DNA of 54,718 nt from Candidatus Latescibacterota bacterium. Its GTDB lineage: Bacteria > Latescibacterota > UBA2968 > GCA-2709665. Under the pieces are notes generated by a model that was not told the origin of the DNA, made no database searches, and saw only the letters and a list, made by a program, of their open reading frames with translations. This document shows positions 1-54,718 of this stretch, one piece after another. The number at the start of each line of letters is the position of its first letter. Positions within the stretch are counted from its first letter, which is position 1. The stretch lies in contig CAXXJS010000007.1 of NCBI GenBank assembly GCA_963662665.2, positions 1-54,718 on the forward strand. Direction: 5' to 3'. Made by a program: the position numbers and the translations under genes.

Positions 1-143
1 GATGCCGGGGCCAGGCATCGGCTCCAGTCGTTTCTCGCAGCGGTCTTCGATGCTCAGACCGGCAACTGCCCCCCTGTTTATACTGCGTCCGCCGCCGTGG
101 AAATTTGCGTAAGGGCGCGGGTCTTGGCTCTTGGTTCCCCGTC

Positions 144-172
144 TTGACAGTGTCATTTAACTTGCATATATT
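144..172 (+). promoter_or_regulatory. sigma70-type promoter for the FDH operon with an overlapping palindromic operator candidate
   Basis: TTGACA (144-149), 17-nt spacer, TATATT (167-172); perfect palindrome TGACA-G-TGTCA at 145-155 overlaps the -35 box. Confidence 0.6.
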
Positions 173-259
173 ACATTGTTTAGCGCAATGAGAGTTCAAG
201 TTGCAGCAGGGAGCGGTTCGCGGGTGGTTTCAAATCCACACGCTTGGCAGGAGTGTGCA

Positions 260-1921
260 ATGGCCGTGTTATCGGACGACGAGCTGGTTCGACGCTGGAA
301 AGGTGAACCCGCGCCGTTACTGCCGCTGCTGCACGCGTTCCACGATCGGGATGGATATATCTCCGATGAAGCCGTCCGGTCCATCTCAATTGGCCTGAAG
401 ACGCCCCTGGCAGATCTGTTTGGCACCGTAACGTTCTACCATCATCTTTCTCGCGAGCCAGGCGGGTTGAATAAATCCCGGGTGTGTACCGGCCCGATAT
501 GCGCGCTTAAGGGCGGGCAGGAATTGTGCGATGCCCTGAACGGGGTTCCAATGGCATGCGCGGGCAGGTGTGACGAACCGATACCGGTAATCCGAAGCCA
601 TCGCGTGCTGGTCGGCACGAGTGCAAAGCGCCTTCGGGAAGTCCCAACGCCATCGCCCGTGCGAAATCCTGGCAACCTGGAAGAGTGTGTCTTTCGTCAC
701 ATTCGCACGCCGAACCGCGCGACGCTCGAAGGATATCGCGCATCCGGCGGATACGACGCGCTGGAACGAGTCATTATGAGGTTGCCGCCCGCGGAGGTTG
801 TGGAACGGGTCACACAGAGCGGGTTGACGGGCCGCGGAGGCGCCGGTTTCCCCACGGGTGCAAAATGGAAAGCGGTCGCAGAGGCTTCGGGCCATCCGAA
901 AACGGTTGTCTGCAACGCGGACGAGGGAGAGCCGGGCTGCTTCAAAGACCGTGTCCTGATGGATTACGATCCGCACGCGGTGCTGGAGGGAATGGCCATC
1001 GCCGCGTTCGCGAGCCACGCCACACGAGGTTTCATCTATCTGCGGTACGAATACCCGCAAGCGCTGGGCATTCTGGAAAACGCCATTGTAGAAGCGGAGG
1101 CGGCCGGATTGCTTGGCAATGGCATTCTGGGGACGGACTTCGACTTTCAAATACACGTTCGGCGCGGCGGAGGGGCGTATGTATGCGGAGAAGAAGGGTC
1201 ATTGCTGAACAGCCTGGAGGGCCGGCATCCGTTTCCGCGAAACCGCCCGCCGTTTCCCGTAACCCACGGATTCGAGGATCTGCCCACGGCGGTGAATAAC
1301 GTCGAAACGCTGGCTGCGGTGCCCCAGATCCTTCGAAAGGGTGCGGCCTGGTACCGCGGTCTCGGGCAGAACGGTCATCCCGGCACAAAGGTAATCAGCG
1401 TATCCGGAGATATTGCAAGACCGGGGAATTACGAGGTCCCGTTCGGCTTGCCCCTGAGAACACTGCTCGATGATTGGTGCGGCGGCCCACCCCATGGCCG
1501 AACCGTCCAGGCGGTAACGATGGCGGGTTTGTCCGGCGGTTTTGTGGCCGGTGACGCGCTGCAAGCCACTCTTGACGAACCCAGCCTGCGCAGCTACGGG
1601 TCCTTTCTGGGCGCCGGAGGCATCATCGTATTTGACAACCGCCGGGACATGGTTGAGGTCGCCCATAGCGCAATGGCCTTTTTCGCAGACGAGTCTTGCG
1701 GCAAGTGTTTTCCCTGCCGAATCGGCACGCGGCGGTTGGCCGAGCGGCTTGGCGGCGCCGTCGGTCCCGCGCAGGTCGGCCGATGGCGGTCGGAGGTCCA
1801 TGATATCGGTCAGACAATGATGGCGACCAGCGCGTGCGGTCTGGGAACGGCGGCGCCTCTGGTGACCGAGAGCCTGATGAAGTATTTTCCGAATCAGGTC
1901 GAAAGGCACGTTGAGTCGTAG
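260..1921 (+). CDS. NuoE-NuoF (FdsG-FdsB-like) fusion, NAD(H)/FMN diaphorase subunit of formate dehydrogenase
   Basis: ATG at 260 after CAGGAG RBS; N-terminal TFYH plus CTGPIC...CAGRC 2Fe-2S ligands; NuoF motifs GRGGAGFPTG, NADEGEPG, YVCGEE, NNVETL and 4Fe-4S ESCGKCFPCRIG...CGLG. Confidence 0.92.
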   Translation: MAVLSDDELVRRWKGEPAPLLPLLHAFHDRDGYISDEAVRSISIGLKTPLADLFGTVTFYHHLSREPGGLNKSRVCTGPICALKGGQELCDALNGVPMACAGRCDEPIPVIRSHRVLVGTSAKRLREVPTPSPVRNPGNLEECVFRHIRTPNRATLEGYRASGGYDALERVIMRLPPAEVVERVTQSGLTGRGGAGFPTGAKWKAVAEASGHPKTVVCNADEGEPGCFKDRVLMDYDPHAVLEGMAIAAFASHATRGFIYLRYEYPQALGILENAIVEAEAAGLLGNGILGTDFDFQIHVRRGGGAYVCGEEGSLLNSLEGRHPFPRNRPPFPVTHGFEDLPTAVNNVETLAAVPQILRKGAAWYRGLGQNGHPGTKVISVSGDIARPGNYEVPFGLPLRTLLDDWCGGPPHGRTVQAVTMAGLSGGFVAGDALQATLDEPSLRSYGSFLGAGGIIVFDNRRDMVEVAHSAMAFFADESCGKCFPCRIGTRRLAERLGGAVGPAQVGRWRSEVHDIGQTMMATSACGLGTAAPLVTESLMKYFPNQVERHVES

Positions 1922-1979
1922 CGGAGAGCCGCGCCGGTGTGTGTAAGTCCCACTGAACCTTTCTGGAAGGCGGGAAGCC

Positions 1980-4706
1980 ATGGTCTCAATTGAAAGTGGA
2001 GCCAATACCGCAACGATTACCCTGGACAACGAAACAGTATCGTTTTCGGACGGCGAGACCATTTTTGACGTGGCGCAAAGGCACGCCAGACACGTGCCTA
2101 CATTGTGTTACGACTCCCGGCTGAAACCCTTTGGGAGTTGCCGCCTTTGTGTGGTGGATGTGGAGGGTGCGCGAACCCCCATGGCGTCGTGCACCACGGC
2201 CGCGACGCCGGGGATGGTTGTACGTACGGAAACGGATGAGATCGTGAGATATCGGAAGGTGTTGCTGGAAATGGTGGCATCCGAAAACCCGGAGATTGAC
2301 GTAGATCCCCTCAGTGGTTACGCCTCGCAGGAACTGACCGCACTTGTGGGTCGGTACGGCGCGCGAACCGGCCGGTTCAAGGGCGCGCAGTCAGGGCGCA
2401 GCAAGGTGGAGGACGACAATCCGTTTTTGCTGCGCGACTACGACAAGTGTATCTCATGCTACCGTTGCGTCCGCGTGTGTGCCGAGCAGGAGGGAGACGA
2501 CGCGATCAGCGTGATGAACCGCGGCTTCGAGACGCAGATTGTGACCGAATTCGATGGCCTCCTGAAGGAGTCGTCATGTACGTTTTGCGGGCAGTGTATT
2601 CAAACGTGCCCTACGGGCGCGCTTGCGGACAGGAAGGCGCTGCGAGCTTCCGGCGATTCCGGCGAACTTGAAAAAACGCGTACCATCTGTCCGTATTGCG
2701 GTGTAGGGTGTTCGGTGGACATGATGACCAAAGAGAATAAGATTGTGGGGATCCAGCCCGCGATGGACGGTCCCGCAAACCTGGGTGCGCTTTGTGTCAA
2801 GGGGCAGTTTGCTTTCGACTTCGTACACCACCGCGATCGGCTGAAGATGCCGCTGATGCGCGGGGGAGACGGCAGTCTGCACGAGACAAGCTGGGCGGAG
2901 GCGCTGGATCGCGCGGCGCAGGGTTTCATGGATGCCCGGGAGACGCATGGCGATTACAGCGGGTACGGGGTGGCCTCCGGCCGAGCGCCAACCGAGGCCG
3001 CATACCTGATGGGGAAGTTCATTCGCGCCGGCTTCGGCACAAACTACATAGACAACTGCAGCCGTGCGTGACACGCCCCAACGGTTGCCGGTCTGGCAGC
3101 CACGGTCGGACGGGGCGCAATGTCGAATCCACTGGTTGATATGGATAAGCCCGACGTGTTCTTCTGCATCGGGACGAATATGACCGAGTGCCATCCGGTG
3201 GCGGCCACGCAGCTTAAGAAAGCGATACGCAGAGGCGCAAAGCTGATCGTCGCGGATCCCCGTCGGATCCCCCTGGCCGAGATGGCGGATCTGTATCTTC
3301 CGTTACGTGTGGGGTCGGACGTTGCGCTTTTGCTTGCGATGGCGCACGTCATTGCAAGGGAGGGTTTGATCGACCGGGACTTTGTCGAAAACCGGACGGT
3401 GAAGGCAGAGGACTTCCTGGAGCATGTGAAGGAGTATCCCCCGGAGTCGGCCGAGCGAATCACCGGCGTGCCGGCGAAGGACATCGAGTTGGCCGCCATC
3501 TGGTACGGCATGGCCGATCGGGGTGCAATTTACTATACACTCGGGATTACCGAGCATATCTGTGGCGTTGACAACGTTCAGAGTCTCGGTAATCTCGCCC
3601 TGATGACGGGGAACATGGGGCGCGCCGGAACAGGTATCAATCCGATGCGCGGCCAGAACAATATACAGGGCGCTGGTGATTCGGGAGCAATCCCGGATAA
3701 ATTTCCGGGGTTCCAGCCGTGCGACGTTCCCGAAAACGCCAGGAAATTCTCACGGATATATGGCCGGCAAATCGCCCCGGAAAAAGGCGTTACCAAGGTG
3801 GCGGCCCTGAACCTGTGCGGCGACCGGATCCGCGCAATGATGATAAACGGCGAAAACACGGTTGTATCCGATCCGGACCGGGCGCATTGCACGCGGGCAT
3901 TGCAAAGCCTGGACCACCTGGTCGTGATCGATATCTTCCTGACCGAAACGGCGGAACTTGCCGACGTCGTCCTGCCGGCCACGGCCTGGGGGGAAACGGA
4001 CGGGACATGCACCAATACCGAGCGGCGTGTCCAGCGCTTGCGTGCCGCCGTCCCGCCCCCTGGAGATGCCCGTCCCGATTGGTGGATCATCAGTGAGATT
4101 GCGAAACGCATGGGAACGCCGGGATTCGGGTTTGGTTCCGCGAAAGAGGTGTTCAACGAATTATGCAGCGTGTCGCCGATATACGCAGGGCTGAATTGGG
4201 ACCGAATCGAGCACGGGCAATACCACTGGCCCGTCCCTGAAGTGGACCATCCCGGTACGCCGATGCTGCACGAAGACGAATTTGAAAACGGCCGGGGTAT
4301 TTTCACGAAACACCGCTATCGCAATCCGGCAGAGACGGTCAGTGACGCCTATCCGGTCTGGCTGACGACGGGTCGCAGATTGCACGCCTACCATACTCGA
4401 ACTCAGACAGGACGAGCGACGGGGATGAACTGGTTTCTTTCCGAAGAAACTCTGGAAGTAAATCCTGCGGACGTGTCGGCGTGGGGGCTGACCGACGGCG
4501 GCTGGTGCCGGATGTCGAGCGAACGAGGTTCCATTCGAATCAAGGTGAAGGCGACACGGCAGTCACCTCGGGGGACGGTCTTCGCCAGTTTTGGATTCAA
4601 TGACGTTCCAGTGAATATCCTCACCGGTTCGGGCTACGATCCCGTGACCGAGACCGCCGAACTAAAGGTTTGTCCGGTTCGTATTGAACGACTTGCCCCT
4701 GAGTAA
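1980..4706 (+). CDS. fdhA: Selenocysteine-containing formate dehydrogenase alpha subunit (Mo/W-bisPGD), 908 aa, Sec at codon 364 (TGA 3069-3071)
   Basis: ORFs 1980-3071 and 3120-4706 share a frame; readthrough gives NCSRA-U-HAPTVAGL...GAMSN, the FdhF active-site context; 2Fe-2S and 4Fe-4S motifs, CPYCGVGC, RGQNNIQG and a C-terminal molybdopterin dinucleotide domain (LTTGR..H). Confidence 0.93.
3072..3110 (+). promoter_or_regulatory. Bacterial SECIS element
   Basis: Hairpin GGTTGCC-GGTCT-GGCAGCC (3083-3101) starts 11 nt after the TGA; sequence closely parallels the E. coli fdhF SECIS region. Confidence 0.85.
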
Positions 4707-4727
4707 CATACACCCTAAGGTTTAAAG

Positions 4728-5582
4728 TTGATTCCTGGCATAACACAGCGAGTCGTGTCTCGGGTGAAATACGGCTGCCCGGCGCGTTCGATTCAGGACG
4801 ATATCGCGATTGAAGAGCCCCTGGAAATCCGCGTGGCGGGAGATCCGGTGGCCGTCACCATGCGTTCTCCGGGAAATGACTCCCGGCTCGCCGTGGGTTT
4901 TCTGTATGCGGAAGGGATTATAGAGTCTATCGATGACGTCGGGCGGGTATATCACTGCGGAAGGCCCGGTACAGAGGCATTCGGCAACGCGATCGACGTG
5001 TTGCCCGCGCCCGGCCACAGTCTGGACGTCGAGCGGGTCAGCGCCAGCCGGCGCGGAACGCTAACGACCTCTGCGTGCGGGGTATGTGGTCGGCAGGGTA
5101 TAGCTGACCTGATGGAACGTTGTACTGTTCTGCCGCCCGGACCGAAGATATCGGCGAAATCGCTATCCGATACAATTGAGGAAATGACGCGGATTCAGCC
5201 CACGTTCAACCATACAGGCGGTGTACACGCTGCAGTCGCGTTCCGTCGGGACGGCAGCGCTCTGGTATGCAGCGAGGACGTCGGCCGGCACAACGCCGTG
5301 GACAAAACCGTCGGCACCCTGCTTTTCGACAGATTGGTGGGTTCATCTCACGGAGCCGCCGTTTTGGCCGTTAGCGGCAGGGCGAGTTTCGAAATCGTCC
5401 AGAAAGCCGCAGTTGCACGAATTCCTATTGTAGCAAGCGTCTCGGCCGCCAGTTCGCTGGCAGTCGATCTTGCCACCGATGCGGGTATCACACTTGCGGG
5501 TTTTGTTCGCCGAAAGGGCTTCAACCTTTACGCGCACCCTGAAAGAGTGGTGCAACAAGGAGTGGACGATGCCAATATTTGA
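4728..5582 (+). CDS. fdhD: Formate dehydrogenase accessory sulfurtransferase FdhD
   Basis: EEPLEI..., TMRSPG, SACGVCG, TGGVHAA, EDVGRHNAVDK, SGRASFE motifs; TTG start uncertain. Confidence 0.93.
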   Translation: MIPGITQRVVSRVKYGCPARSIQDDIAIEEPLEIRVAGDPVAVTMRSPGNDSRLAVGFLYAEGIIESIDDVGRVYHCGRPGTEAFGNAIDVLPAPGHSLDVERVSASRRGTLTTSACGVCGRQGIADLMERCTVLPPGPKISAKSLSDTIEEMTRIQPTFNHTGGVHAAVAFRRDGSALVCSEDVGRHNAVDKTVGTLLFDRLVGSSHGAAVLAVSGRASFEIVQKAAVARIPIVASVSAASSLAVDLATDAGITLAGFVRRKGFNLYAHPERVVQQGVDDANI

Positions 5583-5814
5583 GTTTGTCTGCGGCAGTTG
5601 CGGTCATCCCTTCGAGTTGTTCATCCAGGGCGCCCAGGAGCCCCGCTGTCCATCCTGTGGAGGCAGCGAGCTTGAAAAGCAACTTTCGGTTTTTGCGGTA
5701 AGCGGAGGCAGCGGCCAGGCGGCGTCTCGCGAACCCCTGGGGCCCTGCGGGACCTGCGGAGACCCCAGAGGTCCCGGCGCCTGTTCACTGAACCAGGCAT
5801 TGAGTCCCGGTTGA
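5569..5814 (+). CDS. FmdB-family zinc-ribbon protein
   Basis: MPIFEFVCGSCG...CPSCG...LSVF pattern; ATG at 5569 after AAGGAG, overlapping the fdhD stop; extra C-terminal CGTCG...C. Confidence 0.85.
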   Translation: MPIFEFVCGSCGHPFELFIQGAQEPRCPSCGGSELEKQLSVFAVSGGSGQAASREPLGPCGTCGDPRGPGACSLNQALSPG

Positions 5815-5891
5815 AACGCCGGGATCTTTTTTCTTGCCGGACCGGCATTCGTCCGGTTTTCCGACCGCCGATCCGATCTGGAGTATCCTAC

Positions 5892-7639
5892 ATGGGCGGC
5901 CTGTTCACAAAAGCCTACCGCCGCATTCAACAATCGATAAAAGAGGACCGTTGCGTGATTCTGGACGGCGGGGTCGCCACCGAATTGGACCGGATGGGAC
6001 TTCGGGATCACGCCATCAGCGATCACTCCCTCTGGGGCACGTGGGCATTGTACCATGAACCCCATTCGGTGCTTGATGTGCATCGACGGTTTGTAGAGGT
6101 CGGCTGTGACGTCATTTCAACCAATACCTGGGGGATCCTGGACGGGTCGGCGATAGGCGGGCGAGGGTTGGGCGAAGGCGCCGGAATTTCGCATTGGATG
6201 GACGTGGCGCGACGGGGTATCACGTTGGCTCGCCGTGCAAATCAGCAGGTGGGGAGAGAGGACGAATGTGCGGTGGCTTTCAGCGTAAATGGAGAAATCG
6301 ATACCGCCCGGCGGCTGGAACGGTTGCAGTTGCTTTCAAGGGTGTTTGTAGACGATCCTCCCGATCTCATCCTGATGGAAACGATGTCAATTGTCCGCGA
6401 TGACCTCACGCTTCCTGCGGTTGAACTGATGATTCAGACAGGAATTCCCGTATGGCTGAGCTTCCGGCGCTGCAGACAGGGTCTGTGCGGGGTGCACGGA
6501 CAGCACTGGGGGGGCCCGAAGGCGATTACTTCGGCAGACTGGCCGGCCGTTTCGAACGAATGGAAATTGGTGCCCTTTTGATCAACTGTCTGCCGGTAGA
6601 ACACGTGAACGGGATGATATCGTGGCTGCGGGATTTTACCGATCTTCCACTGGGCGTGTATCCGAACCTGGGGCGCTACCTGGACCCTGGCTGGAAATTC
6701 GACGAAACCGTGGGTCCGGCAAGCTTTGCCGCTCTGGCTGAAGCCTGGAGAGAAGAGGGTGCTCAGATCGTGGGCGGATGCTGTGGCGTCACGCCCGATC
6801 ACATAGCCGTAGCCCGTGCGGTGCTGGCGAACACCCGCACGGGCCGTAAGCGAGTCCAGCCGCTTACCCACGCAGGGGTTGGAATCAATCGGGCAGACGG
6901 GGTTGTTTCGTGCCCATGGGTCGACGAGCACATGCGGTCGCTCTTTCCGCTGCCATTACCTGAAATCGTGTGCGATCCGGGAGTGTTCGCTCCAACGCAG
7001 GGCAGCTTCCTGATCTGGAAGCATCTCTTTCGAACCGGGGCCGGTAACGGCAAACGCTGCCTGGATGTAGGTTGCGGCACCGGCATCCTGTCCGTGCAGC
7101 TCGCATTGAACGGCGCGGAGCGGGTTGTGGCAATCGACATCCAGAAAGAAGCGGTTGGCAATACGATGACGAATGCTTTTCGAAACGGCGTGGCAGACCG
7201 TATTCGCGGACGGGTTGCGGACCTCTATACCTACATCCCGGAAGACAGGTATGACGTGATAATAGGCAGTCTCTATCAAATGCCTGTGGATCCGATTCGA
7301 CAGACGACCGGACACCGTCCCGCCGATTTTTGGGGGAGGAATCTTCTCGATCACCTGATCGGGCTGCTGCCGCAGATGCTGGCCGACCACGGAGTCGCCT
7401 ACGTGATGCAGATTTCGGCGTTGAGTCAGATTCAAACGTCCGAACTGGTTTCGGACTCGGGGCTGGACGCGACGGTAATAGACTTCAGCTTCTTTCATTT
7501 TTCCCCGGTATTCGACGAAAACATCGATCAGATCCGGCGGGTCTCCGAGTTGTCGGATGCATTTCACCTGAATTTTGGCCGGGACAACGTGATGGTGATG
7601 TACCTGCTGGAAATAAAGTTCGGCGCAGGCAAACCTTAA
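5892..7639 (+). CDS. Homocysteine S-methyltransferase-family domain fused to a class I SAM-dependent methyltransferase; frameshifted at the G7 tract 6508-6514 (about 582 aa if one G is restored)
   Basis: ILDGGVATEL and ISTNT in the first frame; INC and GGCCG zinc ligands plus LDVGCGTG in the second frame; one added G gives a continuous GVHGQHWGGPEGDYFG. Confidence 0.8.
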
Positions 7640-7786
7640 ACGGTCCAGTTCGAGGCCATCGCGCCGTTCGACTCCCGACGTGAGCATACCCGGCTGGGGT
7701 GTCGACAATGCGTAAAGGAGTAAACACCCGCAGTTTCAACGGTGGTCTCAGGTGGGATGGCCGCGGTATTCACACCGGAATGTAAA

Positions 7787-8617
7787 ATGGTCGATCAATT
7801 CCTGGAGGGACGCGCCGCGATCGTCACCGGAGGCGCAAGCGGACTCGGCAGGTCCATTGCCTTTCGCCTCGCCCGGCGCGGCGCGGACATCTGTATCATG
7901 TCCTTGAGCAGCCGACGCGTGAAACACGTGGATAGTGAGGTAAAGTATTTCGCACACGTCGAAGAGATCGAGACAACCCGGCGGGAACTCCAGGAATTGG
8001 GCGTGCGGTGCATCGGTCTGGACGGGGACGTCAGTTCGGAAACCGACGTGGCGGATATGATCGGTCAGACCGTCGGGGCATTCGGGAGGTTGGATATTCT
8101 GGTGAACAATGCCGCAACGAACGTGATACACCCGATTCTCAACCACGACAACCACGCATGGAAACGCGTGATGGACGTCAATCTGTTCGGACCCTACCTG
8201 TGTACCCGGAACGCACTGCCCCATATGATCGAAAACGGCTGGGGTCGAATTGTCTCTATCGGTTCCACCAATTCCCATGTCGGGTCGCCCAGCTACAGCG
8301 CCTACGCGGCATCCAAACACGGGTTGTTGGGGTTCAACAGATCTGTCGCTCTGGAGGTCGCGGCCCACCACGTCACGGCCAATACCGTCAGCCCGGCAAC
8401 GATCGAGACACCGTCCGGTCAGATGCATTTGCTGCGGTGGGCAAAAGACCAGGGTCTTTCATGCGAAGCCATGAGAGAAGAGTTTATAAAATCCTATCCA
8501 CAGGGAAGATTCCTGCGTCCGGGGGAGATCGCCGACCTGGTTGTCTATTTATGCCGCGACGAGGCGCAAGGAATCAACGGGGAAGATATCCGCGTGACAA
8601 CGGGTGCGATGTACTAG
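7787..8617 (+). CDS. SDR-family oxidoreductase (classical, 3-hydroxybutyrate dehydrogenase-like)
   Basis: TGGASGLG, ILVNNAA, catalytic S and YAASK; start could be 7757 instead. Confidence 0.88.
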   Translation: MVDQFLEGRAAIVTGGASGLGRSIAFRLARRGADICIMSLSSRRVKHVDSEVKYFAHVEEIETTRRELQELGVRCIGLDGDVSSETDVADMIGQTVGAFGRLDILVNNAATNVIHPILNHDNHAWKRVMDVNLFGPYLCTRNALPHMIENGWGRIVSIGSTNSHVGSPSYSAYAASKHGLLGFNRSVALEVAAHHVTANTVSPATIETPSGQMHLLRWAKDQGLSCEAMREEFIKSYPQGRFLRPGEIADLVVYLCRDEAQGINGEDIRVTTGAMY

Positions 8618-8654
8618 TGTCCTGTCCCCAAAATACCTCACCATTCTTCCGCCG
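8617..8654 (+). repeat. Isolated end of a MITE-like element (copy of 9519-9556)
   Basis: GTGTCCTGTCCCCAAAATACCTCACCATTCTTCCGCCG versus ATGTCCTGTCCCCAAAACACCTCACCATTCGGCCGCCG; both preceded by TA. Confidence 0.75.
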
Positions 8655-8663
8655 GAGGCACCA

Positions 8664-9446
8664 ATGGATCTGGGATTGAAAGGCCGGCGCGCGCTGGTGA
8701 CAGGCGCGAGCAAGGGGATTGGAAGGGCGATTGCATTTGAACTGGCAACCGAAGGCGCAAATCTTGCAATCTGCGCCCGTGGATCTCGCGCCCTGGAGGA
8801 AACGGCGGAAGCGTTAAAAGCGGGAAAGGGCGTGAACGTCTTCGCAGGAACCGCGGATGTAACGGTCGATACGGAAGTCCGTGCGTTCGTGGCGCAGGCC
8901 GCCGCCGCGCTGGGCGGACTGGATATTCTCGTGAACAACGCGGGCAGCGCGCTTCCCGGAACCTTCGAAGAGGTGGACGAGATTCGCTGGCGTGCGGATC
9001 TGGACGTGAAGCTGTTTGCGGCGATGCGCTGCGTGCGGACCGCCCTGCCATTTCTGAAACAGAGCCCGCAAGCCAGAATTATCAATATCAACTCGATCGT
9101 CGGACGTCAGATTGCGCCGGAGTACATCGCCAACAGCACCGATAGGGCGGCCTGTCTGGCGTTCAACAAAGGCCTTTCGGACAACCTGGCAAAATACGGA
9201 ATTCTTGTAAACAGTGTGAATCCCGGAAACGTGAAGAGCCAGGCCTGGGGCAGCACTCTGGATTATTTCGCTCCGGACGCGGAACTGCAGGAGTTTTACG
9301 CACAGGCAAGCCGGGAGACGCCGCTCGGCAGAGTGGCCGAGGCAGAAGAGGTCGCGGCCGTGGTGGCGTTTCTTGCCAGCAAACGGGCGAGTTACGTAAC
9401 CGGCGCCTCGATCGACGTCGACGGCGGATTGGTCAGGTACATTTAG
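8664..9446 (+). CDS. SDR-family oxidoreductase with atypical active site (no YxxxK)
   Basis: GGAGG RBS; MDLGLKGRRALVTGASKGIG, ILVNNAG; ANSTDRAA sits where YxxxK is expected. Confidence 0.88.
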   Translation: MDLGLKGRRALVTGASKGIGRAIAFELATEGANLAICARGSRALEETAEALKAGKGVNVFAGTADVTVDTEVRAFVAQAAAALGGLDILVNNAGSALPGTFEEVDEIRWRADLDVKLFAAMRCVRTALPFLKQSPQARIININSIVGRQIAPEYIANSTDRAACLAFNKGLSDNLAKYGILVNSVNPGNVKSQAWGSTLDYFAPDAELQEFYAQASRETPLGRVAEAEEVAAVVAFLASKRASYVTGASIDVDGGLVRYI

Positions 9447-9515
9447 CAGCCCGTTGAAAGAGTTTATCCGGGCTACGTCCTGCCTCGCCGGCCCAGCGAC
9501 TTTATCAACGGACTG
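9447..9515. mobile_element. Internally deleted MITE (family A, related to 43890-44055)
   Basis: Ends CAGCCCGTTGAAAGAGT...GACTTTATCAACGGACTG are inverted repeats; both arms align with the 166-bp copy after gcvT. Confidence 0.75.
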
Positions 9516-9518
9516 ATA

Positions 9519-9672
9519 ATGTCCTGTCCCCAAAACACCTCACCATTCGGCCGCCGATTCATCCCGTCTTGCTACGTTGCCTTCGCTCGTCGACCTGCCC
9601 AGGTCGGAGGCGCCTTGCGAGGCGGGCGACTTGACGGCCGAATTCAGGAAACTTGTTTCTGGGACGGAACAC
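9519..9672. mobile_element. MITE-like element (family B) flanked by TA dinucleotides
   Basis: Left end TA|ATGTCCTGTCCCCAAAACA..ATTCGGCCG; right end reverse complement TA|GTGTTCCGTCCCAGAAACA..ATTCGGCCG; TA flanks resemble IS630-type target duplication. Confidence 0.6.
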
Positions 9673-9687
9673 TAAGGGTACATTGAA

Positions 9688-11943
9688 TTGTCCAATCCTC
9701 GTTTCGAAAGACCGTCGCCCGTACCCGGTCTGGGGCTGGAGGGCTATGCCGACGAAATTTCGCTGCCGGCCGGAGCGGAAATCGGTTTCAAACTGGGTGG
9801 TCCTCCTGGTGCTGCCAATCTGAACCTCGCGCGGCTGATACACGGGGATCCGAATCCCGACGGACCGGGTTACAGGGAAGAGCCGGTCTTCTGGGGGCAG
9901 CCGGACAGGGTCGACGTGCACTATCAGGTTACGGATTATGGTTCATTCGTAGAAGTTCCGCACGCCAACACCCTGAATCCGGACGGAGCGTTTACCGTGG
10001 CGCTCTGGTTTCGGCCAACGCTGGGTGGCGGGGGATGGCGCGCCCTGGCGGTGAAGTGGGCGCCTGGCAACCTGAGTTACGGGATTTTTTTCGCCGGCGA
10101 GCGGTTCCTGACGGCTGCCGTGTCACACGATGGAGAGACGGCACAATGGGCAACCGCCAGAGAGGCCATCCATGTTGGCAACTGGCAGTTCGCGGCGTTT
10201 ACGTACCAACCCGATTCGGGTGGCATCCGTCTCTATCAGCAGATCGGGGACACGGCGGGCGTGGTTGAAACCAGATCGTCCTCCGACGCGCTGAGTCTTG
10301 CATCCAGGAACGTCAAGAATGGTCCGGTGTTTCCGGGCAGAGCGCCGCTGTTGTTCGGCGCTTGCCCGGACCCCGACCGCGAAGGCATCCATTGGGCCCA
10401 TTTTACGGGCAAAATCGCACATCCCGTGCTTTTTGAAACCGCGCTCGATCCCAAAGATATCCGTGCACTCGCGGCCGGCCGGAATCCTTCAACGCTGGGA
10501 CCACTGCTGGGATGCTGGCATCTCGGCCGCGAGGTGACCGGTGTCCGCGTCGTCGATCTATCCGGCAACGGGAATCACGGGCTTGCCGTAAATGCGCCGG
10601 GGCGTGCGGTCACGGGACCGTTCTGGAAAGGAATGCCGTCGCGGCTCTATACGGACCAACCAGACGATTACAATGCGGTCTACCTGCACGAAGACGATCT
10701 GGAAGATGCGGATTGGGCGACGTCTTTCGCCGTGGATGTACCTCCCAACGCCAGGTCCGGCATCTATACGCTACGCGCCGAAACAGGTGCTGAAACACTC
10801 TTCGTGCCGTTCATCGTGACATCCAGGACGCCGCGGTCGGAATTGGCATGCCTTATCCCCACGCTCACTTGGCAGGCGTACCGAAGCAACCGTGCGGCGT
10901 ACAGCTATACCGAAGACGGTGTGCTGGATCGCGCGCTATGTACTTACGACGTTCATAGCGACGGGTCGATGGTTTACTATTGCTCGCGCCTTCAGCCAAC
11001 GCGCGGATGGAATCCCAGAGCGGGATTTCAAAACTGGGGCGCACACAACATTACCGCGAATCTCTACCTGATCGACTGGCTGGACGCACTCACGTTCGAA
11101 TACGACGTCTTTGCGGACGAGGATCTGCACGTCGGGGGCGCCGGGCTTCTTTCGAAATATCGATGTGTGATTCTGGGAAGTCATCCCGAATACCACACCG
11201 AAAACATGGTCGACAGCCTGGCGGCGTACGTGCGAAACGGCGGCCGTCTCGTCTATTTGAGCGGCAATGGTCTGTACTGGGTGATGTCCGTCGATCCGCA
11301 GCGGCCCCATCTGCTTGAACTTCGCAGGGGAGGAGAGGGCGACTACGGCCCCACGTACGATCCCGCGCCCGGAGAATCGCAACACAGCACGACGCTGGAA
11401 CTCGGGGGATTATGGGCGAGGAGGGGACGCCCTCCCCGGCGGACGGTCGGCGTTGAACACGCCTCCAATGCCTGGATGGAAACGGAAGAAAAAAGGGGCT
11501 TTCGGCGACTTCCGTCGAGCAGGGACGCCAGGTACGCGTGGATTTTCGACGGCGTCGGGAGTGATGAAATTATCGGAGATTTCGGCCTGAACCTGGGCAG
11601 TGCGGCCGGCTTTGAAATGGACGCCGTTCAGGATTGGGTGTGGGATCGGCTTACCCCTGAACCGGTTGTACTCGCCCGGACGGCTCATCCCGGATTTATC
11701 CCCGCCCGACGTACGCACGTTCCGCCGACGGCGGATCTGGCGATTATGGATTATCCCGGAGGCGGTGCGGTTTTTTCGGCAGGCTCCGTAACCTGGACGG
11801 GCAGCCTCTCACATAACGGCTATTCGAATAATGTCTCCACCGTCACCCGCAACGTGATCCGCAGATTTCTGAATTCGCCTGCCGGCCGGACGGTACTTGG
11901 CGGCGCCGGTGGGCCAACGCCGGCACATGCATCTTCCAGCTGA
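9688..11943 (+). CDS. N,N-dimethylformamidase large (beta) subunit family protein with LamG-like insertion
   Basis: RLIHGDPNPDGPG, LamG/ConA-like segment, HEDDLEDADW, TWQAY, YDVHSDGS, GSHPEY, YLSGNGLYW, GGAVFSAGS; TTG start. Confidence 0.85.
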   Translation: MSNPRFERPSPVPGLGLEGYADEISLPAGAEIGFKLGGPPGAANLNLARLIHGDPNPDGPGYREEPVFWGQPDRVDVHYQVTDYGSFVEVPHANTLNPDGAFTVALWFRPTLGGGGWRALAVKWAPGNLSYGIFFAGERFLTAAVSHDGETAQWATAREAIHVGNWQFAAFTYQPDSGGIRLYQQIGDTAGVVETRSSSDALSLASRNVKNGPVFPGRAPLLFGACPDPDREGIHWAHFTGKIAHPVLFETALDPKDIRALAAGRNPSTLGPLLGCWHLGREVTGVRVVDLSGNGNHGLAVNAPGRAVTGPFWKGMPSRLYTDQPDDYNAVYLHEDDLEDADWATSFAVDVPPNARSGIYTLRAETGAETLFVPFIVTSRTPRSELACLIPTLTWQAYRSNRAAYSYTEDGVLDRALCTYDVHSDGSMVYYCSRLQPTRGWNPRAGFQNWGAHNITANLYLIDWLDALTFEYDVFADEDLHVGGAGLLSKYRCVILGSHPEYHTENMVDSLAAYVRNGGRLVYLSGNGLYWVMSVDPQRPHLLELRRGGEGDYGPTYDPAPGESQHSTTLELGGLWARRGRPPRRTVGVEHASNAWMETEEKRGFRRLPSSRDARYAWIFDGVGSDEIIGDFGLNLGSAAGFEMDAVQDWVWDRLTPEPVVLARTAHPGFIPARRTHVPPTADLAIMDYPGGGAVFSAGSVTWTGSLSHNGYSNNVSTVTRNVIRRFLNSPAGRTVLGGAGGPTPAHASSS

Positions 11944-11973
11944 TCAATAGCGGCGCAGGGAGAACCCAGTGAA

Positions 11974-13041
11974 ATGGACGCCGGAATGCCGGTAAACACC
12001 CGAAGCCTGTTGCAGCGCCTCGACGAAGACGGCGTGATATGCGCTGAGGGGTACCTGTTCGAACTCGAACGTCGAGGATATCTGCAGGCGGGGCCATTCG
12101 TTCCGGAAGTCGTGCTTGAGCAACCGGAAGTCGTGGCCGGGCTGCATCGGGAATTCTGGCGCGCGGGTTCGGACGTGATCGAGGCGTTTACGTACTACGC
12201 CCATCGGGAAAAACTGCGCACTATCGGCAAGGAGCATCTTCTCGAACCCCTGCAGAAAAGAGCGCTGGTGATAGCAAAGTCGGTCGCGGAATCCGTCGAA
12301 GGAGAACGCCCTCTGGTTGCCGGCAACATTTGCAACACCAACATTTGGGATCCGGAGGATCGGGCCACGGACGAGCAGGTGCAAGCGATGTTCGACGAAC
12401 AGGTGGGCTGGGCGGCTGAGGCGGGTGTCGATTTCATGATCGCAGAGACGTTTTCCTACTTCGGAGAGGCCGCACTGGCGCTGGCATCCATCAAACGGGC
12501 TGGAATGACGGCCGTGGTGACGTTTGCGCACCATCGGGAGGAAGGGTTGAGGGACGGATTGCTGCTCGAAGAGGCCGCAAGGCGTCTGGAGCAGGCCGGT
12601 GCGGATGTAGTGGGGGTAAATTGCGCCAGGGGTCCCAAAACGATGCTGCCCGACGTGGAGCGCATCCGGCGTGCGGTATCCTGTCACGTGGCGGCGCTGC
12701 CGGTACCGTATCGTACGACGGATGACCAACCGACGTTTCAATCACTTCGGGAGGCGGGTAATGAAGCCCTGCCCGAGGGACGTTCGTTTCCGACGGCTCT
12801 GGATCCCTTCACATGCCACAGGTATGAAATGGCCGAGTTTGCGCGTCGTGCGTCTAACATGGGTGTCCGTTACCTCGGCTGCTGCTGTGGGTCGGGGCCC
12901 CATCACGTCAGGTCGATTGCGGAAGCGTTGGGACGAGTCCCGCCAGCCGGCCGGTACTCTCCCGACATGTCCAGGCACTACGCGCTGGGCAGCGATTCCA
13001 GCCTCAAGAGCCACAATCAGGAATTCGTCGATAGGCTGTGA
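11974..13041 (+). CDS. Betaine-homocysteine S-methyltransferase-like protein
   Basis: CAEGYLFELERRGYLQAGPFVPE, AFTYY, ET, GVNC and GCCCG zinc ligands typical of BHMT. Confidence 0.88.
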   Translation: MDAGMPVNTRSLLQRLDEDGVICAEGYLFELERRGYLQAGPFVPEVVLEQPEVVAGLHREFWRAGSDVIEAFTYYAHREKLRTIGKEHLLEPLQKRALVIAKSVAESVEGERPLVAGNICNTNIWDPEDRATDEQVQAMFDEQVGWAAEAGVDFMIAETFSYFGEAALALASIKRAGMTAVVTFAHHREEGLRDGLLLEEAARRLEQAGADVVGVNCARGPKTMLPDVERIRRAVSCHVAALPVPYRTTDDQPTFQSLREAGNEALPEGRSFPTALDPFTCHRYEMAEFARRASNMGVRYLGCCCGSGPHHVRSIAEALGRVPPAGRYSPDMSRHYALGSDSSLKSHNQEFVDRL

Positions 13042-13183
13042 GAAATCCCGCGCCGACACGGTTTCGGCAATGATGTTTTCCCGTAGCCGGCCAGTGTTCC
13101 GGAGGGCTCCGGTGACCGTGTCGAACCTGGCGTAGGGATTACCGGCGGGAAAGAGTCCATTTGAACCCGGAGCGTTCAAGTCG

Positions 13184-14785
13184 ATGCGATCCTGTGCGCT
13201 CGCTATTGCGGAAACCCTACATGAAGGCGGGGTCCGGTACGTATTCGGTCATCCGGGCGGCGAGGTGGTGGATCTGATCGATGCGCTGGAGAACACGGGA
13301 ATCCGATTCGTGCTGACCGGCCACGAGGCCGCCGCCGCCTTCATGGCCAGCGCCGTCGGGCGCCTGACGGGGATTCCCGGCGTATGCCTTGCGACGCTGG
13401 GGCCTGGCGCTTGCAATCTGGTACTGGGAGTCGGCGCCGCTTACCTCGACAGGGATCCGATGCTGGCGATATCGGCACGGAGCCCGGCGTCGCGGATGGG
13501 CGTGAGCCAGAAACAGAATCTGCCACTCAATGAATTGTTCGATCCAATCTGCAAATGGTCCGTCGCACTGGGAGAGACCGGCGTCGAAGCGACCGTGCGG
13601 TCCGGCATGCTGCGCGCTTTGGCGCCGGCAGCTGGCCCGGTATACCTCACGATACCGAATGATGTCGCAGTGGCCGATGCGCCGCACGCCCCGGCCGAGG
13701 GTCCGTCCTCCTCGACTCGCGTATGCAACGGGGACCTTGAAGCGATAACGAAGGCGCTGAATCGGGCCAAACGTCCGGTTGGCATTGTGGGCGTCGCGAT
13801 GAATGCTCGGCTGGATTTCGCCGCAGTACGTCGATTTTTCTCAATAACGCAAATTCCCTACGTTGTGCTTCCACAAGCAAAGGGCATCCCGGATGAGTTT
13901 GCACAGGGTTACCTGGGCACGGTGGCATCGGCAGCGGGAGACGCCGTTCTTGTGGAAATGATCGGGCGAAGCGATTGCCTGTTAGGCGTGGGCTTCGAGC
14001 CCGTGGAGTCGGCCCAGGACTGGCACCTTCAACAACCGGTCTACTCCCTGGCCAATTCCTCTATCGCCTTTGGCGACTTTGAACCGGTTTCGGAGTGCGT
14101 GGGCGACGTCACATTGTTGCTCGACCGGTCGTTGGATAGATATAATGGAGGCGAACGCTGGCCCACGGCTGAAATCCGCTGCGTGCGGGCTGCAGTCGCG
14201 GATACGATCCGTCCTGAAACGGAGGCCAGCGCCAACGGTCTTTCGCCTTACCATTTGATGCGTGAATTGTTCAATACGCTGCCCGGGGAGACCATACTTT
14301 CAGTCGACGTTGGCGCCCACAAGATGCTGATTTCGCAGGTCTGGCGTGCCCGTGCGCCGGGGACGTTTCTGACGTCAAACGGCCTGTCCGCGATGGGCTA
14401 CGGCCTGCCGTCCGCGCTTGCGGCCGGGCTGGTTCGGCCCGGCCGACCCGTGGTGGGCGTATTTGGCGACGCCGGTTTTTCGATGATGGTTCAGGAACTG
14501 GAAACGGCTCGCAGGTTGCGTTTGTGTCCATTATTCGTGGTGCTGTGCGACCGGTCTCTGGCAATCGTGAAAGTTGCGCAAGCCATGCGAAATATCCCGC
14601 ACCGGGGCGTTGATTTGCTGGCGGTCGATTGGGCACGGGTCGCCGATGGGTTCGGTGCAAGGGGAGTGACTGTGACCACCCTGCGTGAAATGCGGAAGGT
14701 GGGGGAGGAGTGGCTGGCGAATCCGCAGTTAACGGTGGTGGCTGCGCAAGTGGACGAGGAATTATACACAGCAATGGAATATTGA
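13184..14785 (+). CDS. Thiamine diphosphate-dependent enzyme (acetolactate synthase-like family)
   Basis: VFGHPGGE, HEAAAAFMA, TLGPGACN, DVGAHK, MGYGLP, GDAGF ThDP motif. Confidence 0.87.
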   Translation: MRSCALAIAETLHEGGVRYVFGHPGGEVVDLIDALENTGIRFVLTGHEAAAAFMASAVGRLTGIPGVCLATLGPGACNLVLGVGAAYLDRDPMLAISARSPASRMGVSQKQNLPLNELFDPICKWSVALGETGVEATVRSGMLRALAPAAGPVYLTIPNDVAVADAPHAPAEGPSSSTRVCNGDLEAITKALNRAKRPVGIVGVAMNARLDFAAVRRFFSITQIPYVVLPQAKGIPDEFAQGYLGTVASAAGDAVLVEMIGRSDCLLGVGFEPVESAQDWHLQQPVYSLANSSIAFGDFEPVSECVGDVTLLLDRSLDRYNGGERWPTAEIRCVRAAVADTIRPETEASANGLSPYHLMRELFNTLPGETILSVDVGAHKMLISQVWRARAPGTFLTSNGLSAMGYGLPSALAAGLVRPGRPVVGVFGDAGFSMMVQELETARRLRLCPLFVVLCDRSLAIVKVAQAMRNIPHRGVDLLAVDWARVADGFGARGVTVTTLREMRKVGEEWLANPQLTVVAAQVDEELYTAMEY

Positions 14786-14839
14786 GATTTGGAAGCGTTC
14801 CGGTGACTCAACGACCGGGACGTGAACGATGGGAAGCAC

Positions 14840-16177
14840 ATGAGTCTGCCGGAACACGTAAAATATCTGATTATTGGCGCCGGAGTGCACGGTCTGAGTA
14901 CGGGTTACCACCTCGCGCGTGAGTTGAAACGGCGGTGCAGGGGCGTCGGGTCGGACGTGCTGATTTTGGACAAGACCGGGGTGGCCGCGGGAGCCTCCGG
15001 CATTGCCTGCGGTGTGATCCGCAACAACTATTTCCAGCCGGCCATGCGCGAACTGATGGCGCACAGCGTCGAAATCTGGGAAACCGACCCGGAGGTATAC
15101 AGTTATCACCCTGTCGGCTACATGCAGATCAGCCCCGAGTCGATGCACGACGACGTTGCAGGCATCGCTCAACAGCAGGCTGAGATCGGTTACGAATCCG
15201 AGTTTATCGAAGGAGAAGCAGACTGCATGAAATATATGCTGAGTCTGTTTCACGACTGGCAGGCGAGGGGAATCACATCTGTTCTTCACGAAAAAAGAGG
15301 GGGTTACGCCAACAACCGTGCGTCGATGATGGGCCTGGCGGCCAAGGCCGGGAGCGAGGGCGTTGGGATAATGAAAGGTGTTACAGTAACCGGTTTTCGG
15401 TACGATGGCGGTGCGATTTCGGCGGTAGAAACGAATCGCGGCGTGATCCGCACAGACGAGGTTGTCATTGCCGTGGGGCCGTGGGCTAAACTGCTCTGGG
15501 ATATGCTGGATCTGCCCGCGTCGGTGAGCATCATGGGTTTGGATGGCGTCCTGCGTCGCGACATTCCAATGTGGAGCTACTGGTGTTTACAGGAAGGGAC
15601 GCTGGGCGTCGACCCCGGCTTTCTAGAGACCAACGATGGCAGAATGCCCCCCGTAATTCATCTGGACACCGACGCGCCACTCCATTCGGACGTGGACGGT
15701 TCGCTGATTACTGATCGCCTATGGGGAATATACTACAAACCCGATTTCCACTTCGGTGGCGTGCAGGGAGGAGCGATGCCCTACCGGGTGGAAAGACCGC
15801 CGGACGAGATCGCGGTGGACCCGTATGGTCCGGAATCTCCCGATTTCATCGTTGGCGACCAATTCGCGCACCACTGGTGTTCCGCGCTGGCGTTCTGCCA
15901 CAAGCGGTTTGAGGGAACCTCTCCACGCTTCAGGAAAGAGCCATCCGGCGGTATCGGCGCGTTTACGCCCGACAGTTTCCCGGTGTTCGACCGGTTTCAC
16001 AAGAATTGCTACATCATTGCCGATTCCAACCACGGGTACAAGATGATTGGCGTGGGGAAGCTTGTGGCGGAGGAACTCCTGGGCGGACGTTCCCGTCTCC
16101 TGGAGCCGTTCCGTTTCTCACGTTACGCCGAGGGCAGGCTGCACCCCGTATCCAACAGCCCGTTCCCGTGGAGCTGA
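14840..16177 (+). CDS. FAD-dependent oxidoreductase, DAO / sarcosine oxidase beta-like
   Basis: IIGAGVHGLSTGYHLA, GASGIACGVIRNNY, AVGPW, TPDSFPV, HGYK; ATG at 14840. Confidence 0.87.
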   Translation: MSLPEHVKYLIIGAGVHGLSTGYHLARELKRRCRGVGSDVLILDKTGVAAGASGIACGVIRNNYFQPAMRELMAHSVEIWETDPEVYSYHPVGYMQISPESMHDDVAGIAQQQAEIGYESEFIEGEADCMKYMLSLFHDWQARGITSVLHEKRGGYANNRASMMGLAAKAGSEGVGIMKGVTVTGFRYDGGAISAVETNRGVIRTDEVVIAVGPWAKLLWDMLDLPASVSIMGLDGVLRRDIPMWSYWCLQEGTLGVDPGFLETNDGRMPPVIHLDTDAPLHSDVDGSLITDRLWGIYYKPDFHFGGVQGGAMPYRVERPPDEIAVDPYGPESPDFIVGDQFAHHWCSALAFCHKRFEGTSPRFRKEPSGGIGAFTPDSFPVFDRFHKNCYIIADSNHGYKMIGVGKLVAEELLGGRSRLLEPFRFSRYAEGRLHPVSNSPFPWS

Positions 16178-16358
16178 GCTTCGAACACAAGCGTCGGAAC
16201 ACCGGATTGCCGGAGCAGTCTATAGAGCGCAGTCAGGTTTGACCGGCCCTGCGACGTCGGGGTTCCGGCCGCACTGTCGAACCCGTTTTCTGCCATTCGC
16301 GGCTGCGAAACGGGAATTAACGTGCCGGTTTCCTGTCCTATAGAGAGAGATTGCGTCG

Positions 16359-17606
16359 ATGCAATATCCCGATGTCCAACGACGTATGCGGGTTCGTCAC
16401 ACCGATTGGGGAGACGCTGTACGTATCGACCTCAATCAACTCGGGGCCCACATGCCGTCACGGGGACCGCAGGGCGCGACGTGGTCGGAGGCAACAGGCG
16501 AGGCTTTGCGGGACGAATGGTCGGAATCCCAGAACGAGGCGCTTTGCGACACACTGACGGACGTCGCCGCCGGATTGGGCGGAAGCTTCGATTCGTTTGC
16601 CGAGTGGACGGTTCTGCACAACAGACGGTACGACGGCACCCACATGCGAGATGCGCGGCGGGCGCGATTCAGCCCGGGGTACCGCGCAGCGATCACGACA
16701 CTCGGCTGGGCGCATCCGAATGCCGCGCTTTCAACGTGTATTCAGGCGGTGGGTTATGTGCCGAAAACCCGCGCGACGTTCGAACAGACCTCGTGGCGGC
16801 CTGAATCGCTGTACGATACCGAGTTTATGGCGCTTGCGCCTGCCGTTGTGACGAGGTTCGGTGGGGGCCGGCAGATCCATTTGTCGGGCGTCGTCGCGTG
16901 GGACGACGACATTAATCCGCTATTCGAAGGACAGCCGGAGCGTCAGATTTCGTACGTGTTCGACCTCATCCAGGACGTATTTCACGAGGCTGGCGGATCC
17001 CTGGCGGACGTTGTGCGTCTCCGTCCGTTCGCGCACTCCACGAGGATTGCGCGACTCATCCGGACGGAGGTTGGCCGCCGCTGGGCGGGCAATCCACACC
17101 CCGTGGTCATGATGTCGGACAGCCGGCACTTTGGAGACCCGCCCAGCCTGTATGCTGAGATACAGGTGATGGGTGTCATCTCGGACAACCGCTGTGGTGT
17201 GCGACACTCGGAGATGGAACTTCCAGCCGGGATTACGGGTGACGGCCTGACGTGTATTCGAAGCTGCCGGGCTCGAGATTGGGAACTGATCCAGGTGGGC
17301 GAACTTCGTGCGCTCCCAGGCTCGGACGGGAAACGGGAGGCGGCGCAGGTCACCGAACAGATTGCAGCGATTCTTGAGGGAGCGTCGCTCACGCGCGGCG
17401 ATATCTGTCTGATATTTGCCTATGTCAGTTCTCCTGAAACAGCCGCAGCCTTTTCGGAAGCCGTGTCCGAGGCCGTGCCGCCGGACACGGTACACGTGTT
17501 GCCCTGTCCGCCCATGCCCGAACTGGCGGGGCGCCGGATCAAGGTGGAGATGACGGCAAGAAAACGCCTGGAGACGGACTCGAAGACGGCTTCCGGGCAC
17601 CCATGA
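16359..17606 (+). CDS. Tandem Rid (YjgF/YER057c/UK114)-like domain protein
   Basis: Central unit IHLSGVVA...QISYVFD...EAGGSLADVVRL...EIQVMG is Rid-like; the flanking units show weaker similar patterns. Confidence 0.62.
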   Translation: MQYPDVQRRMRVRHTDWGDAVRIDLNQLGAHMPSRGPQGATWSEATGEALRDEWSESQNEALCDTLTDVAAGLGGSFDSFAEWTVLHNRRYDGTHMRDARRARFSPGYRAAITTLGWAHPNAALSTCIQAVGYVPKTRATFEQTSWRPESLYDTEFMALAPAVVTRFGGGRQIHLSGVVAWDDDINPLFEGQPERQISYVFDLIQDVFHEAGGSLADVVRLRPFAHSTRIARLIRTEVGRRWAGNPHPVVMMSDSRHFGDPPSLYAEIQVMGVISDNRCGVRHSEMELPAGITGDGLTCIRSCRARDWELIQVGELRALPGSDGKREAAQVTEQIAAILEGASLTRGDICLIFAYVSSPETAAAFSEAVSEAVPPDTVHVLPCPPMPELAGRRIKVEMTARKRLETDSKTASGHP

Positions 17607-17648
17607 AGATTCCGGCTGCAAGGGTGCGTAGTTCCCGCGGACAATACG

Positions 17649-17677
17649 GGAACGAATGACACCGAAAGCCGGTCTAA
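17649..17677 (+). promoter_or_regulatory. Possible ECF sigma-type promoter for the transporter operon
   Basis: GGAAC (17649-17653) ... GTCTAA (17672-17677), about 46 nt upstream of the ABC ATPase ATG. Confidence 0.3.
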
Positions 17678-17723
17678 TGCATAGAGTGCCGCACATCTCC
17701 GGTACCCGGTTGAGGGGCCCGAA

Positions 17724-18614
17724 ATGCGAATCAACACAACGAGTCTGACGAAAATCTATCAAAAGGGGGCCGCGCCTGCACTGGACAACGTGGACCTGGA
17801 AATCGGACAGGGTACATTCGGGCTGCTGGGACCGAATGGTGCCGGGAAAACCACGCTTATAAAGATACTTTCAACCCAGATGGCGCCAACGGCCGGCGAG
17901 GTCAGAATTGGCGCATGGGATCTGCGGCGAAACCGTTCCGAAGTGCGTCGAAGGCTGGGATATCTTCCTCAGCATTTCGGAGCGTATCCGCAACTGACGG
18001 CGTGGGAGTTTCTGGATTATATGGACCGGCTGGCCGCCGGGCACCGTCGGAACGGCAGAAGGGCGCGGGTACGGGATGCGTTGGAAAACGTGGGGCTATA
18101 CGATGCGCGTGACCGTCGGACCGGCACGTTTTCCGGGGGAATGATGCGCCGACTCGGCGTTGCACAGGCCATTGTGGGCGATCCTGAAATTCTGATTGTG
18201 GACGAGCCCACGGTGGGTCTCGATCCGGAAGAACGCATTCGTTTTCGGGGGATTCTCGCCCGGTTGAGCCGGGATCGGGCCATATTGATTTCAACCCACA
18301 TTGTTGGTGACATTTCGAGTACCTGCGATGATCTGGCCGTGCTGAATGCCGGGCGGATCGTTTACAGGGGATCGCCGGCAACTCTGGTCGCCCGCGCCGA
18401 TGGCAAGACCTGGCGCGTGCAGGCGGACGACGCCGGCTTCGAGAAAATCTCCAGACGTTTTCTGGTCGTGACGGTCGCCGTGGACGGCGGACGGATGGAT
18501 CTTCGGATCGTGGGCGATGGCCAACCGCCCGGCAACGCGGAGCCGGTTTCGCCGAACCTCGAAGATGCGTATGTTTATTTTATCGGTATGGAGAACCAGG
18601 AAAGGGCGGCGTGA
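17724..18614 (+). CDS. ABC transporter ATP-binding protein (ABC-2/DrrA-like)
   Basis: GPNGAGKTT, FSGGM, ILIVDEPT, STH, C-terminal PNLEDAY. Confidence 0.95.
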   Translation: MRINTTSLTKIYQKGAAPALDNVDLEIGQGTFGLLGPNGAGKTTLIKILSTQMAPTAGEVRIGAWDLRRNRSEVRRRLGYLPQHFGAYPQLTAWEFLDYMDRLAAGHRRNGRRARVRDALENVGLYDARDRRTGTFSGGMMRRLGVAQAIVGDPEILIVDEPTVGLDPEERIRFRGILARLSRDRAILISTHIVGDISSTCDDLAVLNAGRIVYRGSPATLVARADGKTWRVQADDAGFEKISRRFLVVTVAVDGGRMDLRIVGDGQPPGNAEPVSPNLEDAYVYFIGMENQERAA

Positions 18615-18620
18615 GTCGCA

Positions 18621-21600
18621 GTGAACATGAATACGGTCTTCACCATATTTTCGGTTGCCAGATACGAACGCAAGTTGCTGATGCGGACGATCAGATTTCG
18701 CATTCTGGGCGGTATCGGCGTACTCATCCCGGTTGTCCTGGGCGTGGGACTGGCGATTGCGGAAGCAAGAGGCGTTGAATTCGAATCCGTTAGTGGAATC
18801 GGCGCCTACATGCCCTTTTTTGTCTACAGTTTTCTGCAGACCGTCGTGATCGCGTTCATTGTCGGGGATTTCCGCGCCGCGGATGAACGCGCGGGGATCT
18901 ACGAGGTGGTTGCAGCCCGACCGCTGTCTACGGCCGAACTGGTCATGGGTAAATACCTGGGTGTTCTGGGCGCACTGATCACGCTCAGCGTGGTTGTGCT
19001 CGTGCTCAGCCTTGGTGTGCAAGCAGCCAAAATCAGCGTAACAGGCGCGCCGTTTACCGTGCGGCCCTATCTGGCGTACTTGCTGCTGTTGAACCTGCCG
19101 GGGCTCGTTTACATGTCAGCCCTTACGTTTTTTCTTGGGGCGGTGTTGCGTCGGCAGGCCGCAGTGACCGTGCTCGTTATCGCCTACGTCGTGATTGTGC
19201 TCTTGTTCCTGGGACGCAGATATGGCGGCATTTACGATTTCGGTGCATTTTTCGCACCCGTGTTCTATTCGGATATGCTGGGTCTTGGCGATATCCGACG
19301 TGTGGTGGAGATCCGGTTCTTCTACATGACGCTTGCTCTGTTTTTCTTCGGTCTGTCCATCGACCGGTACCCGCGTCTGCCGCAATCTAGATCCTGGCGC
19401 CGGTTTGGCCGATGTCTGACCGCCGCCGGCCTCGTCTCCACGCTGGCTCTGTACCTTTATATGGAAGGCCGGGATGCCTCCGACCTCGAATACAGGACGG
19501 CGCAGTTGGCATCACAGGAGAGATATGCCGGTTGGCCTACCGCCGCGGTAACCCACTACACCCTCGACGTGGATCTGGCAACAGGCCGGTCGCCCCTGGG
19601 GTGCACAGCGGTACTGAACGTCTTGAACCCACATCCCGTGCCCCTGGATACGCTGGTTTTCAGTCTCAACCCGGGATTGGAATTGCGGTCTGTGAGCGCA
19701 AGGCCGGCAGGGGACGTTGCTGTCGACTGGCGCCGCGATTACGGCACCGTGCGGGTCGCGCTCCCACTCCAGCCCGATAGTCTGGCGACGCTGGAGTTCG
19801 TGTACGACGGTTCGATTGACCTCAGCGGATTCGATCTCAGACGGCATCCCGATTCAAGGCGCTTGCAGAAGCGTCGCGCCGGCCCCGGAAGAAAGGGTGA
19901 TCTTACGGCCTGGATTCGACACAATTCCGTTTTCCTCCCGCCGCGCAGCAGGTGGTACCCCTCACCGGGAGTGGACTACGGGCATCGGGATGACAGACCC
20001 CGTTCCTTCGCCACTGCGGATCTCAACATTTCTCTTCCCGGCGGGCTGGAAGTAGTGACCCAGGGCGTGCCGGTTAACCGGAAGCCACAGGGAAGACGTG
20101 AGATTCACACATGGAAAGTGGAGCAGCCTGTACCCGTTTTCTCACTCAACGCCGGCGTCTATCGTGTCTTTCAGGCCGAAATTCACGACGTCGAGTGTGC
20201 TATATACGTACATCCGGCCCATGCAAAACAGATCACTTTTTTCGAAGACGCCACGGACGACGCCCTCGATACACTGGGCGAAATCCTGGATAGCGTTGAA
20301 CAGGAAACCAGCCTGGCCTATCCATACAAGCGTCTATCGGTGGTTGAAGTGCCATTCCAGGTGCAATGGTATTACGACGGATGGGAGGAAGCCGGAGGAT
20401 TGGTGCAGCCCGGCGTGATGATGCTGGAAGAGGATGTCCTGATGCGATTGAGGCTGGGACAGCGGCTGAAGTGGATGCAGCGGAGGCAACGGCGAAACGA
20501 CGATCCAGCGAGAATCAAGCGAGATTTGCTGGTCAGGACGATCCTTAACACGTTTCTTGCGGGCGAATCGTCTCAGAGCGGGATATACCGGAGTCCTGTT
20601 GCGCAACTCTGGTCGTTCAACAAGGGATTCGAAGGCGAACACTATTCGCTGTTAAAGCGTGCAATGCCGGTCTACATGCAGAAGCATCTCGGTACCAATC
20701 TGCAGCAGAATTTCTACTCTCGGCGGGGGCGGTTTCGGGGGCGGTTCAGGCGCAACAGGGGCGGGAGTGGCGTCTCCTGGGATACGTTGACGGCCAAGAT
20801 GGCGCAGCGGTCCTTCGCGCAACTGGACCCGAATGCAGACGCGGAACTCTACCGGGCCGTCGTCGATGCCAAGGGCGCCTCCATGTTCGGCATGATGCAG
20901 GCTGTGGTGGGAGACGACGTATTCAGAGACGTTGTCAGCGGATTCGAGGAGGCGAGTCGACACGTCGGGGTGGACTTCGCTTCGTTTGAGAGGGCGGCGG
21001 TCGGCGATTCCTCGGGAGCGGGGAACGGCCCCGACCTGAATCGCCTGGTCCGAGACTGGCTGCACGGCACCCAGGTGCCGGGATACACGCTGACACGGGC
21101 GAAAGCATATAAAGTGGACGACGGGTGGGGGATGCTGACGTATCAGGTCATTGTGAGGATCCGGAACGGTGAACCCGGGCGAGGGTTTGTTCAAATTCGA
21201 GCGATGGGCGCCGAGGACGAGGCGGTAAAGGGCGTGGAGATAGAGGGGGGGCAGGAAGTCGAGGTTGGGTTGATCCTATGGGAACGACCCTCAAGAATAA
21301 GTGTCGAGCCCTTTTTTGCACGTAACCGCCGGGTCCTGATGGCGCCGTTGCGCATTCCGGAGAAGCCGATGGATGGATCCGCCACGACGTACGTGAGGGA
21401 GGTCTCCCCGGATGAGACGGGATTGACCGAAATCATCGTGGACAACGATGACGACGGCTTCGAGATGCCGGTCCGCAGGGTGCGGCGCTATCTGCGACCG
21501 CAGTTGAAGGGGGACAACTGGCAGGAACGCCAGATGCCGTTTTCCTTCGGACGGTATGAGAACAATTTCCGGTGGAAGAAGCCTGGCGACGGCGCGCAGC

Positions 21601-22025
21601 CGGCCGTATGGACGGCCCGGTTGCCCCACAGCGGAGATTACGACGTCTACTATTATTTCATTTCTCCCAGGTTCTCGAAGCGTCTGCGTATGGCGTCGGA
21701 ATTCAATCTGGCCGTGGGCCACGGTGGCGAGGTGGATACGCTGGCAATCGACGCAGGCGAATTGAAGGCGGGTTGGAACGTCCTGGGGCGTTACCGGTAC
21801 GAGGGCGGGGAACTGGCCCGGGTCGAATTGTCCGACCGCGCAAGCGGGCGCCTCTACGCAGATGCGGTGCGCTGGAGATACGTAGACCCCGACCATCCGG
21901 AGGAGGTGTATGAAGAGGACCTCCCGACGTGGAATTTCGGCCGTGGCGGTCGTGGAGGCAACCGCGGCGGTCGCGGAGGGAGCAACCGAAGCGGCCGCGG
22001 TCAATGGCGTGGTGGAAACTGGTAA
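18621..22025 (+). CDS. ABC-2 permease fused to an M1-aminopeptidase-like domain lacking HEXXH, a C-terminal golvesin/xanthan-lyase-type beta-sandwich and an RGG tail
   Basis: About 8 hydrophobic N-terminal helices with ARPLS..ELVMGKYLG; HYTLDV, SLNPGL, WYP, YPYKRLSVVEVP, KGASMF, DWLHG; IIVDNDDDGF...GWNVLG...ADAVRW. Confidence 0.78.
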   Translation: MNMNTVFTIFSVARYERKLLMRTIRFRILGGIGVLIPVVLGVGLAIAEARGVEFESVSGIGAYMPFFVYSFLQTVVIAFIVGDFRAADERAGIYEVVAARPLSTAELVMGKYLGVLGALITLSVVVLVLSLGVQAAKISVTGAPFTVRPYLAYLLLLNLPGLVYMSALTFFLGAVLRRQAAVTVLVIAYVVIVLLFLGRRYGGIYDFGAFFAPVFYSDMLGLGDIRRVVEIRFFYMTLALFFFGLSIDRYPRLPQSRSWRRFGRCLTAAGLVSTLALYLYMEGRDASDLEYRTAQLASQERYAGWPTAAVTHYTLDVDLATGRSPLGCTAVLNVLNPHPVPLDTLVFSLNPGLELRSVSARPAGDVAVDWRRDYGTVRVALPLQPDSLATLEFVYDGSIDLSGFDLRRHPDSRRLQKRRAGPGRKGDLTAWIRHNSVFLPPRSRWYPSPGVDYGHRDDRPRSFATADLNISLPGGLEVVTQGVPVNRKPQGRREIHTWKVEQPVPVFSLNAGVYRVFQAEIHDVECAIYVHPAHAKQITFFEDATDDALDTLGEILDSVEQETSLAYPYKRLSVVEVPFQVQWYYDGWEEAGGLVQPGVMMLEEDVLMRLRLGQRLKWMQRRQRRNDDPARIKRDLLVRTILNTFLAGESSQSGIYRSPVAQLWSFNKGFEGEHYSLLKRAMPVYMQKHLGTNLQQNFYSRRGRFRGRFRRNRGGSGVSWDTLTAKMAQRSFAQLDPNADAELYRAVVDAKGASMFGMMQAVVGDDVFRDVVSGFEEASRHVGVDFASFERAAVGDSSGAGNGPDLNRLVRDWLHGTQVPGYTLTRAKAYKVDDGWGMLTYQVIVRIRNGEPGRGFVQIRAMGAEDEAVKGVEIEGGQEVEVGLILWERPSRISVEPFFARNRRVLMAPLRIPEKPMDGSATTYVREVSPDETGLTEIIVDNDDDGFEMPVRRVRRYLRPQLKGDNWQERQMPFSFGRYENNFRWKKPGDGAQPAVWTARLPHSGDYDVYYYFISPRFSKRLRMASEFNLAVGHGGEVDTLAIDAGELKAGWNVLGRYRYEGGELARVELSDRASGRLYADAVRWRYVDPDHPEEVYEEDLPTWNFGRGGRGGNRGGRGGSNRSGRGQWRGGNW

Positions 22026-22069
22026 TACATTGGGATACATGGGATTATAACTTTTATGTGAGGTGCGTT

Positions 22070-23152
22070 TTGAACAGGCGATTCCCGGACTCTTTTTTCA
22101 TTGTACTCGTAAGTATATCAACGCTGTCCGGCTGCGGCGGGCAAACTGAGCAGCGTTCCGTCGATCTGACCGTCCCCGTAACGGTTCAGGCCGTGCGAAT
22201 GGACACGATGGAAGCGACGGTGTCGGCCACGGGCACGCTCCGACCCACCAAGGAGGCCAGAATTCTAACCGAGGTCGAGGGAATTCTTCAATTTATCGCA
22301 CGGGGCGTCGGAGGACGGCCGACGGAGGGGATGCGGCTGAACCGAAACCAGGAGATCGCCCGTCTTGTAAACAAGGAGCTTGTTGTAAACGCCCGCCTGG
22401 AATCCCGTGAGCTTGCACTTGCCGCCGCGAAGCGAACCCTGCGCGATCAGGAGGTGCTCGTTGAACGCAAGCTGGGCACGGAAAAGGATCTGGAAGAAGC
22501 GCGCCACGCCTTCGCCGAGGCCGAATCAAACTATGAAAACGCTCTCGTTCAGATCGCCAAGACAACCATTCGCACACCAATCGCCGGCTTTCTGACCGGA
22601 TTGGCCGATATTACCGAAGGTACGCTTGTGGATGCCCGCACAACCATTGCAACGGTAATGGATTACAGCCGGGTGCTGGTCGATCTCAAGATACCCAATG
22701 CCTATATTGCGTCGGTATCACCGGGGCAGGTTGTACGGGTGGAGAACTATGCGTTGCCCAACCGACGGTTTCTGGGGACCATCAAGGTGGTGGATCCGGC
22801 CATTGATCCAACAACACGCACGTTCCGGGTGGTGGGAGCGGTGGAGAATTCGGGCCTGATGTTACGGCCAGGCATGTTCGTGACGGCGGAGATTGTAACG
22901 GAGTCGCATGAAGACGCGGTGGTGATTCCACGCCGGTTTGTTCTGACCCGACAGAATCGCAAGGTGGTTTTTGTGGAAGAGGAGGGAAGGGCGCAGATGC
23001 GCCATGTGGAATTGGGGCTGGAGGGAACGGAGCAGGTCGAGATTCTGGATGGGCTTGAGGCGGGCGAGCGTCTCATTACCAGCAACTACGAGACCCTGCG
23101 GGCCCGTACGCGCGTGAGGGTAACCGGCGAGGGAGTGCCGGGGCAGCGATAA
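22070..23152 (+). CDS. RND efflux periplasmic adaptor (MFP), probable lipoprotein
   Basis: TTG after GAGGTG; LSGC lipobox; ATGTL, IRTPIAG, IDPTTRTF, LRPGMF, GLEAGE. Confidence 0.92.
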   Translation: MNRRFPDSFFIVLVSISTLSGCGGQTEQRSVDLTVPVTVQAVRMDTMEATVSATGTLRPTKEARILTEVEGILQFIARGVGGRPTEGMRLNRNQEIARLVNKELVVNARLESRELALAAAKRTLRDQEVLVERKLGTEKDLEEARHAFAEAESNYENALVQIAKTTIRTPIAGFLTGLADITEGTLVDARTTIATVMDYSRVLVDLKIPNAYIASVSPGQVVRVENYALPNRRFLGTIKVVDPAIDPTTRTFRVVGAVENSGLMLRPGMFVTAEIVTESHEDAVVIPRRFVLTRQNRKVVFVEEEGRAQMRHVELGLEGTEQVEILDGLEAGERLITSNYETLRARTRVRVTGEGVPGQR

Positions 23153-23184
23153 ACACCGGTGTTCTTTCCCTGAATCGGATAACC

Positions 23185-23428
23185 GGATGTTGACAGTTTT
23201 CCGCGACGGGACACAGGTTGCGGATATCCGCCGATTCGAGGACCCGAAGCGAATTCGAGAGATCCCGTCCGCGGCGAAATTGCATTCAGCAGAAACCTTG
23301 TGAGTTTTCGTTTGGACCCTTCTTGGGCCCGGGGAATGCATGTGGGGCTTTCGGAGGGTTATTTTTAGCCCGAATCCTCGCGGCCCACATTCCCGCGGAC
23401 GTCCGGGGGTAGGACAGTTGTCAATACC
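23185..23428. mobile_element. MITE-like structured insertion between the MFP and RND genes
   Basis: Imperfect terminal inverted repeats GGATGTTGACAGTTTTCC and (reverse complement) GGTATTGACAACTGTCC; internal hairpins (CCGCGACGGGA/TCCCGTCCGCGG, ATGTGGG/CCCACAT). Confidence 0.45.
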
Positions 23429-23448
23429 TCTTGTAAAGGGCTGATACG

Positions 23449-26400
23449 ATGTCATTGCCCGAATTCTCAACAAAATACCCGGTGACGATCGCGATGGCCA
23501 CACTGGCGGTGGCACTCCTGGGTTGGATCTCACTGGAACGGCTGGACGTGGACCTTCTGCCCGATGTGCGTTCCCCCGTGATCACAGTAGACCTGCGATT
23601 TCCGGGCAAGACGCCCAGGGAGATGGAAGAGCGTTACGCACAACGGCTCGAAGGGGATATTGGTACCGTGCGTCACGTCAAACGGGTACATTCAGTATCC
23701 CGTTCCGGGCAGGCCGTGGTGATAGCGGAATTTGAATGGGATGCGGATATGGATTTCGCCCTGCTCGACGTACAGAAGAAAGTGGCGCGATACGCGGCGG
23801 ATCCAGATATCGCGAGTCTGGACGTTACGCAGGAAGACCCCCAGGCGCTGCCGGTGATTCGACTGGCCGTATCCGGAGCTGATTGGCAGGATCCGGACGA
23901 ACTGTTGGGCAGTGTGGAAACCATAATCCGGCCTAAACTTGAAGGGTTTTCCGGCGTTGCTTCAGTGGAAATCGAAGGTGGGGCTGAAAAGGAGATCCAC
24001 GTTACGCTGGATTCCTATCTCCTGCAAGCCTTCGGCGTCAACTCCGAAACGGTCGTATCGCGGATTCGGGAAGCGAATTCGGATGTCTCCGGTGGAACGT
24101 TGAAGGACGGACAACGATCCTATCTGGTCAAGGGTCTGGGACGTCTGACAGATTTGAAGGACGTGAATAACCTGGTTGTGGGCGAGCGTCGAGGCGAAAC
24201 CGGGAACGGGCAGGAGGATGCCCCCGCCGAAAGGGTGCCCGTCATGGTCAGCGACGTGGGTGCCGTAGCTCTCCAATATAAGGAGAGAGAGACAATCGTG
24301 CGCCTCGATGGTGTGGAGTGCGTCGGTCTTTCAATTTACAAAGAGGCGGGGGCGAATACTTCCTCGGTGGTCAATCGGGTTCTCGAAGAACTGGGAAACC
24401 TGGAGGCCGACCTGGCCGGCGTGCGCTTTACGGTGGTCGAGAACCAGGCGCGGTTTGTGGAACGCGCGGTAAACGAAGTGGAAGAGGCGGCCATTATCGG
24501 CGCACTGCTGGCCGTGGGTGTGCTGCTGGCGGCGCTCCGGCAGTGGACGGCAACACTGGTGATCGGTCTTGCCATTCCGATCTCCGTGCTGGCCACCTTC
24601 ACACTGATGTATTTTCAGGGGTTGACGTTGAACGTGATGACCCTGGGCGGGTTGGCGTTGGGCGCGGGCATGCTGGTCGACAACGCGATTGTCGTGATCG
24701 AAAACATCCACCGTCACCTGGAACGGGGAGAATCGGCCGTCGAAGCCTCCATTAAGGGTGCAAGCGAGGTGGGAGTCGCCATCCTGGCTTCCACACTTAC
24801 CACGGTGTCCGTGTTTCTGCCCATCGTCTACCTTCACGGTCTGGCCGGCGAACTGTTCAAGGAGCAGGCCTGGACGGTCGCGTTTTCGCTGATTTCGTCT
24901 CTCGCGGTGGCCATGACAACCGTCCCTATGTTAACCGCCCGGCTCTTTGGCCGGTATCGCCGCCGGTCCGCAAGCGTCGCCGGGTCGGTCGCGTTCAATC
25001 GCCTTCTTAGTGGATCGCTCAACCACAAGGGACGTACGTTGGCAGTGCTTTTCGCGTGTCTTCTGGCCGCCGTCTATATGGCCAGGTCCATCCACACGTC
25101 TTTTATTCCGGGTGAAGACGAGGGTGTACTTCACGTGGACGTCTCGTTGCCGGAGGGCACAAGGCTTGAGTCGACGGACAGGGTTTCGAGACGCATTGCC
25201 GCGATCACGCAGGCAGTTGCCGGAAAGGAAGCCCGGCACATCTACCTTCGCGTGGGAAACGATCCGAACCGGCTGACGGCAGTGGGAGAACCCTCCGGCC
25301 CCAACAGGGCGGAGCTGACGGTGGTGCTGGCGAAGCGAGAGGACCGGCGCAGTGTTTCCGAACTCACCGCCGCTCTGGACGCCGCCATTCGCGAGGTGCC
25401 GGAAATCAAAGTTAACTATCGACTTCAAAAGGCTGCACTGGAAGGGCTTATTCGAGGAGATTCTGCGCCGGTTCAAGTCGAGGTCAGCGGTGAGAACCTG
25501 GAATTACTCCGGGAGCTCACGGCAGACTTGAAACGGCGCATGGAAGCGTTATCAACGGTATATAACGTGCGAACCACCTTCCAGGACGGTCAGCCGGAAG
25601 TGGACGTGGTGTTGCGGCCGGACGTCACGGCGGCGTTTGGACTTACGTCACAGAACCTCGTGCGCGAACTGGAGCGCAGGCTGGCAGGCGAGGAAGCCGG
25701 AGAACTCTCCAAAGACCAGCGTGCGCGAACCATCCGGGTGGGTTTCGAGGACCTGGACATTCGTGAGTTGAAACACGCCAGAATTGACGGCCCGGACGGT
25801 GCGATGCTCACGCTGGGAGATCTCGCCGACCTGCGCGTGGTCCAGGGACCGCGGGAGATCCTGCGCGACGGTCAGCGCCGGGTGGGAAGGGTATCGGCAT
25901 ATCTGTCCGATGGCGTGGTGCTGGGCCAGGCTGCAACGCAGATCAGGCAGGCGGTGGGACAGATGGCCATTCCACACGGATACCGGGTGAACGTCACGGG
26001 TGAGGAACGCGAACGGGCCGAGTCATTTGGCGGCCTCCAATTCGCCCTCATTCTATCGGTAGTGCTCGTCTATATGGTAATGGCGTCGCTATTCGAGTCC
26101 CTGCTACATCCGTTTACGGTGATGTTTACGGTGCCGCTTGCCGGGATTGGGGTGGTATTCGCGTTCTGGAGCCTTGGAGAGGCGTTTGGCATTATGGCAT
26201 TTATAGGTGCGATCATGCTGGGCGGAATCGCCGTGAATGACGCCATCATTCTTGTGGATCGCATCAACCAGTTGCGGCGCGATACGGGCGACTTGAGACA
26301 GGCGGTACTTCGGGGGGCGCAGGATAGGCTGCGCCCGATCCTGATGACCAGCGGCACGACCATCCTGGCGTTGTTGCCCATGGCGGTGGGAGTGGGGGAG

Positions 26401-26532
26401 GGCGCCCGTTTAAGGGCGCCGATGGCTGTGGCGGTTATCGGCGGGTTGGTAACTTCCACACTGATGACTCTGGTGGTGATTCCCGTGGTTTACGAATTGA
26501 TTGAACGGCTTAGATTCCGGAGGGCGCCGTGA
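23449..26532 (+). CDS. RND permease (AcrB/MdtB-like)
   Basis: GMLVDNAIVVIENI, LASTLTT, YMVMASLFES, GIAVNDAIILVD, RLRPILMT. Confidence 0.95.
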   Translation: MSLPEFSTKYPVTIAMATLAVALLGWISLERLDVDLLPDVRSPVITVDLRFPGKTPREMEERYAQRLEGDIGTVRHVKRVHSVSRSGQAVVIAEFEWDADMDFALLDVQKKVARYAADPDIASLDVTQEDPQALPVIRLAVSGADWQDPDELLGSVETIIRPKLEGFSGVASVEIEGGAEKEIHVTLDSYLLQAFGVNSETVVSRIREANSDVSGGTLKDGQRSYLVKGLGRLTDLKDVNNLVVGERRGETGNGQEDAPAERVPVMVSDVGAVALQYKERETIVRLDGVECVGLSIYKEAGANTSSVVNRVLEELGNLEADLAGVRFTVVENQARFVERAVNEVEEAAIIGALLAVGVLLAALRQWTATLVIGLAIPISVLATFTLMYFQGLTLNVMTLGGLALGAGMLVDNAIVVIENIHRHLERGESAVEASIKGASEVGVAILASTLTTVSVFLPIVYLHGLAGELFKEQAWTVAFSLISSLAVAMTTVPMLTARLFGRYRRRSASVAGSVAFNRLLSGSLNHKGRTLAVLFACLLAAVYMARSIHTSFIPGEDEGVLHVDVSLPEGTRLESTDRVSRRIAAITQAVAGKEARHIYLRVGNDPNRLTAVGEPSGPNRAELTVVLAKREDRRSVSELTAALDAAIREVPEIKVNYRLQKAALEGLIRGDSAPVQVEVSGENLELLRELTADLKRRMEALSTVYNVRTTFQDGQPEVDVVLRPDVTAAFGLTSQNLVRELERRLAGEEAGELSKDQRARTIRVGFEDLDIRELKHARIDGPDGAMLTLGDLADLRVVQGPREILRDGQRRVGRVSAYLSDGVVLGQAATQIRQAVGQMAIPHGYRVNVTGEERERAESFGGLQFALILSVVLVYMVMASLFESLLHPFTVMFTVPLAGIGVVFAFWSLGEAFGIMAFIGAIMLGGIAVNDAIILVDRINQLRRDTGDLRQAVLRGAQDRLRPILMTSGTTILALLPMAVGVGEGARLRAPMAVAVIGGLVTSTLMTLVVIPVVYELIERLRFRRAP

Positions 26533-29500
26533 TTCTTCCCGATCTTGCCGTCAGGCGTCCGGTGACGACGTCCATGTTCTTCGCCGCGTTCGCCATATTG
26601 GGTGTCGTGTCGTGGACCCGGCTTCCGGTACAGCTTTTTCCGGAACTGATTTTCCCGGAAGTCTTCGTCACGCTCTCGCTGCAGGGGGCCTCCCCGGAAC
26701 AGGTTGAGAGGGATCTTGTGATTCCCGCCGAAGGGGCGATCGGCAAGCTGGACGGGATCCAGGAGATGGAGTCCTTCGCAATGGCCAACAGGGGTGGTAT
26801 CAGAGTAGCCTACGCTCCGGACGTGGATATGAAGTTCGCCCTGCTTCAGCTGCAAAGCAACCTGAATAGATTGCAGCCAACGCTGCCTGAACGTACGCAA
26901 ACCGATGTACGAAGATTCGACTCGACAGACCTGAGCAGCAGCATCATGGAACTCCACGTGCTTGCCGATTGGGATCTGAACCAGTTACGGGAGTTCACGG
27001 AGGAAAAGATCCGCCCCGAATTGGAGTCTGTCGACGGCGTTGTGAACGTATTGGTAATGGGTGGTCGGCGCAGCGCCGTGGAAATCGTCCTGGATCCGGT
27101 TCTGCTGGAAGCGCACGGCCTTTCAACCGGAGCGGTACGGGCGCGCCTGAACAACTACAATCGGCGACGGGAGTACCTCGGTCGCGTATACGACGGGAAT
27201 CGTGCCTGCTCCGTGAGCATTCATGGACAGTTTACGGACCTCCTGCAGATTCGGAATCTGGTGTTGAATGCGGACGGCACCCTCCGGCTGGGCGACGTTT
27301 CCCGTGTGGGATACGGACTTCAGGAGCAGGCCGACCGCCACCGGGTCAACGGGAAACCTTCGGTGGGGGTCCGGATCCAGAAAGACGACGAGGCGAACCT
27401 GATTGAGGTGGCAGCCGCGGTAGAAGCGGCCATTGCGCAGTTGAATCGCACGTTCAAGAGCGACGGCGTGGAACTGGGCGTGAGCTCATCTCAGGCGGAT
27501 CTGATGACCGGGGCGCTTTCCACGCTGAAACAGGCGGCCATAATTGGTGCCGTCCTCGGCCTGGTCGTACTCTTTCTGTTTCTTCGGAACCTTCGTTTCG
27601 TCTCGGTCCTCCTGCTCGCCATTCCGGTTTCTCTCTTGATGACCTTCAATCTTATGTACCTGGGTGGTCTGTCGGTCAACGTGCTTTCACTTTGCGGCCT
27701 GGCCCTCGCGATGGGAATGCTCGCCGACAACGGCATCGTGGTGATGGAGAGCATCTTCAAGCACTATGAGCGTGGAAAATCGCCCGCGCGGGCGGCGCGC
27801 GACGGGGCAGCCGAGGTCGGTCGTGCGGTGGTCGCGGCAACAGCAACCACGGTAACCGCTTTCCTGCCAGTGCTATTTATCGAAAGCGACGCGCAGGATC
27901 TGCTGCGGGAGCTCGCGCTGTCCATGGCGTTTCCATTAATGGCCTCTCTGCTGGTAGCGCTGACGCTTGTTCCGGCCCTTGCCGTCCGGGCACTTAATCG
28001 CGATGTCCGAAAACCGCCGGACGTCCGGGGCTTACTGGAACAGTATACACTGCTGTTGAAAACTGCATTGCGGCACCGGGCGTCTGTCGCTCTGTCCGTT
28101 GGGGGGGTCCTGGCGTTGACACTCGTCGTGGCCTTCTTCTTTCTGCTCCAGCAACAGGTGCGGAGGGAGGAGACGCGATTTACGGTTTACGTGAACCTGC
28201 CGGAAGGGGCCACGCTCGATGCCACCGACGAGGTCGCGAAACAGGTGGAAGAAACTGTGCGGGACGTGCCCGGTCTGGATCGGTTTACAACGTCGGTGCA
28301 GGAGGCCGAGGCCAGCGTCACCGTCCTGCTGAGAAAGCGTTCTGACCGGCCCGGCGACATCTCGCTTGACGAAATAAAGGAACAGCTCGACGAGAAATTG
28401 CAGAACGTGCAGGGAGGGGTGGTAGGATACGAACCCAGACCCCGTGCGGGACGAGGCGGTCGCGGGCAGGGGATAGGACAGCGTCGGAGGCGTAGTTCCG
28501 GTGGATTCGATCTGACCGGGGCCACGCCGAACGAGCAGGCCGTGGTGAGAGGCTACGATTTTACCATTCTGACGATGGTTGCCAACGACGCGGTGTACCG
28601 CCTCGAGGAACTCGAGGAGGTGGATGCCAACAGCGTGCGCGCCGACGCCGAACGGAGTTCGCCCGAGGTGCAGGTGATTCCCGATGCGGCTTCCCTGTTC
28701 GACCGGCGGCTTGGGGCACAGGAGGTCCTGGCCGCCGTGGGAGACACGCGATGGGACGGATTCCGCACCACCGTACCGTTTCTGCTGCCTGACGCAACCG
28801 AGGTACCCATTGAAGTGCGGACGATCGAAGAAGAGGACCGTGAACGTTACGGACTGGCTGAATTGAAACGGTCCCGTATTCTCAACCAGGACGGTCAGTA
28901 CGTGTCTCTGGACGAAGTCGCGCGGGTTCGAACGGACGAGGGCAGGAGCAGTCTCTTGAGGACGGACCAGGCCCGGCGGATTGTGGTTTCCTACCGGTTT
29001 CCTTCGGAAATTCTGGATTCACAACCGCGGTTGGATACTGCGAGACGGGTCGTTCGGACGACACTGCAGGACATGGTGCTGCCTGAGGGCTATTCAATTG
29101 AAATCATCGAGGCGCACGAGGAGACGATTTACTATTGGATGATTGGAATTGCCGCGGTACTCATCTATATGATTCTGGCCTCGTTGTTTGAATCTTTCGC
29201 CTCTCCGATAATCATCCTATGCACGCTGCCGCCCGCCGCCATCGGCTCGTGTTGGGCGCTGATGATGTCGGGCACGGGCCTGAGCCAGCAGGAAGGGCCC
29301 ATGGCGCTGCTGGGCTTTGTCGTCTTGTTGGGCATTGCCGTAAATAACGGGATTATCCTGATAGACGCCGTCGGCGTACTCCGGTCCCGTTTCGGCTTTC
29401 GCCGGGAACGCGCAGTCCTGACGGCGGCGAGGTCCCGTGTTCGGCCCATATTAATGACGACGGCTACAACGCTTCTGGGCGTTCTTCCGCTCGCGCTGGA

Positions 29501-31241
29501 ATTCGGTGGGGATTTCGAAATCTGGCCGCCGTTCGCAATAACTGTTCTGGGTGGGTTGTCTGTTTCCATGGTGTCCACTTTGATCCTGATTCCGGTCGTG
29601 TACATGGGACTGGACCAGATCGGCGATTGGCTGGCCGACCTGGGCTTTATCGGCCTCGTGTTCTCGCTGCTTTCTACCGCAGCGGCCGGCTATGGCGTAT
29701 ATATCCGATATGAAAGCGTTTTCTGGGCCGCGTTGTCGATATTTCCCATATGGGCCGCGTTCCTGACGGCGGTGTGGATCGTACTGAAAATCCATCGCGC
29801 CCGGGTCGCCTCGCGCCGCGCCGCGAGCGCCGTCCATTCGATTCAACTTAGAAACCTGACTAAAATTTACGGCGCGCCCGGGCGTTTTGGCAGGGAGTGG
29901 GCGCGCTATGAACGTCGGAAGGGGCGGTTGGGAACAACGGAACCTGATTCGCAGGACCTCAAACGGATTCGCGATGCGCTCTTGTGGAAGCTGCCGTTGC
30001 TCGCACTGTTGTTGTATTTCGCGACGTATTTCGAGGACGAAATCTGGATTTATCTGCACGGGTTGGCGCTGGTATTCATGCTTGGCCACGTGGGTTGCTG
30101 TATCGGCGCGCTCTTGCGGGAACATCTGTTGCCGGCGGTAGAACGTATTGGTGATATTCTGTATAGAGTCGCTTTGCCGGTGGGATTCGTGGCTTACATG
30201 CATTTGCGGCTGAATCTGCTTTCCGTTACCATTGCCACGTTAGGCTTGTGGGCCGCCTACCGACTTGTACGATGGCTTTCCGGCAGGGTGCGGGCGGGCG
30301 TGGTCACTCCCGATGAGCTAACCGGACGATTCGTGCGGGCCCGTAGATGGCTCTATTGGACGGCATCGGCCATACCCATCGTTGGCGTTCCCCGGCCTGA
30401 ATTTCGGGCGCTGGCGGGCGTCAACCTCGAAATCGGCAGGGGAATGTTCGGTCTTTTGGGCCCGAACGGCGCGGGAAAGACCACGTTGATGCGCATTCTG
30501 TGCCGGGTCCTCGAGCCCAGTTACGGGTCGATTCTTATCGACGGTCGAAACATCCTTCGAAACGGCTCAATTCATGGCCTGGTCGGATATCTTCCTCAGC
30601 ACTTTGGCAACTACCCACATCTTTCGGCGTACGAGTTTCTGGAATACCGGGCGCTGCTCGAAGGCTTCAAGGACCGCAAGACCCGCGAGTCAAGGGTTAT
30701 CGAATCCCTGGAAAAGGTGAATCTCATCGAACGCATGGACGATCCCATCGGGTCGTTCTCAGGGGGAATGAAGCAGCGTCTCGGGATCGCGCAGACCCTG
30801 TTGCACACCCCGCTGATCGTGGTTGTTGACGAGCCCACGGCAGGGCTCGATCCGCTGGAACGTATCCGGTTTCGTAACTTGCTCGCCCGGTTGAGCCAGG
30901 ACAGGATCGTCATCTTCTCCACGCACATCGTGGAAGATATCTCCGGAAGCTGCAATCGACTGGCGGTACTTGATCAGGGGCGTCTTCTGTATACCGGAAC
31001 GCCGGGGGAGATGAGAAATCAGGCGGAAGGACGGGTATGGGATGCGGTGGTTTCGGAACAGCGCTTTACCGAGTTGGAAGAAAAACTGAAGGTCGTATCG
31101 CACCAGCGGACGCCGGACGGGGTCAGAATGCGATTCCTGTCTGAACGCCGGCCGATAGGGTTTGGCGCACGGAGTACGGAACCAACCCTGGAAGACGCGT
31201 ACCTGTACCTCCTTGGCGGAGGAAAGGAAGAGCCATGCTGA
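26529..31241 (+). CDS. RND permease fused to extra transmembrane helices and a C-terminal ABC ATPase (1570 aa)
   Basis: Complete RND (GMLADNGIVV, GIAVNNGIILID, RVRPILMT) continues in one frame to GPNGAGKTT, FSGGM, VVDEPT, STH; GTGA overlap with the upstream stop. Confidence 0.92.
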   Translation: MILPDLAVRRPVTTSMFFAAFAILGVVSWTRLPVQLFPELIFPEVFVTLSLQGASPEQVERDLVIPAEGAIGKLDGIQEMESFAMANRGGIRVAYAPDVDMKFALLQLQSNLNRLQPTLPERTQTDVRRFDSTDLSSSIMELHVLADWDLNQLREFTEEKIRPELESVDGVVNVLVMGGRRSAVEIVLDPVLLEAHGLSTGAVRARLNNYNRRREYLGRVYDGNRACSVSIHGQFTDLLQIRNLVLNADGTLRLGDVSRVGYGLQEQADRHRVNGKPSVGVRIQKDDEANLIEVAAAVEAAIAQLNRTFKSDGVELGVSSSQADLMTGALSTLKQAAIIGAVLGLVVLFLFLRNLRFVSVLLLAIPVSLLMTFNLMYLGGLSVNVLSLCGLALAMGMLADNGIVVMESIFKHYERGKSPARAARDGAAEVGRAVVAATATTVTAFLPVLFIESDAQDLLRELALSMAFPLMASLLVALTLVPALAVRALNRDVRKPPDVRGLLEQYTLLLKTALRHRASVALSVGGVLALTLVVAFFFLLQQQVRREETRFTVYVNLPEGATLDATDEVAKQVEETVRDVPGLDRFTTSVQEAEASVTVLLRKRSDRPGDISLDEIKEQLDEKLQNVQGGVVGYEPRPRAGRGGRGQGIGQRRRRSSGGFDLTGATPNEQAVVRGYDFTILTMVANDAVYRLEELEEVDANSVRADAERSSPEVQVIPDAASLFDRRLGAQEVLAAVGDTRWDGFRTTVPFLLPDATEVPIEVRTIEEEDRERYGLAELKRSRILNQDGQYVSLDEVARVRTDEGRSSLLRTDQARRIVVSYRFPSEILDSQPRLDTARRVVRTTLQDMVLPEGYSIEIIEAHEETIYYWMIGIAAVLIYMILASLFESFASPIIILCTLPPAAIGSCWALMMSGTGLSQQEGPMALLGFVVLLGIAVNNGIILIDAVGVLRSRFGFRRERAVLTAARSRVRPILMTTATTLLGVLPLALEFGGDFEIWPPFAITVLGGLSVSMVSTLILIPVVYMGLDQIGDWLADLGFIGLVFSLLSTAAAGYGVYIRYESVFWAALSIFPIWAAFLTAVWIVLKIHRARVASRRAASAVHSIQLRNLTKIYGAPGRFGREWARYERRKGRLGTTEPDSQDLKRIRDALLWKLPLLALLLYFATYFEDEIWIYLHGLALVFMLGHVGCCIGALLREHLLPAVERIGDILYRVALPVGFVAYMHLRLNLLSVTIATLGLWAAYRLVRWLSGRVRAGVVTPDELTGRFVRARRWLYWTASAIPIVGVPRPEFRALAGVNLEIGRGMFGLLGPNGAGKTTLMRILCRVLEPSYGSILIDGRNILRNGSIHGLVGYLPQHFGNYPHLSAYEFLEYRALLEGFKDRKTRESRVIESLEKVNLIERMDDPIGSFSGGMKQRLGIAQTLLHTPLIVVVDEPTAGLDPLERIRFRNLLARLSQDRIVIFSTHIVEDISGSCNRLAVLDQGRLLYTGTPGEMRNQAEGRVWDAVVSEQRFTELEEKLKVVSHQRTPDGVRMRFLSERRPIGFGARSTEPTLEDAYLYLLGGGKEEPC

Positions 31242-31957
31242 ACTGGCGGGAACTGCTGCTTACCACGTGGCGGCTCTTTCGGCTGAGCTGCAGGATCATA
31301 TTTCACAGGAAATTGATGTTCATGGCCATTGGCGTCCTCGTCTATTACGGAGCCATGTATGCATTTGCAGTCTGGCGCCCAAACGAAGGATTCGGCGTAT
31401 CGCGCGCCCTCAATGTTCTGGTTGAAATTCCCGGTATCGCACTGGCTGTTTATCTGACGATGGATCTGGTTGCGGGCGAACGAGACAGAAATACACTGGA
31501 GACGTTATTCAGTACAACCTCATCCCACTATAAGATATGGGCGATCCGGATGGTGGGGGTCTATGTGGTGTTGGCGGGAACCCTGATGGGAATGACGATT
31601 GTGGCCTATTTTGTTTTCGCGGAATTGCCGGTTTTCCGGGGCGCGTTGAACGCCTTTCTGCCCGCGTGTTTTGCCGCTGGGCTGACATTCTACTTTTCCG
31701 TTCTCTGCCGAAGCGGAAATGCGGCAGCGATGCTCGCTACGGGAGTAATGGGCCTGACGCTGGTCGTGTCGGAATCCATGCCCGATTCACCCTTCGTGCT
31801 CTTTCTGAGTACGTTCGACCCCCCGGTGGGCATGGAAGACACCCTGTGGGGCGACCAGGTGCTGCTCAATCGCGTGGCTGTACTGATGTTATCGGGCCTG
31901 CTGCTTTTTATGGGACTTCGCAAGATGGAAGCCCGGGAGCGATTGGTTTCTTCGTAG
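31235..31957 (+). CDS. ABC-2 type permease
   Basis: Six hydrophobic segments with GERDRNTLETLF loop motif; overlaps the upstream stop, AGGAAG RBS. Confidence 0.85.
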   Translation: MLNWRELLLTTWRLFRLSCRIIFHRKLMFMAIGVLVYYGAMYAFAVWRPNEGFGVSRALNVLVEIPGIALAVYLTMDLVAGERDRNTLETLFSTTSSHYKIWAIRMVGVYVVLAGTLMGMTIVAYFVFAELPVFRGALNAFLPACFAAGLTFYFSVLCRSGNAAAMLATGVMGLTLVVSESMPDSPFVLFLSTFDPPVGMEDTLWGDQVLLNRVAVLMLSGLLLFMGLRKMEARERLVSS

Positions 31958-32145
31958 CGGCGCCTGCGTGAGATCCCATGCAGGATGAACACTTTGCGTA
32001 ACGCATGGCTCCGAATTCCGCGTGTGGCCGGCGTCGCGGCATTGTCACTCAGAAGTCATGGGTTTCGTCCACGGTGCGCTCCGCACCAGGTTGGTCGCCT
32101 CGTCAAACCGAGATTGCGGGATTCCGGCCAGCATCCCCGCCTGGA

Positions 32146-33288
32146 TTATTCCTTTCGAACATCCAGCCGGACCTTTCGAGGTTCTACGTTTACAACCGTC
32201 AGTTCCGTCCCGTGTATTATCGACTCGACGTCAACCACAAAGGTTCTTCGTCCGAACCTGACGTAGGCCGCATCGATCGCGAGTCGAAAGTCGTCCACTG
32301 GCGCCAGCAGAAAGGCTCGTCGCGGTCCCTTCAAGGTAACGTTTACAACCCCCGGTCTGACACCCTCCAGTGTATAGCCACCCGGTAGATTCTCCACTCC
32401 GACTTCCACCTTGTACGTCGTTTCATGGACCGCCGCGCCCGGCACGAAAAATACCCAGGCGCTGAACGCCAGCGCGAAGGAAAGCAGCCCTTCACCGATA
32501 TGCCTCGCCAGCGAACCACGACCGGTCCTGCGCGCGCTGGCTATCACGTGCTGCGCATGTTCCTGCAACCGGGCCAGCAGTTCGTCCGGATCGTCTATAA
32601 CCTCCAGTCGGCCCTGCCGCGCGACGGCGATGGTGCCGCGCTCCTCCGAGACCACGAGGCAGAGCGCGTCGCTGCGCTCCGCCAGCCCCAGCGCCGCGGC
32701 GTGGCGTGTGCCGCCCGGCCCGAGTTCCTCCCGGTTTTCCGAAAGCGGCAGGTATACGGCGAAACGCTCCAGCCTGTCTTCCCGCATTACCAGAGCCCCG
32801 TCGTGGCCGGCGGACGTCGTGCCGAACAGGCTGTCGATGAGTTCCTCGCTGATGGTCGCTTGCAATACAATTCCGCCTTGTAGAAGCCGGTCCAGCGGCT
32901 CGCGTCCGGGCAGAACCACCAGGGCGCCCTGCCGTTTTGCCGCGAGCTGATGCATCGCCCGGACCAGCACCGCCAGACTCCCGCCGTGTGGGCGCGATAC
33001 CCTTCTTCCCAGGCCGAGCGCGGCAATCCGCTCAAAGAGGCGTCGGAGGTCGTCCTGAAAGACAACCACAAGCAGCACAACGAGGACCGCAAAGAACCCC
33101 TGGAATATCCACGCCGTCAGTTGAAGTTCGAATTGCCGCGCCAGCAGATAGAAGGCGCACAGAAAGGCCAGCCCGACGAGCGCCATCCGCGCGTGCATCT
33201 TCCGGGTCCAGGCCAACAGGCCCCAGAACAGAACGCCCACGACCGCTATATCTACAAAATCGGTAAATGCGATCTCGAGAAGCGTCAT
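32146..33288 (-). CDS. Diadenylate cyclase CdaA fused to a YbbR/CdaR-like domain
   Basis: Three N-terminal TM helices, VVFQDDLRR, HDGA, GTRHAAALG, VVSEE; then a further TM helix and a YbbR-like V..TLKGP...V.V.PRKVRL region. Confidence 0.85.
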   Translation of the reverse strand: MTLLEIAFTDFVDIAVVGVLFWGLLAWTRKMHARMALVGLAFLCAFYLLARQFELQLTAWIFQGFFAVLVVLLVVVFQDDLRRLFERIAALGLGRRVSRPHGGSLAVLVRAMHQLAAKRQGALVVLPGREPLDRLLQGGIVLQATISEELIDSLFGTTSAGHDGALVMREDRLERFAVYLPLSENREELGPGGTRHAAALGLAERSDALCLVVSEERGTIAVARQGRLEVIDDPDELLARLQEHAQHVIASARRTGRGSLARHIGEGLLSFALAFSAWVFFVPGAAVHETTYKVEVGVENLPGGYTLEGVRPGVVNVTLKGPRRAFLLAPVDDFRLAIDAAYVRFGRRTFVVDVESIIHGTELTVVNVEPRKVRLDVRKE

Positions 33289-33501
33289 TTCCGAAGGTTT
33301 TCCGGCTGCCGGATTGAGTTGCTGAAGGGCTTGAACGAGTCCAACGATGAGGATAGACCCGTCAGCCCGGAATATGGGAAATCTTTGACATTTCGTCAAG
33401 TGCGCACCGGATCAACCCTGCCGGGCCGGCGAACGTGGATTGGCGTCCGGCACAGCCGGATCAAAGGGGCTTGAGTGCGGTTCCCCGGATCTCGTCTTTC
33501 G

Positions 33502-33533
33502 TTTGGCCGGCCTTGGTAAAATGCCTATATTTG
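33502..33533 (+). promoter_or_regulatory. Candidate promoter for the TPR gene
   Basis: TTGGCC, 17-nt spacer, TATATT; the same bases also fit TTTG-N20-TAnnTTTG. Confidence 0.3.
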
Positions 33534-33604
33534 GTATCATTCCAGGGACAGCCGTAAACGGACATCTGTTAATCTGACGCTATTTGTGAACGGAGGAGAG
33601 CGAT

Positions 33605-34285
33605 ATGCAGGGTACGCGGGGACGATTGACCAGGCGGGAACTCAGACACGACGAGTTCGTTAACAGGATTCTGGCTGCATGGGCATACGTCGAGGAGAAC
33701 TACATCCGGATGCTTGTTGCTGTTGCCGGGGTGGTGATCCTTATCCTTCTTGGCGTCTACGTAATGCACAGGATGGACGTCCAGGCAAGAGAGGCGGTGG
33801 AGGCGGAGGGGCGGGTCCGGGTGTTGTTGCTCCAGGGGCAGGTTGACGATGCCATACTGGAAGCGGAACGAATTGCCGATGCCTATGGTGGGGAGGCAGC
33901 GGCGGGCAGGGCGCTCCAGCTGGCGGGGGGCCTCTATTTCGAAACCGGGCGCTACGCCGAGGCACAGGCTGCGTTCGAAAAATACCTGCAGGAGTTCGAT
34001 GCAATGGGCCCTACCGGGTACAGCGCCTGGTCCGGTGTGGCCGCGGCGATGGAAGAACAGGGCAATCCTGCAGGTGCGGCAGCCAGATACCAGGCGTTCG
34101 CCGACGAGTTCGAAGACTCGCCGTTCGCGCCCAATGCGCTCAAGGAGGCAGCCCGCTGTTACAGAGTTTCGGGAGATTCCGATCAGGCAAGGATCCTGCT
34201 GCAGCGGATACTGGACAGGTATTCCAGGAGCCCGGCTGTGCGGGGCGCGCAGGAACAACTCGGTCAGATGGGCGGCACCGGATGA
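33605..34285 (+). CDS. YfgM-like membrane-anchored tetratricopeptide repeat protein
   Basis: RLTRRELRHDEF N-terminus, single TM helix, TPR repeats; GGAGAG RBS. Confidence 0.8.
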   Translation: MQGTRGRLTRRELRHDEFVNRILAAWAYVEENYIRMLVAVAGVVILILLGVYVMHRMDVQAREAVEAEGRVRVLLLQGQVDDAILEAERIADAYGGEAAAGRALQLAGGLYFETGRYAEAQAAFEKYLQEFDAMGPTGYSAWSGVAAAMEEQGNPAGAAARYQAFADEFEDSPFAPNALKEAARCYRVSGDSDQARILLQRILDRYSRSPAVRGAQEQLGQMGGTG

Positions 34286-37200
34286 ACGATGCGAATTTCA
34301 TTATGCGTCGTACCCGCAGATTTCTCCCCACGAATCTGAACGACGATTTTCTGCTGGTGGTACCGGACAACATGTTAAAGCATCCTACCGTTGTCCGCGT
34401 CCGTGAAGCGGCGGGGGATGCCGGACAACTGCCTGAAACGATTCCACAGAGGGATTTTCGGCAGGCGATGTTCAGGGAAAAACACGTTCTTGCCTGCGGA
34501 AATCTGACCAATAACCGGGCGATTCGACGTTTATATACCGCCCGGTGTTGTTTTTCGGATACCTTTTTCCCGGGCGCGAACGGTTACCTTGTCAAGTCGA
34601 TTTCGGATCCGTTCGGGTACGGCCGCAACTGCATTGTCGCAGGCGCGAGCACACAGGATGGGCTGGAAACGGCCCTGGGCGTCGTCCGAGACATCGTCAC
34701 TGCGGGTAGCGGGATCCCGGATCGCGTTCACGCCTCGTCGTTCGACCACAACCTGCCGCAGTTTCCGGATGCCTCCGAGTTGGACGGGATGGTTCGGGGC
34801 GACCTGGAGATCTGGGGAACGGGCTGGTCTGCTTCGCCCTTCCGGGGCGGCAATCTGCTGTCCTATCTCTGGTACTATTACCTGACTGATCATCCGGTCT
34901 GGGCCCGCGCGGCGGTGGATATCCTGAAGGGATCGGTAGAACCATGGCGCGCGGAGTGCCGTGCGCACCCAGAAGCATACCACTGTTTTTTCAACCTGCA
35001 CCTCCACGTCCATCTGTGGGACCTGGTGGAGGACAGCCCGCTGTTTTCCCCTGAAGACCGCCTGGGGGCGGTCACCATGTTCGGCGAGTTGCTGAGACAT
35101 CTCATGGAACTCTCCTACGTCTCTGAGGAAGTGAATCCGCCCGGTGAAATCCGGCAGAATCACACGACCTTTATCGGGTTGAACCTGGCCGTGGGCGCCG
35201 ATTATATGATCAGGCGGTATGGTATCGGCGAATTTCAGCGGGCGAACGATATCGCAAAGCGCATATTCGAAGGTCAGATGAATTGTTATAAGCCCGATGA
35301 CGATGGGGGAGTGGGGTATGTCTGGCATGTCCCTCAGGAAACCCTCAACTATTTTCTATATCGCGGGGACGACCGATATATTACCGGTGGCCACGTGTCG
35401 GATCTATGCAAATTGGCTGTGGTGACAACAGACAATATGCGCAGCGAATGCGGTTACGGGGATACCACCGGATATTCTCAATTTTCCGCAAACGGATGGG
35501 AAGCACGCCTCTGGCCGCTTATGGTCTCCACCTGGTACAATCCGAACCCCGAACACCTCTGGACGTTGAACTGGCTTGGAGAGGGGAAACGGCCTCCGCT
35601 GGACCGGGCGCTGCACGGTGTCTATTCGGCAGTAGATTACGTGCGTGACGGCTTCGCCATTGAAGGGTGCGCGCCGGAAGCGCCTCGCGACCTTCTGGGA
35701 ATCTGCGCGATGGAACTGCCCGATGCCGTGTTGTCCTGGGTGCGTCGATATACGCCTCCGGCGCATCATCCGGATTCCGGCAGACGGTATTTCGACAAGT
35801 TGTCCCTGCGCCGCAATTTCGAGCCGGGCGGCGAGTACCTGTTGCTGGAAGGCATCGGCACGACATGCCATGGACACGAGGACACCAACGCGATCATCCG
35901 GCTGACCTGGAACAACAGGGCTTGGCTGGCGGACGGGGATTATATCCGGGCGGCGCCCAGGTTTCACAATTCAGTCACGGTAATGCGCGACGGCGTCGGC
36001 GTTCTCGAGTCGCCTGGAGACGGCGTGGTCATCCCCCCGCTGGCAACCCTGGATGACAGTAACGACGGGGCGGAACTCGCAATGGTCCGTACCGAGGCCG
36101 CCGGCTACAATGGGGTGGATTGGCAACGGGATCTTTTCTGGCGCAAAGGGCGATTCATGGTGGTTATGGACCGGCTGCGCTGTTATGAAGCCGGCGACTA
36201 CCACATGCAATGTCTATGGCGAATGGTGGGGGACCCTGAACTCAAACCGGACGGGGTTCACATCCGGCAGGATGGAGAGCTTTTTTGTATTCACAATGCG
36301 GACGGTTCCGTGCAGGAGATCGTTCCTGACAGTCACGTCAAGAGCCGTTGGGGAAGCTATCCACATTCGGACGGTACGATCTCGGTGCTGCATCAGCGGA
36401 CGGGATGCGGGCTCGATGCCGGAACGTCGTTTACCTTCATGAATCTGCTCACTCCCGACCCACAGATTCGAATGGAGCGGGTCGGCCCTGAAGCTATCAA
36501 GGTAACGGACGGAGACGAAGTCACGTTGTTGGGCGCCGGAGACCTGAAACTGGATGGAATCCGGATTTCGGGGCGCATGTTCGCGTGCCTGGCCCGGGAC
36601 GATCGGGTGATCTTAAGTGGCGTTGAACGGGTGGCCGGACGAGAGACAGAAAGGTCCGAACACGGTGTGGACTGCCACGAGCTTGCAGTGGGGATCCGGT
36701 CCGTGATGGAAGCCCCGTCGGCGGCGTCAACGCCATATCCCCGGCCGGTTGCGGGTCGACTGACACAACGATGGCGCCGGGAGTTTCCTGCCGACATTCG
36801 GGATGTCTCCGTCTCAGACGAAGGCAGATTGCTTCTTGCTTATAGCGGGGAGGTCTCGTGCCTGTCCGAAGCGACCGGAGAGACGGCCTGGTCCCTGCAA
36901 ATTGACGCTGAAGGCGGCGCCGGCCGTGTGCTTGCATCGGATATCGACGGTGACGGGATTCCGGAGGCAATGGTGGGTACCGAGGACTCGCAACTGATCG
37001 TGCTCGATGGAGACTCGGGTATCGAACGGTGGCGGCGCGGGTTGCGGAATATGTCGAGTCGCGGCGCACGGGTTTCCGGCATCGCGGTCGCCGATCTGGA
37101 GGGAAACGGCGAACTGAGCGTGCTTGCCGGTACTGAAGGATGGTTTGTGAACGCGTTTGCGAACGATGGCAGCCCCAAGTGGGCCGAGTGGTTTCGATAT

Positions 37201-37833
37201 CACGCCATAACGGCGTTGAAAGTGGCCGACGCGGACGGAGACGGAAAGGCCGAGGTTCTGGTCGGTACGGAATATTACACGCCGCTTACGGTACACAATT
37301 TCGACGGGTCGTTTCGCTGGTCCACGTTCGAGCAGGTCGGGTCGCACGGCAATGCAACAACGCCCAGGCGCGGCATTTGCATGAAACATATGGTTCTGTG
37401 TGATCTGGATGGCGACGGTATCCTGGAAATCGTCTACGGTACGGAAGACGGCTGGATCTACGCCGTAGAGCCCCAGGACGGCGCTGAATTATGGCATATC
37501 AATCTTGTGGGGGAAATTACGGGGCTTGTCGTTCTGGGGGATGTACTGATTGCGGCGTGTGAATTCGGCGCGCTCTACGGGTTCGATTTTGACGGCAGAA
37601 TTGTGTGGCGCTGTCACGAAGCGCACTGGATCCACGCGCTCGCCGAATCCCGCGGCGTGATCGCCGCCGCGGTCAACCGCCGGGAAATCCGGACGTACGA
37701 CATCGAGGGACGCTGTCAGGGCTTTCTGGAAATGCCCGTGAACGTCACGTCACTCGTCGCGGGGAAAAGCGGATTCGTTTGTGGCACTGGGCGGGTGATC
37801 GCCTTGCTCGATCCTTCGTCCGGTGCTTCGTGA
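34282..37833 (+). CDS. Large heparinase II/III-like protein with a C-terminal FG-GAP/PQQ-like beta-propeller
   Basis: Helical region with QNH; HGHEDTNAI..., HNSVTV, WQR.LF, VMDRL; repeated DIDGDG/DLEGNG/DADGDG/DLDGDG and G..RW motifs; ATGA overlap with the TPR gene. Confidence 0.65.
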   Translation: MNDANFIMRRTRRFLPTNLNDDFLLVVPDNMLKHPTVVRVREAAGDAGQLPETIPQRDFRQAMFREKHVLACGNLTNNRAIRRLYTARCCFSDTFFPGANGYLVKSISDPFGYGRNCIVAGASTQDGLETALGVVRDIVTAGSGIPDRVHASSFDHNLPQFPDASELDGMVRGDLEIWGTGWSASPFRGGNLLSYLWYYYLTDHPVWARAAVDILKGSVEPWRAECRAHPEAYHCFFNLHLHVHLWDLVEDSPLFSPEDRLGAVTMFGELLRHLMELSYVSEEVNPPGEIRQNHTTFIGLNLAVGADYMIRRYGIGEFQRANDIAKRIFEGQMNCYKPDDDGGVGYVWHVPQETLNYFLYRGDDRYITGGHVSDLCKLAVVTTDNMRSECGYGDTTGYSQFSANGWEARLWPLMVSTWYNPNPEHLWTLNWLGEGKRPPLDRALHGVYSAVDYVRDGFAIEGCAPEAPRDLLGICAMELPDAVLSWVRRYTPPAHHPDSGRRYFDKLSLRRNFEPGGEYLLLEGIGTTCHGHEDTNAIIRLTWNNRAWLADGDYIRAAPRFHNSVTVMRDGVGVLESPGDGVVIPPLATLDDSNDGAELAMVRTEAAGYNGVDWQRDLFWRKGRFMVVMDRLRCYEAGDYHMQCLWRMVGDPELKPDGVHIRQDGELFCIHNADGSVQEIVPDSHVKSRWGSYPHSDGTISVLHQRTGCGLDAGTSFTFMNLLTPDPQIRMERVGPEAIKVTDGDEVTLLGAGDLKLDGIRISGRMFACLARDDRVILSGVERVAGRETERSEHGVDCHELAVGIRSVMEAPSAASTPYPRPVAGRLTQRWRREFPADIRDVSVSDEGRLLLAYSGEVSCLSEATGETAWSLQIDAEGGAGRVLASDIDGDGIPEAMVGTEDSQLIVLDGDSGIERWRRGLRNMSSRGARVSGIAVADLEGNGELSVLAGTEGWFVNAFANDGSPKWAEWFRYHAITALKVADADGDGKAEVLVGTEYYTPLTVHNFDGSFRWSTFEQVGSHGNATTPRRGICMKHMVLCDLDGDGILEIVYGTEDGWIYAVEPQDGAELWHINLVGEITGLVVLGDVLIAACEFGALYGFDFDGRIVWRCHEAHWIHALAESRGVIAAAVNRREIRTYDIEGRCQGFLEMPVNVTSLVAGKSGFVCGTGRVIALLDPSSGAS

Positions 37834-38015
37834 TTGTGTCAAACGTGAAGCCGGAGCGCCAATAGCCATTCGAGCCGGAAACGTCGTGTGTTGCGTTTGG
37901 TGATTAGGGTGTAGGAAATTGGGAGTGTGGCTGGCTCTTGCCGGACTTTGTGAAATTTCGGAAAATGACGTGGTCAGGTGATATTCTTTTCAATATTGCG
38001 ACGTTGACCCAACAA

Positions 38016-38043
38016 AGCCGGTATAAAGTAAATCCTGAATAGT
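38016..38043 (+). repeat. Degenerate dif-like site (direct repeat of 41905-41932)
   Basis: AGCCGGTATAA-AGTAAA-TCCTGAATAGT; left arm 10/11 and right arm 6/11 identical to the dif candidate. Confidence 0.4.
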
Positions 38044-38131
38044 GTTTTTTTTAACGCATTCCGCTGCAAAAGGTTATTCCGGGCGACGCATCCATTGTTC
38101 CATACCTTCATCCAGGTTGATAGGTTTTATT

Positions 38132-38785
38132 TTACCATGGACAGCCGCGATAGCTTATTGGATAAAACATCCATTTAAACTTATTTGGATAATTCAAAAG
38201 CAACGAATGATCGCTCAGTGGCCGTAATTCAGTAGTTCCAGCTAATGAAATCAAAGTCGTGCCCGGTATGTTAAATTGATAAGTCTTCAATTCATCTACT
38301 GGAAGTTCATCCTTTACATAAATAGGTAATGATAGCATACGAACAAAAGCATTTATTTCAATATCCAAATGCATAACAGCCAAGTCAGCCATAGCTGGAG
38401 TCGTCATTTTTCTATGGGCCTTGAACACACACTGTATGACTAGTTCCCTTGCTCCTGATTCATCTACAATAGTGTTTCGATAAGCAGCATATGCGTGAAA
38501 TGGCTCGCCTCTAAAATCTCGTTCATTTCTTAATACTCCTGCTTCGGCTTTCTTCATATCGAACAGTGTTTCTTTTGCTGGAGCACCAACAAAATAGCGA
38601 GTTCCTTTATGGTTGATTGTTATAGTTTGAGATTCGGCCAGTGATGGAAACAGCAAAAGAATAGACAGGCACTTCCACATCCTCGTCAACGCCCTCCTAA
38701 ATATCCATGAAATACCACCCGCAATAAACGCGATAATAACCCAGGCAACAGCCCAATCAATCGCCTCTCTCATCATTTTAACCAT
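38132..38785 (-). CDS. Hypothetical membrane-anchored or exported protein, low GC
   Basis: Long ORF in an AT-rich segment; N-terminal hydrophobic helices; start uncertain (38860/38785/38776); no motif recognised. Confidence 0.5.
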   Translation of the reverse strand: MVKMMREAIDWAVAWVIIAFIAGGISWIFRRALTRMWKCLSILLLFPSLAESQTITINHKGTRYFVGAPAKETLFDMKKAEAGVLRNERDFRGEPFHAYAAYRNTIVDESGARELVIQCVFKAHRKMTTPAMADLAVMHLDIEINAFVRMLSLPIYVKDELPVDELKTYQFNIPGTTLISLAGTTELRPLSDHSLLLNYPNKFKWMFYPISYRGCPW

Positions 38786-39550
38786 CACCCTGTTCCTCCA
38801 ACAAAAACATACAAACACCACTTCACGATAAAATATAACAGGGAAGAAACAAAACGCCATCCCTATAATGATTGTGCTCCTAAGAGATAATTCTTCATCC
38901 TTTAAGTGCCCTCTGCAAACCCTCCTTTTCTCCCCTTCGAGAGATCGAAATTGTTAAGGCTCCTTCAAGGCGCTCAAGGTCAGTGGATTGTTTCATAATT
39001 TCACAGACGCCTCCGCCGGAGCAGTGGTAAAGGTGTTCGTGCCGAGTGAACATCCCGTAGTTGGCTTTGATGGAGGCAACAAATCGTATTATGACAAGGG
39101 ATCGAAACAGGTGCAGTTTTTCGAATGCATCTCAATCGGACTCACGACTTACACCTATTGGGGGAAAGCATCTGAGTTTAAGCCCTGACAACGCGCGTGG
39201 TGTGAATTAAGAAAACCGGGATCAGGATTCCATCAGCGTCACGAGAAACTACACTGTCAAGAAGGGAATTGCGCACCTGGTTGCGGTTGGACTGTTCAAA
39301 TCGAAATATAACGACAGATGTACGAAGGGTGGGGGAGGGGACCCGATGCTTGTAGCCATGAAAATTAAGGAAATGGCTGAAGAGTTAATCGTGGCTTGGC
39401 TGTATCACGACGCTCAAATTGCCTTTGAACTAAAGGCCGGCGAGCTGTTCCCCGAGGACAATATGCTGAAATCACCTCTCAAGCCGAAGCCGAAAGCCGT
39501 TCTGTGGAGGTACATGAGTTTTGAAAAATACATCGACGTGTTGATAAATC

Positions 39551-40940
39551 GAGTTATATTCAAAAGTTGTGGATGAGTAAAAAAAAGAGCGTATCCTTAA
39601 GTGTCACCATAAACCCGCGAGGCCCCTCGGACGAGGGAGAAAGGATACGCTCGATGAGACAATATACAGCCTCCGAAGTTGAGACGATAGTCAAAGATGA
39701 AGTGACGTTGAGCCTGGAAGCCCTGATCCGTGTTGGTGCCAGGCGGATGCTGCAGGCCGCGCTGGAGTTTGAAGTGGACGCCTACGTCGAGAACCTGCAG
39801 GACGAGAGAGACGAACAAGGTCACCGGCAAGTGGTCAAAAATGGTGCCCACAAGCCGCGGGACCTGCTCACGGGCATGGGACCGATACCGATCCGCCAGC
39901 CGCGTGTGCACGACCGTCGTGAGGGCAAAGCGTTTCGATCTGCGATTTTGCCGCGGTATATGCGTCGAGCACCGTCGATCGATGCGTTGATTCCGGCGCT
40001 GTATCTCAAGGGTGTGTCCACGTCGTCGTTCCCTGAGGCGCTTGCCGCCATTCTGGGCGAGCAGGCCCCTGGATTGTCACCGGCCAACGTGGTTCGTCTC
40101 AAACAGATTTGGGAACAGGAATATCAGGCCTGGCGTGAACGGGATCTTTCGGACAAACACTACGTGTATGTGTGGGCTGACGGCATCTATTTCCAAGTGC
40201 GGCTGGAACCGGACCGGCCCTGTGTCTTAGTCCTCATCGGCGCCACCAGGGACGGTCGCAAGGAGCTTTTGGCCATTGAAGATGGGCATAGGGAAAGCAA
40301 GCTGTCCTGGCAGAACGTGCTGACGGACCTGAAACGACGCGGGTTGAAGGAAGCGCCCGCCCTGGCGATTGGCGATGGGGGTCTGGGGTTCTGGGCAGCG
40401 CTGGAGGAAGTCTTCCCTCAAACACACCATCAGCGCTGCTGGGTGCACAAGAGTGCCAACGTGCTGGATAAGCTCCCCAAGACGGTCCAGGCGCAGGCCA
40501 AAGCGCACCTCCACCAGATGTATCTGTCACCCACCAGACAGGATGCCCTGGGCGCTTACGAGGACTTCCTGTCCCTCTATGAACCCAAATACCCCAAAGC
40601 GTGTGCGTGCCTGGAAAAAGACAAGGACGTGCTGTTCACCTTTTACGATTTCCCTGCCGCTCACTGGCGACACCTCCGGTCCACCAATCCCATCGAATCC
40701 ACCTTCAGCACCGTTCGACACCGCACACGACAGACCAAAGGATGCGGCTCTCGAAATGCCACGATGATGATGGTCTACAAACTGGCAGAAACAAGCCCAA
40801 AAACACTGGCACAGATTACACGGTCACAAACTCATTGAACTCGTCGTACAGGGTGTCGAATTCCAGGACGGAGACATTAAGGCCGCCGCTTAATCCATCA
40901 GGATGCGCTACCCGCCATCCACAACATTTGACAATATCTC
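39551..40940 (+). mobile_element. IS256-family insertion sequence, 1390 bp
   Basis: Terminal IRs GAGTTATATTCAAAAGTTGTGGATG and (reverse complement) GAGATATTGTCAAATGTTGTGGATG; 8-bp target duplication GATAAATC at 39543-39550 and 40941-40948. Confidence 0.95.
39654..40893 (+). CDS. IS256 (Mutator-type DDE) transposase with a +1 frameshift near the C-terminus
   Basis: LYLKGVST, WADGIY, IGDGGLGFW, QRCWVHK, STNPIES; removing one A at 40789-40791 restores AEQAQKHWHRLHG...GVEFQDG to TAA at 40893. Confidence 0.9.
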
Positions 40941-41904
40941 GATAAATCGGGGCGTTTTCTTTTCTTATCCCGGCAGATTGCGTGATCCGTTTGAAGGAAT
41001 GGTGCCACCCCTAACAAGGAAACGTCTGTACGAATGGCTAATCCAAAAACATAAAGCCCCGGTTCATCAATTTGATGAAATTGTCAATATCTTTATACAC
41101 AATTTAAAAAACCAACACATCGTTTCTTGTTGGCACGCAATGGAGCACGAATCGGAAGCCATGTGGCGCCTATATGCCGGTACGGGAGCCGGGATCGCGA
41201 TCAAGACCACCTTCGAATCGCTGGAAAAGGCTTTCAAGAGTTGCGCTGAATCGAATGTCAAATATAAAGCTGGCAAGGTAATTTACGTAGACTACGATAC
41301 GTGCGATATTCCCCTTTTGAATGCGATGGCGTTGTTTCACAAGAAAGAATCCTTCAGTTTGGAGCGGGAAGTTCGCATCGTCCGCTTTTCTGACGGGAAT
41401 GAAGACTGTCCGGGCATAACCTGCAGCGCGGATCTAGGGGAACTTATCCAGGAGGTAGTGGTGTCACCTCTTGCAGACAGTTGGATGTTCAAAGTCGTCA
41501 AGGAAACCACAGCGAAATTTGACGCATCATTAGTGAAGAGAATCAGAAAATCAAAATAGCAGCGCGTGATTCCGTAGATGTCAGCCGAGGAACTTGCAAG
41601 CGTGACCTTTCAGAATTTAGAAGGTGTGTTTTCGTTCGCTTTGCAGCCGAACCCGATACATCCGTGAAGGACGTTGATTAATTCAACCGGGCGTTGTGGG
41701 AGTTGTGGCAGCAGATAGAGAAGTGCTTTCACGGCATCTCTATGCGGAGACCAGCGTACAACTGTTACAGAACGCACCGATCGTCCAGGACATTGCTTAG
41801 GGATTTTGCGAAAACGGAGCGAGTGATGCCCTTGACAGGATTGACAATTGTGATTTCTTTTTATTGAAGATGCGTCGTGAGCCTTCTGGAACGAACCAAC
41901 TAAA

Positions 41905-41932
41905 AACCGGTATAAGATATATTATGTAAACT
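41905..41932. other. dif (XerC/XerD chromosome dimer resolution) site
   Basis: AACCGGTATAA-GATATA-TTATGTAAACT has the 11-6-11 architecture; the right arm matches the B. subtilis dif arm TTATGTAAACT; intergenic, with genes converging on it. Confidence 0.8.
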
Positions 41933-41975
41933 TGATGCTGCGGCGGGGTTTGTTTTCACGTCTTCTTCTGTATTT

Positions 41976-42644
41976 CTATTGAATGGGTTCATCCTGCCTG
42001 TGTTTCTCCTGCACTATGGATAATTCGGTTTTCAAGCGCCCTATTTCCCGGTTTTTGGCTGCCAGGTCCTCTTTGAATGCTTCGCAGCTGTTTTCGAGTA
42101 CCCTGTTTTTTTCTAGTAACTGATTTTTTTCTTCTCCGTGCCGGTTCAGTTCTTTTCTGAGCCAGTGCGCCGTTAAAACCGCCTCTTCCCGGGTTTTATC
42201 CGCTACACGGAGGTTTTCCCGCAAACCCTCGATGTCATCCTTGTATTTTCGCGCTTCCGTCCATCCGGATGCAGACGATGCTTCGAGTTGGGTCTGGCGT
42301 TCGTGAAGTGTCCGAAGTTCGGCCGTGCGTTCAGCCAGAGCCCGCTCAACGGCATCCAGTTTGCCAATGCGCTGCTGCAACCGGTCGTAGTCGTCTCTTT
42401 GAAGTTGTACCAGGGACTCGCTTTGGAGTCGTTCAATTCTTTTTGGCTCTATAATTTTTCCATATTTTTTCCTATAAATTTCCAATATATTTTCTCTGGG
42501 AATTCTCCACGCGCCATTCCACTTCTGGGCTTTCAAGAATCCCCGATCTATATAGTTTCGGACCGTTTTTGTCGTCACTTTGAGTAAATTCGCTGCCTGA
42601 TCTATGGTCAGGTGCTGTAACTGTGTATCTCGGGAGTCGGACAT
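41976..42644 (-). CDS. MerR/excisionase-like helix-turn-helix plus coiled-coil protein
   Basis: LTIDQAANLLKVTTKTVRNYIDRGFLKAQK...WRI followed by about 140 aa of heptad-like E/K/R/L-rich sequence; GGAGGG RBS. Confidence 0.8.
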   Translation of the reverse strand: MSDSRDTQLQHLTIDQAANLLKVTTKTVRNYIDRGFLKAQKWNGAWRIPRENILEIYRKKYGKIIEPKRIERLQSESLVQLQRDDYDRLQQRIGKLDAVERALAERTAELRTLHERQTQLEASSASGWTEARKYKDDIEGLRENLRVADKTREEAVLTAHWLRKELNRHGEEKNQLLEKNRVLENSCEAFKEDLAAKNREIGRLKTELSIVQEKHRQDEPIQ

Positions 42645-42758
42645 AAACCCTCCATTGCAGAATTATTCTATTTGTTTTCCACAATTATTATAGGAAATTT
42701 CATCCATGAGTTCAAGATCGAATATCAGATTGATTACGGACCCGGAAGGAAAACTCAA

Positions 42759-43868
42759 ATGAAAAAGTCAGAATGGAAACGCACCCCACTCTACTCGCAA
42801 CATGCCGCATTAAACGCGAAATTGGTCGAATTCGGGGGCTGGGAGATGCCGGTCCAATATTCCGGTATCGTTTCAGAGCATCGGGCGGTGAGGTCGGCGG
42901 CGGGGTTGTTCGACGTCAGCCATATGGGGCAGATCCAGGTCTCGGGGGCAGGAGCGATGGATTTTCTGCAATACCTGGCGGCCAACGACATTGGAAAGCT
43001 GCAAATCGGCAGATGCCAATATTCCTTTCTCCTGAACGAACGCGGCGGCACAATTGACGACATGATGGTCTACCGGACGGAAGCGGACAGGTATACGCTT
43101 GTTGTCAACGCGTCCAATGCGGAAAAGGACTGGGCCCACGTGCGCTCCACGGGAGCCGGTCGAAGAGCAGTCGATTTGGAAAACAGAAGCGGCCACGGTG
43201 CCCTGCTGGCATTACAGGGTCCCGCGGCCGCCGGTATTCTGGCGGCGCTGACGTCAGACGACGTCGCTGCGCTTCGTTTCCACGACGTGCGGCCGTTTAC
43301 CGTTGCAGGCCTGCCGGTGCTGGTCGCCGCATCGGGTTATACCGGTGAAAACGGATTTGAGATATTCGTGGGGTCAGACGGGGTGGAAACGTTGTGGTGC
43401 ACCCTCCTTGAGGCAGGCAGGGGCGCCGGAGCCGTTCCGGTCGGTCTGGGGGCCCGCGATACGCTCCGGCTGGAGGCTTCGCTCGCCCTGTACGGGCACG
43501 AACTGGATGAGAATACGTCCCCGCTGGAGGCCAACCTCGGTTTCGCCGTGGCGAAGACCGGATCATACATCGGTTCCGAAGCGATCCGGAAACAGTTGGC
43601 GGACGGCGTCAAAAAAAGGCTCGTGATGCTGGAGATGATCGACAGGGGGATTCCACGCCAGGGTTACGGGATTCAACAATCCGACGGCACAGCCGCCGGT
43701 GTGATTACCAGCGGGTCGGTCTCGCCGTGGACCGGCAAGAACATCGCCATGGGCTTTGTGAATCCGAAGCTCGCCCGGCAAGGCCGGGAACTGCTTGTAT
43801 CCGTCCGGAACCGGCGGCTTCGGGCAAGGGTGGTTCGCAGGCCGTATTACCGTCGGCCGGCAAGTTAG
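42759..43868 (+). CDS. gcvT: Glycine cleavage system aminomethyltransferase T
   Basis: RTPLY, FGGWEMPVQY, FDVSHMG, GYTGENGFEI, GLGARDTLRLEA; AAGGA RBS. Confidence 0.95.
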   Translation: MKKSEWKRTPLYSQHAALNAKLVEFGGWEMPVQYSGIVSEHRAVRSAAGLFDVSHMGQIQVSGAGAMDFLQYLAANDIGKLQIGRCQYSFLLNERGGTIDDMMVYRTEADRYTLVVNASNAEKDWAHVRSTGAGRRAVDLENRSGHGALLALQGPAAAGILAALTSDDVAALRFHDVRPFTVAGLPVLVAASGYTGENGFEIFVGSDGVETLWCTLLEAGRGAGAVPVGLGARDTLRLEASLALYGHELDENTSPLEANLGFAVAKTGSYIGSEAIRKQLADGVKKRLVMLEMIDRGIPRQGYGIQQSDGTAAGVITSGSVSPWTGKNIAMGFVNPKLARQGRELLVSVRNRRLRARVVRRPYYRRPAS

Positions 43869-43889
43869 CAGCCCGTACCTATCCCCTAC

Positions 43890-44055
43890 CAGCCCGTTGA
43901 AAAAGTCTATCCGGGCTGCGTCCGACCCTTGTGGCCGAATTACTGCGTTGCGCTCCCTCCCCGAATCCCCGATTCGACGCGGTCGCGCGCCTTGTCTTCG
44001 GCCACAATGACAGAACACGATGCCTCGACTGCAGAGCGACTTTTTCAACGGACTG
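43890..44055. mobile_element. MITE (family A), 166 bp
   Basis: 18-bp terminal IRs CAGCCCGTTGAAAAAGTC / GACTTTTTCAACGGACTG (17/18 match); internal IR TTGTGGCCGAA/TTCGGCCACAA. Confidence 0.8.
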
Positions 44056-44113
44056 CTGCCCTGCTCATTTTTCTTTCCTGATTGACAGCCACCGGAATGT
44101 TTGGATTCGTTTC

Positions 44114-44154
44114 AAAAAAAACCCCCGCAGTCGGTCGATGACTCCGGGGTTTTT
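44114..44154. terminator. Bidirectional intrinsic terminator between gcvT and leuS
   Basis: A8 run, CCCCG.AGTC loop GACT.CGGGG hairpin, T5 run. Confidence 0.75.
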
Positions 44155-44157
44155 GAT

Positions 44158-46611
44158 TTACGCCACGATGTTAACGAGTCGGTTGGGAACCACGATCACC
44201 TTTCTGGGTACCTTGCCAGCCAGATGGGTTTTGACATTCGGCTGCTCCAGCGCAAGTCTCTTGACGTCGTCGCCTTCCGCGTCCACCTCCACCTGAAACC
44301 GGGCGCGGACCCTGCCGTTGACCTGTACGGGCATCTGAATGGTTGCCGGCCGTGCAAGATCCTCTTCCCATTCGGGCCAGGCCTGTTCGTGTACGCTGTA
44401 GTCTTCCCCGATACGTTCCCACAATTCTTCCGATAAATGAGGCGTGAGTGGCGCCAGCAGCAGGCACAGCGAGCGGATGGCGTCCTTCCAGGCGTCCGAT
44501 TCGACAACCGCCGCGGTCTTGGCTTTACCGAGCCGGTTGACGAAGGTCATCAGCGCGGCGACGGCGGTGTTGAAGTCGAACGATTCAATGTCCGCCGAGA
44601 CCTTCTTGATCGCCTGATGGGTCACCCTCCGCAGATCCGTCGTCTCCCCTTCCCCAGGTGGTTCACCTGCCATCACTGTCGGCTCCACGACAAGTGACCA
44701 GACCCGGTTGAGAAATCGGGGAACGCCCTCCAGGCTGGCCGAGTTCCAGGGACCGCCCTGGTCCCAGCGGCTGATGAACATCAGATACGCCCGGACGCTG
44801 TCAACGCCGTGCGCGTCGATGAGATCGTCCGGATTCACCACGTTCCCCCTGGATTTGCTCATTTTCTCGGAATCCTCGCCAAGGATGATTCCCTGGTTGA
44901 ACAGCCGCACCATGGGTTCGGTTTCGTCGGTGGCGATCAGCCGGATATCTCGCATCGCCATCGTGAAAAAACGGGTATATAGCAGGTGCATCGTCGCGTG
45001 CTCTATACCGCCCGTATACTGATCTACAGGCAGCCAGTACGCCGCCTCGTCCGGATCGAAAGGGCCGGCGGCGTACTGAGGGCTGAGATACCGGTACTGA
45101 TACCATGAAGAGCACATGAACGTATCCATCGTATCGGTTTCTCTTAGCGCATCGCGGTGGCAATCCGGGCAGGTCGTATGCAGGAACCCTTCGTGATGTT
45201 TCAGCGGAGACTCGCCCGTAGGCAGAAACTCCGCGTCGTCGGGCAGAGTCACGGGAAGGTCCCGCTCCGGTACGGGCACCACCCCGCAGTCGGCGCAGTA
45301 AATGATGGGTATGGGGCAACCCCAATACCGTTGACGGGAAATCAGCCAGTCGTGCAGCCGGTAGTTTACCTTCCGCTCTCCGATTCCCCGGCCTTCCAGA
45401 TCTTCAGCCAGCGCTTTCTTCGCGGCCTGCGATGGCATTCCGCTGAACCGGCCGGAATTGACGAGGGTGCCTTCTCCCTCGTATGGACGCGTGAGCCGGC
45501 GGCCGTCCCAATCCGGTGGTGCGATTACCGTTGCAACGGGCAGTCCATACCGTTTCGCGAACCCGAAATCCCTTTCGTCGTGTCCGGGCACGGCCATAAT
45601 CGCGCCGGTGCCGTACGTTGTCAGCACGTAATCGGCAATATAGATTGGTACCTCGGCGTCGTTCATCGGGTTAATTGCATACGCACCCGTGAAGACACCG
45701 TCCCTTTCCTTGTCCAGCGCCAAGCGGTCGATTTCGGATCGCCGTGCGGTTTTTTCGCGGTACGACGCGACTTCTGCCGCCCGGACCTTTGGCGTTATCG
45801 TATCGACAAGGTCGTGCTCCGGCGCCAATACGGCGAATGTAACGCCGAAAATCGTATCCGTACGCGTGGTGAAAACACGGAACGACTCCCCCGTTCCCTT
45901 CACCCGCATTTCAAACTCCACCCCTTCGCTGCGGCCGATCCAATTGGTCTGCATCGTTTCGACCCGGTCGGGCCATTCAACACCCGAGAAGTTCAGGAGC
46001 GAATCCGCATACTTCGTTATCCGGAACAACCACTGATCCAGGTCCTTCTTTACAACGGGGGTATTGCAGCGTTCGCAATGGCGGTCGTCTCCCCACACCT
46101 GCTCTCTCGCAAGCGTGGTATTGCAACGCGGGCACCAGTCCACCAGGGCCTTTTGCCGATAGGCCAACCCGTGGCGATAGAACTGCAGGAACAGCCATTG
46201 CGTCCACCTGTAGTAATCTGGCTCGCACGTGACAATCTCTCTGTCCCAGTCGAACATGGCGCCCATTCTTTTCAGATGACGCCGCATTCTTGTCACGTTG
46301 TCCATGGTCCATTGGGCCGGATGAATTCCCCGTTCAATGGCGGCATTCTCCGCCGGCAGTCCGAACGCATCAAATCCGATTGGAAACAGGACGTTATATC
46401 CTTTCATCCGCATCCATCTGGCGCGAGCGTCGGAAGGCGCCATCGCATACCAGTGTCCGATATGCAGGTCTCCGGAGGTATACGGCAACATCGTGAGCGC
46501 GTAATGCTTGGGTCTGCCTTTCCTTACAGCGCTCCTATAAAGCCCCGTCTCCTCCCAGCGGGTGCGCCATTTGGATTCGATCGAAGCAAAATCATATCCA
46601 CTCTCAGCCAT
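44158..46611 (-). CDS. leuS: Leucine--tRNA ligase
   Basis: HIGH and KMSKS motifs, editing domain FTTR..T and GTGAIMAVPGHDERD, DTFMCSSWY. Confidence 0.97.
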   Translation of the reverse strand: MAESGYDFASIESKWRTRWEETGLYRSAVRKGRPKHYALTMLPYTSGDLHIGHWYAMAPSDARARWMRMKGYNVLFPIGFDAFGLPAENAAIERGIHPAQWTMDNVTRMRRHLKRMGAMFDWDREIVTCEPDYYRWTQWLFLQFYRHGLAYRQKALVDWCPRCNTTLAREQVWGDDRHCERCNTPVVKKDLDQWLFRITKYADSLLNFSGVEWPDRVETMQTNWIGRSEGVEFEMRVKGTGESFRVFTTRTDTIFGVTFAVLAPEHDLVDTITPKVRAAEVASYREKTARRSEIDRLALDKERDGVFTGAYAINPMNDAEVPIYIADYVLTTYGTGAIMAVPGHDERDFGFAKRYGLPVATVIAPPDWDGRRLTRPYEGEGTLVNSGRFSGMPSQAAKKALAEDLEGRGIGERKVNYRLHDWLISRQRYWGCPIPIIYCADCGVVPVPERDLPVTLPDDAEFLPTGESPLKHHEGFLHTTCPDCHRDALRETDTMDTFMCSSWYQYRYLSPQYAAGPFDPDEAAYWLPVDQYTGGIEHATMHLLYTRFFTMAMRDIRLIATDETEPMVRLFNQGIILGEDSEKMSKSRGNVVNPDDLIDAHGVDSVRAYLMFISRWDQGGPWNSASLEGVPRFLNRVWSLVVEPTVMAGEPPGEGETTDLRRVTHQAIKKVSADIESFDFNTAVAALMTFVNRLGKAKTAAVVESDAWKDAIRSLCLLLAPLTPHLSEELWERIGEDYSVHEQAWPEWEEDLARPATIQMPVQVNGRVRARFQVEVDAEGDDVKRLALEQPNVKTHLAGKVPRKVIVVPNRLVNIVA

Positions 46612-46635
46612 CTTTTGGCTCCCTCTTCTCACATA

Positions 46636-47931
46636 TTATGGGTAAAGCCGTTGCAACATCCGGGGAAACGGAATGGTCTCCCGGACATGCCGCAACCCGC
46701 AGATCCACGCCACGGTCCGTTCGATGCCCAGCCCGAATCCTGCGTGGGGCACCGATCCGTAGCGCCTCAGGTCCAGGTACCATTGGAAAGGAGCCTCGTC
46801 AAGTCTGTGTTCGGCGATTTTCCGCCGCAGTTCCTCCAGGTCGTCCTCCCGTTGCCCGCCCCCGATGATTTCTCCGTACCCCTCCGGCGCAAGCATATCC
46901 ATACACAGCGCCAGCCGGCCGTCGTCCGGATCTCCCTTCATGTAAAAGGCCTTGCACGCAGCGGGATACCGGTGCACCAGGACCGGACGATCGAACTGTT
47001 CGGCCAGCACGGTTTCCTCGTCGCCGCCGAAATCATCGCCCCACGCATGCGATATGCCCTTCATGTTCAATATGTCCACGGCGTCCGTATAGGAAATCCT
47101 GGGGAACGGTTTCTTCACGCGTTCCAGCGGCTCGAGGTCCCGTTCGAGCAACTCAAGCTCCTGTGAACGGTTTTCCAGGACCTGCCGGACCACGGTACTG
47201 ACGAAGTCTTCTGCCAGATCCATGTCACCGTCCAGGTCCAGGTACGCCACTTCCGGCTCCACCATCCAGAATTCGGTGAGGTGCCGGCGGGTCTTGGATT
47301 TCTCCGCCCTGAATGTAGGCCCGAAACAGTAGACCTTGCCGAAGGCCATGGCGCTGGCCTCCAGGTACAATTGGCCGCTCTGGGTCAAGTAGGCATGGTC
47401 GTCAAAGTAGTCAGTCTGAAAGAGCGTCGTCGTGCCCTCGCACGACGACGGCGTAAAGATCGGCGAATCCGTCAGTACGAACTCTCGTTCGTCCAAGAAA
47501 CTCCGGCACGCACGGATAACTTCGCTTCGCACCCGTAGAATGGCGTGTTGGCGGGAGGAACGCAGCCAGAGATGACGATGATCCATCAGGAAGGCGGTCC
47601 CGTGTGCTTTTGGCGTAATGGGATAGGGTTCCGATGCCTGAACCACCTCCATATTGGAAACGCCGACCTCAAAACCCAGGGGCGAGCGTGTGTCTTCGCG
47701 TACAACCCCCCACACGCGCAGCGAAGACTCCTGGGTCAGGTTACCCGAGCGTTCGAACAGGTCGGACGACACGTCCCCCTCGAACACGACGCACTGAACC
47801 ACTCCGGTTCCGTCTCTCAGCTGCAGAAAGTGCAGCTTACCGCTGGAGCGTTTGTTTTGCAGCCAGCCCTGTAGCAGGACATCACGCCCCTCGTGCTCGG
47901 CGATCCTTGAAATCGAAATCGGTACGGCCAT
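46636..47931 (-). CDS. asnS: Asparagine--tRNA ligase
   Basis: OB-fold anticodon domain, [44 protein letters not shown]. Confidence 0.96.
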
Positions 47932-48071
47932 CGTGTACCTCCCCCGGTCATATGACCGACGCGTTCAAAGACCCCATCGCAGAAGCCGGACGGTCCGCCG
48001 GATAGGCAACACCCCTGATACGGACGTCGTGGTTCGCGATGCGCGGTTCCCTATTCTTGCCGTGCAAAATC

Positions 48072-48103
48072 AAAAAAGACGACCGGGAAGTTGCCGATCG
48101 CCT
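48072..48103 (-). terminator. Intrinsic terminator after pnp
   Basis: Minus strand AGGCGATCGG-CAACTTC-CCGGTCGTCT followed by a T run. Confidence 0.7.
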
Positions 48104-48130
48104 TGTGCCGTCCCTGAAGTTCCGGCCGGA

Positions 48131-50269
48131 TCAGCGCCGGTTGGGCCTTCGCGGACCCCGTGAATGACGGGGCGGCGGTTCGACGTACCCGGGAGGCGGC
48201 TCGAACGTCGCCTTGCGACTAAGTCGAATCTTGCCCTGATCGTCGATGGAAATTACCTTGACATCAAGCTTGTCCCCTTCAGACAACACGTCTTCGACCT
48301 TGTTCACCCTGTGGTAATCCAACTCGGAAATGTGACAGAGCCCCTCTTTTCCCGGGAGGATCTCGATAAAGGCGCCGAAGTCCAGTGTACGCTTGACCGT
48401 TCCGCCATACACACGACCCACTTCCGGATCTTCCACGAGTGCCTTGATCATCTCCATGGCTTCTTCCCCGGCCGCGGCATCTACCGAGCTGACGGTAATC
48501 AATCCATCGTCGTCCACAGCAACAGTGGCGCCCGTCTCTTCGATGCTGCGAATAGTCTTGCCGCCCGGACCGATAACCGTGCCGATCTTGGCCGGATCGA
48601 TATAAAGGGAAAGAATGCGCGGCGCGTACGGAGACAACTCCGGCTTCGGGCTGCCGATCGCGTCGTTCATAATGCCAAGTATATGGTCCAGTGCTCCCCG
48701 GGCGCGTCCGAAGGCCTCCTGCATTATCTCAAGACTGATGCCCTTTATCTTGATGTCCAACTGGATCGACGTCAATCCCTCGGCCGTCCCCGCGATCTTC
48801 AGATCCATATCGCCGAGATGGTCTTCAGCGCCCAGAATATCAGTCAGCAGCGCCCAATTGGAGCCGTCCTCCCCCATCACCAGCCCGACACCCGCGCCCG
48901 CAACCGCCGTCTTAATGGGAACTCCTGCATCCATCAGGGCAAGCGATCCGCCGCAAACCGTGGCCATGGATGACGAACTGTTGGATTCCAGGATCTCGGA
49001 AACCACCCGTATTGTATAGGGAAAATGCTTTTCGTTGGGTATAACGGGAATCAGCGCTTTTTCCGCAAGAACGCCGTGTCCGATTTCCCGCCTTCCCGGA
49101 GCCCCGATCCGGCGGGTTTCCCCGACGCTGTACGACGGAAAGTTGTAGTCCAGCATGAAGCTCTTGTAGGACATGCCTTCGAGATCGTCCACCATCCGGG
49201 TATCCAGCTTGCTGCCCAGCGTGGCCACGCATAGGGCCTGGGTCTGTCCCCTTGTAAACACGGACGAGCCGTGTGCACGGGGCAATGACCCGAGTTCAAT
49301 CTCGATCGGCCGCACTTCGTCCAGGGCCCTTCCGTCGATCCGCCGGCCCTCCTCAAGAATCATCCGGCGCATTTCCTCCTTGACAATCGCACCAACCTCC
49401 TCGGCGATCTCGGCGCGCGATTCCGGAAACTCATCTTCCAGGGCCGCCTGTGTATCCTCCTCGATGCCCGCAATGACGTTCGCCCGGTCTTCCTTCTCGG
49501 ACAACCGGTTCGCCTCCCTGATGCGCTTGGCCGCCAGTGCCCTGACGGCTTTATCAAGCGCTTCATTGGGTTCGGTTTCAACGACCTCCCGCTTCGGTTT
49601 GCCGCATCTGGCGACCAGGTCTTCCTGCATTTCCACCAGCCGGACGATGGCGTCCTGACCCGCCCTCAGGGCTCCCAGGACGTCGGCGTCGGGCGCCTCG
49701 TGGCATTCGCCCTCAACGGAGATAATCGATTCCTTGTTACCGGACACGATGATGTTGATGTCGCTCTCGTCCAGTTGTTCATAGGTTGGATTGATCACGT
49801 ACTCACCGTCTATCCGTCCCACCTTCACGGCGCCGATCGGTCCTTCGAACGGGATGTCGGAAACACAAACAGCCGCCGATGCGCCGTTCATCGCCAGCAC
49901 GGCGGGGTCATTTTCTTCATCGTACGATAGAATGGTTACCAGAACCTGCGTTTCCACGTCCCGATTCAGAAACAAGGGTCGAATCTGGTGATCAATCAGC
50001 CGGGCACTCAACTTTTCCGTTGTGGAAGGCGCGCCTTCCCGTTTGAAGAAGTTTCCGGGTATTCTGCCGCTCGCGTAGAACTTTTCCCGATAATCCACCG
50101 TCAGCGGGAAAAAATCCATGGGAGATTCTTTGGTATCCGCCACCGTAGCCACCAACACCACGGTTTCACCATATTGCATCCAGACGGCGCCATGAGCCTG
50201 CCTGGCCACCCGTCCGTAATCAATGGATAATGTCCGTCCTGCCAATTCCAGCTCTAATTTTTCTGCCAT
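48131..50269 (-). CDS. pnp: Polyribonucleotide nucleotidyltransferase
   Basis: FFPLTVDYRE, RREIGHG, DHLGDMD, KH (VIGPGGK) and S1 domains. Confidence 0.97.
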   Translation of the reverse strand: MAEKLELELAGRTLSIDYGRVARQAHGAVWMQYGETVVLVATVADTKESPMDFFPLTVDYREKFYASGRIPGNFFKREGAPSTTEKLSARLIDHQIRPLFLNRDVETQVLVTILSYDEENDPAVLAMNGASAAVCVSDIPFEGPIGAVKVGRIDGEYVINPTYEQLDESDINIIVSGNKESIISVEGECHEAPDADVLGALRAGQDAIVRLVEMQEDLVARCGKPKREVVETEPNEALDKAVRALAAKRIREANRLSEKEDRANVIAGIEEDTQAALEDEFPESRAEIAEEVGAIVKEEMRRMILEEGRRIDGRALDEVRPIEIELGSLPRAHGSSVFTRGQTQALCVATLGSKLDTRMVDDLEGMSYKSFMLDYNFPSYSVGETRRIGAPGRREIGHGVLAEKALIPVIPNEKHFPYTIRVVSEILESNSSSSMATVCGGSLALMDAGVPIKTAVAGAGVGLVMGEDGSNWALLTDILGAEDHLGDMDLKIAGTAEGLTSIQLDIKIKGISLEIMQEAFGRARGALDHILGIMNDAIGSPKPELSPYAPRILSLYIDPAKIGTVIGPGGKTIRSIEETGATVAVDDDGLITVSSVDAAAGEEAMEMIKALVEDPEVGRVYGGTVKRTLDFGAFIEILPGKEGLCHISELDYHRVNKVEDVLSEGDKLDVKVISIDDQGKIRLSRKATFEPPPGYVEPPPRHSRGPRRPNRR

Positions 50270-50344
50270 CCACCCTTTCTCCTCGACAAAAATGAACGTA
50301 CCTCCAGCCAGTTGCCCTTAATTCGCTAAATTCGATACAGGCAT

Positions 50345-50614
50345 TCAGCCACGGATTCCGAGTTTGCCAATCAGCACGCGATATCCCGCGAGATCGCTGC
50401 GCTGCATGTACCGCAGGAAACGCCGGCGCTGCCCAACCAGCTTGAGCAGCCCGCGGCGGGAATGGTGATCTTTCCGGTGCCGCCGGGCGTGTTCGGTCAA
50501 CATTCTGATCCGCTCCGTCAACAACGCGACCTGCACTTCGACGGAACCGGTATCCTGCGCGGCCCGGCCAAATGATTCGACCAATTCGCCCTTCTTTTCC
50601 TTAGCTAAACCCAA
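50345..50614 (-). CDS. rpsO: 30S ribosomal protein S15
   Basis: [31 protein letters not shown]; TTG start after GGAGG. Confidence 0.97.
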
Positions 50615-51561
50615 TGCCTTACCTCCATATGATGAACCGACTCCTGTCCTAAAACGTCCCGGGCACGCTGCCCGTCCTTGTGAATCTGTGAAATGAGCGC
50701 TTCCGAATTCCGAAATCTGCGTTCGTCACGCAGGCGACCCACCAGATCCAGCGAAATCCGGCGACCGTAAAGATCTCCGTCGAAATCCAGCAGGTGGGCT
50801 TCCAGCAGCCTGTTTTTTCCGTTAAACGTAGGTCTTAGCCCGAGGTTGATAACCGCCGCGTACTGTTCCGGCACAAATGCTCTGGCCGCGTACACGCCAT
50901 CCGGCGGCAACAGCTTCATGGAATCGTCCGGCACAATATTGGCGGTTGGATAACCCAGTTGGCGCCCACGGCCGTCGCCCGGCGCCACACGGCCTGAAAC
51001 GGGATACCCGCCTCCCAGCAATTCACGGGCTTCGAGAATTCTCCCCGTTCGGACCAGGTCCCGGAGCCTGCTGCTGCTTACCGGAAGATCCCCCACCATC
51101 ACGGGCGGCACAATCGACACTTCGAAACCGTACCGATCGCCAAGCGCACGCATCGTATCGGGATCGCCGCCGCGGCCCTTACCAAATCCGTGATCGTAAC
51201 CCAGCACCACAACCTTGGCGTTCAGATATTCCACCAGATAAGTGGCTACAAATGCCTCGGGGCTCATCATCTGTACCTGCCGGGTAAACGGGACAACTGC
51301 CAACCTGTCAATCCCTGCATCTTCAAGCCGCCTCCGCTTCTCATTCATCGACGTCAGAACCACCGGCGGGTCGGCAGGATGTATAACTGCCCGCGGATGG
51401 GGATCGAAGGTGACGGCAACGGCGGTACCGGAACGCGCCCGCGCCGCGGCGACAACGGCTTCGATAACGGTCCGATGCCCCCGGTGGACGCCATCGAATG
51501 TGCCTACCGTGACCACCGCGTTGGCTAATTCGAGAGTCTGTTCCAGTGTCCGCGTCTGCAT
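50605..51561 (-). CDS. ribF: Bifunctional riboflavin kinase / FAD synthetase
   Basis: [38 protein letters not shown]; ATG at 51561 just after the truB stop. Confidence 0.95.
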
Positions 51562-51566
51562 CCGGT

Positions 51567-52487
51567 TCAACCTTTTGGCTGGCAAAGCACACGCACGGGC
51601 TTCAAGATGCCGTCGTCGGCCCTCCAACGCCCGATTCCAAGCAATACCCCCTCGGGATGAAGCGCCCTTACGAGCCGGCCTGACTCCAGCGCGTCTGTGT
51701 CCTCTACATCGGCAACCGCATTGCCGTGAATAAAAAAACCTGCCTGAGCGGCGTTCAGGTTCAGACGGGGCAGGTCGCGCAACAACCGGTTGGGATCCAT
51801 CAGATACGGCTGGAGTTCCTCGACCGACCCGATCGATTCGAGGCGCGGGAGGGTCACGCACTCATCGACGCGAACCGGGCCGGCAGCCGTGCGCCTGAGC
51901 CCGGCAAGATACGCGCCACAACCCAGTTCCCGGCCGATATCGTCGGCCAGGGTGCGGATATAAGTGCCCTTTGAACATGAGACCGTCAGGTGCAATTCGG
52001 GAGGACTGAATTCTTCAATATCGATTCTGGAAATGCGCACGGTGGACGGCCGCCGGTAGACTTCCGTGCCCTCCCGCGCCAATCGGTACAGCCGCCTGCC
52101 GCCCACGCTTCGGGCCGAAAACATCGGCGGAATCTGTTCAATTTCCCCAATAAAAGAAGCCACCGCGCGACGCACAACCGCCGCCTCGGTGGGTACGCGG
52201 TCGGACCTGGCCACAACTTCACCTTCCGCGTCGAGGGTACTTGTGCGGATACCAAGCCGGACGCGTGCGGAATACGTCTTATCGTGGTTCGCAAAATAGG
52301 AGCTGAGTCGGGTTGTCCGGCCAAGGCACAATACCAGAACGCCGGTCGCGAGCGGGTCCAGAGTGCCCGTATGCCCCACCTTCCGAACGTTCAGTCTTCG
52401 TCGAACGCGGTCTATCACGTCGTGAGACGTCAGTCCCGGAGGCTTGTCGATGGGCAACACGCCAGTGACGTTGATCCTAACCTCCAT
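51567..52487 (-). CDS. truB: tRNA pseudouridine(55) synthase
   Basis: DKPPGLTSHD, GHTGTLDPLATG, CSKGTYIRTL. Confidence 0.96.
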   Translation of the reverse strand: MEVRINVTGVLPIDKPPGLTSHDVIDRVRRRLNVRKVGHTGTLDPLATGVLVLCLGRTTRLSSYFANHDKTYSARVRLGIRTSTLDAEGEVVARSDRVPTEAAVVRRAVASFIGEIEQIPPMFSARSVGGRRLYRLAREGTEVYRRPSTVRISRIDIEEFSPPELHLTVSCSKGTYIRTLADDIGRELGCGAYLAGLRRTAAGPVRVDECVTLPRLESIGSVEELQPYLMDPNRLLRDLPRLNLNAAQAGFFIHGNAVADVEDTDALESGRLVRALHPEGVLLGIGRWRADDGILKPVRVLCQPKG

Positions 52488-52488
52488 T

Positions 52489-52827
52489 CTACGGCTTCAA
52501 GTCATCCAGCAGCCTGTCGATTCTGCTGGCGCGTTCCAACGTCTGATCCTGTTCAAACTCCAATTCAGGCACGTGTCGGAGCCTGATCCTCCTGCCAAGT
52601 TCCTTGCGGAGAAACGGCATCGCCCGCTGGAGCGTCTTCAGGCTCGTTTCGCGAATCTGCGCGTCTCCCATCACGCTGACGAATACACGCGCGAATTTCA
52701 GATCCCTTGTTACCTGCACCTCCGTGACGGTGACATAGCCCAGACGAGGGTCCTTTACGTGTCTGTGGATCAAGTCACTCAGCTCTTCCTGAATCTGCCG
52801 CCCTACGCTTTCGGCGCGCCACATCAC
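52489..52827 (-). CDS. rbfA: Ribosome-binding factor A
   Basis: KDPRLG.VTVTEV..TRDL..ARVF, LRHVPELEF. Confidence 0.95.
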   Translation of the reverse strand: MMWRAESVGRQIQEELSDLIHRHVKDPRLGYVTVTEVQVTRDLKFARVFVSVMGDAQIRETSLKTLQRAMPFLRKELGRRIRLRHVPELEFEQDQTLERASRIDRLLDDLKP

Positions 52828-53105
52828 ATCATTTCCAGAGAATAGTCAATGAGCTCCACGCGATGGTCCCGTTGCACCATGTCCGTGACCTTGGAAAGCA
52901 CGCGATTGACGTAACGCGACTCGTTCGCCACGATCGCCACCCCGACCTCCGCCTTCTGCCAGAGCTCGTTATGGCCAACCTCCGAAACGGATACGTTGTA
53001 TTTCGCCCGGATCCGTTCCCGAAGACTCTCCAGAATGCGGCGCTTCCCCTTTAACGAACCACTTTCCGGCAGATACAACACCATGCGGCACAGGCCAACA
53101 GTCAT
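52824..53105 (-). CDS. DUF503 (YlxP-like) protein
   Basis: SLKGKR, YNVSVSEV, LWQ motifs; conserved position between infB and rbfA. Confidence 0.9.
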   Translation of the reverse strand: MTVGLCRMVLYLPESGSLKGKRRILESLRERIRAKYNVSVSEVGHNELWQKAEVGVAIVANESRYVNRVLSKVTDMVQRDHRVELIDYSLEMM

Positions 53106-53113
53106 AAGTTAAG

Positions 53114-54718
53114 TTAGAGCGTCCGCGCGGTTTCGACCTGTTCGTAGGCCTCGATCACGTCGCCCAGCTTGGTATCGTTGAAGTCCTCCAGACCGATACC
53201 GCATTCAAATCCGGACTGAACCTCCCTCACGTCGTCCTTGAACCTTCGCAGGGACCCGATCCGGCCCTCGTAGACCACAACATTGTCTCGCAGCACACGT
53301 ACCATGGCGCTGCGTGTCAATCTACCGTTGGAGATGAAACAGCCGGCGATGATTCCGACCCGCGGCACCTGGAACGTCTCCCGTACCTCGGCCGATCCTA
53401 CGATCTGTTCATCGATGTCCGGCGTGAGCAATCCGGAAAGCGCCGCCTTGACGTCCTCAACGGCTTCGTAGATTACCCGATAGGAGCGAACGTCCACCCG
53501 CTCCTGAGCAACGACTTCACGTGCACGGATATCCGGACGCACGTTGAAGCCAATAATGATGGCATCGGAGGCGGAGGCGAGCAGAACATCGGACTCCGAT
53601 ACCGCGCCTACCCCGCGGTGGATCACGTTGATCCGGACCTCGTCGCTGGGGATCTGCATCAGGGAATCGTGAAGTGCTTCCACGGAACCGTCCACGTCGC
53701 CCTTGAGAATCAGGCGCAACTCCTGAACCTGTCCGGCCTTGATCTGATCGTGAATGTCAACCAGGCTCACCCTGCGGATCCGGTGGGCCTCCCGCTCGCG
53801 GCGCAACTGTTGTCTCTTCTGACTGATTTCTCGGGCGGTGCGTTCGTTTTCGACAGAGTAAAAGGAATCTCCGGCCTGAGGCAGTCCCGACAGGCCAAGC
53901 ACCTGAACCGGCACCGAAGGTCCCGCTTCCGAAACCCGGTGTCCCCGCTCGTCCAGAAGGGCCCGCGCCCTGCCGCTATAGAGCCCCGTGACAAAGGTAT
54001 CGCCGACCTTGAGCGTCCCCTCCTGCACAAGCACGGTCGCCACGTTTCCGCGCCCACGATCCAAACGCGCCTCCACAATAGCGCCTTTGGCGCGTTTGTC
54101 GGGGTTGGCCTTCAGTTCAAGAAGATCCGTTTCCAGGGCCAGCAGCTCCAGAAGATCGTTGATATTCTCACCGGTCTTTGCGGAGATCTCACAGGACTGA
54201 ACTTTGCCACCGAAATCTTCAAGAATGACATTATGTTCGGTCAGCTGCCGCTTTATGCGGTCCACGTCCGCGCCGGGAAGGTCTATTTTATTGATAGCGA
54301 GTACGATCGGTACTTCCGCTGCACGGGCATGGTCGATGGCCTCAACGGTCTGAGGCATCACATTGTCGTCGGCCGCCACTATGAGGGCGACCACGTCCGT
54401 CACCTGGGCGCCCCTCGCACGCATTGCAGTGAAGGCTTCGTGGCCGGGCGTATCGAGGAAGGTCACCATCCGGCCATTTTCGAGTTCTACGTGATAAGCG
54501 CCGATGTGCTGGGTTATGCCCCCGGCCTCTCCCGCCACCACGTTGGTATTGCGGACATAATCCAGAAGGGATGTTTTTCCGTGGTCTACGTGGCCCATAA
54601 TGGTCACCACTGGCGGGCGCGGCTCGACGTCTTCCTCCACGTCTTCGTCTTCCTTCTCAAGCACGTCTTCCGCAAATTCCTGGAGTTCTTCAACGCCAAC
54701 TCCGAACTCGTCGGCAAC
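53114..54718 (-). CDS. infB: Translation initiation factor IF-2 (5' end outside the window)
   Basis: [37 protein letters not shown]; frame stays open to the window edge. Confidence 0.97.

What the first reader, a model, noticed from the sequence alone, without database searches (positions are those of the whole stretch)
17724..31957. Hybrid ABC + RND transport machine encoded by one six-gene operon
Seen: ABC ATPase, giant ABC permease fusion, MFP lipoprotein, RND, RND::ABC-ATPase fusion and a small ABC permease, co-oriented with mostly overlapping or very short junctions. The parts add up to one complete heterodimeric ABC-2 transporter (2 NBDs, 2 TMDs) plus a two-subunit RND system, and the fusion covalently ties the two together. 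Established: RND pumps are driven by proton motive force and ABC transporters by ATP, normally as separate machines. Inference: an ABC module may hand substrate to, or energise, a heteromeric RND. I know of no characterised example, but homologues may exist as uncharacterised clusters. This is the best candidate for an undescribed system in the window.
Basis: partly seen in the sequence, partly recalled or inferred. Interest (0 to 1): 0.88.

Follow-up and report, generated by a model that had tools for sequence, protein, structure and literature searches.

The report
RND efflux pump fused to ABC transporter
Six neighbouring genes in an uncultured bacterium encode a proton-type (RND) efflux pump with a complete ATP-driven (ABC) exporter built into it, one protein carrying both kinds of motor, an arrangement that recurs in many uncultured bacteria and has not been studied.

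Summary
17724-31957 holds six co-oriented genes:
- g1, an ABC ATPase
- g2, a 1134-aa ABC-2 permease with a large periplasmic domain
- g3, a membrane-fusion lipoprotein
- g4, an RND permease
- g5, 1570 aa: a full RND permease, six extra membrane helices, then an ABC ATPase
- g6, a small ABC-2 permease

The fusion is real. Contigs from four public runs cover it without indels. About half of the phylum's species genomes (82 of 168) carry it with open frames.

The gene order is kept down to 25% identity. g2 and the fusion co-occur in 78 genomes, and the 8 discordant genomes are all fragmented.

New details:
- The ATPase's first strand is separated from its core by a four-helix membrane insertion.
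- g2's periplasmic domain has an M1-aminopeptidase fold without the zinc motif.
- g6 is modelled on the fused ATPase at the canonical interface.
- Distant relatives carry a seventh gene, an outer-membrane channel, which this lineage lacks.

Best reading: a heterodimeric type V ABC exporter tethered to a heteromeric RND pump, passing substrate from the inner membrane outward. This mechanism is inferred and the substrate is unknown. Six literature searches found no description. This scan had already flagged the same fusion in at least eight other genomes.

The parts
17724..18614 (+). g1: free ABC ATPase (NBD1), DrrA/GldA-like, 296 aa
   Evidence: ABC_tran E 4e-31. Best NCBIfam match is DrrA TIGR01188, 196 bits, below the 312 cut-off. 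Walker A, Q-loop, signature, Walker B-E and H-loop are canonical in the window and in 16 of 16 orthologues. About 47% identical to the fused NBD of g5.
18621..22025 (+). g2: ABC-2 (type V) permease with a seventh helix and an ~830-aa periplasmic domain (dead M1-aminopeptidase fold plus beta-sandwiches, Golvesin_C-like at residues 966-1084), ending in an Arg/Gly-rich tail
   Evidence: Pfam. AF2 model, pLDDT 76.7, with an N-terminal helix, 6+1 membrane helices and an ectodomain. Foldseek matches IRAP/ERAP1/APN at E 6e-18 to 1e-15 over ~650 columns. HEXXH in 0 of 17 orthologues.
22058..23152 (+). g3: periplasmic adaptor (membrane-fusion protein), probable lipoprotein. Start taken as GTG 22058 (TTG 22070 is also possible); the longest ORF starts at 21929.
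   Evidence: TIGR01730 RND_mfp 186.6 bits (cut-off 94.9), HlyD_D23, HlyD_3. The signal-like stretch ending LSGC was read by eye; the start codons are. The lipobox motif is recalled, not tested.
23153..23448 (.). 296-nt untranslated gap between g3 and g4, specific to this lineage
   Evidence: The gap is 3-60 nt in L046 and L047. No Rfam match. No promoter-like or terminator-like site falls inside it.
23449..26532 (+). g4: RND permease 1 (1027 aa)
   Evidence: ACR_tran E 4e-224. TM4 VDN, TM10 VND and TM11 R.RP are fixed in 20 of 20 loci.
26529..29615 (+). g5, RND part (residues 1-1029): RND permease 2
   Evidence: ACR_tran 5-1027, E 1e-180. The alignment to MdtB, MexB and AcrB shows AcrB D407 and R971 kept, D408 to N and K940 to N. 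DN / VNN / R.RP are fixed in 20 of 20 loci.
29619..29819 (+). g5, two-helix membrane hairpin after RND TM12 (residues 1031-1097)
   Evidence: AF2 model of residues 1030-1570, helices 2-32 and 35-68, pLDDT about 80.
29838..29870 (+). g5, first beta-strand of the ATPase (IQLRNLTKIYG), detached from the rest of the domain
   Evidence: Strand 75-85 in the model. K83 and Y85 are invariant in 29 sequences.
29883..30371 (+). g5, insertion within the ATPase between strands 1 and 2: one short helix, four long membrane helices, one short helix (residues 1119-1281)
   Evidence: Helices 90-107, 112-135, 142-166, 173-199, 202-226 and 240-252. A profile of linker plus insertion finds only 138 representatives among 1.84 billion.
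30402..31241 (+). g5, ATPase core (NBD2) with a C-terminal regulatory-type domain, and the stop codon
   Evidence: ABC_tran 1297-1438. Walker A, Q-loop Q328, signature SGGMxQR, Walker B DE and H437 are invariant in 29 sequences. Foldseek best matches are TM_1403 (4yer), NosF and ABCA NBDs.
31235..31957 (+). g6: small ABC-2 (type V) permease, 240 aa, the membrane partner of the fused ATPase
   Evidence: Weak ABC2_membrane hits. hhalign to the g2 membrane domain: probability 91.7%, E 7.7e-7. Complex model with g5 1030-1570: ipSAE 0.69 against best control 0.00. Found in 19 of 20 related loci.

Best explanation
The six genes build one envelope export machine made of two modules that are usually separate.

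Module 1 is a heterodimeric type V (ABC-2) exporter. Its two active ATPases are g1 and the C-terminal domain of g5. Its two paralogous membrane domains are g2 and g6. g2 also carries a large periplasmic, catalytically dead M1-peptidase-fold domain.

Module 2 is a heteromeric RND pump (g4 + g5) with the adaptor g3. Its outer-membrane channel is encoded elsewhere in this lineage but inside the cluster in distant relatives.

Because one ATPase is part of the g5 polypeptide, held by six extra membrane helices, the ABC exporter is tethered to the RND trimer. The most likely layout is one g5 per trimer, as in MdtB2C (recalled).

Proposed mechanism, which is inferred:
1. The ABC module uses ATP to move an amphiphilic or lipid-linked substrate from the cytoplasm or inner leaflet to the periplasmic face.
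2. The adjacent RND module captures it there.
3. Driven by the ion gradient, the RND module expels it through the adaptor and an outer-membrane channel.

Shown here: the architecture, its conservation, intact catalytic motifs, and a modelled g5-ATPase/g6 interface. Inferred: complex formation with the RND trimer, the stoichiometry, the hand-over and the kind of substrate.
For: The fusion is real and conserved.
- All 120 best hits to g5 residues 1030-1570 carry both PF00873 and PF00005, and 109 of them are 1524-1646 aa long.
- The frames are open in the phylum's genomes. By my hand count, 82 of 168 have a best E of 1e-100 or lower.
- Contigs from 4 runs of 3 studies cover the fusion without indels.

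The gene order g1-g2-(OMF)-g3-g4-g5-g6 is kept in 20 sampled loci at 25-73% identity.
- g3, g4 and g5 are present in 20 of 20.
- g2 is present in 19 of 20.
- g6 is present in 19 of 20.
- g1 is adjacent in 16 of 20. Two of the other four are cut by contig ends.

Co-occurrence of the g2 ectodomain with the fusion: both in 78 genomes, one only in 4 + 4, neither in 82. All 8 discordant genomes are 58-90% complete and in 150-820 contigs.

Both ATPases keep all catalytic motifs. They are each other's closest paralogues: about 47% identity and E about 1e-75, against about 1e-40 for other ATPases.

g6 is homologous to the g2 membrane domain.

Complex model of g5 1030-1570 with g6:
- Score 0.69 against a best control of 0.00. 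That mark was reached by 58 of 80 solved complexes and 2 of 110 mismatched pairs.
- The runs agree in at least 93% of contacts, and the partner's pLDDT is at least 75.
- The contacts are the Q-loop and helical subdomain of the ATPase with the N-terminal helix and the 85-101 coupling helix of g6. This is the known type V interface, so the pass may reflect likeness to solved complexes.

Both RNDs keep the TM4 Asp and TM11 Arg in 20 of 20 loci.

An OMF gene sits inside the cluster in 11 of 20 loci.

Precedent for an RND and a type V ABC exporter both being required for one export route: MmpL7 and DrrABC for PDIM (abstract of PMC11539658).
Against: - No experiment or expression data exist. No RNA run was listed.
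- No tool here could model the whole assembly, so contact between the ABC module and the RND trimer rests only on the covalent link.
- The six extra helices made no confident contact with g6 in the model, so their role is unknown.
- The substrate is unknown. No biosynthetic or regulatory gene is conserved beside the cluster.
- g2-like/g1-like pairs also occur away from any RND in some genomes, so the ABC part can presumably work alone.
- Two loci lack g1 beside g2.
- In this lineage no channel gene is linked. The best genomic match to the cluster-type channel is only 27% identical.
- A 296-nt gap splits the cluster between g3 and g4.
Confidence: 0.5

Rival explanations
1. The ABC module moves no substrate across the inner membrane. 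It acts as an ATP-driven regulator or mechanical driver. ATP binding and hydrolysis are transmitted through g2's large periplasmic domain, or through the g5 linker helices, to gate, assemble or prime the RND-adaptor-channel complex. This would resemble the mechanotransmission of MacB, LolCDE and FtsEX (recalled).
For: g2 carries an ~830-aa periplasmic domain with a dead enzyme fold, which suits a binding or scaffold role. The ATPase is wired into the membrane by a four-helix insertion at an unusual place. The fusion is essentially never found split.
Against: g2 and g6 have the 6-helix type V exporter layout, not the 4-helix type VII layout of MacB, LolC and FtsX. g1/g2-like pairs also occur without an RND, which points to a transporter in its own right. 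The RND ion-relay residues are conserved like those of unfused paralogues, so the RND needs no extra energy source.
Confidence: 0.2
2. These are two independent exporters that are only co-expressed and co-localised. The fusion is a convenient anchor or a stoichiometry device, with no direct hand-over between the ABC and RND parts. They may act on the same or on related substrates.
For: The predicted interface of the fused ATPase is an ordinary TMD-NBD interface with g6. Nothing in the models touches the RND part. ABC pairs of this type exist alone.
Against: The fusion, the insertion and the whole gene order are kept over large divergence (38-41% identity in the C-terminal part, 25% in g2). Co-occurrence with g2 is near-perfect. 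The linker-plus-insertion profile is found only on RND C-termini: in all 22 hits of 1550 aa or more the match lies within residues 1018-1306, starting at about 1018-1055 in 21 of them. Such conservation is hard to explain without functional coupling.
Confidence: 0.2
3. The fusion or the cluster is an artefact: a mis-assembly, a frameshifted pseudogene or a chimeric bin.
For: The genome is a MAG-like assembly of 66 contigs with 5.4% contamination.
Against: Independent contigs from 3 studies show no indel. Dozens of genomes, including single-contig ones, have open frames of about 1570 aa. All catalytic motifs are invariant.
Confidence: 0.01

Closest known systems
MdtABC-TolC / MuxABC-OpmB type tripartite RND pumps with two RND paralogues
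   Same: Two tandem RND permease genes that stay distinct orthologue lines (g4 40-72%, g5 32-72% identity to their own orthologues, and 25-33% to each other). An adaptor gene lies upstream, and in distant relatives an outer-membrane channel gene too. MdtB is the best solved match for the g5 TM10-12 region.
   Different: One RND carries six extra helices and an ABC ATPase. Three further ABC genes are interleaved. AcrB D408 and K940 are replaced by Asn in both RNDs. No channel gene lies in this lineage's cluster. The MdtB2C stoichiometry is recalled from the literature and was not tested.
Type V (ABC-2) exporters with two different membrane subunits, e.g. DrrABC, which works with the RND MmpL7 in mycobacterial PDIM export
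   Same: DrrA is the best NCBIfam match for both ATPases. There are two paralogous 6-helix membrane subunits. The ATPase has a C-terminal extra domain. An RND and a type V ABC exporter are both required for one export route (abstract of PMC11539658).
   Different: Scores lie below the DrrA family cut-off (196 and 170 bits against 312). Here there are two different ATPases, and one is covalently part of the RND. The RND is AcrB-like with an adaptor, not MmpL. The organism is diderm and uncultured, and the substrate is unknown.
M1 aminopeptidases (IRAP, ERAP1, aminopeptidase N)
   Same: The overall fold of g2 residues ~300-900 (Foldseek E 6e-18, about 650 aligned columns). Weak Peptidase_M1 sequence hits.
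   Different: About 10% identity. The zinc-binding HEXXH motif is absent in 17 of 17 orthologues. The domain is fused to an ABC-2 permease and followed by beta-sandwich domains.
Regulatory insertion of CFTR NBD1 (between strands 1 and 2), recalled from the literature
   Same: An insertion at the same place in the ABC ATPase fold, between the first and second strands.
   Different: Here the insertion is about 170 residues and forms four membrane-spanning helices rather than a short disordered cytosolic segment. The comparison is from memory and was not tested.
MacAB-TolC and YbhGFSR (ABC exporters with a membrane-fusion adaptor)
   Same: An ABC exporter encoded next to an HlyD-family adaptor. 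YbhFSR is an ABC-2 type system with two different permeases (abstract listing of PMC13739795).
   Different: Those systems contain no RND. MacB has a different (type VII) membrane fold. Here the adaptor matches the RND_mfp family.

Membership tests
RND permease, AcrB/HAE-1-like (Pfam ACR_tran) | Full-length match to ACR_tran above the curated cut-off | tested here: met
   g4: 746.9 bits. g5: 603 bits over residues 5-1027. Cut-off 28.
RND permease, AcrB/HAE-1-like (Pfam ACR_tran) | Canonical AcrB proton relay D407, D408, K940, R971 (residue numbers recalled) | tested here: not met
   D407 and R971 are kept; D408 is N and K940 is N in both g4 and g5. This is fixed in 20 of 20 loci. The same deviation occurs in unfused RND paralogues of the own genome on C22, C10, C50 and C52. 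It therefore marks the subfamily (NF033617-like), not the fusion.
Tripartite RND efflux system | Adaptor of the RND_mfp family encoded with the permease | tested here: met
   g3: TIGR01730, 186.6 bits against a cut-off of 94.9.
Tripartite RND efflux system | Outer-membrane factor (OEP/TolC family) available | tested here: inconclusive
   None lies in the window's cluster. About 8 OEP loci lie elsewhere in the genome. A dedicated OEP gene lies inside the cluster in 11 of 20 related loci. The best own-genome match to it is 27% identical.
ABC ATPase (Pfam ABC_tran) | Walker A, Q-loop, signature, Walker B with catalytic Glu, and H-loop | tested here: met
   g1. g5 C-terminus: invariant in 29 sequences. 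The motif definitions are recalled.
Type V / ABC-2 exporter membrane domain | Match to an ABC2_membrane family above the curated cut-off | tested here: not met
   g2: 29.4 bits against 31.6. g6: 18 bits against 27.2.
Type V / ABC-2 exporter membrane domain | Six membrane helices with an N-terminal interface helix and a coupling helix that dock on the ATPase Q-loop groove | tested here: met
   By prediction only. The g2 model shows a helix plus 6 (+1) membrane helices. The confident contacts of g6 are residues 6-24 and 85-101 with g5C residues 319-354.
DrrA subfamily (TIGR01188) | Score above the NCBIfam cut-off of 312.45 bits | tested here: not met
   g1: 196.3 bits. g5: 169.6 bits.
GldAFG gliding-motility ABC transporter | Scores above the GldA (402.6) and GldF (288.5) cut-offs | tested here: not met
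   g1: 174.2 bits. g2: 20.8 bits. GldG was not looked for.
M1 zinc aminopeptidase | M1 fold | tested here: met
   Foldseek E 6e-18 to 1e-15 against IRAP, ERAP1/2, APN, PepN and tricorn factor F3.
M1 zinc aminopeptidase | HEXXH(18)E zinc site (motif recalled) | tested here: not met
   No HEXXH in 17 of 17 g2 orthologues. No conserved His or Glu in the aligned stretch.

The most novel reading that the evidence does not exclude
This is a dual-energy envelope pump. A single g5 subunit in a g4(2)g5 RND trimer nucleates one heterodimeric type V ABC exporter (g1, g2, g5C, g6). ATP-driven extraction of a substrate from the cytoplasm or inner leaflet is then coupled, physically and kinetically, to ion-gradient-driven expulsion across the outer membrane. 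g2's dead-peptidase periplasmic domain would serve as the hand-over chamber, and the four-helix insertion in the ATPase would transmit the state of one motor to the other. That would be a transport mechanism without a described precedent.
Probability: 0.3. Interest if true: 0.92.

Novelty: new variant of a known kind. Interest (0 to 1): 0.8.

Why it matters
RND pumps (ion-gradient driven) and ABC exporters (ATP driven) are taught as alternative inner-membrane engines of tripartite efflux. Cooperation between a cytoplasm-to-periplasm transporter and an RND pump is known only for separate proteins.

A conserved natural fusion is a 'Rosetta stone' indicating that the two engines work as one assembly in several uncultured phyla. 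It offers a fixed-stoichiometry complex in which substrate hand-over and energy coupling could be studied structurally.

It also brings three new elements:
- an ABC ATPase split by membrane helices
- a pseudo-aminopeptidase used as a periplasmic transporter domain
- a self-contained cassette that is present or absent even within one genus, which suggests an accessory export function such as a lipid, glycolipid, peptide or toxin-tolerance role

Tried and rejected
**Dead proton relay, so the RND is ATP-driven.** Rejected. The D408N/K940N pattern also occurs in unfused RND paralogues of the same genome.

**Split forms of the fusion.**
- The linker/insertion profile found 138 representatives. The 22 of 1550 aa or more all have the match within residues 1018-1306.
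- Of four short hits inspected, two start inside RND TM12 and one lacks its N-terminus, so all three are fragments. One (P0155, 526 aa) is ambiguous.
- A KSB1 record pair of 574 + 958 aa looks like a break inside the RND part, not at the domain border.
- I did not run the 'shorter' length search of the search for homologous proteins.

**Conserved flanking genes as a clue to the substrate.** None was found beyond family-level synteny in 10 genomes plus the window.

**RNA elements, promoters or terminators in the 296-nt gap and the cluster.** There were no Rfam matches at E up to 0.1. Consensus sites were no more frequent than in shuffles, and none lies in the gap.

**Expression.** No RNA holder was listed.

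**Role of the six extra helices.** The complex model gave no confident contact between them and g6, so the question stays open.

**Sequence search of g2 against solved structures.** It found only a weak hit of the C-terminal sandwich to xanthan lyase 6f2p, E 0.002.

**Cultured carriers.** All named members of 10 clusters are MAGs.

**Literature.** Six full-text searches found no paper on an RND-ABC fusion or on an ABC-2 permease/M1 fusion. I saw only listings and abstracts, plus 4 passages of PMC8277102 (first 300,000 characters held). Subscription journals, TCDB entries and supplements were not searchable.

**Earlier notes of this scan by place.** None for this genome.

Full report
**1. Is the observation right?**

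The window is contig C7 of a 4.86-Mb, 66-contig genome, 92% complete with 5.4% contamination. Its closest relatives are MAGs titled Candidatus Latescibacterota, some labelled Gemmatimonadota.

Between 17724 and 31957 there are six + strand ORFs.
- g1: ABC ATPase.
- g2: ABC-2 permease. Its N-terminal hit is just under Pfam's cut-off, and it has a Golvesin_C domain near the C-terminus.
- g3: RND-type membrane-fusion adaptor.
- g4: full RND permease.
- g5: full RND permease (residues 5-1027) plus ABC_tran (1297-1438) in one uninterrupted 1570-codon frame.
- g6: a 240-aa protein with weak ABC-2 membrane hits.

Four junctions are tight. The exception is a 296-nt gap between g3 and g4. That gap is 3-60 nt in two related loci, and it holds no Rfam match and no consensus promoter or terminator. 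g3 most likely starts at 22058 or 22070, just before a lipoprotein-like signal ending LSGC (the motif is recalled). The flanks are unrelated genes: a RidA-like gene upstream and cdaA on the other strand downstream.

**2. Is the fusion real?**

Logan contigs of four public runs from three studies each cover 26000-32000 in one piece with no gaps. Three are identical and may include the window's own source. The fourth is another strain with 50 substitutions and no indel.

A search with g5 residues 1030-1570 among proteins of 863-2748 aa returned 120 best hits. All of them carry both PF00873 and PF00005. 109 are 1524-1646 aa long, with 38-85% identity and mostly about 99% coverage. Their source labels are Latescibacterota, Gemmatimonadota, Acidobacteriota, KSB1 and Krumholzibacteria, plus Chlorobi- and Cytophagia-labelled MAGs and Handelsmanbacteria. 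All named members seen are MAGs with generic names.

In the 168 species genomes of the window's phylum, G000 included, I counted 82 with a full-type match at best E of 1e-100 or lower. The listed frames are open, at about 1570-1600 aa. By family:

| Family | With the fusion |
|---|---|
| f1 | 18 of 21 |
| f2 | 28 of 31 |
| f4 | 21 of 76 |
| f7 | 1 of 1 |
| f10 | 13 of 13 |
| Eight other families | 0 |

Presence is patchy even within genus g25, so the cassette is accessory.

**3. Is the neighbourhood conserved?**

I fetched 20 loci spanning 25-73% identity and mapped the six window proteins onto them.
- g3, g4 and fused g5 are present in order in 20 of 20.
- g2 is present in 19 of 20; one locus is cut by a contig end.
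- g6 is present in 19 of 20; it was not detected in L058.
- g1 lies next to g2 in 16 of 20. Two loci are cut by contig ends. Two (L063, L064) lack it there, and in those genomes a g1-like ATPase lies elsewhere.

Co-occurrence across the phylum, g2 ectodomain (E of 1e-10 or lower) against the fusion:

| Pattern | Genomes |
|---|---|
| Both | 78 |
| Fusion only | 4 (G044, G061, G127, G147) |
| g2 only | 4 (G067, G154, G156, G162) |
| Neither | 82 |

All eight discordant genomes are 58-90% complete and in 150-820 contigs. Related genomes are not independent, so I give counts and no statistic.

In 11 of the 20 loci (L051-L061, the more distant clade) an extra gene of about 505 aa lies between g2 and g3. 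It matches OEP/TolC at E 1e-42 to 1e-48 in the 3 of 3 copies tested with Pfam, and is 42-70% identical among the loci. The window's form is therefore a six-gene version of a seven-gene cassette.

In the own genome about eight OEP loci lie on other contigs. The best match to the cluster-type channel is only 27% identical. Beyond family-level synteny no flanking gene is conserved in 10 genomes plus the window.

**4. Anatomy of the fused protein**

An alignment of 29 C-terminal regions and an AF2 model (mean pLDDT 80.8) give this order after RND TM12:
- Two long helices forming a hairpin (g5 residues 1031-1097).
- A beta-strand, IQLRNLTKIYG, with K and Y invariant. It has the sequence pattern of the first strand of an ABC ATPase.
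- A short helix, then four long helices (residues 1141-1255), then another short helix.
- Only then the strand that leads into Walker A.

The ATPase is thus split between its first and second strands by a four-helix membrane insertion. An even number of added helices keeps it cytoplasmic, given that the RND C-terminus is cytoplasmic (established for AcrB, recalled).

Walker A, Q-loop, signature, Walker B with Glu, and the H-loop are invariant in all 29 sequences. The nearest solved folds are ABC-2/ABCA-type ATPases with a C-terminal extra domain: TM_1403 (4yer), NosF, ABCA and LptB.

A profile of linker plus insertion alone finds only 138 representatives at E of 1e-3 or lower among 1.84 billion. 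22 of them are 1550 aa or longer, and in all 22 the match lies within residues 1018-1306. Of four short hits inspected, three are fragments and one is ambiguous. I found no convincing split form.

**5. The ABC module**

g1 and the g5 ATPase are about 47% identical and are each other's closest paralogues. g1-type hits score E about 1e-75, whereas genomes without the cassette give only about 1e-40. g1 keeps all motifs in 16 of 16 orthologues.

g6 is homologous to the membrane domain of g2 (hhalign 91.7%, E 7.7e-7).

The complex prediction of g5 1030-1570 with g6 supports binding but does not show it.
- Score 0.69 against a best control of 0.00. That mark was reached by 58 of 80 solved complexes and 2 of 110 mismatched pairs. 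These counts hold only roughly, because my own alignments were used.
- The runs agree in at least 93% of contacts, and the partner's pLDDT is at least 75.
- The confident contacts are the Q-loop and helical subdomain of the ATPase with g6's N-terminal helix (6-24) and its 85-101 helix.
- This is the interface known from solved type V exporters, so the pass may reflect that likeness.
- The inserted helices are not among the confident contacts.

Gene order also pairs each ATPase with the permease that follows it: g1 with g2, and g5C with g6. Two paralogous ATPases and two paralogous membrane domains fit one heterodimeric exporter descended from a duplicated ATPase-permease pair.

**6. The giant permease**

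The AF2 model of g2 (17-sequence alignment, pLDDT 76.7) shows an N-terminal helix, six membrane helices and a seventh long helix. An ectodomain follows. Its first ~600 residues match M1 aminopeptidases: IRAP, ERAP1/2, APN, PepN and tricorn factor F3, at Foldseek E 6e-18 to 1e-15 over about 650 columns and about 10% identity. Beta-sandwich domains follow, the last being the Golvesin_C match.

None of 17 orthologues has an HEXXH motif, and the aligned stretch has no conserved His or Glu. The domain is a pseudo-peptidase, more likely a binding or scaffold module than an enzyme.

g2-like genes with their own g1-like ATPase also occur away from RND genes in some genomes: G083, G079, G091, G087 and family f10. 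The ABC pair is therefore a family of its own that was recruited into this cassette.

**7. The RND module**

g4 and g5 are distinct orthologue lines. Each is 32-72% identical to its own orthologues and 25-33% to the other, as in pumps with two RND paralogues.

Alignment to solved MdtB, MexB and AcrB chains shows the TM4 Asp (AcrB D407) and the TM11 Arg (R971) kept. D408 and K940 are Asn in both. g4 has an Asp at the next TM10 position (VND) where g5 has VNN. These signatures are fixed in 20 of 20 loci.

The control matters. Unfused RND paralogues on C22, C10, C50 and C52 of the same genome show the same VDN/VNN pattern. The deviation therefore marks the RND subfamily and gives no reason to think the ATPase replaces the ion gradient.

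**8. Mechanism**

- Shown: the architecture, its conservation, the intact motifs of both motors, a periplasmic adaptor, and a dedicated channel gene in the ancestral or alternative form.
- Inferred: g5 sits in an RND trimer with g4, most simply one g5 to two g4, which would give one fused ATPase per trimer to pair with g1. The MdtB2C precedent is recalled.
- Also inferred: the ABC exporter tethered beside the trimer delivers substrate to the periplasmic face, where RND pumps are known to collect it (established for AcrB-type pumps, recalled).
- A biological precedent for an RND and a type V ABC exporter both being required for one export route is MmpL7 with DrrABC in PDIM export (abstract of PMC11539658).

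I put 0.5 on this relay reading, 0.2 on an ATP-driven regulatory or mechanical role, 0.2 on mere co-localisation, and 0.01 on an artefact.

**9. Novelty**

Six full-text searches returned no paper describing an RND-ABC fusion or an ABC-2 permease joined to an M1 fold. For these I saw listings and abstracts. I also saw four passages of the tripartite-pump review PMC8277102, none of which mentions such a hybrid. Subscription journals, TCDB and supplements could not be searched.

Database names are generic. This scan had already noted the same fusion in at least eight other genomes. My results agree with those notes and add several points:
- The co-occurrence table.
- The relay control.
- The pseudo-peptidase assignment.
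- The modelled g5C-g6 interface.
- The homology between g6 and the g2 membrane domain.
- The finding that this lineage has lost the in-cluster channel gene.

Every component belongs to a known kind. Their covalent combination and the split ATPase are new variants. Whether the mechanism is new remains to be tested.

Noticed in passing
window 38001-42700: A low-GC stretch (0.46-0.51 against about 0.59). It holds a Mutator-family (IS256-like) transposase gene (39567-40838, E 6e-67), a DUF2971 gene, an HTH/MerR-like gene and an ORF with no family. It is probably a small mobile insertion between the FG-GAP/PQQ protein gene and gcvT.
   Followed up: partly
window 21940-22022 (g2 tail) and g5 residues ~640-665 (about 28440-28530); also L057:129-860 and the L057 g2 orthologue: Arg/Gly-rich low-complexity stretches (RGG-like) in predicted periplasmic parts. 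They occur in the C-terminal tail of g2, in an insertion in the porter domain of g5, in a poly-Gly/Arg insert in a distant g2 orthologue, and in the tail of a secreted-looking ORF upstream of that cluster. No explanation.
   Followed up: no
G083:C1:4436689-4440878, G079:C1:1462599-1464953, G091:C1:1005337-1007673, G087:C1:2090162-2092551, several contigs of G014/G019: Second copies of the g2-type permease/pseudo-M1 gene lie away from the RND cassette. In G083 one has a g1-like ATPase gene directly upstream. This ABC pair also exists as a stand-alone system.
   Followed up: partly
window 34282-37833: A 1183-aa protein with PQQ_2 and FG-GAP beta-propeller repeats, preceded by a TPR protein gene (33605-34285). 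This pair lies downstream of the cassette and is syntenic only within family f1.
   Followed up: no
window 9688-11943: A 751-aa protein with a DMFA2_C domain (N,N-dimethylformamidase beta-subunit-like, E 6.5e-70) plus a laminin-G/concanavalin-like domain.
   Followed up: no
window 16359-17606: A 415-aa ORF directly upstream of g1. Only a short RidA/L-PSP match (residues 170-227) explains part of it; the rest is unassigned.
   Followed up: no

What the first reader, a model, noticed from the sequence alone, without database searches (positions are those of the whole stretch)
29841..30486. ABC nucleotide-binding domain split by an inserted membrane bundle
In the fusion the first NBD strand IQLRNLTKIYG (29841-29873) is separated from ALAGVNLEIGRGMFGLLGPNGAGKTT (from about 30408) by roughly 180 aa containing about four hydrophobic helices. 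In the stand-alone paralogue the same elements are contiguous (INTTSLTKIYQKGAAPALDNVDLEIGQGTFGLLGPNGAGKTT). A TM bundle inserted next to the adenine-stacking A-loop Tyr could couple membrane conformational changes directly to ATP binding (inference).
Basis: partly seen in the sequence, partly recalled or inferred. Interest (0 to 1): 0.75.

Follow-up and report, generated by a model that had tools for sequence, protein, structure and literature searches.

The report
ABC ATPase domain split by membrane helices
A very large efflux-pump protein carries an ATP-burning domain whose first strand is separated from the rest of the domain by four membrane helices, a conserved layout that no paper found here describes and that may physically tie an ATP motor to a proton-driven pump.

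Summary
ORF 26529-31241 (+) encodes one 1570-aa protein. It reads: a complete AcrB-type RND permease, two extra helices, the first ABC strand (IQLRNLTKIYG, 29841-29873), a 178-residue insert with four long hydrophobic helices, then the rest of an intact ABC ATPase from 30408.

All 111 full-length homologues aligned keep this layout without gaps. The strand motif is as conserved as the ATPase core. A search with the insert found it in 84 of 168 genomes of the phylum.

An AlphaFold2 model (pLDDT 85) puts the strand in its normal place in the ATPase sheet: whole solved ABC ATPases superpose from their residue 1-2 (1vpl, Z 27.4, rmsd 1.6 A, 234 of 238 residues). Hydropathy, helix length and positive-inside charge fit a membrane insert. 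No dedicated topology predictor was available.

A complex model supports canonical docking of the ATPase on the downstream NosY-like permease (0.64 against 0.00 in controls). It shows no confident contact from the insert.

My best reading is a membrane staple that fixes the ATPase beside the RND pump.

RND-ABC fusions with short soluble inserts at the same site, and the CFTR regulatory insertion, show that the site tolerates insertions. This scan saw the same feature before on other DNA. Four literature searches found no description.

The parts
26529..31241 (+). Whole fusion gene (1570 aa): RND permease, six extra helices and a split ABC ATPase. GTG start overlaps the stop of the upstream RND gene by 4 bases.
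   Evidence: 120 of 120 listed homologues carry both PF00873 and PF00005
26541..29609 (+). AcrB-type RND permease domain, residues 5-1027
   Evidence: Pfam ACR_tran E 1.2e-180, profile 3-1019 of 1021; best solved relative by sequence is MdtB 9lyq_B, E 6.7e-86
29592..29711 (+). Extra helix 13, residues 1022-1061; continues from RND helix 12
   Evidence: AlphaFold2 H2-41 of P0003; hydropathy
29718..29816 (+). Extra helix 14, residues 1064-1096; returns the chain to the cytoplasm
   Evidence: AlphaFold2 H44-76; octanol-scale free energy below 0 in 111 of 111 homologues
29838..29870 (+). First strand of the ABC domain, residues 1104-1114 (SIQLRNLTKIY), ending in the A-loop Tyr1114
   Evidence: DSSP strand E84-94 in the full model, coil when the ATPase is left out; structural alignments to whole ABC ATPases start at model residues 81-84; K1112 and Y1114 invariant
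29871..29900 (+). Conserved motif GAPGRFGREW, residues 1115-1124, at the start of the insert
   Evidence: mean consensus 0.75 in 111 homologues; W1124 nearly invariant
29883..29936 (+). Basic cytoplasmic helix, residues 1119-1136, leading from the strand back to the membrane
   Evidence: AlphaFold2 H99-116; hydropathy -1.87
29949..30020 (+). Insert helix 1, residues 1141-1164
   Evidence: AlphaFold2 H121-144; octanol-scale free energy below 0 in 96 of 111
30039..30116 (+). Insert helix 2, residues 1171-1196
   Evidence: AlphaFold2 H151-176; below 0 in 111 of 111
30132..30212 (+). Insert helix 3, residues 1202-1228
   Evidence: AlphaFold2 H182-208; below 0 in 111 of 111
30219..30293 (+). Insert helix 4, residues 1231-1255
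   Evidence: AlphaFold2 H211-235; below 0 in 108 of 111
30333..30371 (+). Short cytoplasmic helix, residues 1269-1281, before the second strand
   Evidence: AlphaFold2 H249-261
30402..31241 (+). Rest of the ABC ATPase from the second strand onward, with its C-terminal domain. Includes Walker A 30459-30482, Q1357, signature S1411-R1417, D1434-E1435 and H1466.
   Evidence: Pfam ABC_tran 1297-1438; motif residues invariant in A1; 47% identity to the paralogue
31235..31957 (+). Downstream 240-aa ABC-2 (NosY-like) permease, start overlapping the fusion's stop; predicted partner of the fused ATPase
   Evidence: complex model 0.64 against 0.00 in controls; present in 20 of 20 fetched loci
17724..18614 (+). 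Stand-alone paralogous ABC ATPase (P0002) with contiguous first and second strands
18621..22025 (+). 1134-aa ABC-2 permease with a large extracytoplasmic part (Golvesin_C)
21929..23152 (+). RND-type periplasmic adaptor (membrane fusion protein)
23449..26532 (+). Unfused RND paralogue (1027 aa)

Best explanation
This is a real, conserved architecture. The nucleotide-binding domain of an ABC ATPase is fused to the C-terminus of an RND permease, and its own chain is interrupted between the first and second strands by four membrane helices.

The chain runs as follows: RND helix 12 (ends in the cytoplasm), helix 13 (out), helix 14 (in), first strand with the A-loop Tyr1114, a basic cytoplasmic helix, four insert helices (out, in, out, in), a short helix, the second strand, and the rest of a catalytically complete ATPase. 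Both ends of the first strand are therefore tied to the membrane by helices only 4-7 residues away.

I infer that the two extra helices and the four insert helices form a six-helix membrane module. Its main job would be mechanical and organisational. It would staple the ATPase to the inner face of the membrane next to the RND transmembrane domain, and position it to drive the co-translated NosY-like ABC-2 permease encoded immediately downstream. An ABC-2 exporter half would thus be built onto an RND protomer.

What is shown: the sequence layout, its conservation, and intact ATPase motifs. What is modelled: the strand docked in the sheet, the long helices, and the canonical ATPase-permease interface. 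What is inferred: membrane embedding, packing against the RND domain, and the anchoring role.
For: Layout and conservation:
- One uninterrupted frame carries a full ACR_tran domain and an ABC_tran domain.
- 120 of 120 listed homologues carry both domains.
- The insert is present without gaps in 111 of 111 aligned full-length homologues.
- The insert query matches 84 of 168 genomes of the phylum (34 of 52 high-quality ones), with no internal stops in any listed match, and in open frames of about 1500 aa or more in most rows; shorter frames sit mostly on small contigs.
- Walker A, Q-loop, signature, Walker B Asp-Glu, His switch, and K1112/Y1114 are invariant in 73 rows.

Structure models:
- AlphaFold2 on that alignment gives pLDDT 85.2 and pTM 0.70. 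Residues 84-94 of P0003 form a strand, followed by four helices of 24-27 residues.
- VIA-align superposes whole stand-alone ABC ATPases from their residue 1-2 onto model residues 81-84 onward: 1vpl Z 27.4, rmsd 1.6 A, 234 of 238 residues; 4yer_B Z 28.9; LptB 4p31_B Z 27.5.
- When the membrane module is modelled without the ATPase, the same residues are coil (pLDDT 91.2).

Membrane character of the insert:
- The best 19-residue window of insert helices 1-4 has favourable octanol-scale free energy in 96, 111, 111 and 108 of 111 homologues.
- Median K+R is 13, 1 and 8 in the predicted cytoplasmic loops, against 0 and 1 in the predicted outer loops.

Partner and context:
- The complex model with the downstream permease scores ipSAE 0.64, 0.64 and 0.59 against a best control of 0.00. 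The runs share at least 95% of contacts, and partner pLDDT is at least 72.
- The tool's mark was reached by 116 of 157 solved complexes and 2 of 215 mismatched pairs.
- The interface uses ATPase residues 94-95, 302-309, 329-363, 402 and 406, and the permease's N-terminal helix (6-24) and 85-96 loop.
- The six-gene row is conserved in 20 of 20 fetched loci.

The site tolerates insertion:
- Eight of eight shorter RND-ABC fusions have a Tyr-to-Walker-A spacing of 46-72, against 24 in the paralogue and 197 here.
- CFTR NBD1 has an insertion of about 30 residues between strands 1 and 2 (passage of PMC2217481). Severed channels that lack most of it show largely normal regulation by PKA and ATP, with slightly shortened open bursts (abstract of PMC2217481).
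Against: Limits of the evidence:
- No coordinates could be inspected, so whether the six helices form one bundle, and whether they touch the RND domain, is not known.
- No dedicated topology predictor was available. In the window's own protein, insert helices 1, 3 and 4 are only moderately hydrophobic (Kyte-Doolittle 1.0-1.25).
- AlphaFold2 may complete an ATPase fold from any strand-like segment, so the docking is a model and not a measurement.
- The ATPase-permease pair resembles solved type V ABC complexes such as NosFY, so the pass may reflect likeness to those. My own alignments were used, so the calibration counts hold only roughly.

Points against a purely passive anchor:
- A pure anchor would not obviously need four helices placed inside the domain when helices 13-14 already tether it.
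- A pure anchor would also not need the strongly conserved GAPGRFxREW motif right after the A-loop Tyr. Both hint at more than passive anchoring.
Confidence: 0.55

Rival explanations
1. Allosteric or mechanical transducer. The first strand is held like a strap between helix 14 and insert helix 1. Movements of the RND transmembrane domain would then alter the A-loop and so ATP binding. In reverse, ATP-driven closure of the ATPase would pull on the RND helices, giving an RND protomer that is gated or powered by ATP.
For: The insertion point lies directly after the invariant A-loop Tyr1114. Only 7 residues separate helix 14 from the strand, and 4 separate the strand from the next helix. The motif GAPGRFxREW after the Tyr is as conserved as the ATPase core. 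The fused RND part lacks the helix-10 carboxylate that the unfused paralogue keeps: VNN in 110 of 111 homologues, against ND in 20 of 20. MdtB has DD and K at the corresponding positions. The fused protomer's proton relay therefore looks reduced.
Against: Nothing here measures coupling. Related fusions manage with short soluble loops at this site and no extra helices. [quoted passage not shown] The complex model shows the usual coupling route to the downstream permease. The helix-4 Asp is retained in the fused RND.
Confidence: 0.25
2. The insert is a soluble or membrane-peripheral helical bundle and not a transmembrane one.
For: Three of the four helices in the window's protein score only 1.0-1.25 on the Kyte-Doolittle scale. 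Fold searches gave only generic helical matches: best Z 9.2, no Foldseek match with E at or below 0.001.
Against: The helices are 24-27 residues long, and their even number fits the cytoplasmic position of both strands. Octanol-scale free energy is favourable in 96-111 of 111 homologues. Charges follow the positive-inside rule. Trp residues are conserved at the helix ends.
Confidence: 0.07
3. The IQLRNLTKIY segment is a relic of an older domain boundary that no longer joins the ATPase, which would then be incomplete or only a regulatory ATP binder.
For: Pfam's ABC_tran match begins only at residue 1297, and BLASTP against the paralogue begins at 1294.
Against: The Pfam profile also starts after the first strand in the stand-alone paralogue (residue 20 of P0002). 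The motif is under conservation as strong as the core. The same LTKIY motif precedes the ATPase core in solved ABCA4 NBD2 (alignment). The model docks it with whole-domain rmsd 1.6 A. All catalytic residues are invariant.
Confidence: 0.05
4. Artefact: two genes joined by a sequencing, assembly or frame error.
For: None found. A few short database entries look like separate genes.
Against: There is no stop in 1570 codons. The same frame occurs in complete chromosomes of many species. The 526-aa entry P0155 lies on a 2433-base contig and shares its 90% cluster with a 1567-aa protein. P0184 and P0177 start inside the insert. Only P0267 (539 aa, on a 14.9-kb contig) remains a possible stand-alone form.
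Confidence: 0.02

Closest known systems
CFTR NBD1 regulatory insertion (residues 404-435)
   Same: [quoted passage not shown] Severed channels show that the domain works with the first strand supplied on a separate chain (abstract of PMC2217481).
   Different: The CFTR segment is about 30 residues, soluble, mobile and phosphorylated. The insert here is 178 residues with four long hydrophobic helices and no sequence likeness. This is an analogy of site, not membership.
NosF/NosY, ABCA and DrrA/GldA-type (ABC-2, type V) exporters
   Same: The ATPase part is of this type. The best NCBIfam models are DrrA and GldA. The best solved relatives are TM_1403, NosF and the ABCA proteins. The downstream permease's relatives are named NosY-like. 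The predicted interface uses the permease's N-terminal helix and coupling loop.
   Different: In the known members matched here (the paralogue P0002 and the solved chains) the first and second strands are contiguous. Here membrane helices lie inside the ATPase chain and the ATPase is fused to an RND pump.
MdtABC-type RND pumps with two permease paralogues (MdtB2C heterotrimer)
   Same: An adaptor gene is followed by two adjacent RND paralogues. MdtB is the best solved sequence match of the fused RND part. A review states that HAE-1 RND pumps are rarely heterotrimers, such as MdtBC (passage of PMC8277102).
   Different: Neither MdtB nor MdtC carries an ATPase. The relay residues differ: DN and NN or ND here, against DD and K in MdtB.
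Shorter RND-ABC fusions (1389-1458 aa) in public metagenomes
   Same: They have the same domain order (ACR_tran then ABC_tran in 8 of 8). Their ATPases fall on the same side of a starred branch (SH-aLRT 98) as the ATPases of this family, apart from 36 stand-alone ATPases. The loop between strands 1 and 2 is also enlarged (spacing 46-72).
   Different: They have no helices 13-14, and their insert is short and soluble. They were not found in this phylum with P0179 as query. They are also undescribed as far as my searches go.

Membership tests
ABC ATPase (nucleotide-binding domain, PF00005) | Walker A, Q-loop, signature motif, Walker B with catalytic Glu, and His switch | tested here: met
   GPNGAGKT 1311-1318, Q1357, SGGMxQR 1411-1417, D1434-E1435 and H1466 are all invariant in 73 rows. 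Pfam ABC_tran E 6.7e-27.
ABC ATPase (nucleotide-binding domain, PF00005) | A-loop aromatic residue at the end of the first strand, upstream of Walker A | tested here: met
   Y1114 is invariant and aligns to Y12 of the paralogue. The A-loop is defined in passages of PMC9867378. The spacing to Walker A is 197 residues, against 24 in the paralogue.
ABC ATPase (nucleotide-binding domain, PF00005) | Overall fold, including the first strand inside the antiparallel sheet | tested here: met
   Model only. VIA-align: 1vpl Z 27.4, rmsd 1.6 A, 234 of 238 residues, model 83-543 to chain 2-239.
ABC ATPase (nucleotide-binding domain, PF00005) | Contiguous hairpin of strands 1 and 2 (a domain made of one uninterrupted soluble stretch) | tested here: not met
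   178 residues with four hydrophobic helices lie between the strands.
ABC ATPase (nucleotide-binding domain, PF00005) | ATP hydrolysis | not testable with these tools
   Needs a biochemical assay.
RND permease (AcrB/MdtB type, PF00873) | Full-length 12-helix permease with two large periplasmic loops | tested here: met
   ACR_tran profile positions 3-1019 of 1021, E 1.2e-180. The hydropathy peaks fit.
RND permease (AcrB/MdtB type, PF00873) | Proton-relay residues as in MdtB (Asp-Asp in helix 4, Lys in helix 10) | tested here: not met
   The fusion has Asp-Asn in helix 4 and Asn-Asn in helix 10; MdtB in the printed alignment has dd and k. That these residues are the relay is recalled knowledge, not a call.
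CFTR-type regulatory insertion | Insertion between strands 1 and 2 of the domain | tested here: met
   Passage of PMC2217481, compared.
CFTR-type regulatory insertion | Short, soluble, mobile segment with a kinase site | tested here: not met
   Here the insert is four long, confidently modelled hydrophobic helices (pLDDT 83-97 by blocks).
Type V (ABC-2) exporter: ATPase plus six-helix permease | ATPase docks on the permease's N-terminal amphipathic helix and coupling loop | tested here: met
   Model only: ipSAE 0.64 against a best control of 0.00, with interface permease residues 6-24 and 85-96. The pass may reflect likeness to solved complexes.
MdtB2C-type heteromeric RND pump | Two RND paralogues assembled in one trimer | not testable with these tools
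   Only the gene order is shown (adaptor, RND, RND-fusion).

The most novel reading that the evidence does not exclude
The split ATPase is a force-transmitting element. The first strand is strapped between helix 14 and the insert bundle, and it would let ATP binding and hydrolysis drive (or gate) the transmembrane helices of an RND protomer. That protomer has lost the helix-10 carboxylate its unfused partner keeps. The complex would then be an RND pump powered or controlled by ATP as well as by protons: a hybrid of primary and secondary active transport in one machine.
Probability: 0.17. Interest if true: 0.9.

Novelty: new variant of a known kind. Interest (0 to 1): 0.7.

Why it matters
In the ABC ATPases matched here (the paralogue and the solved chains) the domain is one uninterrupted soluble stretch. 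RND pumps are the textbook proton-driven exporters. This protein has membrane helices inside the ATPase chain, next to the residue that stacks on adenine, and it hangs the whole ATPase on an RND permease.

If the arrangement only anchors, it shows how two transporter classes are assembled into one envelope machine in several little-studied phyla. Source names among the homologues include Gemmatimonadota, Latescibacterota, KSB1, Acidobacteriota, Krumholzibacteria and Bacteroidales.

If it couples, it would be a natural case of ATP and proton energy meeting in one pump. It would also give a new handle on how ABC domains sense the membrane. Both readings can be tested directly with one expression construct.

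Tried and rejected
**Looking for a known family or fold for the insert**
- Pfam on the 206-aa insert region gave only a chance-level row (Peptidase_M48_N, E 0.094).
- The protein atlas did not hold the window's sequence. With the insert of the stored homologue P0072 it gave only scores of 0.78-0.80 to unnamed 43-47-aa clusters, which the tool rates as noise.
- Foldseek on the membrane module alone found no match with E at or below 0.001.
- VIA-align against 48,161 chains gave a best Z of 9.2 over 82 residues, on generic helical hairpins. That is under the tool's caution line of about 13 for helical bundles. No relative was identified, and no claim of a new fold is made.

**Loci and stand-alone forms**
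- The search for related loci with alignment A1 was swamped by ordinary ABC ATPases. Only 2 of the 80 kept loci (L013, L014) cover the insert. I used the genome search and the fetch from genomes instead.
- In the search for stand-alone forms of the split ATPase, P0155, P0216, P0144, P0177 and P0184 look like fragments. P0267 stays unresolved because its contig could not be read.
- The shorter fusion class was not found in this phylum with P0179. Every listed match ended at query residue 1029 or earlier.

**Complex model**
- It named no insert residue among the confident contacts. The tool states this is not evidence that the insert does not touch.

**Other strands and frames**
- The antisense and other-frame ORFs over the region (29451-30203 minus strand, 29887-30141, 30500-30829) have no Pfam match at or below 0.01. 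I regard them as shadow frames of a GC-rich gene.

**Literature**
- Four searches and nine passages of the tripartite-pump review PMC8277102 (only the first 300,000 characters are held) turned up no RND-ABC fusion and no membrane insert in an ABC domain.
- Subscription journals are not covered.
Full report
**What is there**

The window holds one uninterrupted ORF, 26529-31241 on the + strand, of 1570 codons. Pfam finds a full-length AcrB-type RND permease (ACR_tran, residues 5-1027, E 1.2e-180) and an ABC ATPase (ABC_tran, residues 1297-1438, E 6.7e-27).

The DNA at 29841-29873 reads IQLRNLTKIYG, residues 1105-1115. ALAGVNLEIGRGMFGLLGPNGAGKTT is residues 1294-1319, from base 30408.

The stand-alone paralogue at 17724-18614 (P0002) has both elements side by side. 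It is 47% identical to the fusion's ATPase, but the local alignment starts only at ALAGV.

**Is it real and conserved?**

A database search with residues 1030-1570 listed 120 proteins, all carrying both the RND and ABC Pfam domains. Most are 1540-1650 aa and they are 39-85% identical. Source names point to Gemmatimonadota, Latescibacterota, KSB1, Acidobacteriota and Krumholzibacteria.

I aligned the last 600 residues of the 111 proteins that are 1480-1660 aa long. I left out shorter ones, several of which are labelled partial. In this alignment:
- The insert has no gaps.
- The paralogue's MRINTTSLTKIY falls on IQLRNLTKIY.
- N-L-T-K-I-Y is 70-99% conserved.

In a 73-row alignment, K1112 and Y1114 are invariant, together with Walker A, the Q-loop Gln, the signature, Walker B Asp-Glu and the switch His.

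By segment, the strand scores a mean consensus of 0.66 and the following GAPGRFxREW motif scores 0.75. The ATPase core scores 0.73 and the surrounding helices 0.37-0.53.

A 206-aa query covering strand, insert and second strand matched 84 of 168 genomes of the window's phylum, and 34 of 52 high-quality ones. No listed match has an internal stop. Most lie in open frames of about 1500 aa or more; the shorter frames sit mostly on small contigs.

In the library of 50%-identity representatives, 36 of the 150 best rows span the strand, the insert and the ATPase in one stretch (my count). Two Bacteroidales genome records also carry the layout (L013 and L014). Artefact is excluded for practical purposes.

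**Does the strand belong to the ATPase?**

AlphaFold2 on the 73-row alignment (P0003, residues 1021-1570) gave pLDDT 85.2 and pTM 0.70. Its elements, in P0003 numbering, are:
- two long helices (2-41 and 44-76);
- a strand at 84-94;
- a basic helix (99-116);
- four helices of 24-27 residues (121-144, 151-176, 182-208, 211-235);
- a short helix (249-261);
- the ATPase, starting with a strand at 272-283.

I could not inspect coordinates, so I used structural alignment ranges. Whole stand-alone ABC ATPases align from their residue 1 or 2 to model residues 81-84 onward:
- 1vpl: Z 27.4, rmsd 1.6 A, 234 of 238 residues, model 83-543 to chain 2-239;
- 4yer_B: Z 28.9;
- LptB 4p31_B: Z 27.5.

With nearly every target residue aligned at that rmsd, the target's first strand must lie on residues 84-94. 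When the membrane module (residues 1021-1290) was modelled alone, the same residues were coil. They are therefore a strand only in the presence of the ATPase.

The motif itself is typical of this ATPase type. The paralogue's sLTKIY aligns to eLTKIY of solved ABCA4 NBD2. The Tyr sits where the A-loop aromatic residue is expected. Passages of PMC9867378 define the A-loop.

This is a model, and AlphaFold2 could be completing a familiar fold. The conservation pattern is independent support.

**Is the insert in the membrane?**

No topology predictor was available, so I computed hydropathy over the 111 homologues. The best 19-residue window of insert helices 1-4 has favourable octanol free energy in 96, 111, 111 and 108 of 111 sequences. 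ATPase helices used as controls scored favourable in 0 of 111.

In the window's own protein the Kyte-Doolittle maxima are 1.11, 2.13, 1.25 and 0.99, so helix 2 is clear and the others are moderate. Median K+R counts are 13, 1 and 8 in the three predicted cytoplasmic stretches, and 0 and 1 in the two predicted outer loops.

An even number of helices on each side of the strand fits the cytoplasmic C-terminus of RND permeases; that location is recalled knowledge. I rate membrane embedding as likely and not proven.

**What is the module like?**

It matches no Pfam family, gives no useful atlas hit, has no Foldseek match, and yields only generic helical matches by VIA-align (best Z 9.2).

**Context and partner**

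The gene sits in a same-strand row:
- ABC ATPase (17724-18614);
- a 1134-aa ABC-2 permease with a Golvesin_C domain (18621-22025);
- an RND adaptor (21929-23152);
- an unfused RND paralogue (23449-26532);
- the fusion (26529-31241);
- a 240-aa ABC-2-like permease (31235-31957), with overlapping stop and start codons.

I fetched 20 loci from genomes chosen because they have the insert. All 20 have the same six genes in order. Distant ones add an outer-membrane factor gene between the large permease and the adaptor (L101).

Relatives of the 240-aa protein are named NosY-like permeases by one source.

A complex prediction of residues 1021-1570 with this permease supports binding:
- ipSAE was 0.64, 0.64 and 0.59, against a best control of 0.00.
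- The runs share at least 95% of contacts, and partner pLDDT is at least 72.
- The tool's mark was reached by 116 of 157 solved complexes and 2 of 215 mismatched pairs in its calibration. Those counts hold only roughly here because I supplied my own alignments.

The interface is the classical one. The ATPase contributes residues 302-309, 329-363, 402 and 406, plus the strand end (94-95). The permease contributes its N-terminal helix (6-24) and the 85-96 loop. The pair resembles solved type V ABC complexes, so the pass may come from that likeness. No insert helix appears among the confident contacts, which the tool says is not evidence of absence.

**Evolutionary setting**

The representative search also showed a second kind of RND-ABC fusion, 1389-1458 aa. 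Eight of eight checked have ACR_tran plus ABC_tran. They have no extra helices. The same strand motif (for example IEIRNLCKIY) is followed by a short soluble stretch.

The spacing from the A-loop Tyr to the Walker A Gly is 46-72 in these proteins, against 24 in the stand-alone paralogue and 197 here.

I built a quick maximum-likelihood tree of 78 ATPase cores, with the insert excluded. A branch with SH-aLRT 98 separates 36 stand-alone ATPases, including the cassette's own, from 42 rows. Those 42 hold all 26 insert-bearing and all 12 short-insert fusions. They also hold 4 short entries: P0184, P0177 and P0182 begin inside the insert, and P0267 is the unresolved 539-aa form.

The tree is unrooted and the order within the fused group is unresolved. 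It fits one fused lineage with an expandable loop between strands 1 and 2, but it does not prove that.

CFTR NBD1 carries its insertion of about 30 residues at the same site (passage of PMC2217481). Severed channels that lack most of that insertion show largely normal regulation by PKA and ATP, with slightly shorter open bursts (abstract of PMC2217481). The site is therefore structurally permissive.

**Mechanism**

I commit to the anchoring reading at about 0.55. In it, helices 13-14 and the four insert helices staple the ATPase to the membrane beside the RND domain. This positions it under the NosY-like permease, so that an ABC-2 exporter half is built onto an RND protomer.

I rate it at about 0.25, and the two are not exclusive. 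Evidence for it:
- the strap-like geometry, with 7 residues from helix 14 to the strand and 4 from the strand to the next helix;
- the conserved motif right after the Tyr;
- an observation on the RND part, described next.

The fused paralogue reads Asp-Asn in helix 4 and Asn-Asn in helix 10 (VNN in 110 of 111). The unfused paralogue reads Asp-Asn and Asn-Asp (20 of 20). MdtB has Asp-Asp and Lys. The fused protomer thus lacks a membrane carboxylate that its partner keeps. Whether that means ATP replaces protons is speculation.

**Novelty**

Four literature searches and passages of a large review gave no description of the fusion or of membrane helices inside an ABC domain. Subscription journals are not covered.

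This scan has noted the same split domain (e1-4787161, e1-1364994) and the fusion with its cassette (e1-1116995 and others) on other genomes. Those notes are unchecked AI notes. I re-tested their main points here on this window.

I class the finding as a new variant of a known kind: an ABC ATPase and an RND pump, both ordinary, joined and interleaved with membrane helices in a way not described.

Noticed in passing
window 1980-4706 (+): ORFs 1980-3071 and 3120-4706 are in one frame, joined by an in-frame TGA at 3069-3071. Read as selenocysteine, the junction gives NCSRAUHAPTVAGL. The Pfam Molybdopterin profile is split 1-80 and 98-353 across the two ORFs. This is probably one selenocysteine-containing formate dehydrogenase alpha subunit, next to FdhD (4728-5582) and a Nuo51-like subunit (176-1921).
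   Followed up: partly
window 26529-29630 and 23449-26532: The fused RND part has Asn-Asn in helix 10 (VNN in 110 of 111 homologues). The unfused paralogue has Asn-Asp there (20 of 20). Both have Asp-Asn in helix 4, and MdtB has Asp-Asp and Lys. The two paralogues may differ in proton handling.
   Followed up: partly
database proteins P0165, P0168, P0179, P0188, P0202, P0239, P0247, P0268: A second class of RND-ABC fusions, 1389-1458 aa, has no extra membrane helices and only a 46-72-residue spacing between the A-loop Tyr and Walker A. It was not found in the window's phylum with P0179 as query.
   Followed up: partly
L101 5246-6796; window 22025-23449: Distant relatives carry an outer-membrane factor gene (Pfam OEP, E 1.2e-48) between the large ABC-2 permease and the adaptor. 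The window's row has none there. I did not search for one elsewhere in the genome.
   Followed up: no
window 38000-42700: GC falls to 0.46-0.51, against about 0.59 elsewhere. The stretch holds a Mutator-family transposase (39567-40838), a DUF2971 protein (40903-41559) and an HTH_17 protein (41976-42644, minus strand). It is probably a mobile element inserted next to the glycine cleavage T gene.
   Followed up: no
window 5811-7639 (+): The homocysteine S-methyltransferase profile is split over two overlapping ORFs: profile 1-172 in 5811-6581 and 180-281 in 6452-7639. The second ORF also carries a SAM methyltransferase domain. This may be a frameshift or a sequencing error.
   Followed up: no
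window 18621-22025 (+): The cassette's first permease is 1134 aa. It has an N-terminal ABC-2 membrane part (GldF-like, weak) and a C-terminal Golvesin_C domain. This is an unusual large extracytoplasmic extension whose role in the machine is unknown.
   Followed up: no
database protein P0267: This 539-aa protein on a 14.9-kb contig starts with Met and has two helices, the strand, the insert and the ATPase, with no RND part. It may be a stand-alone form of the split ATPase or a truncated gene call. Its contig could not be read.
   Followed up: partly
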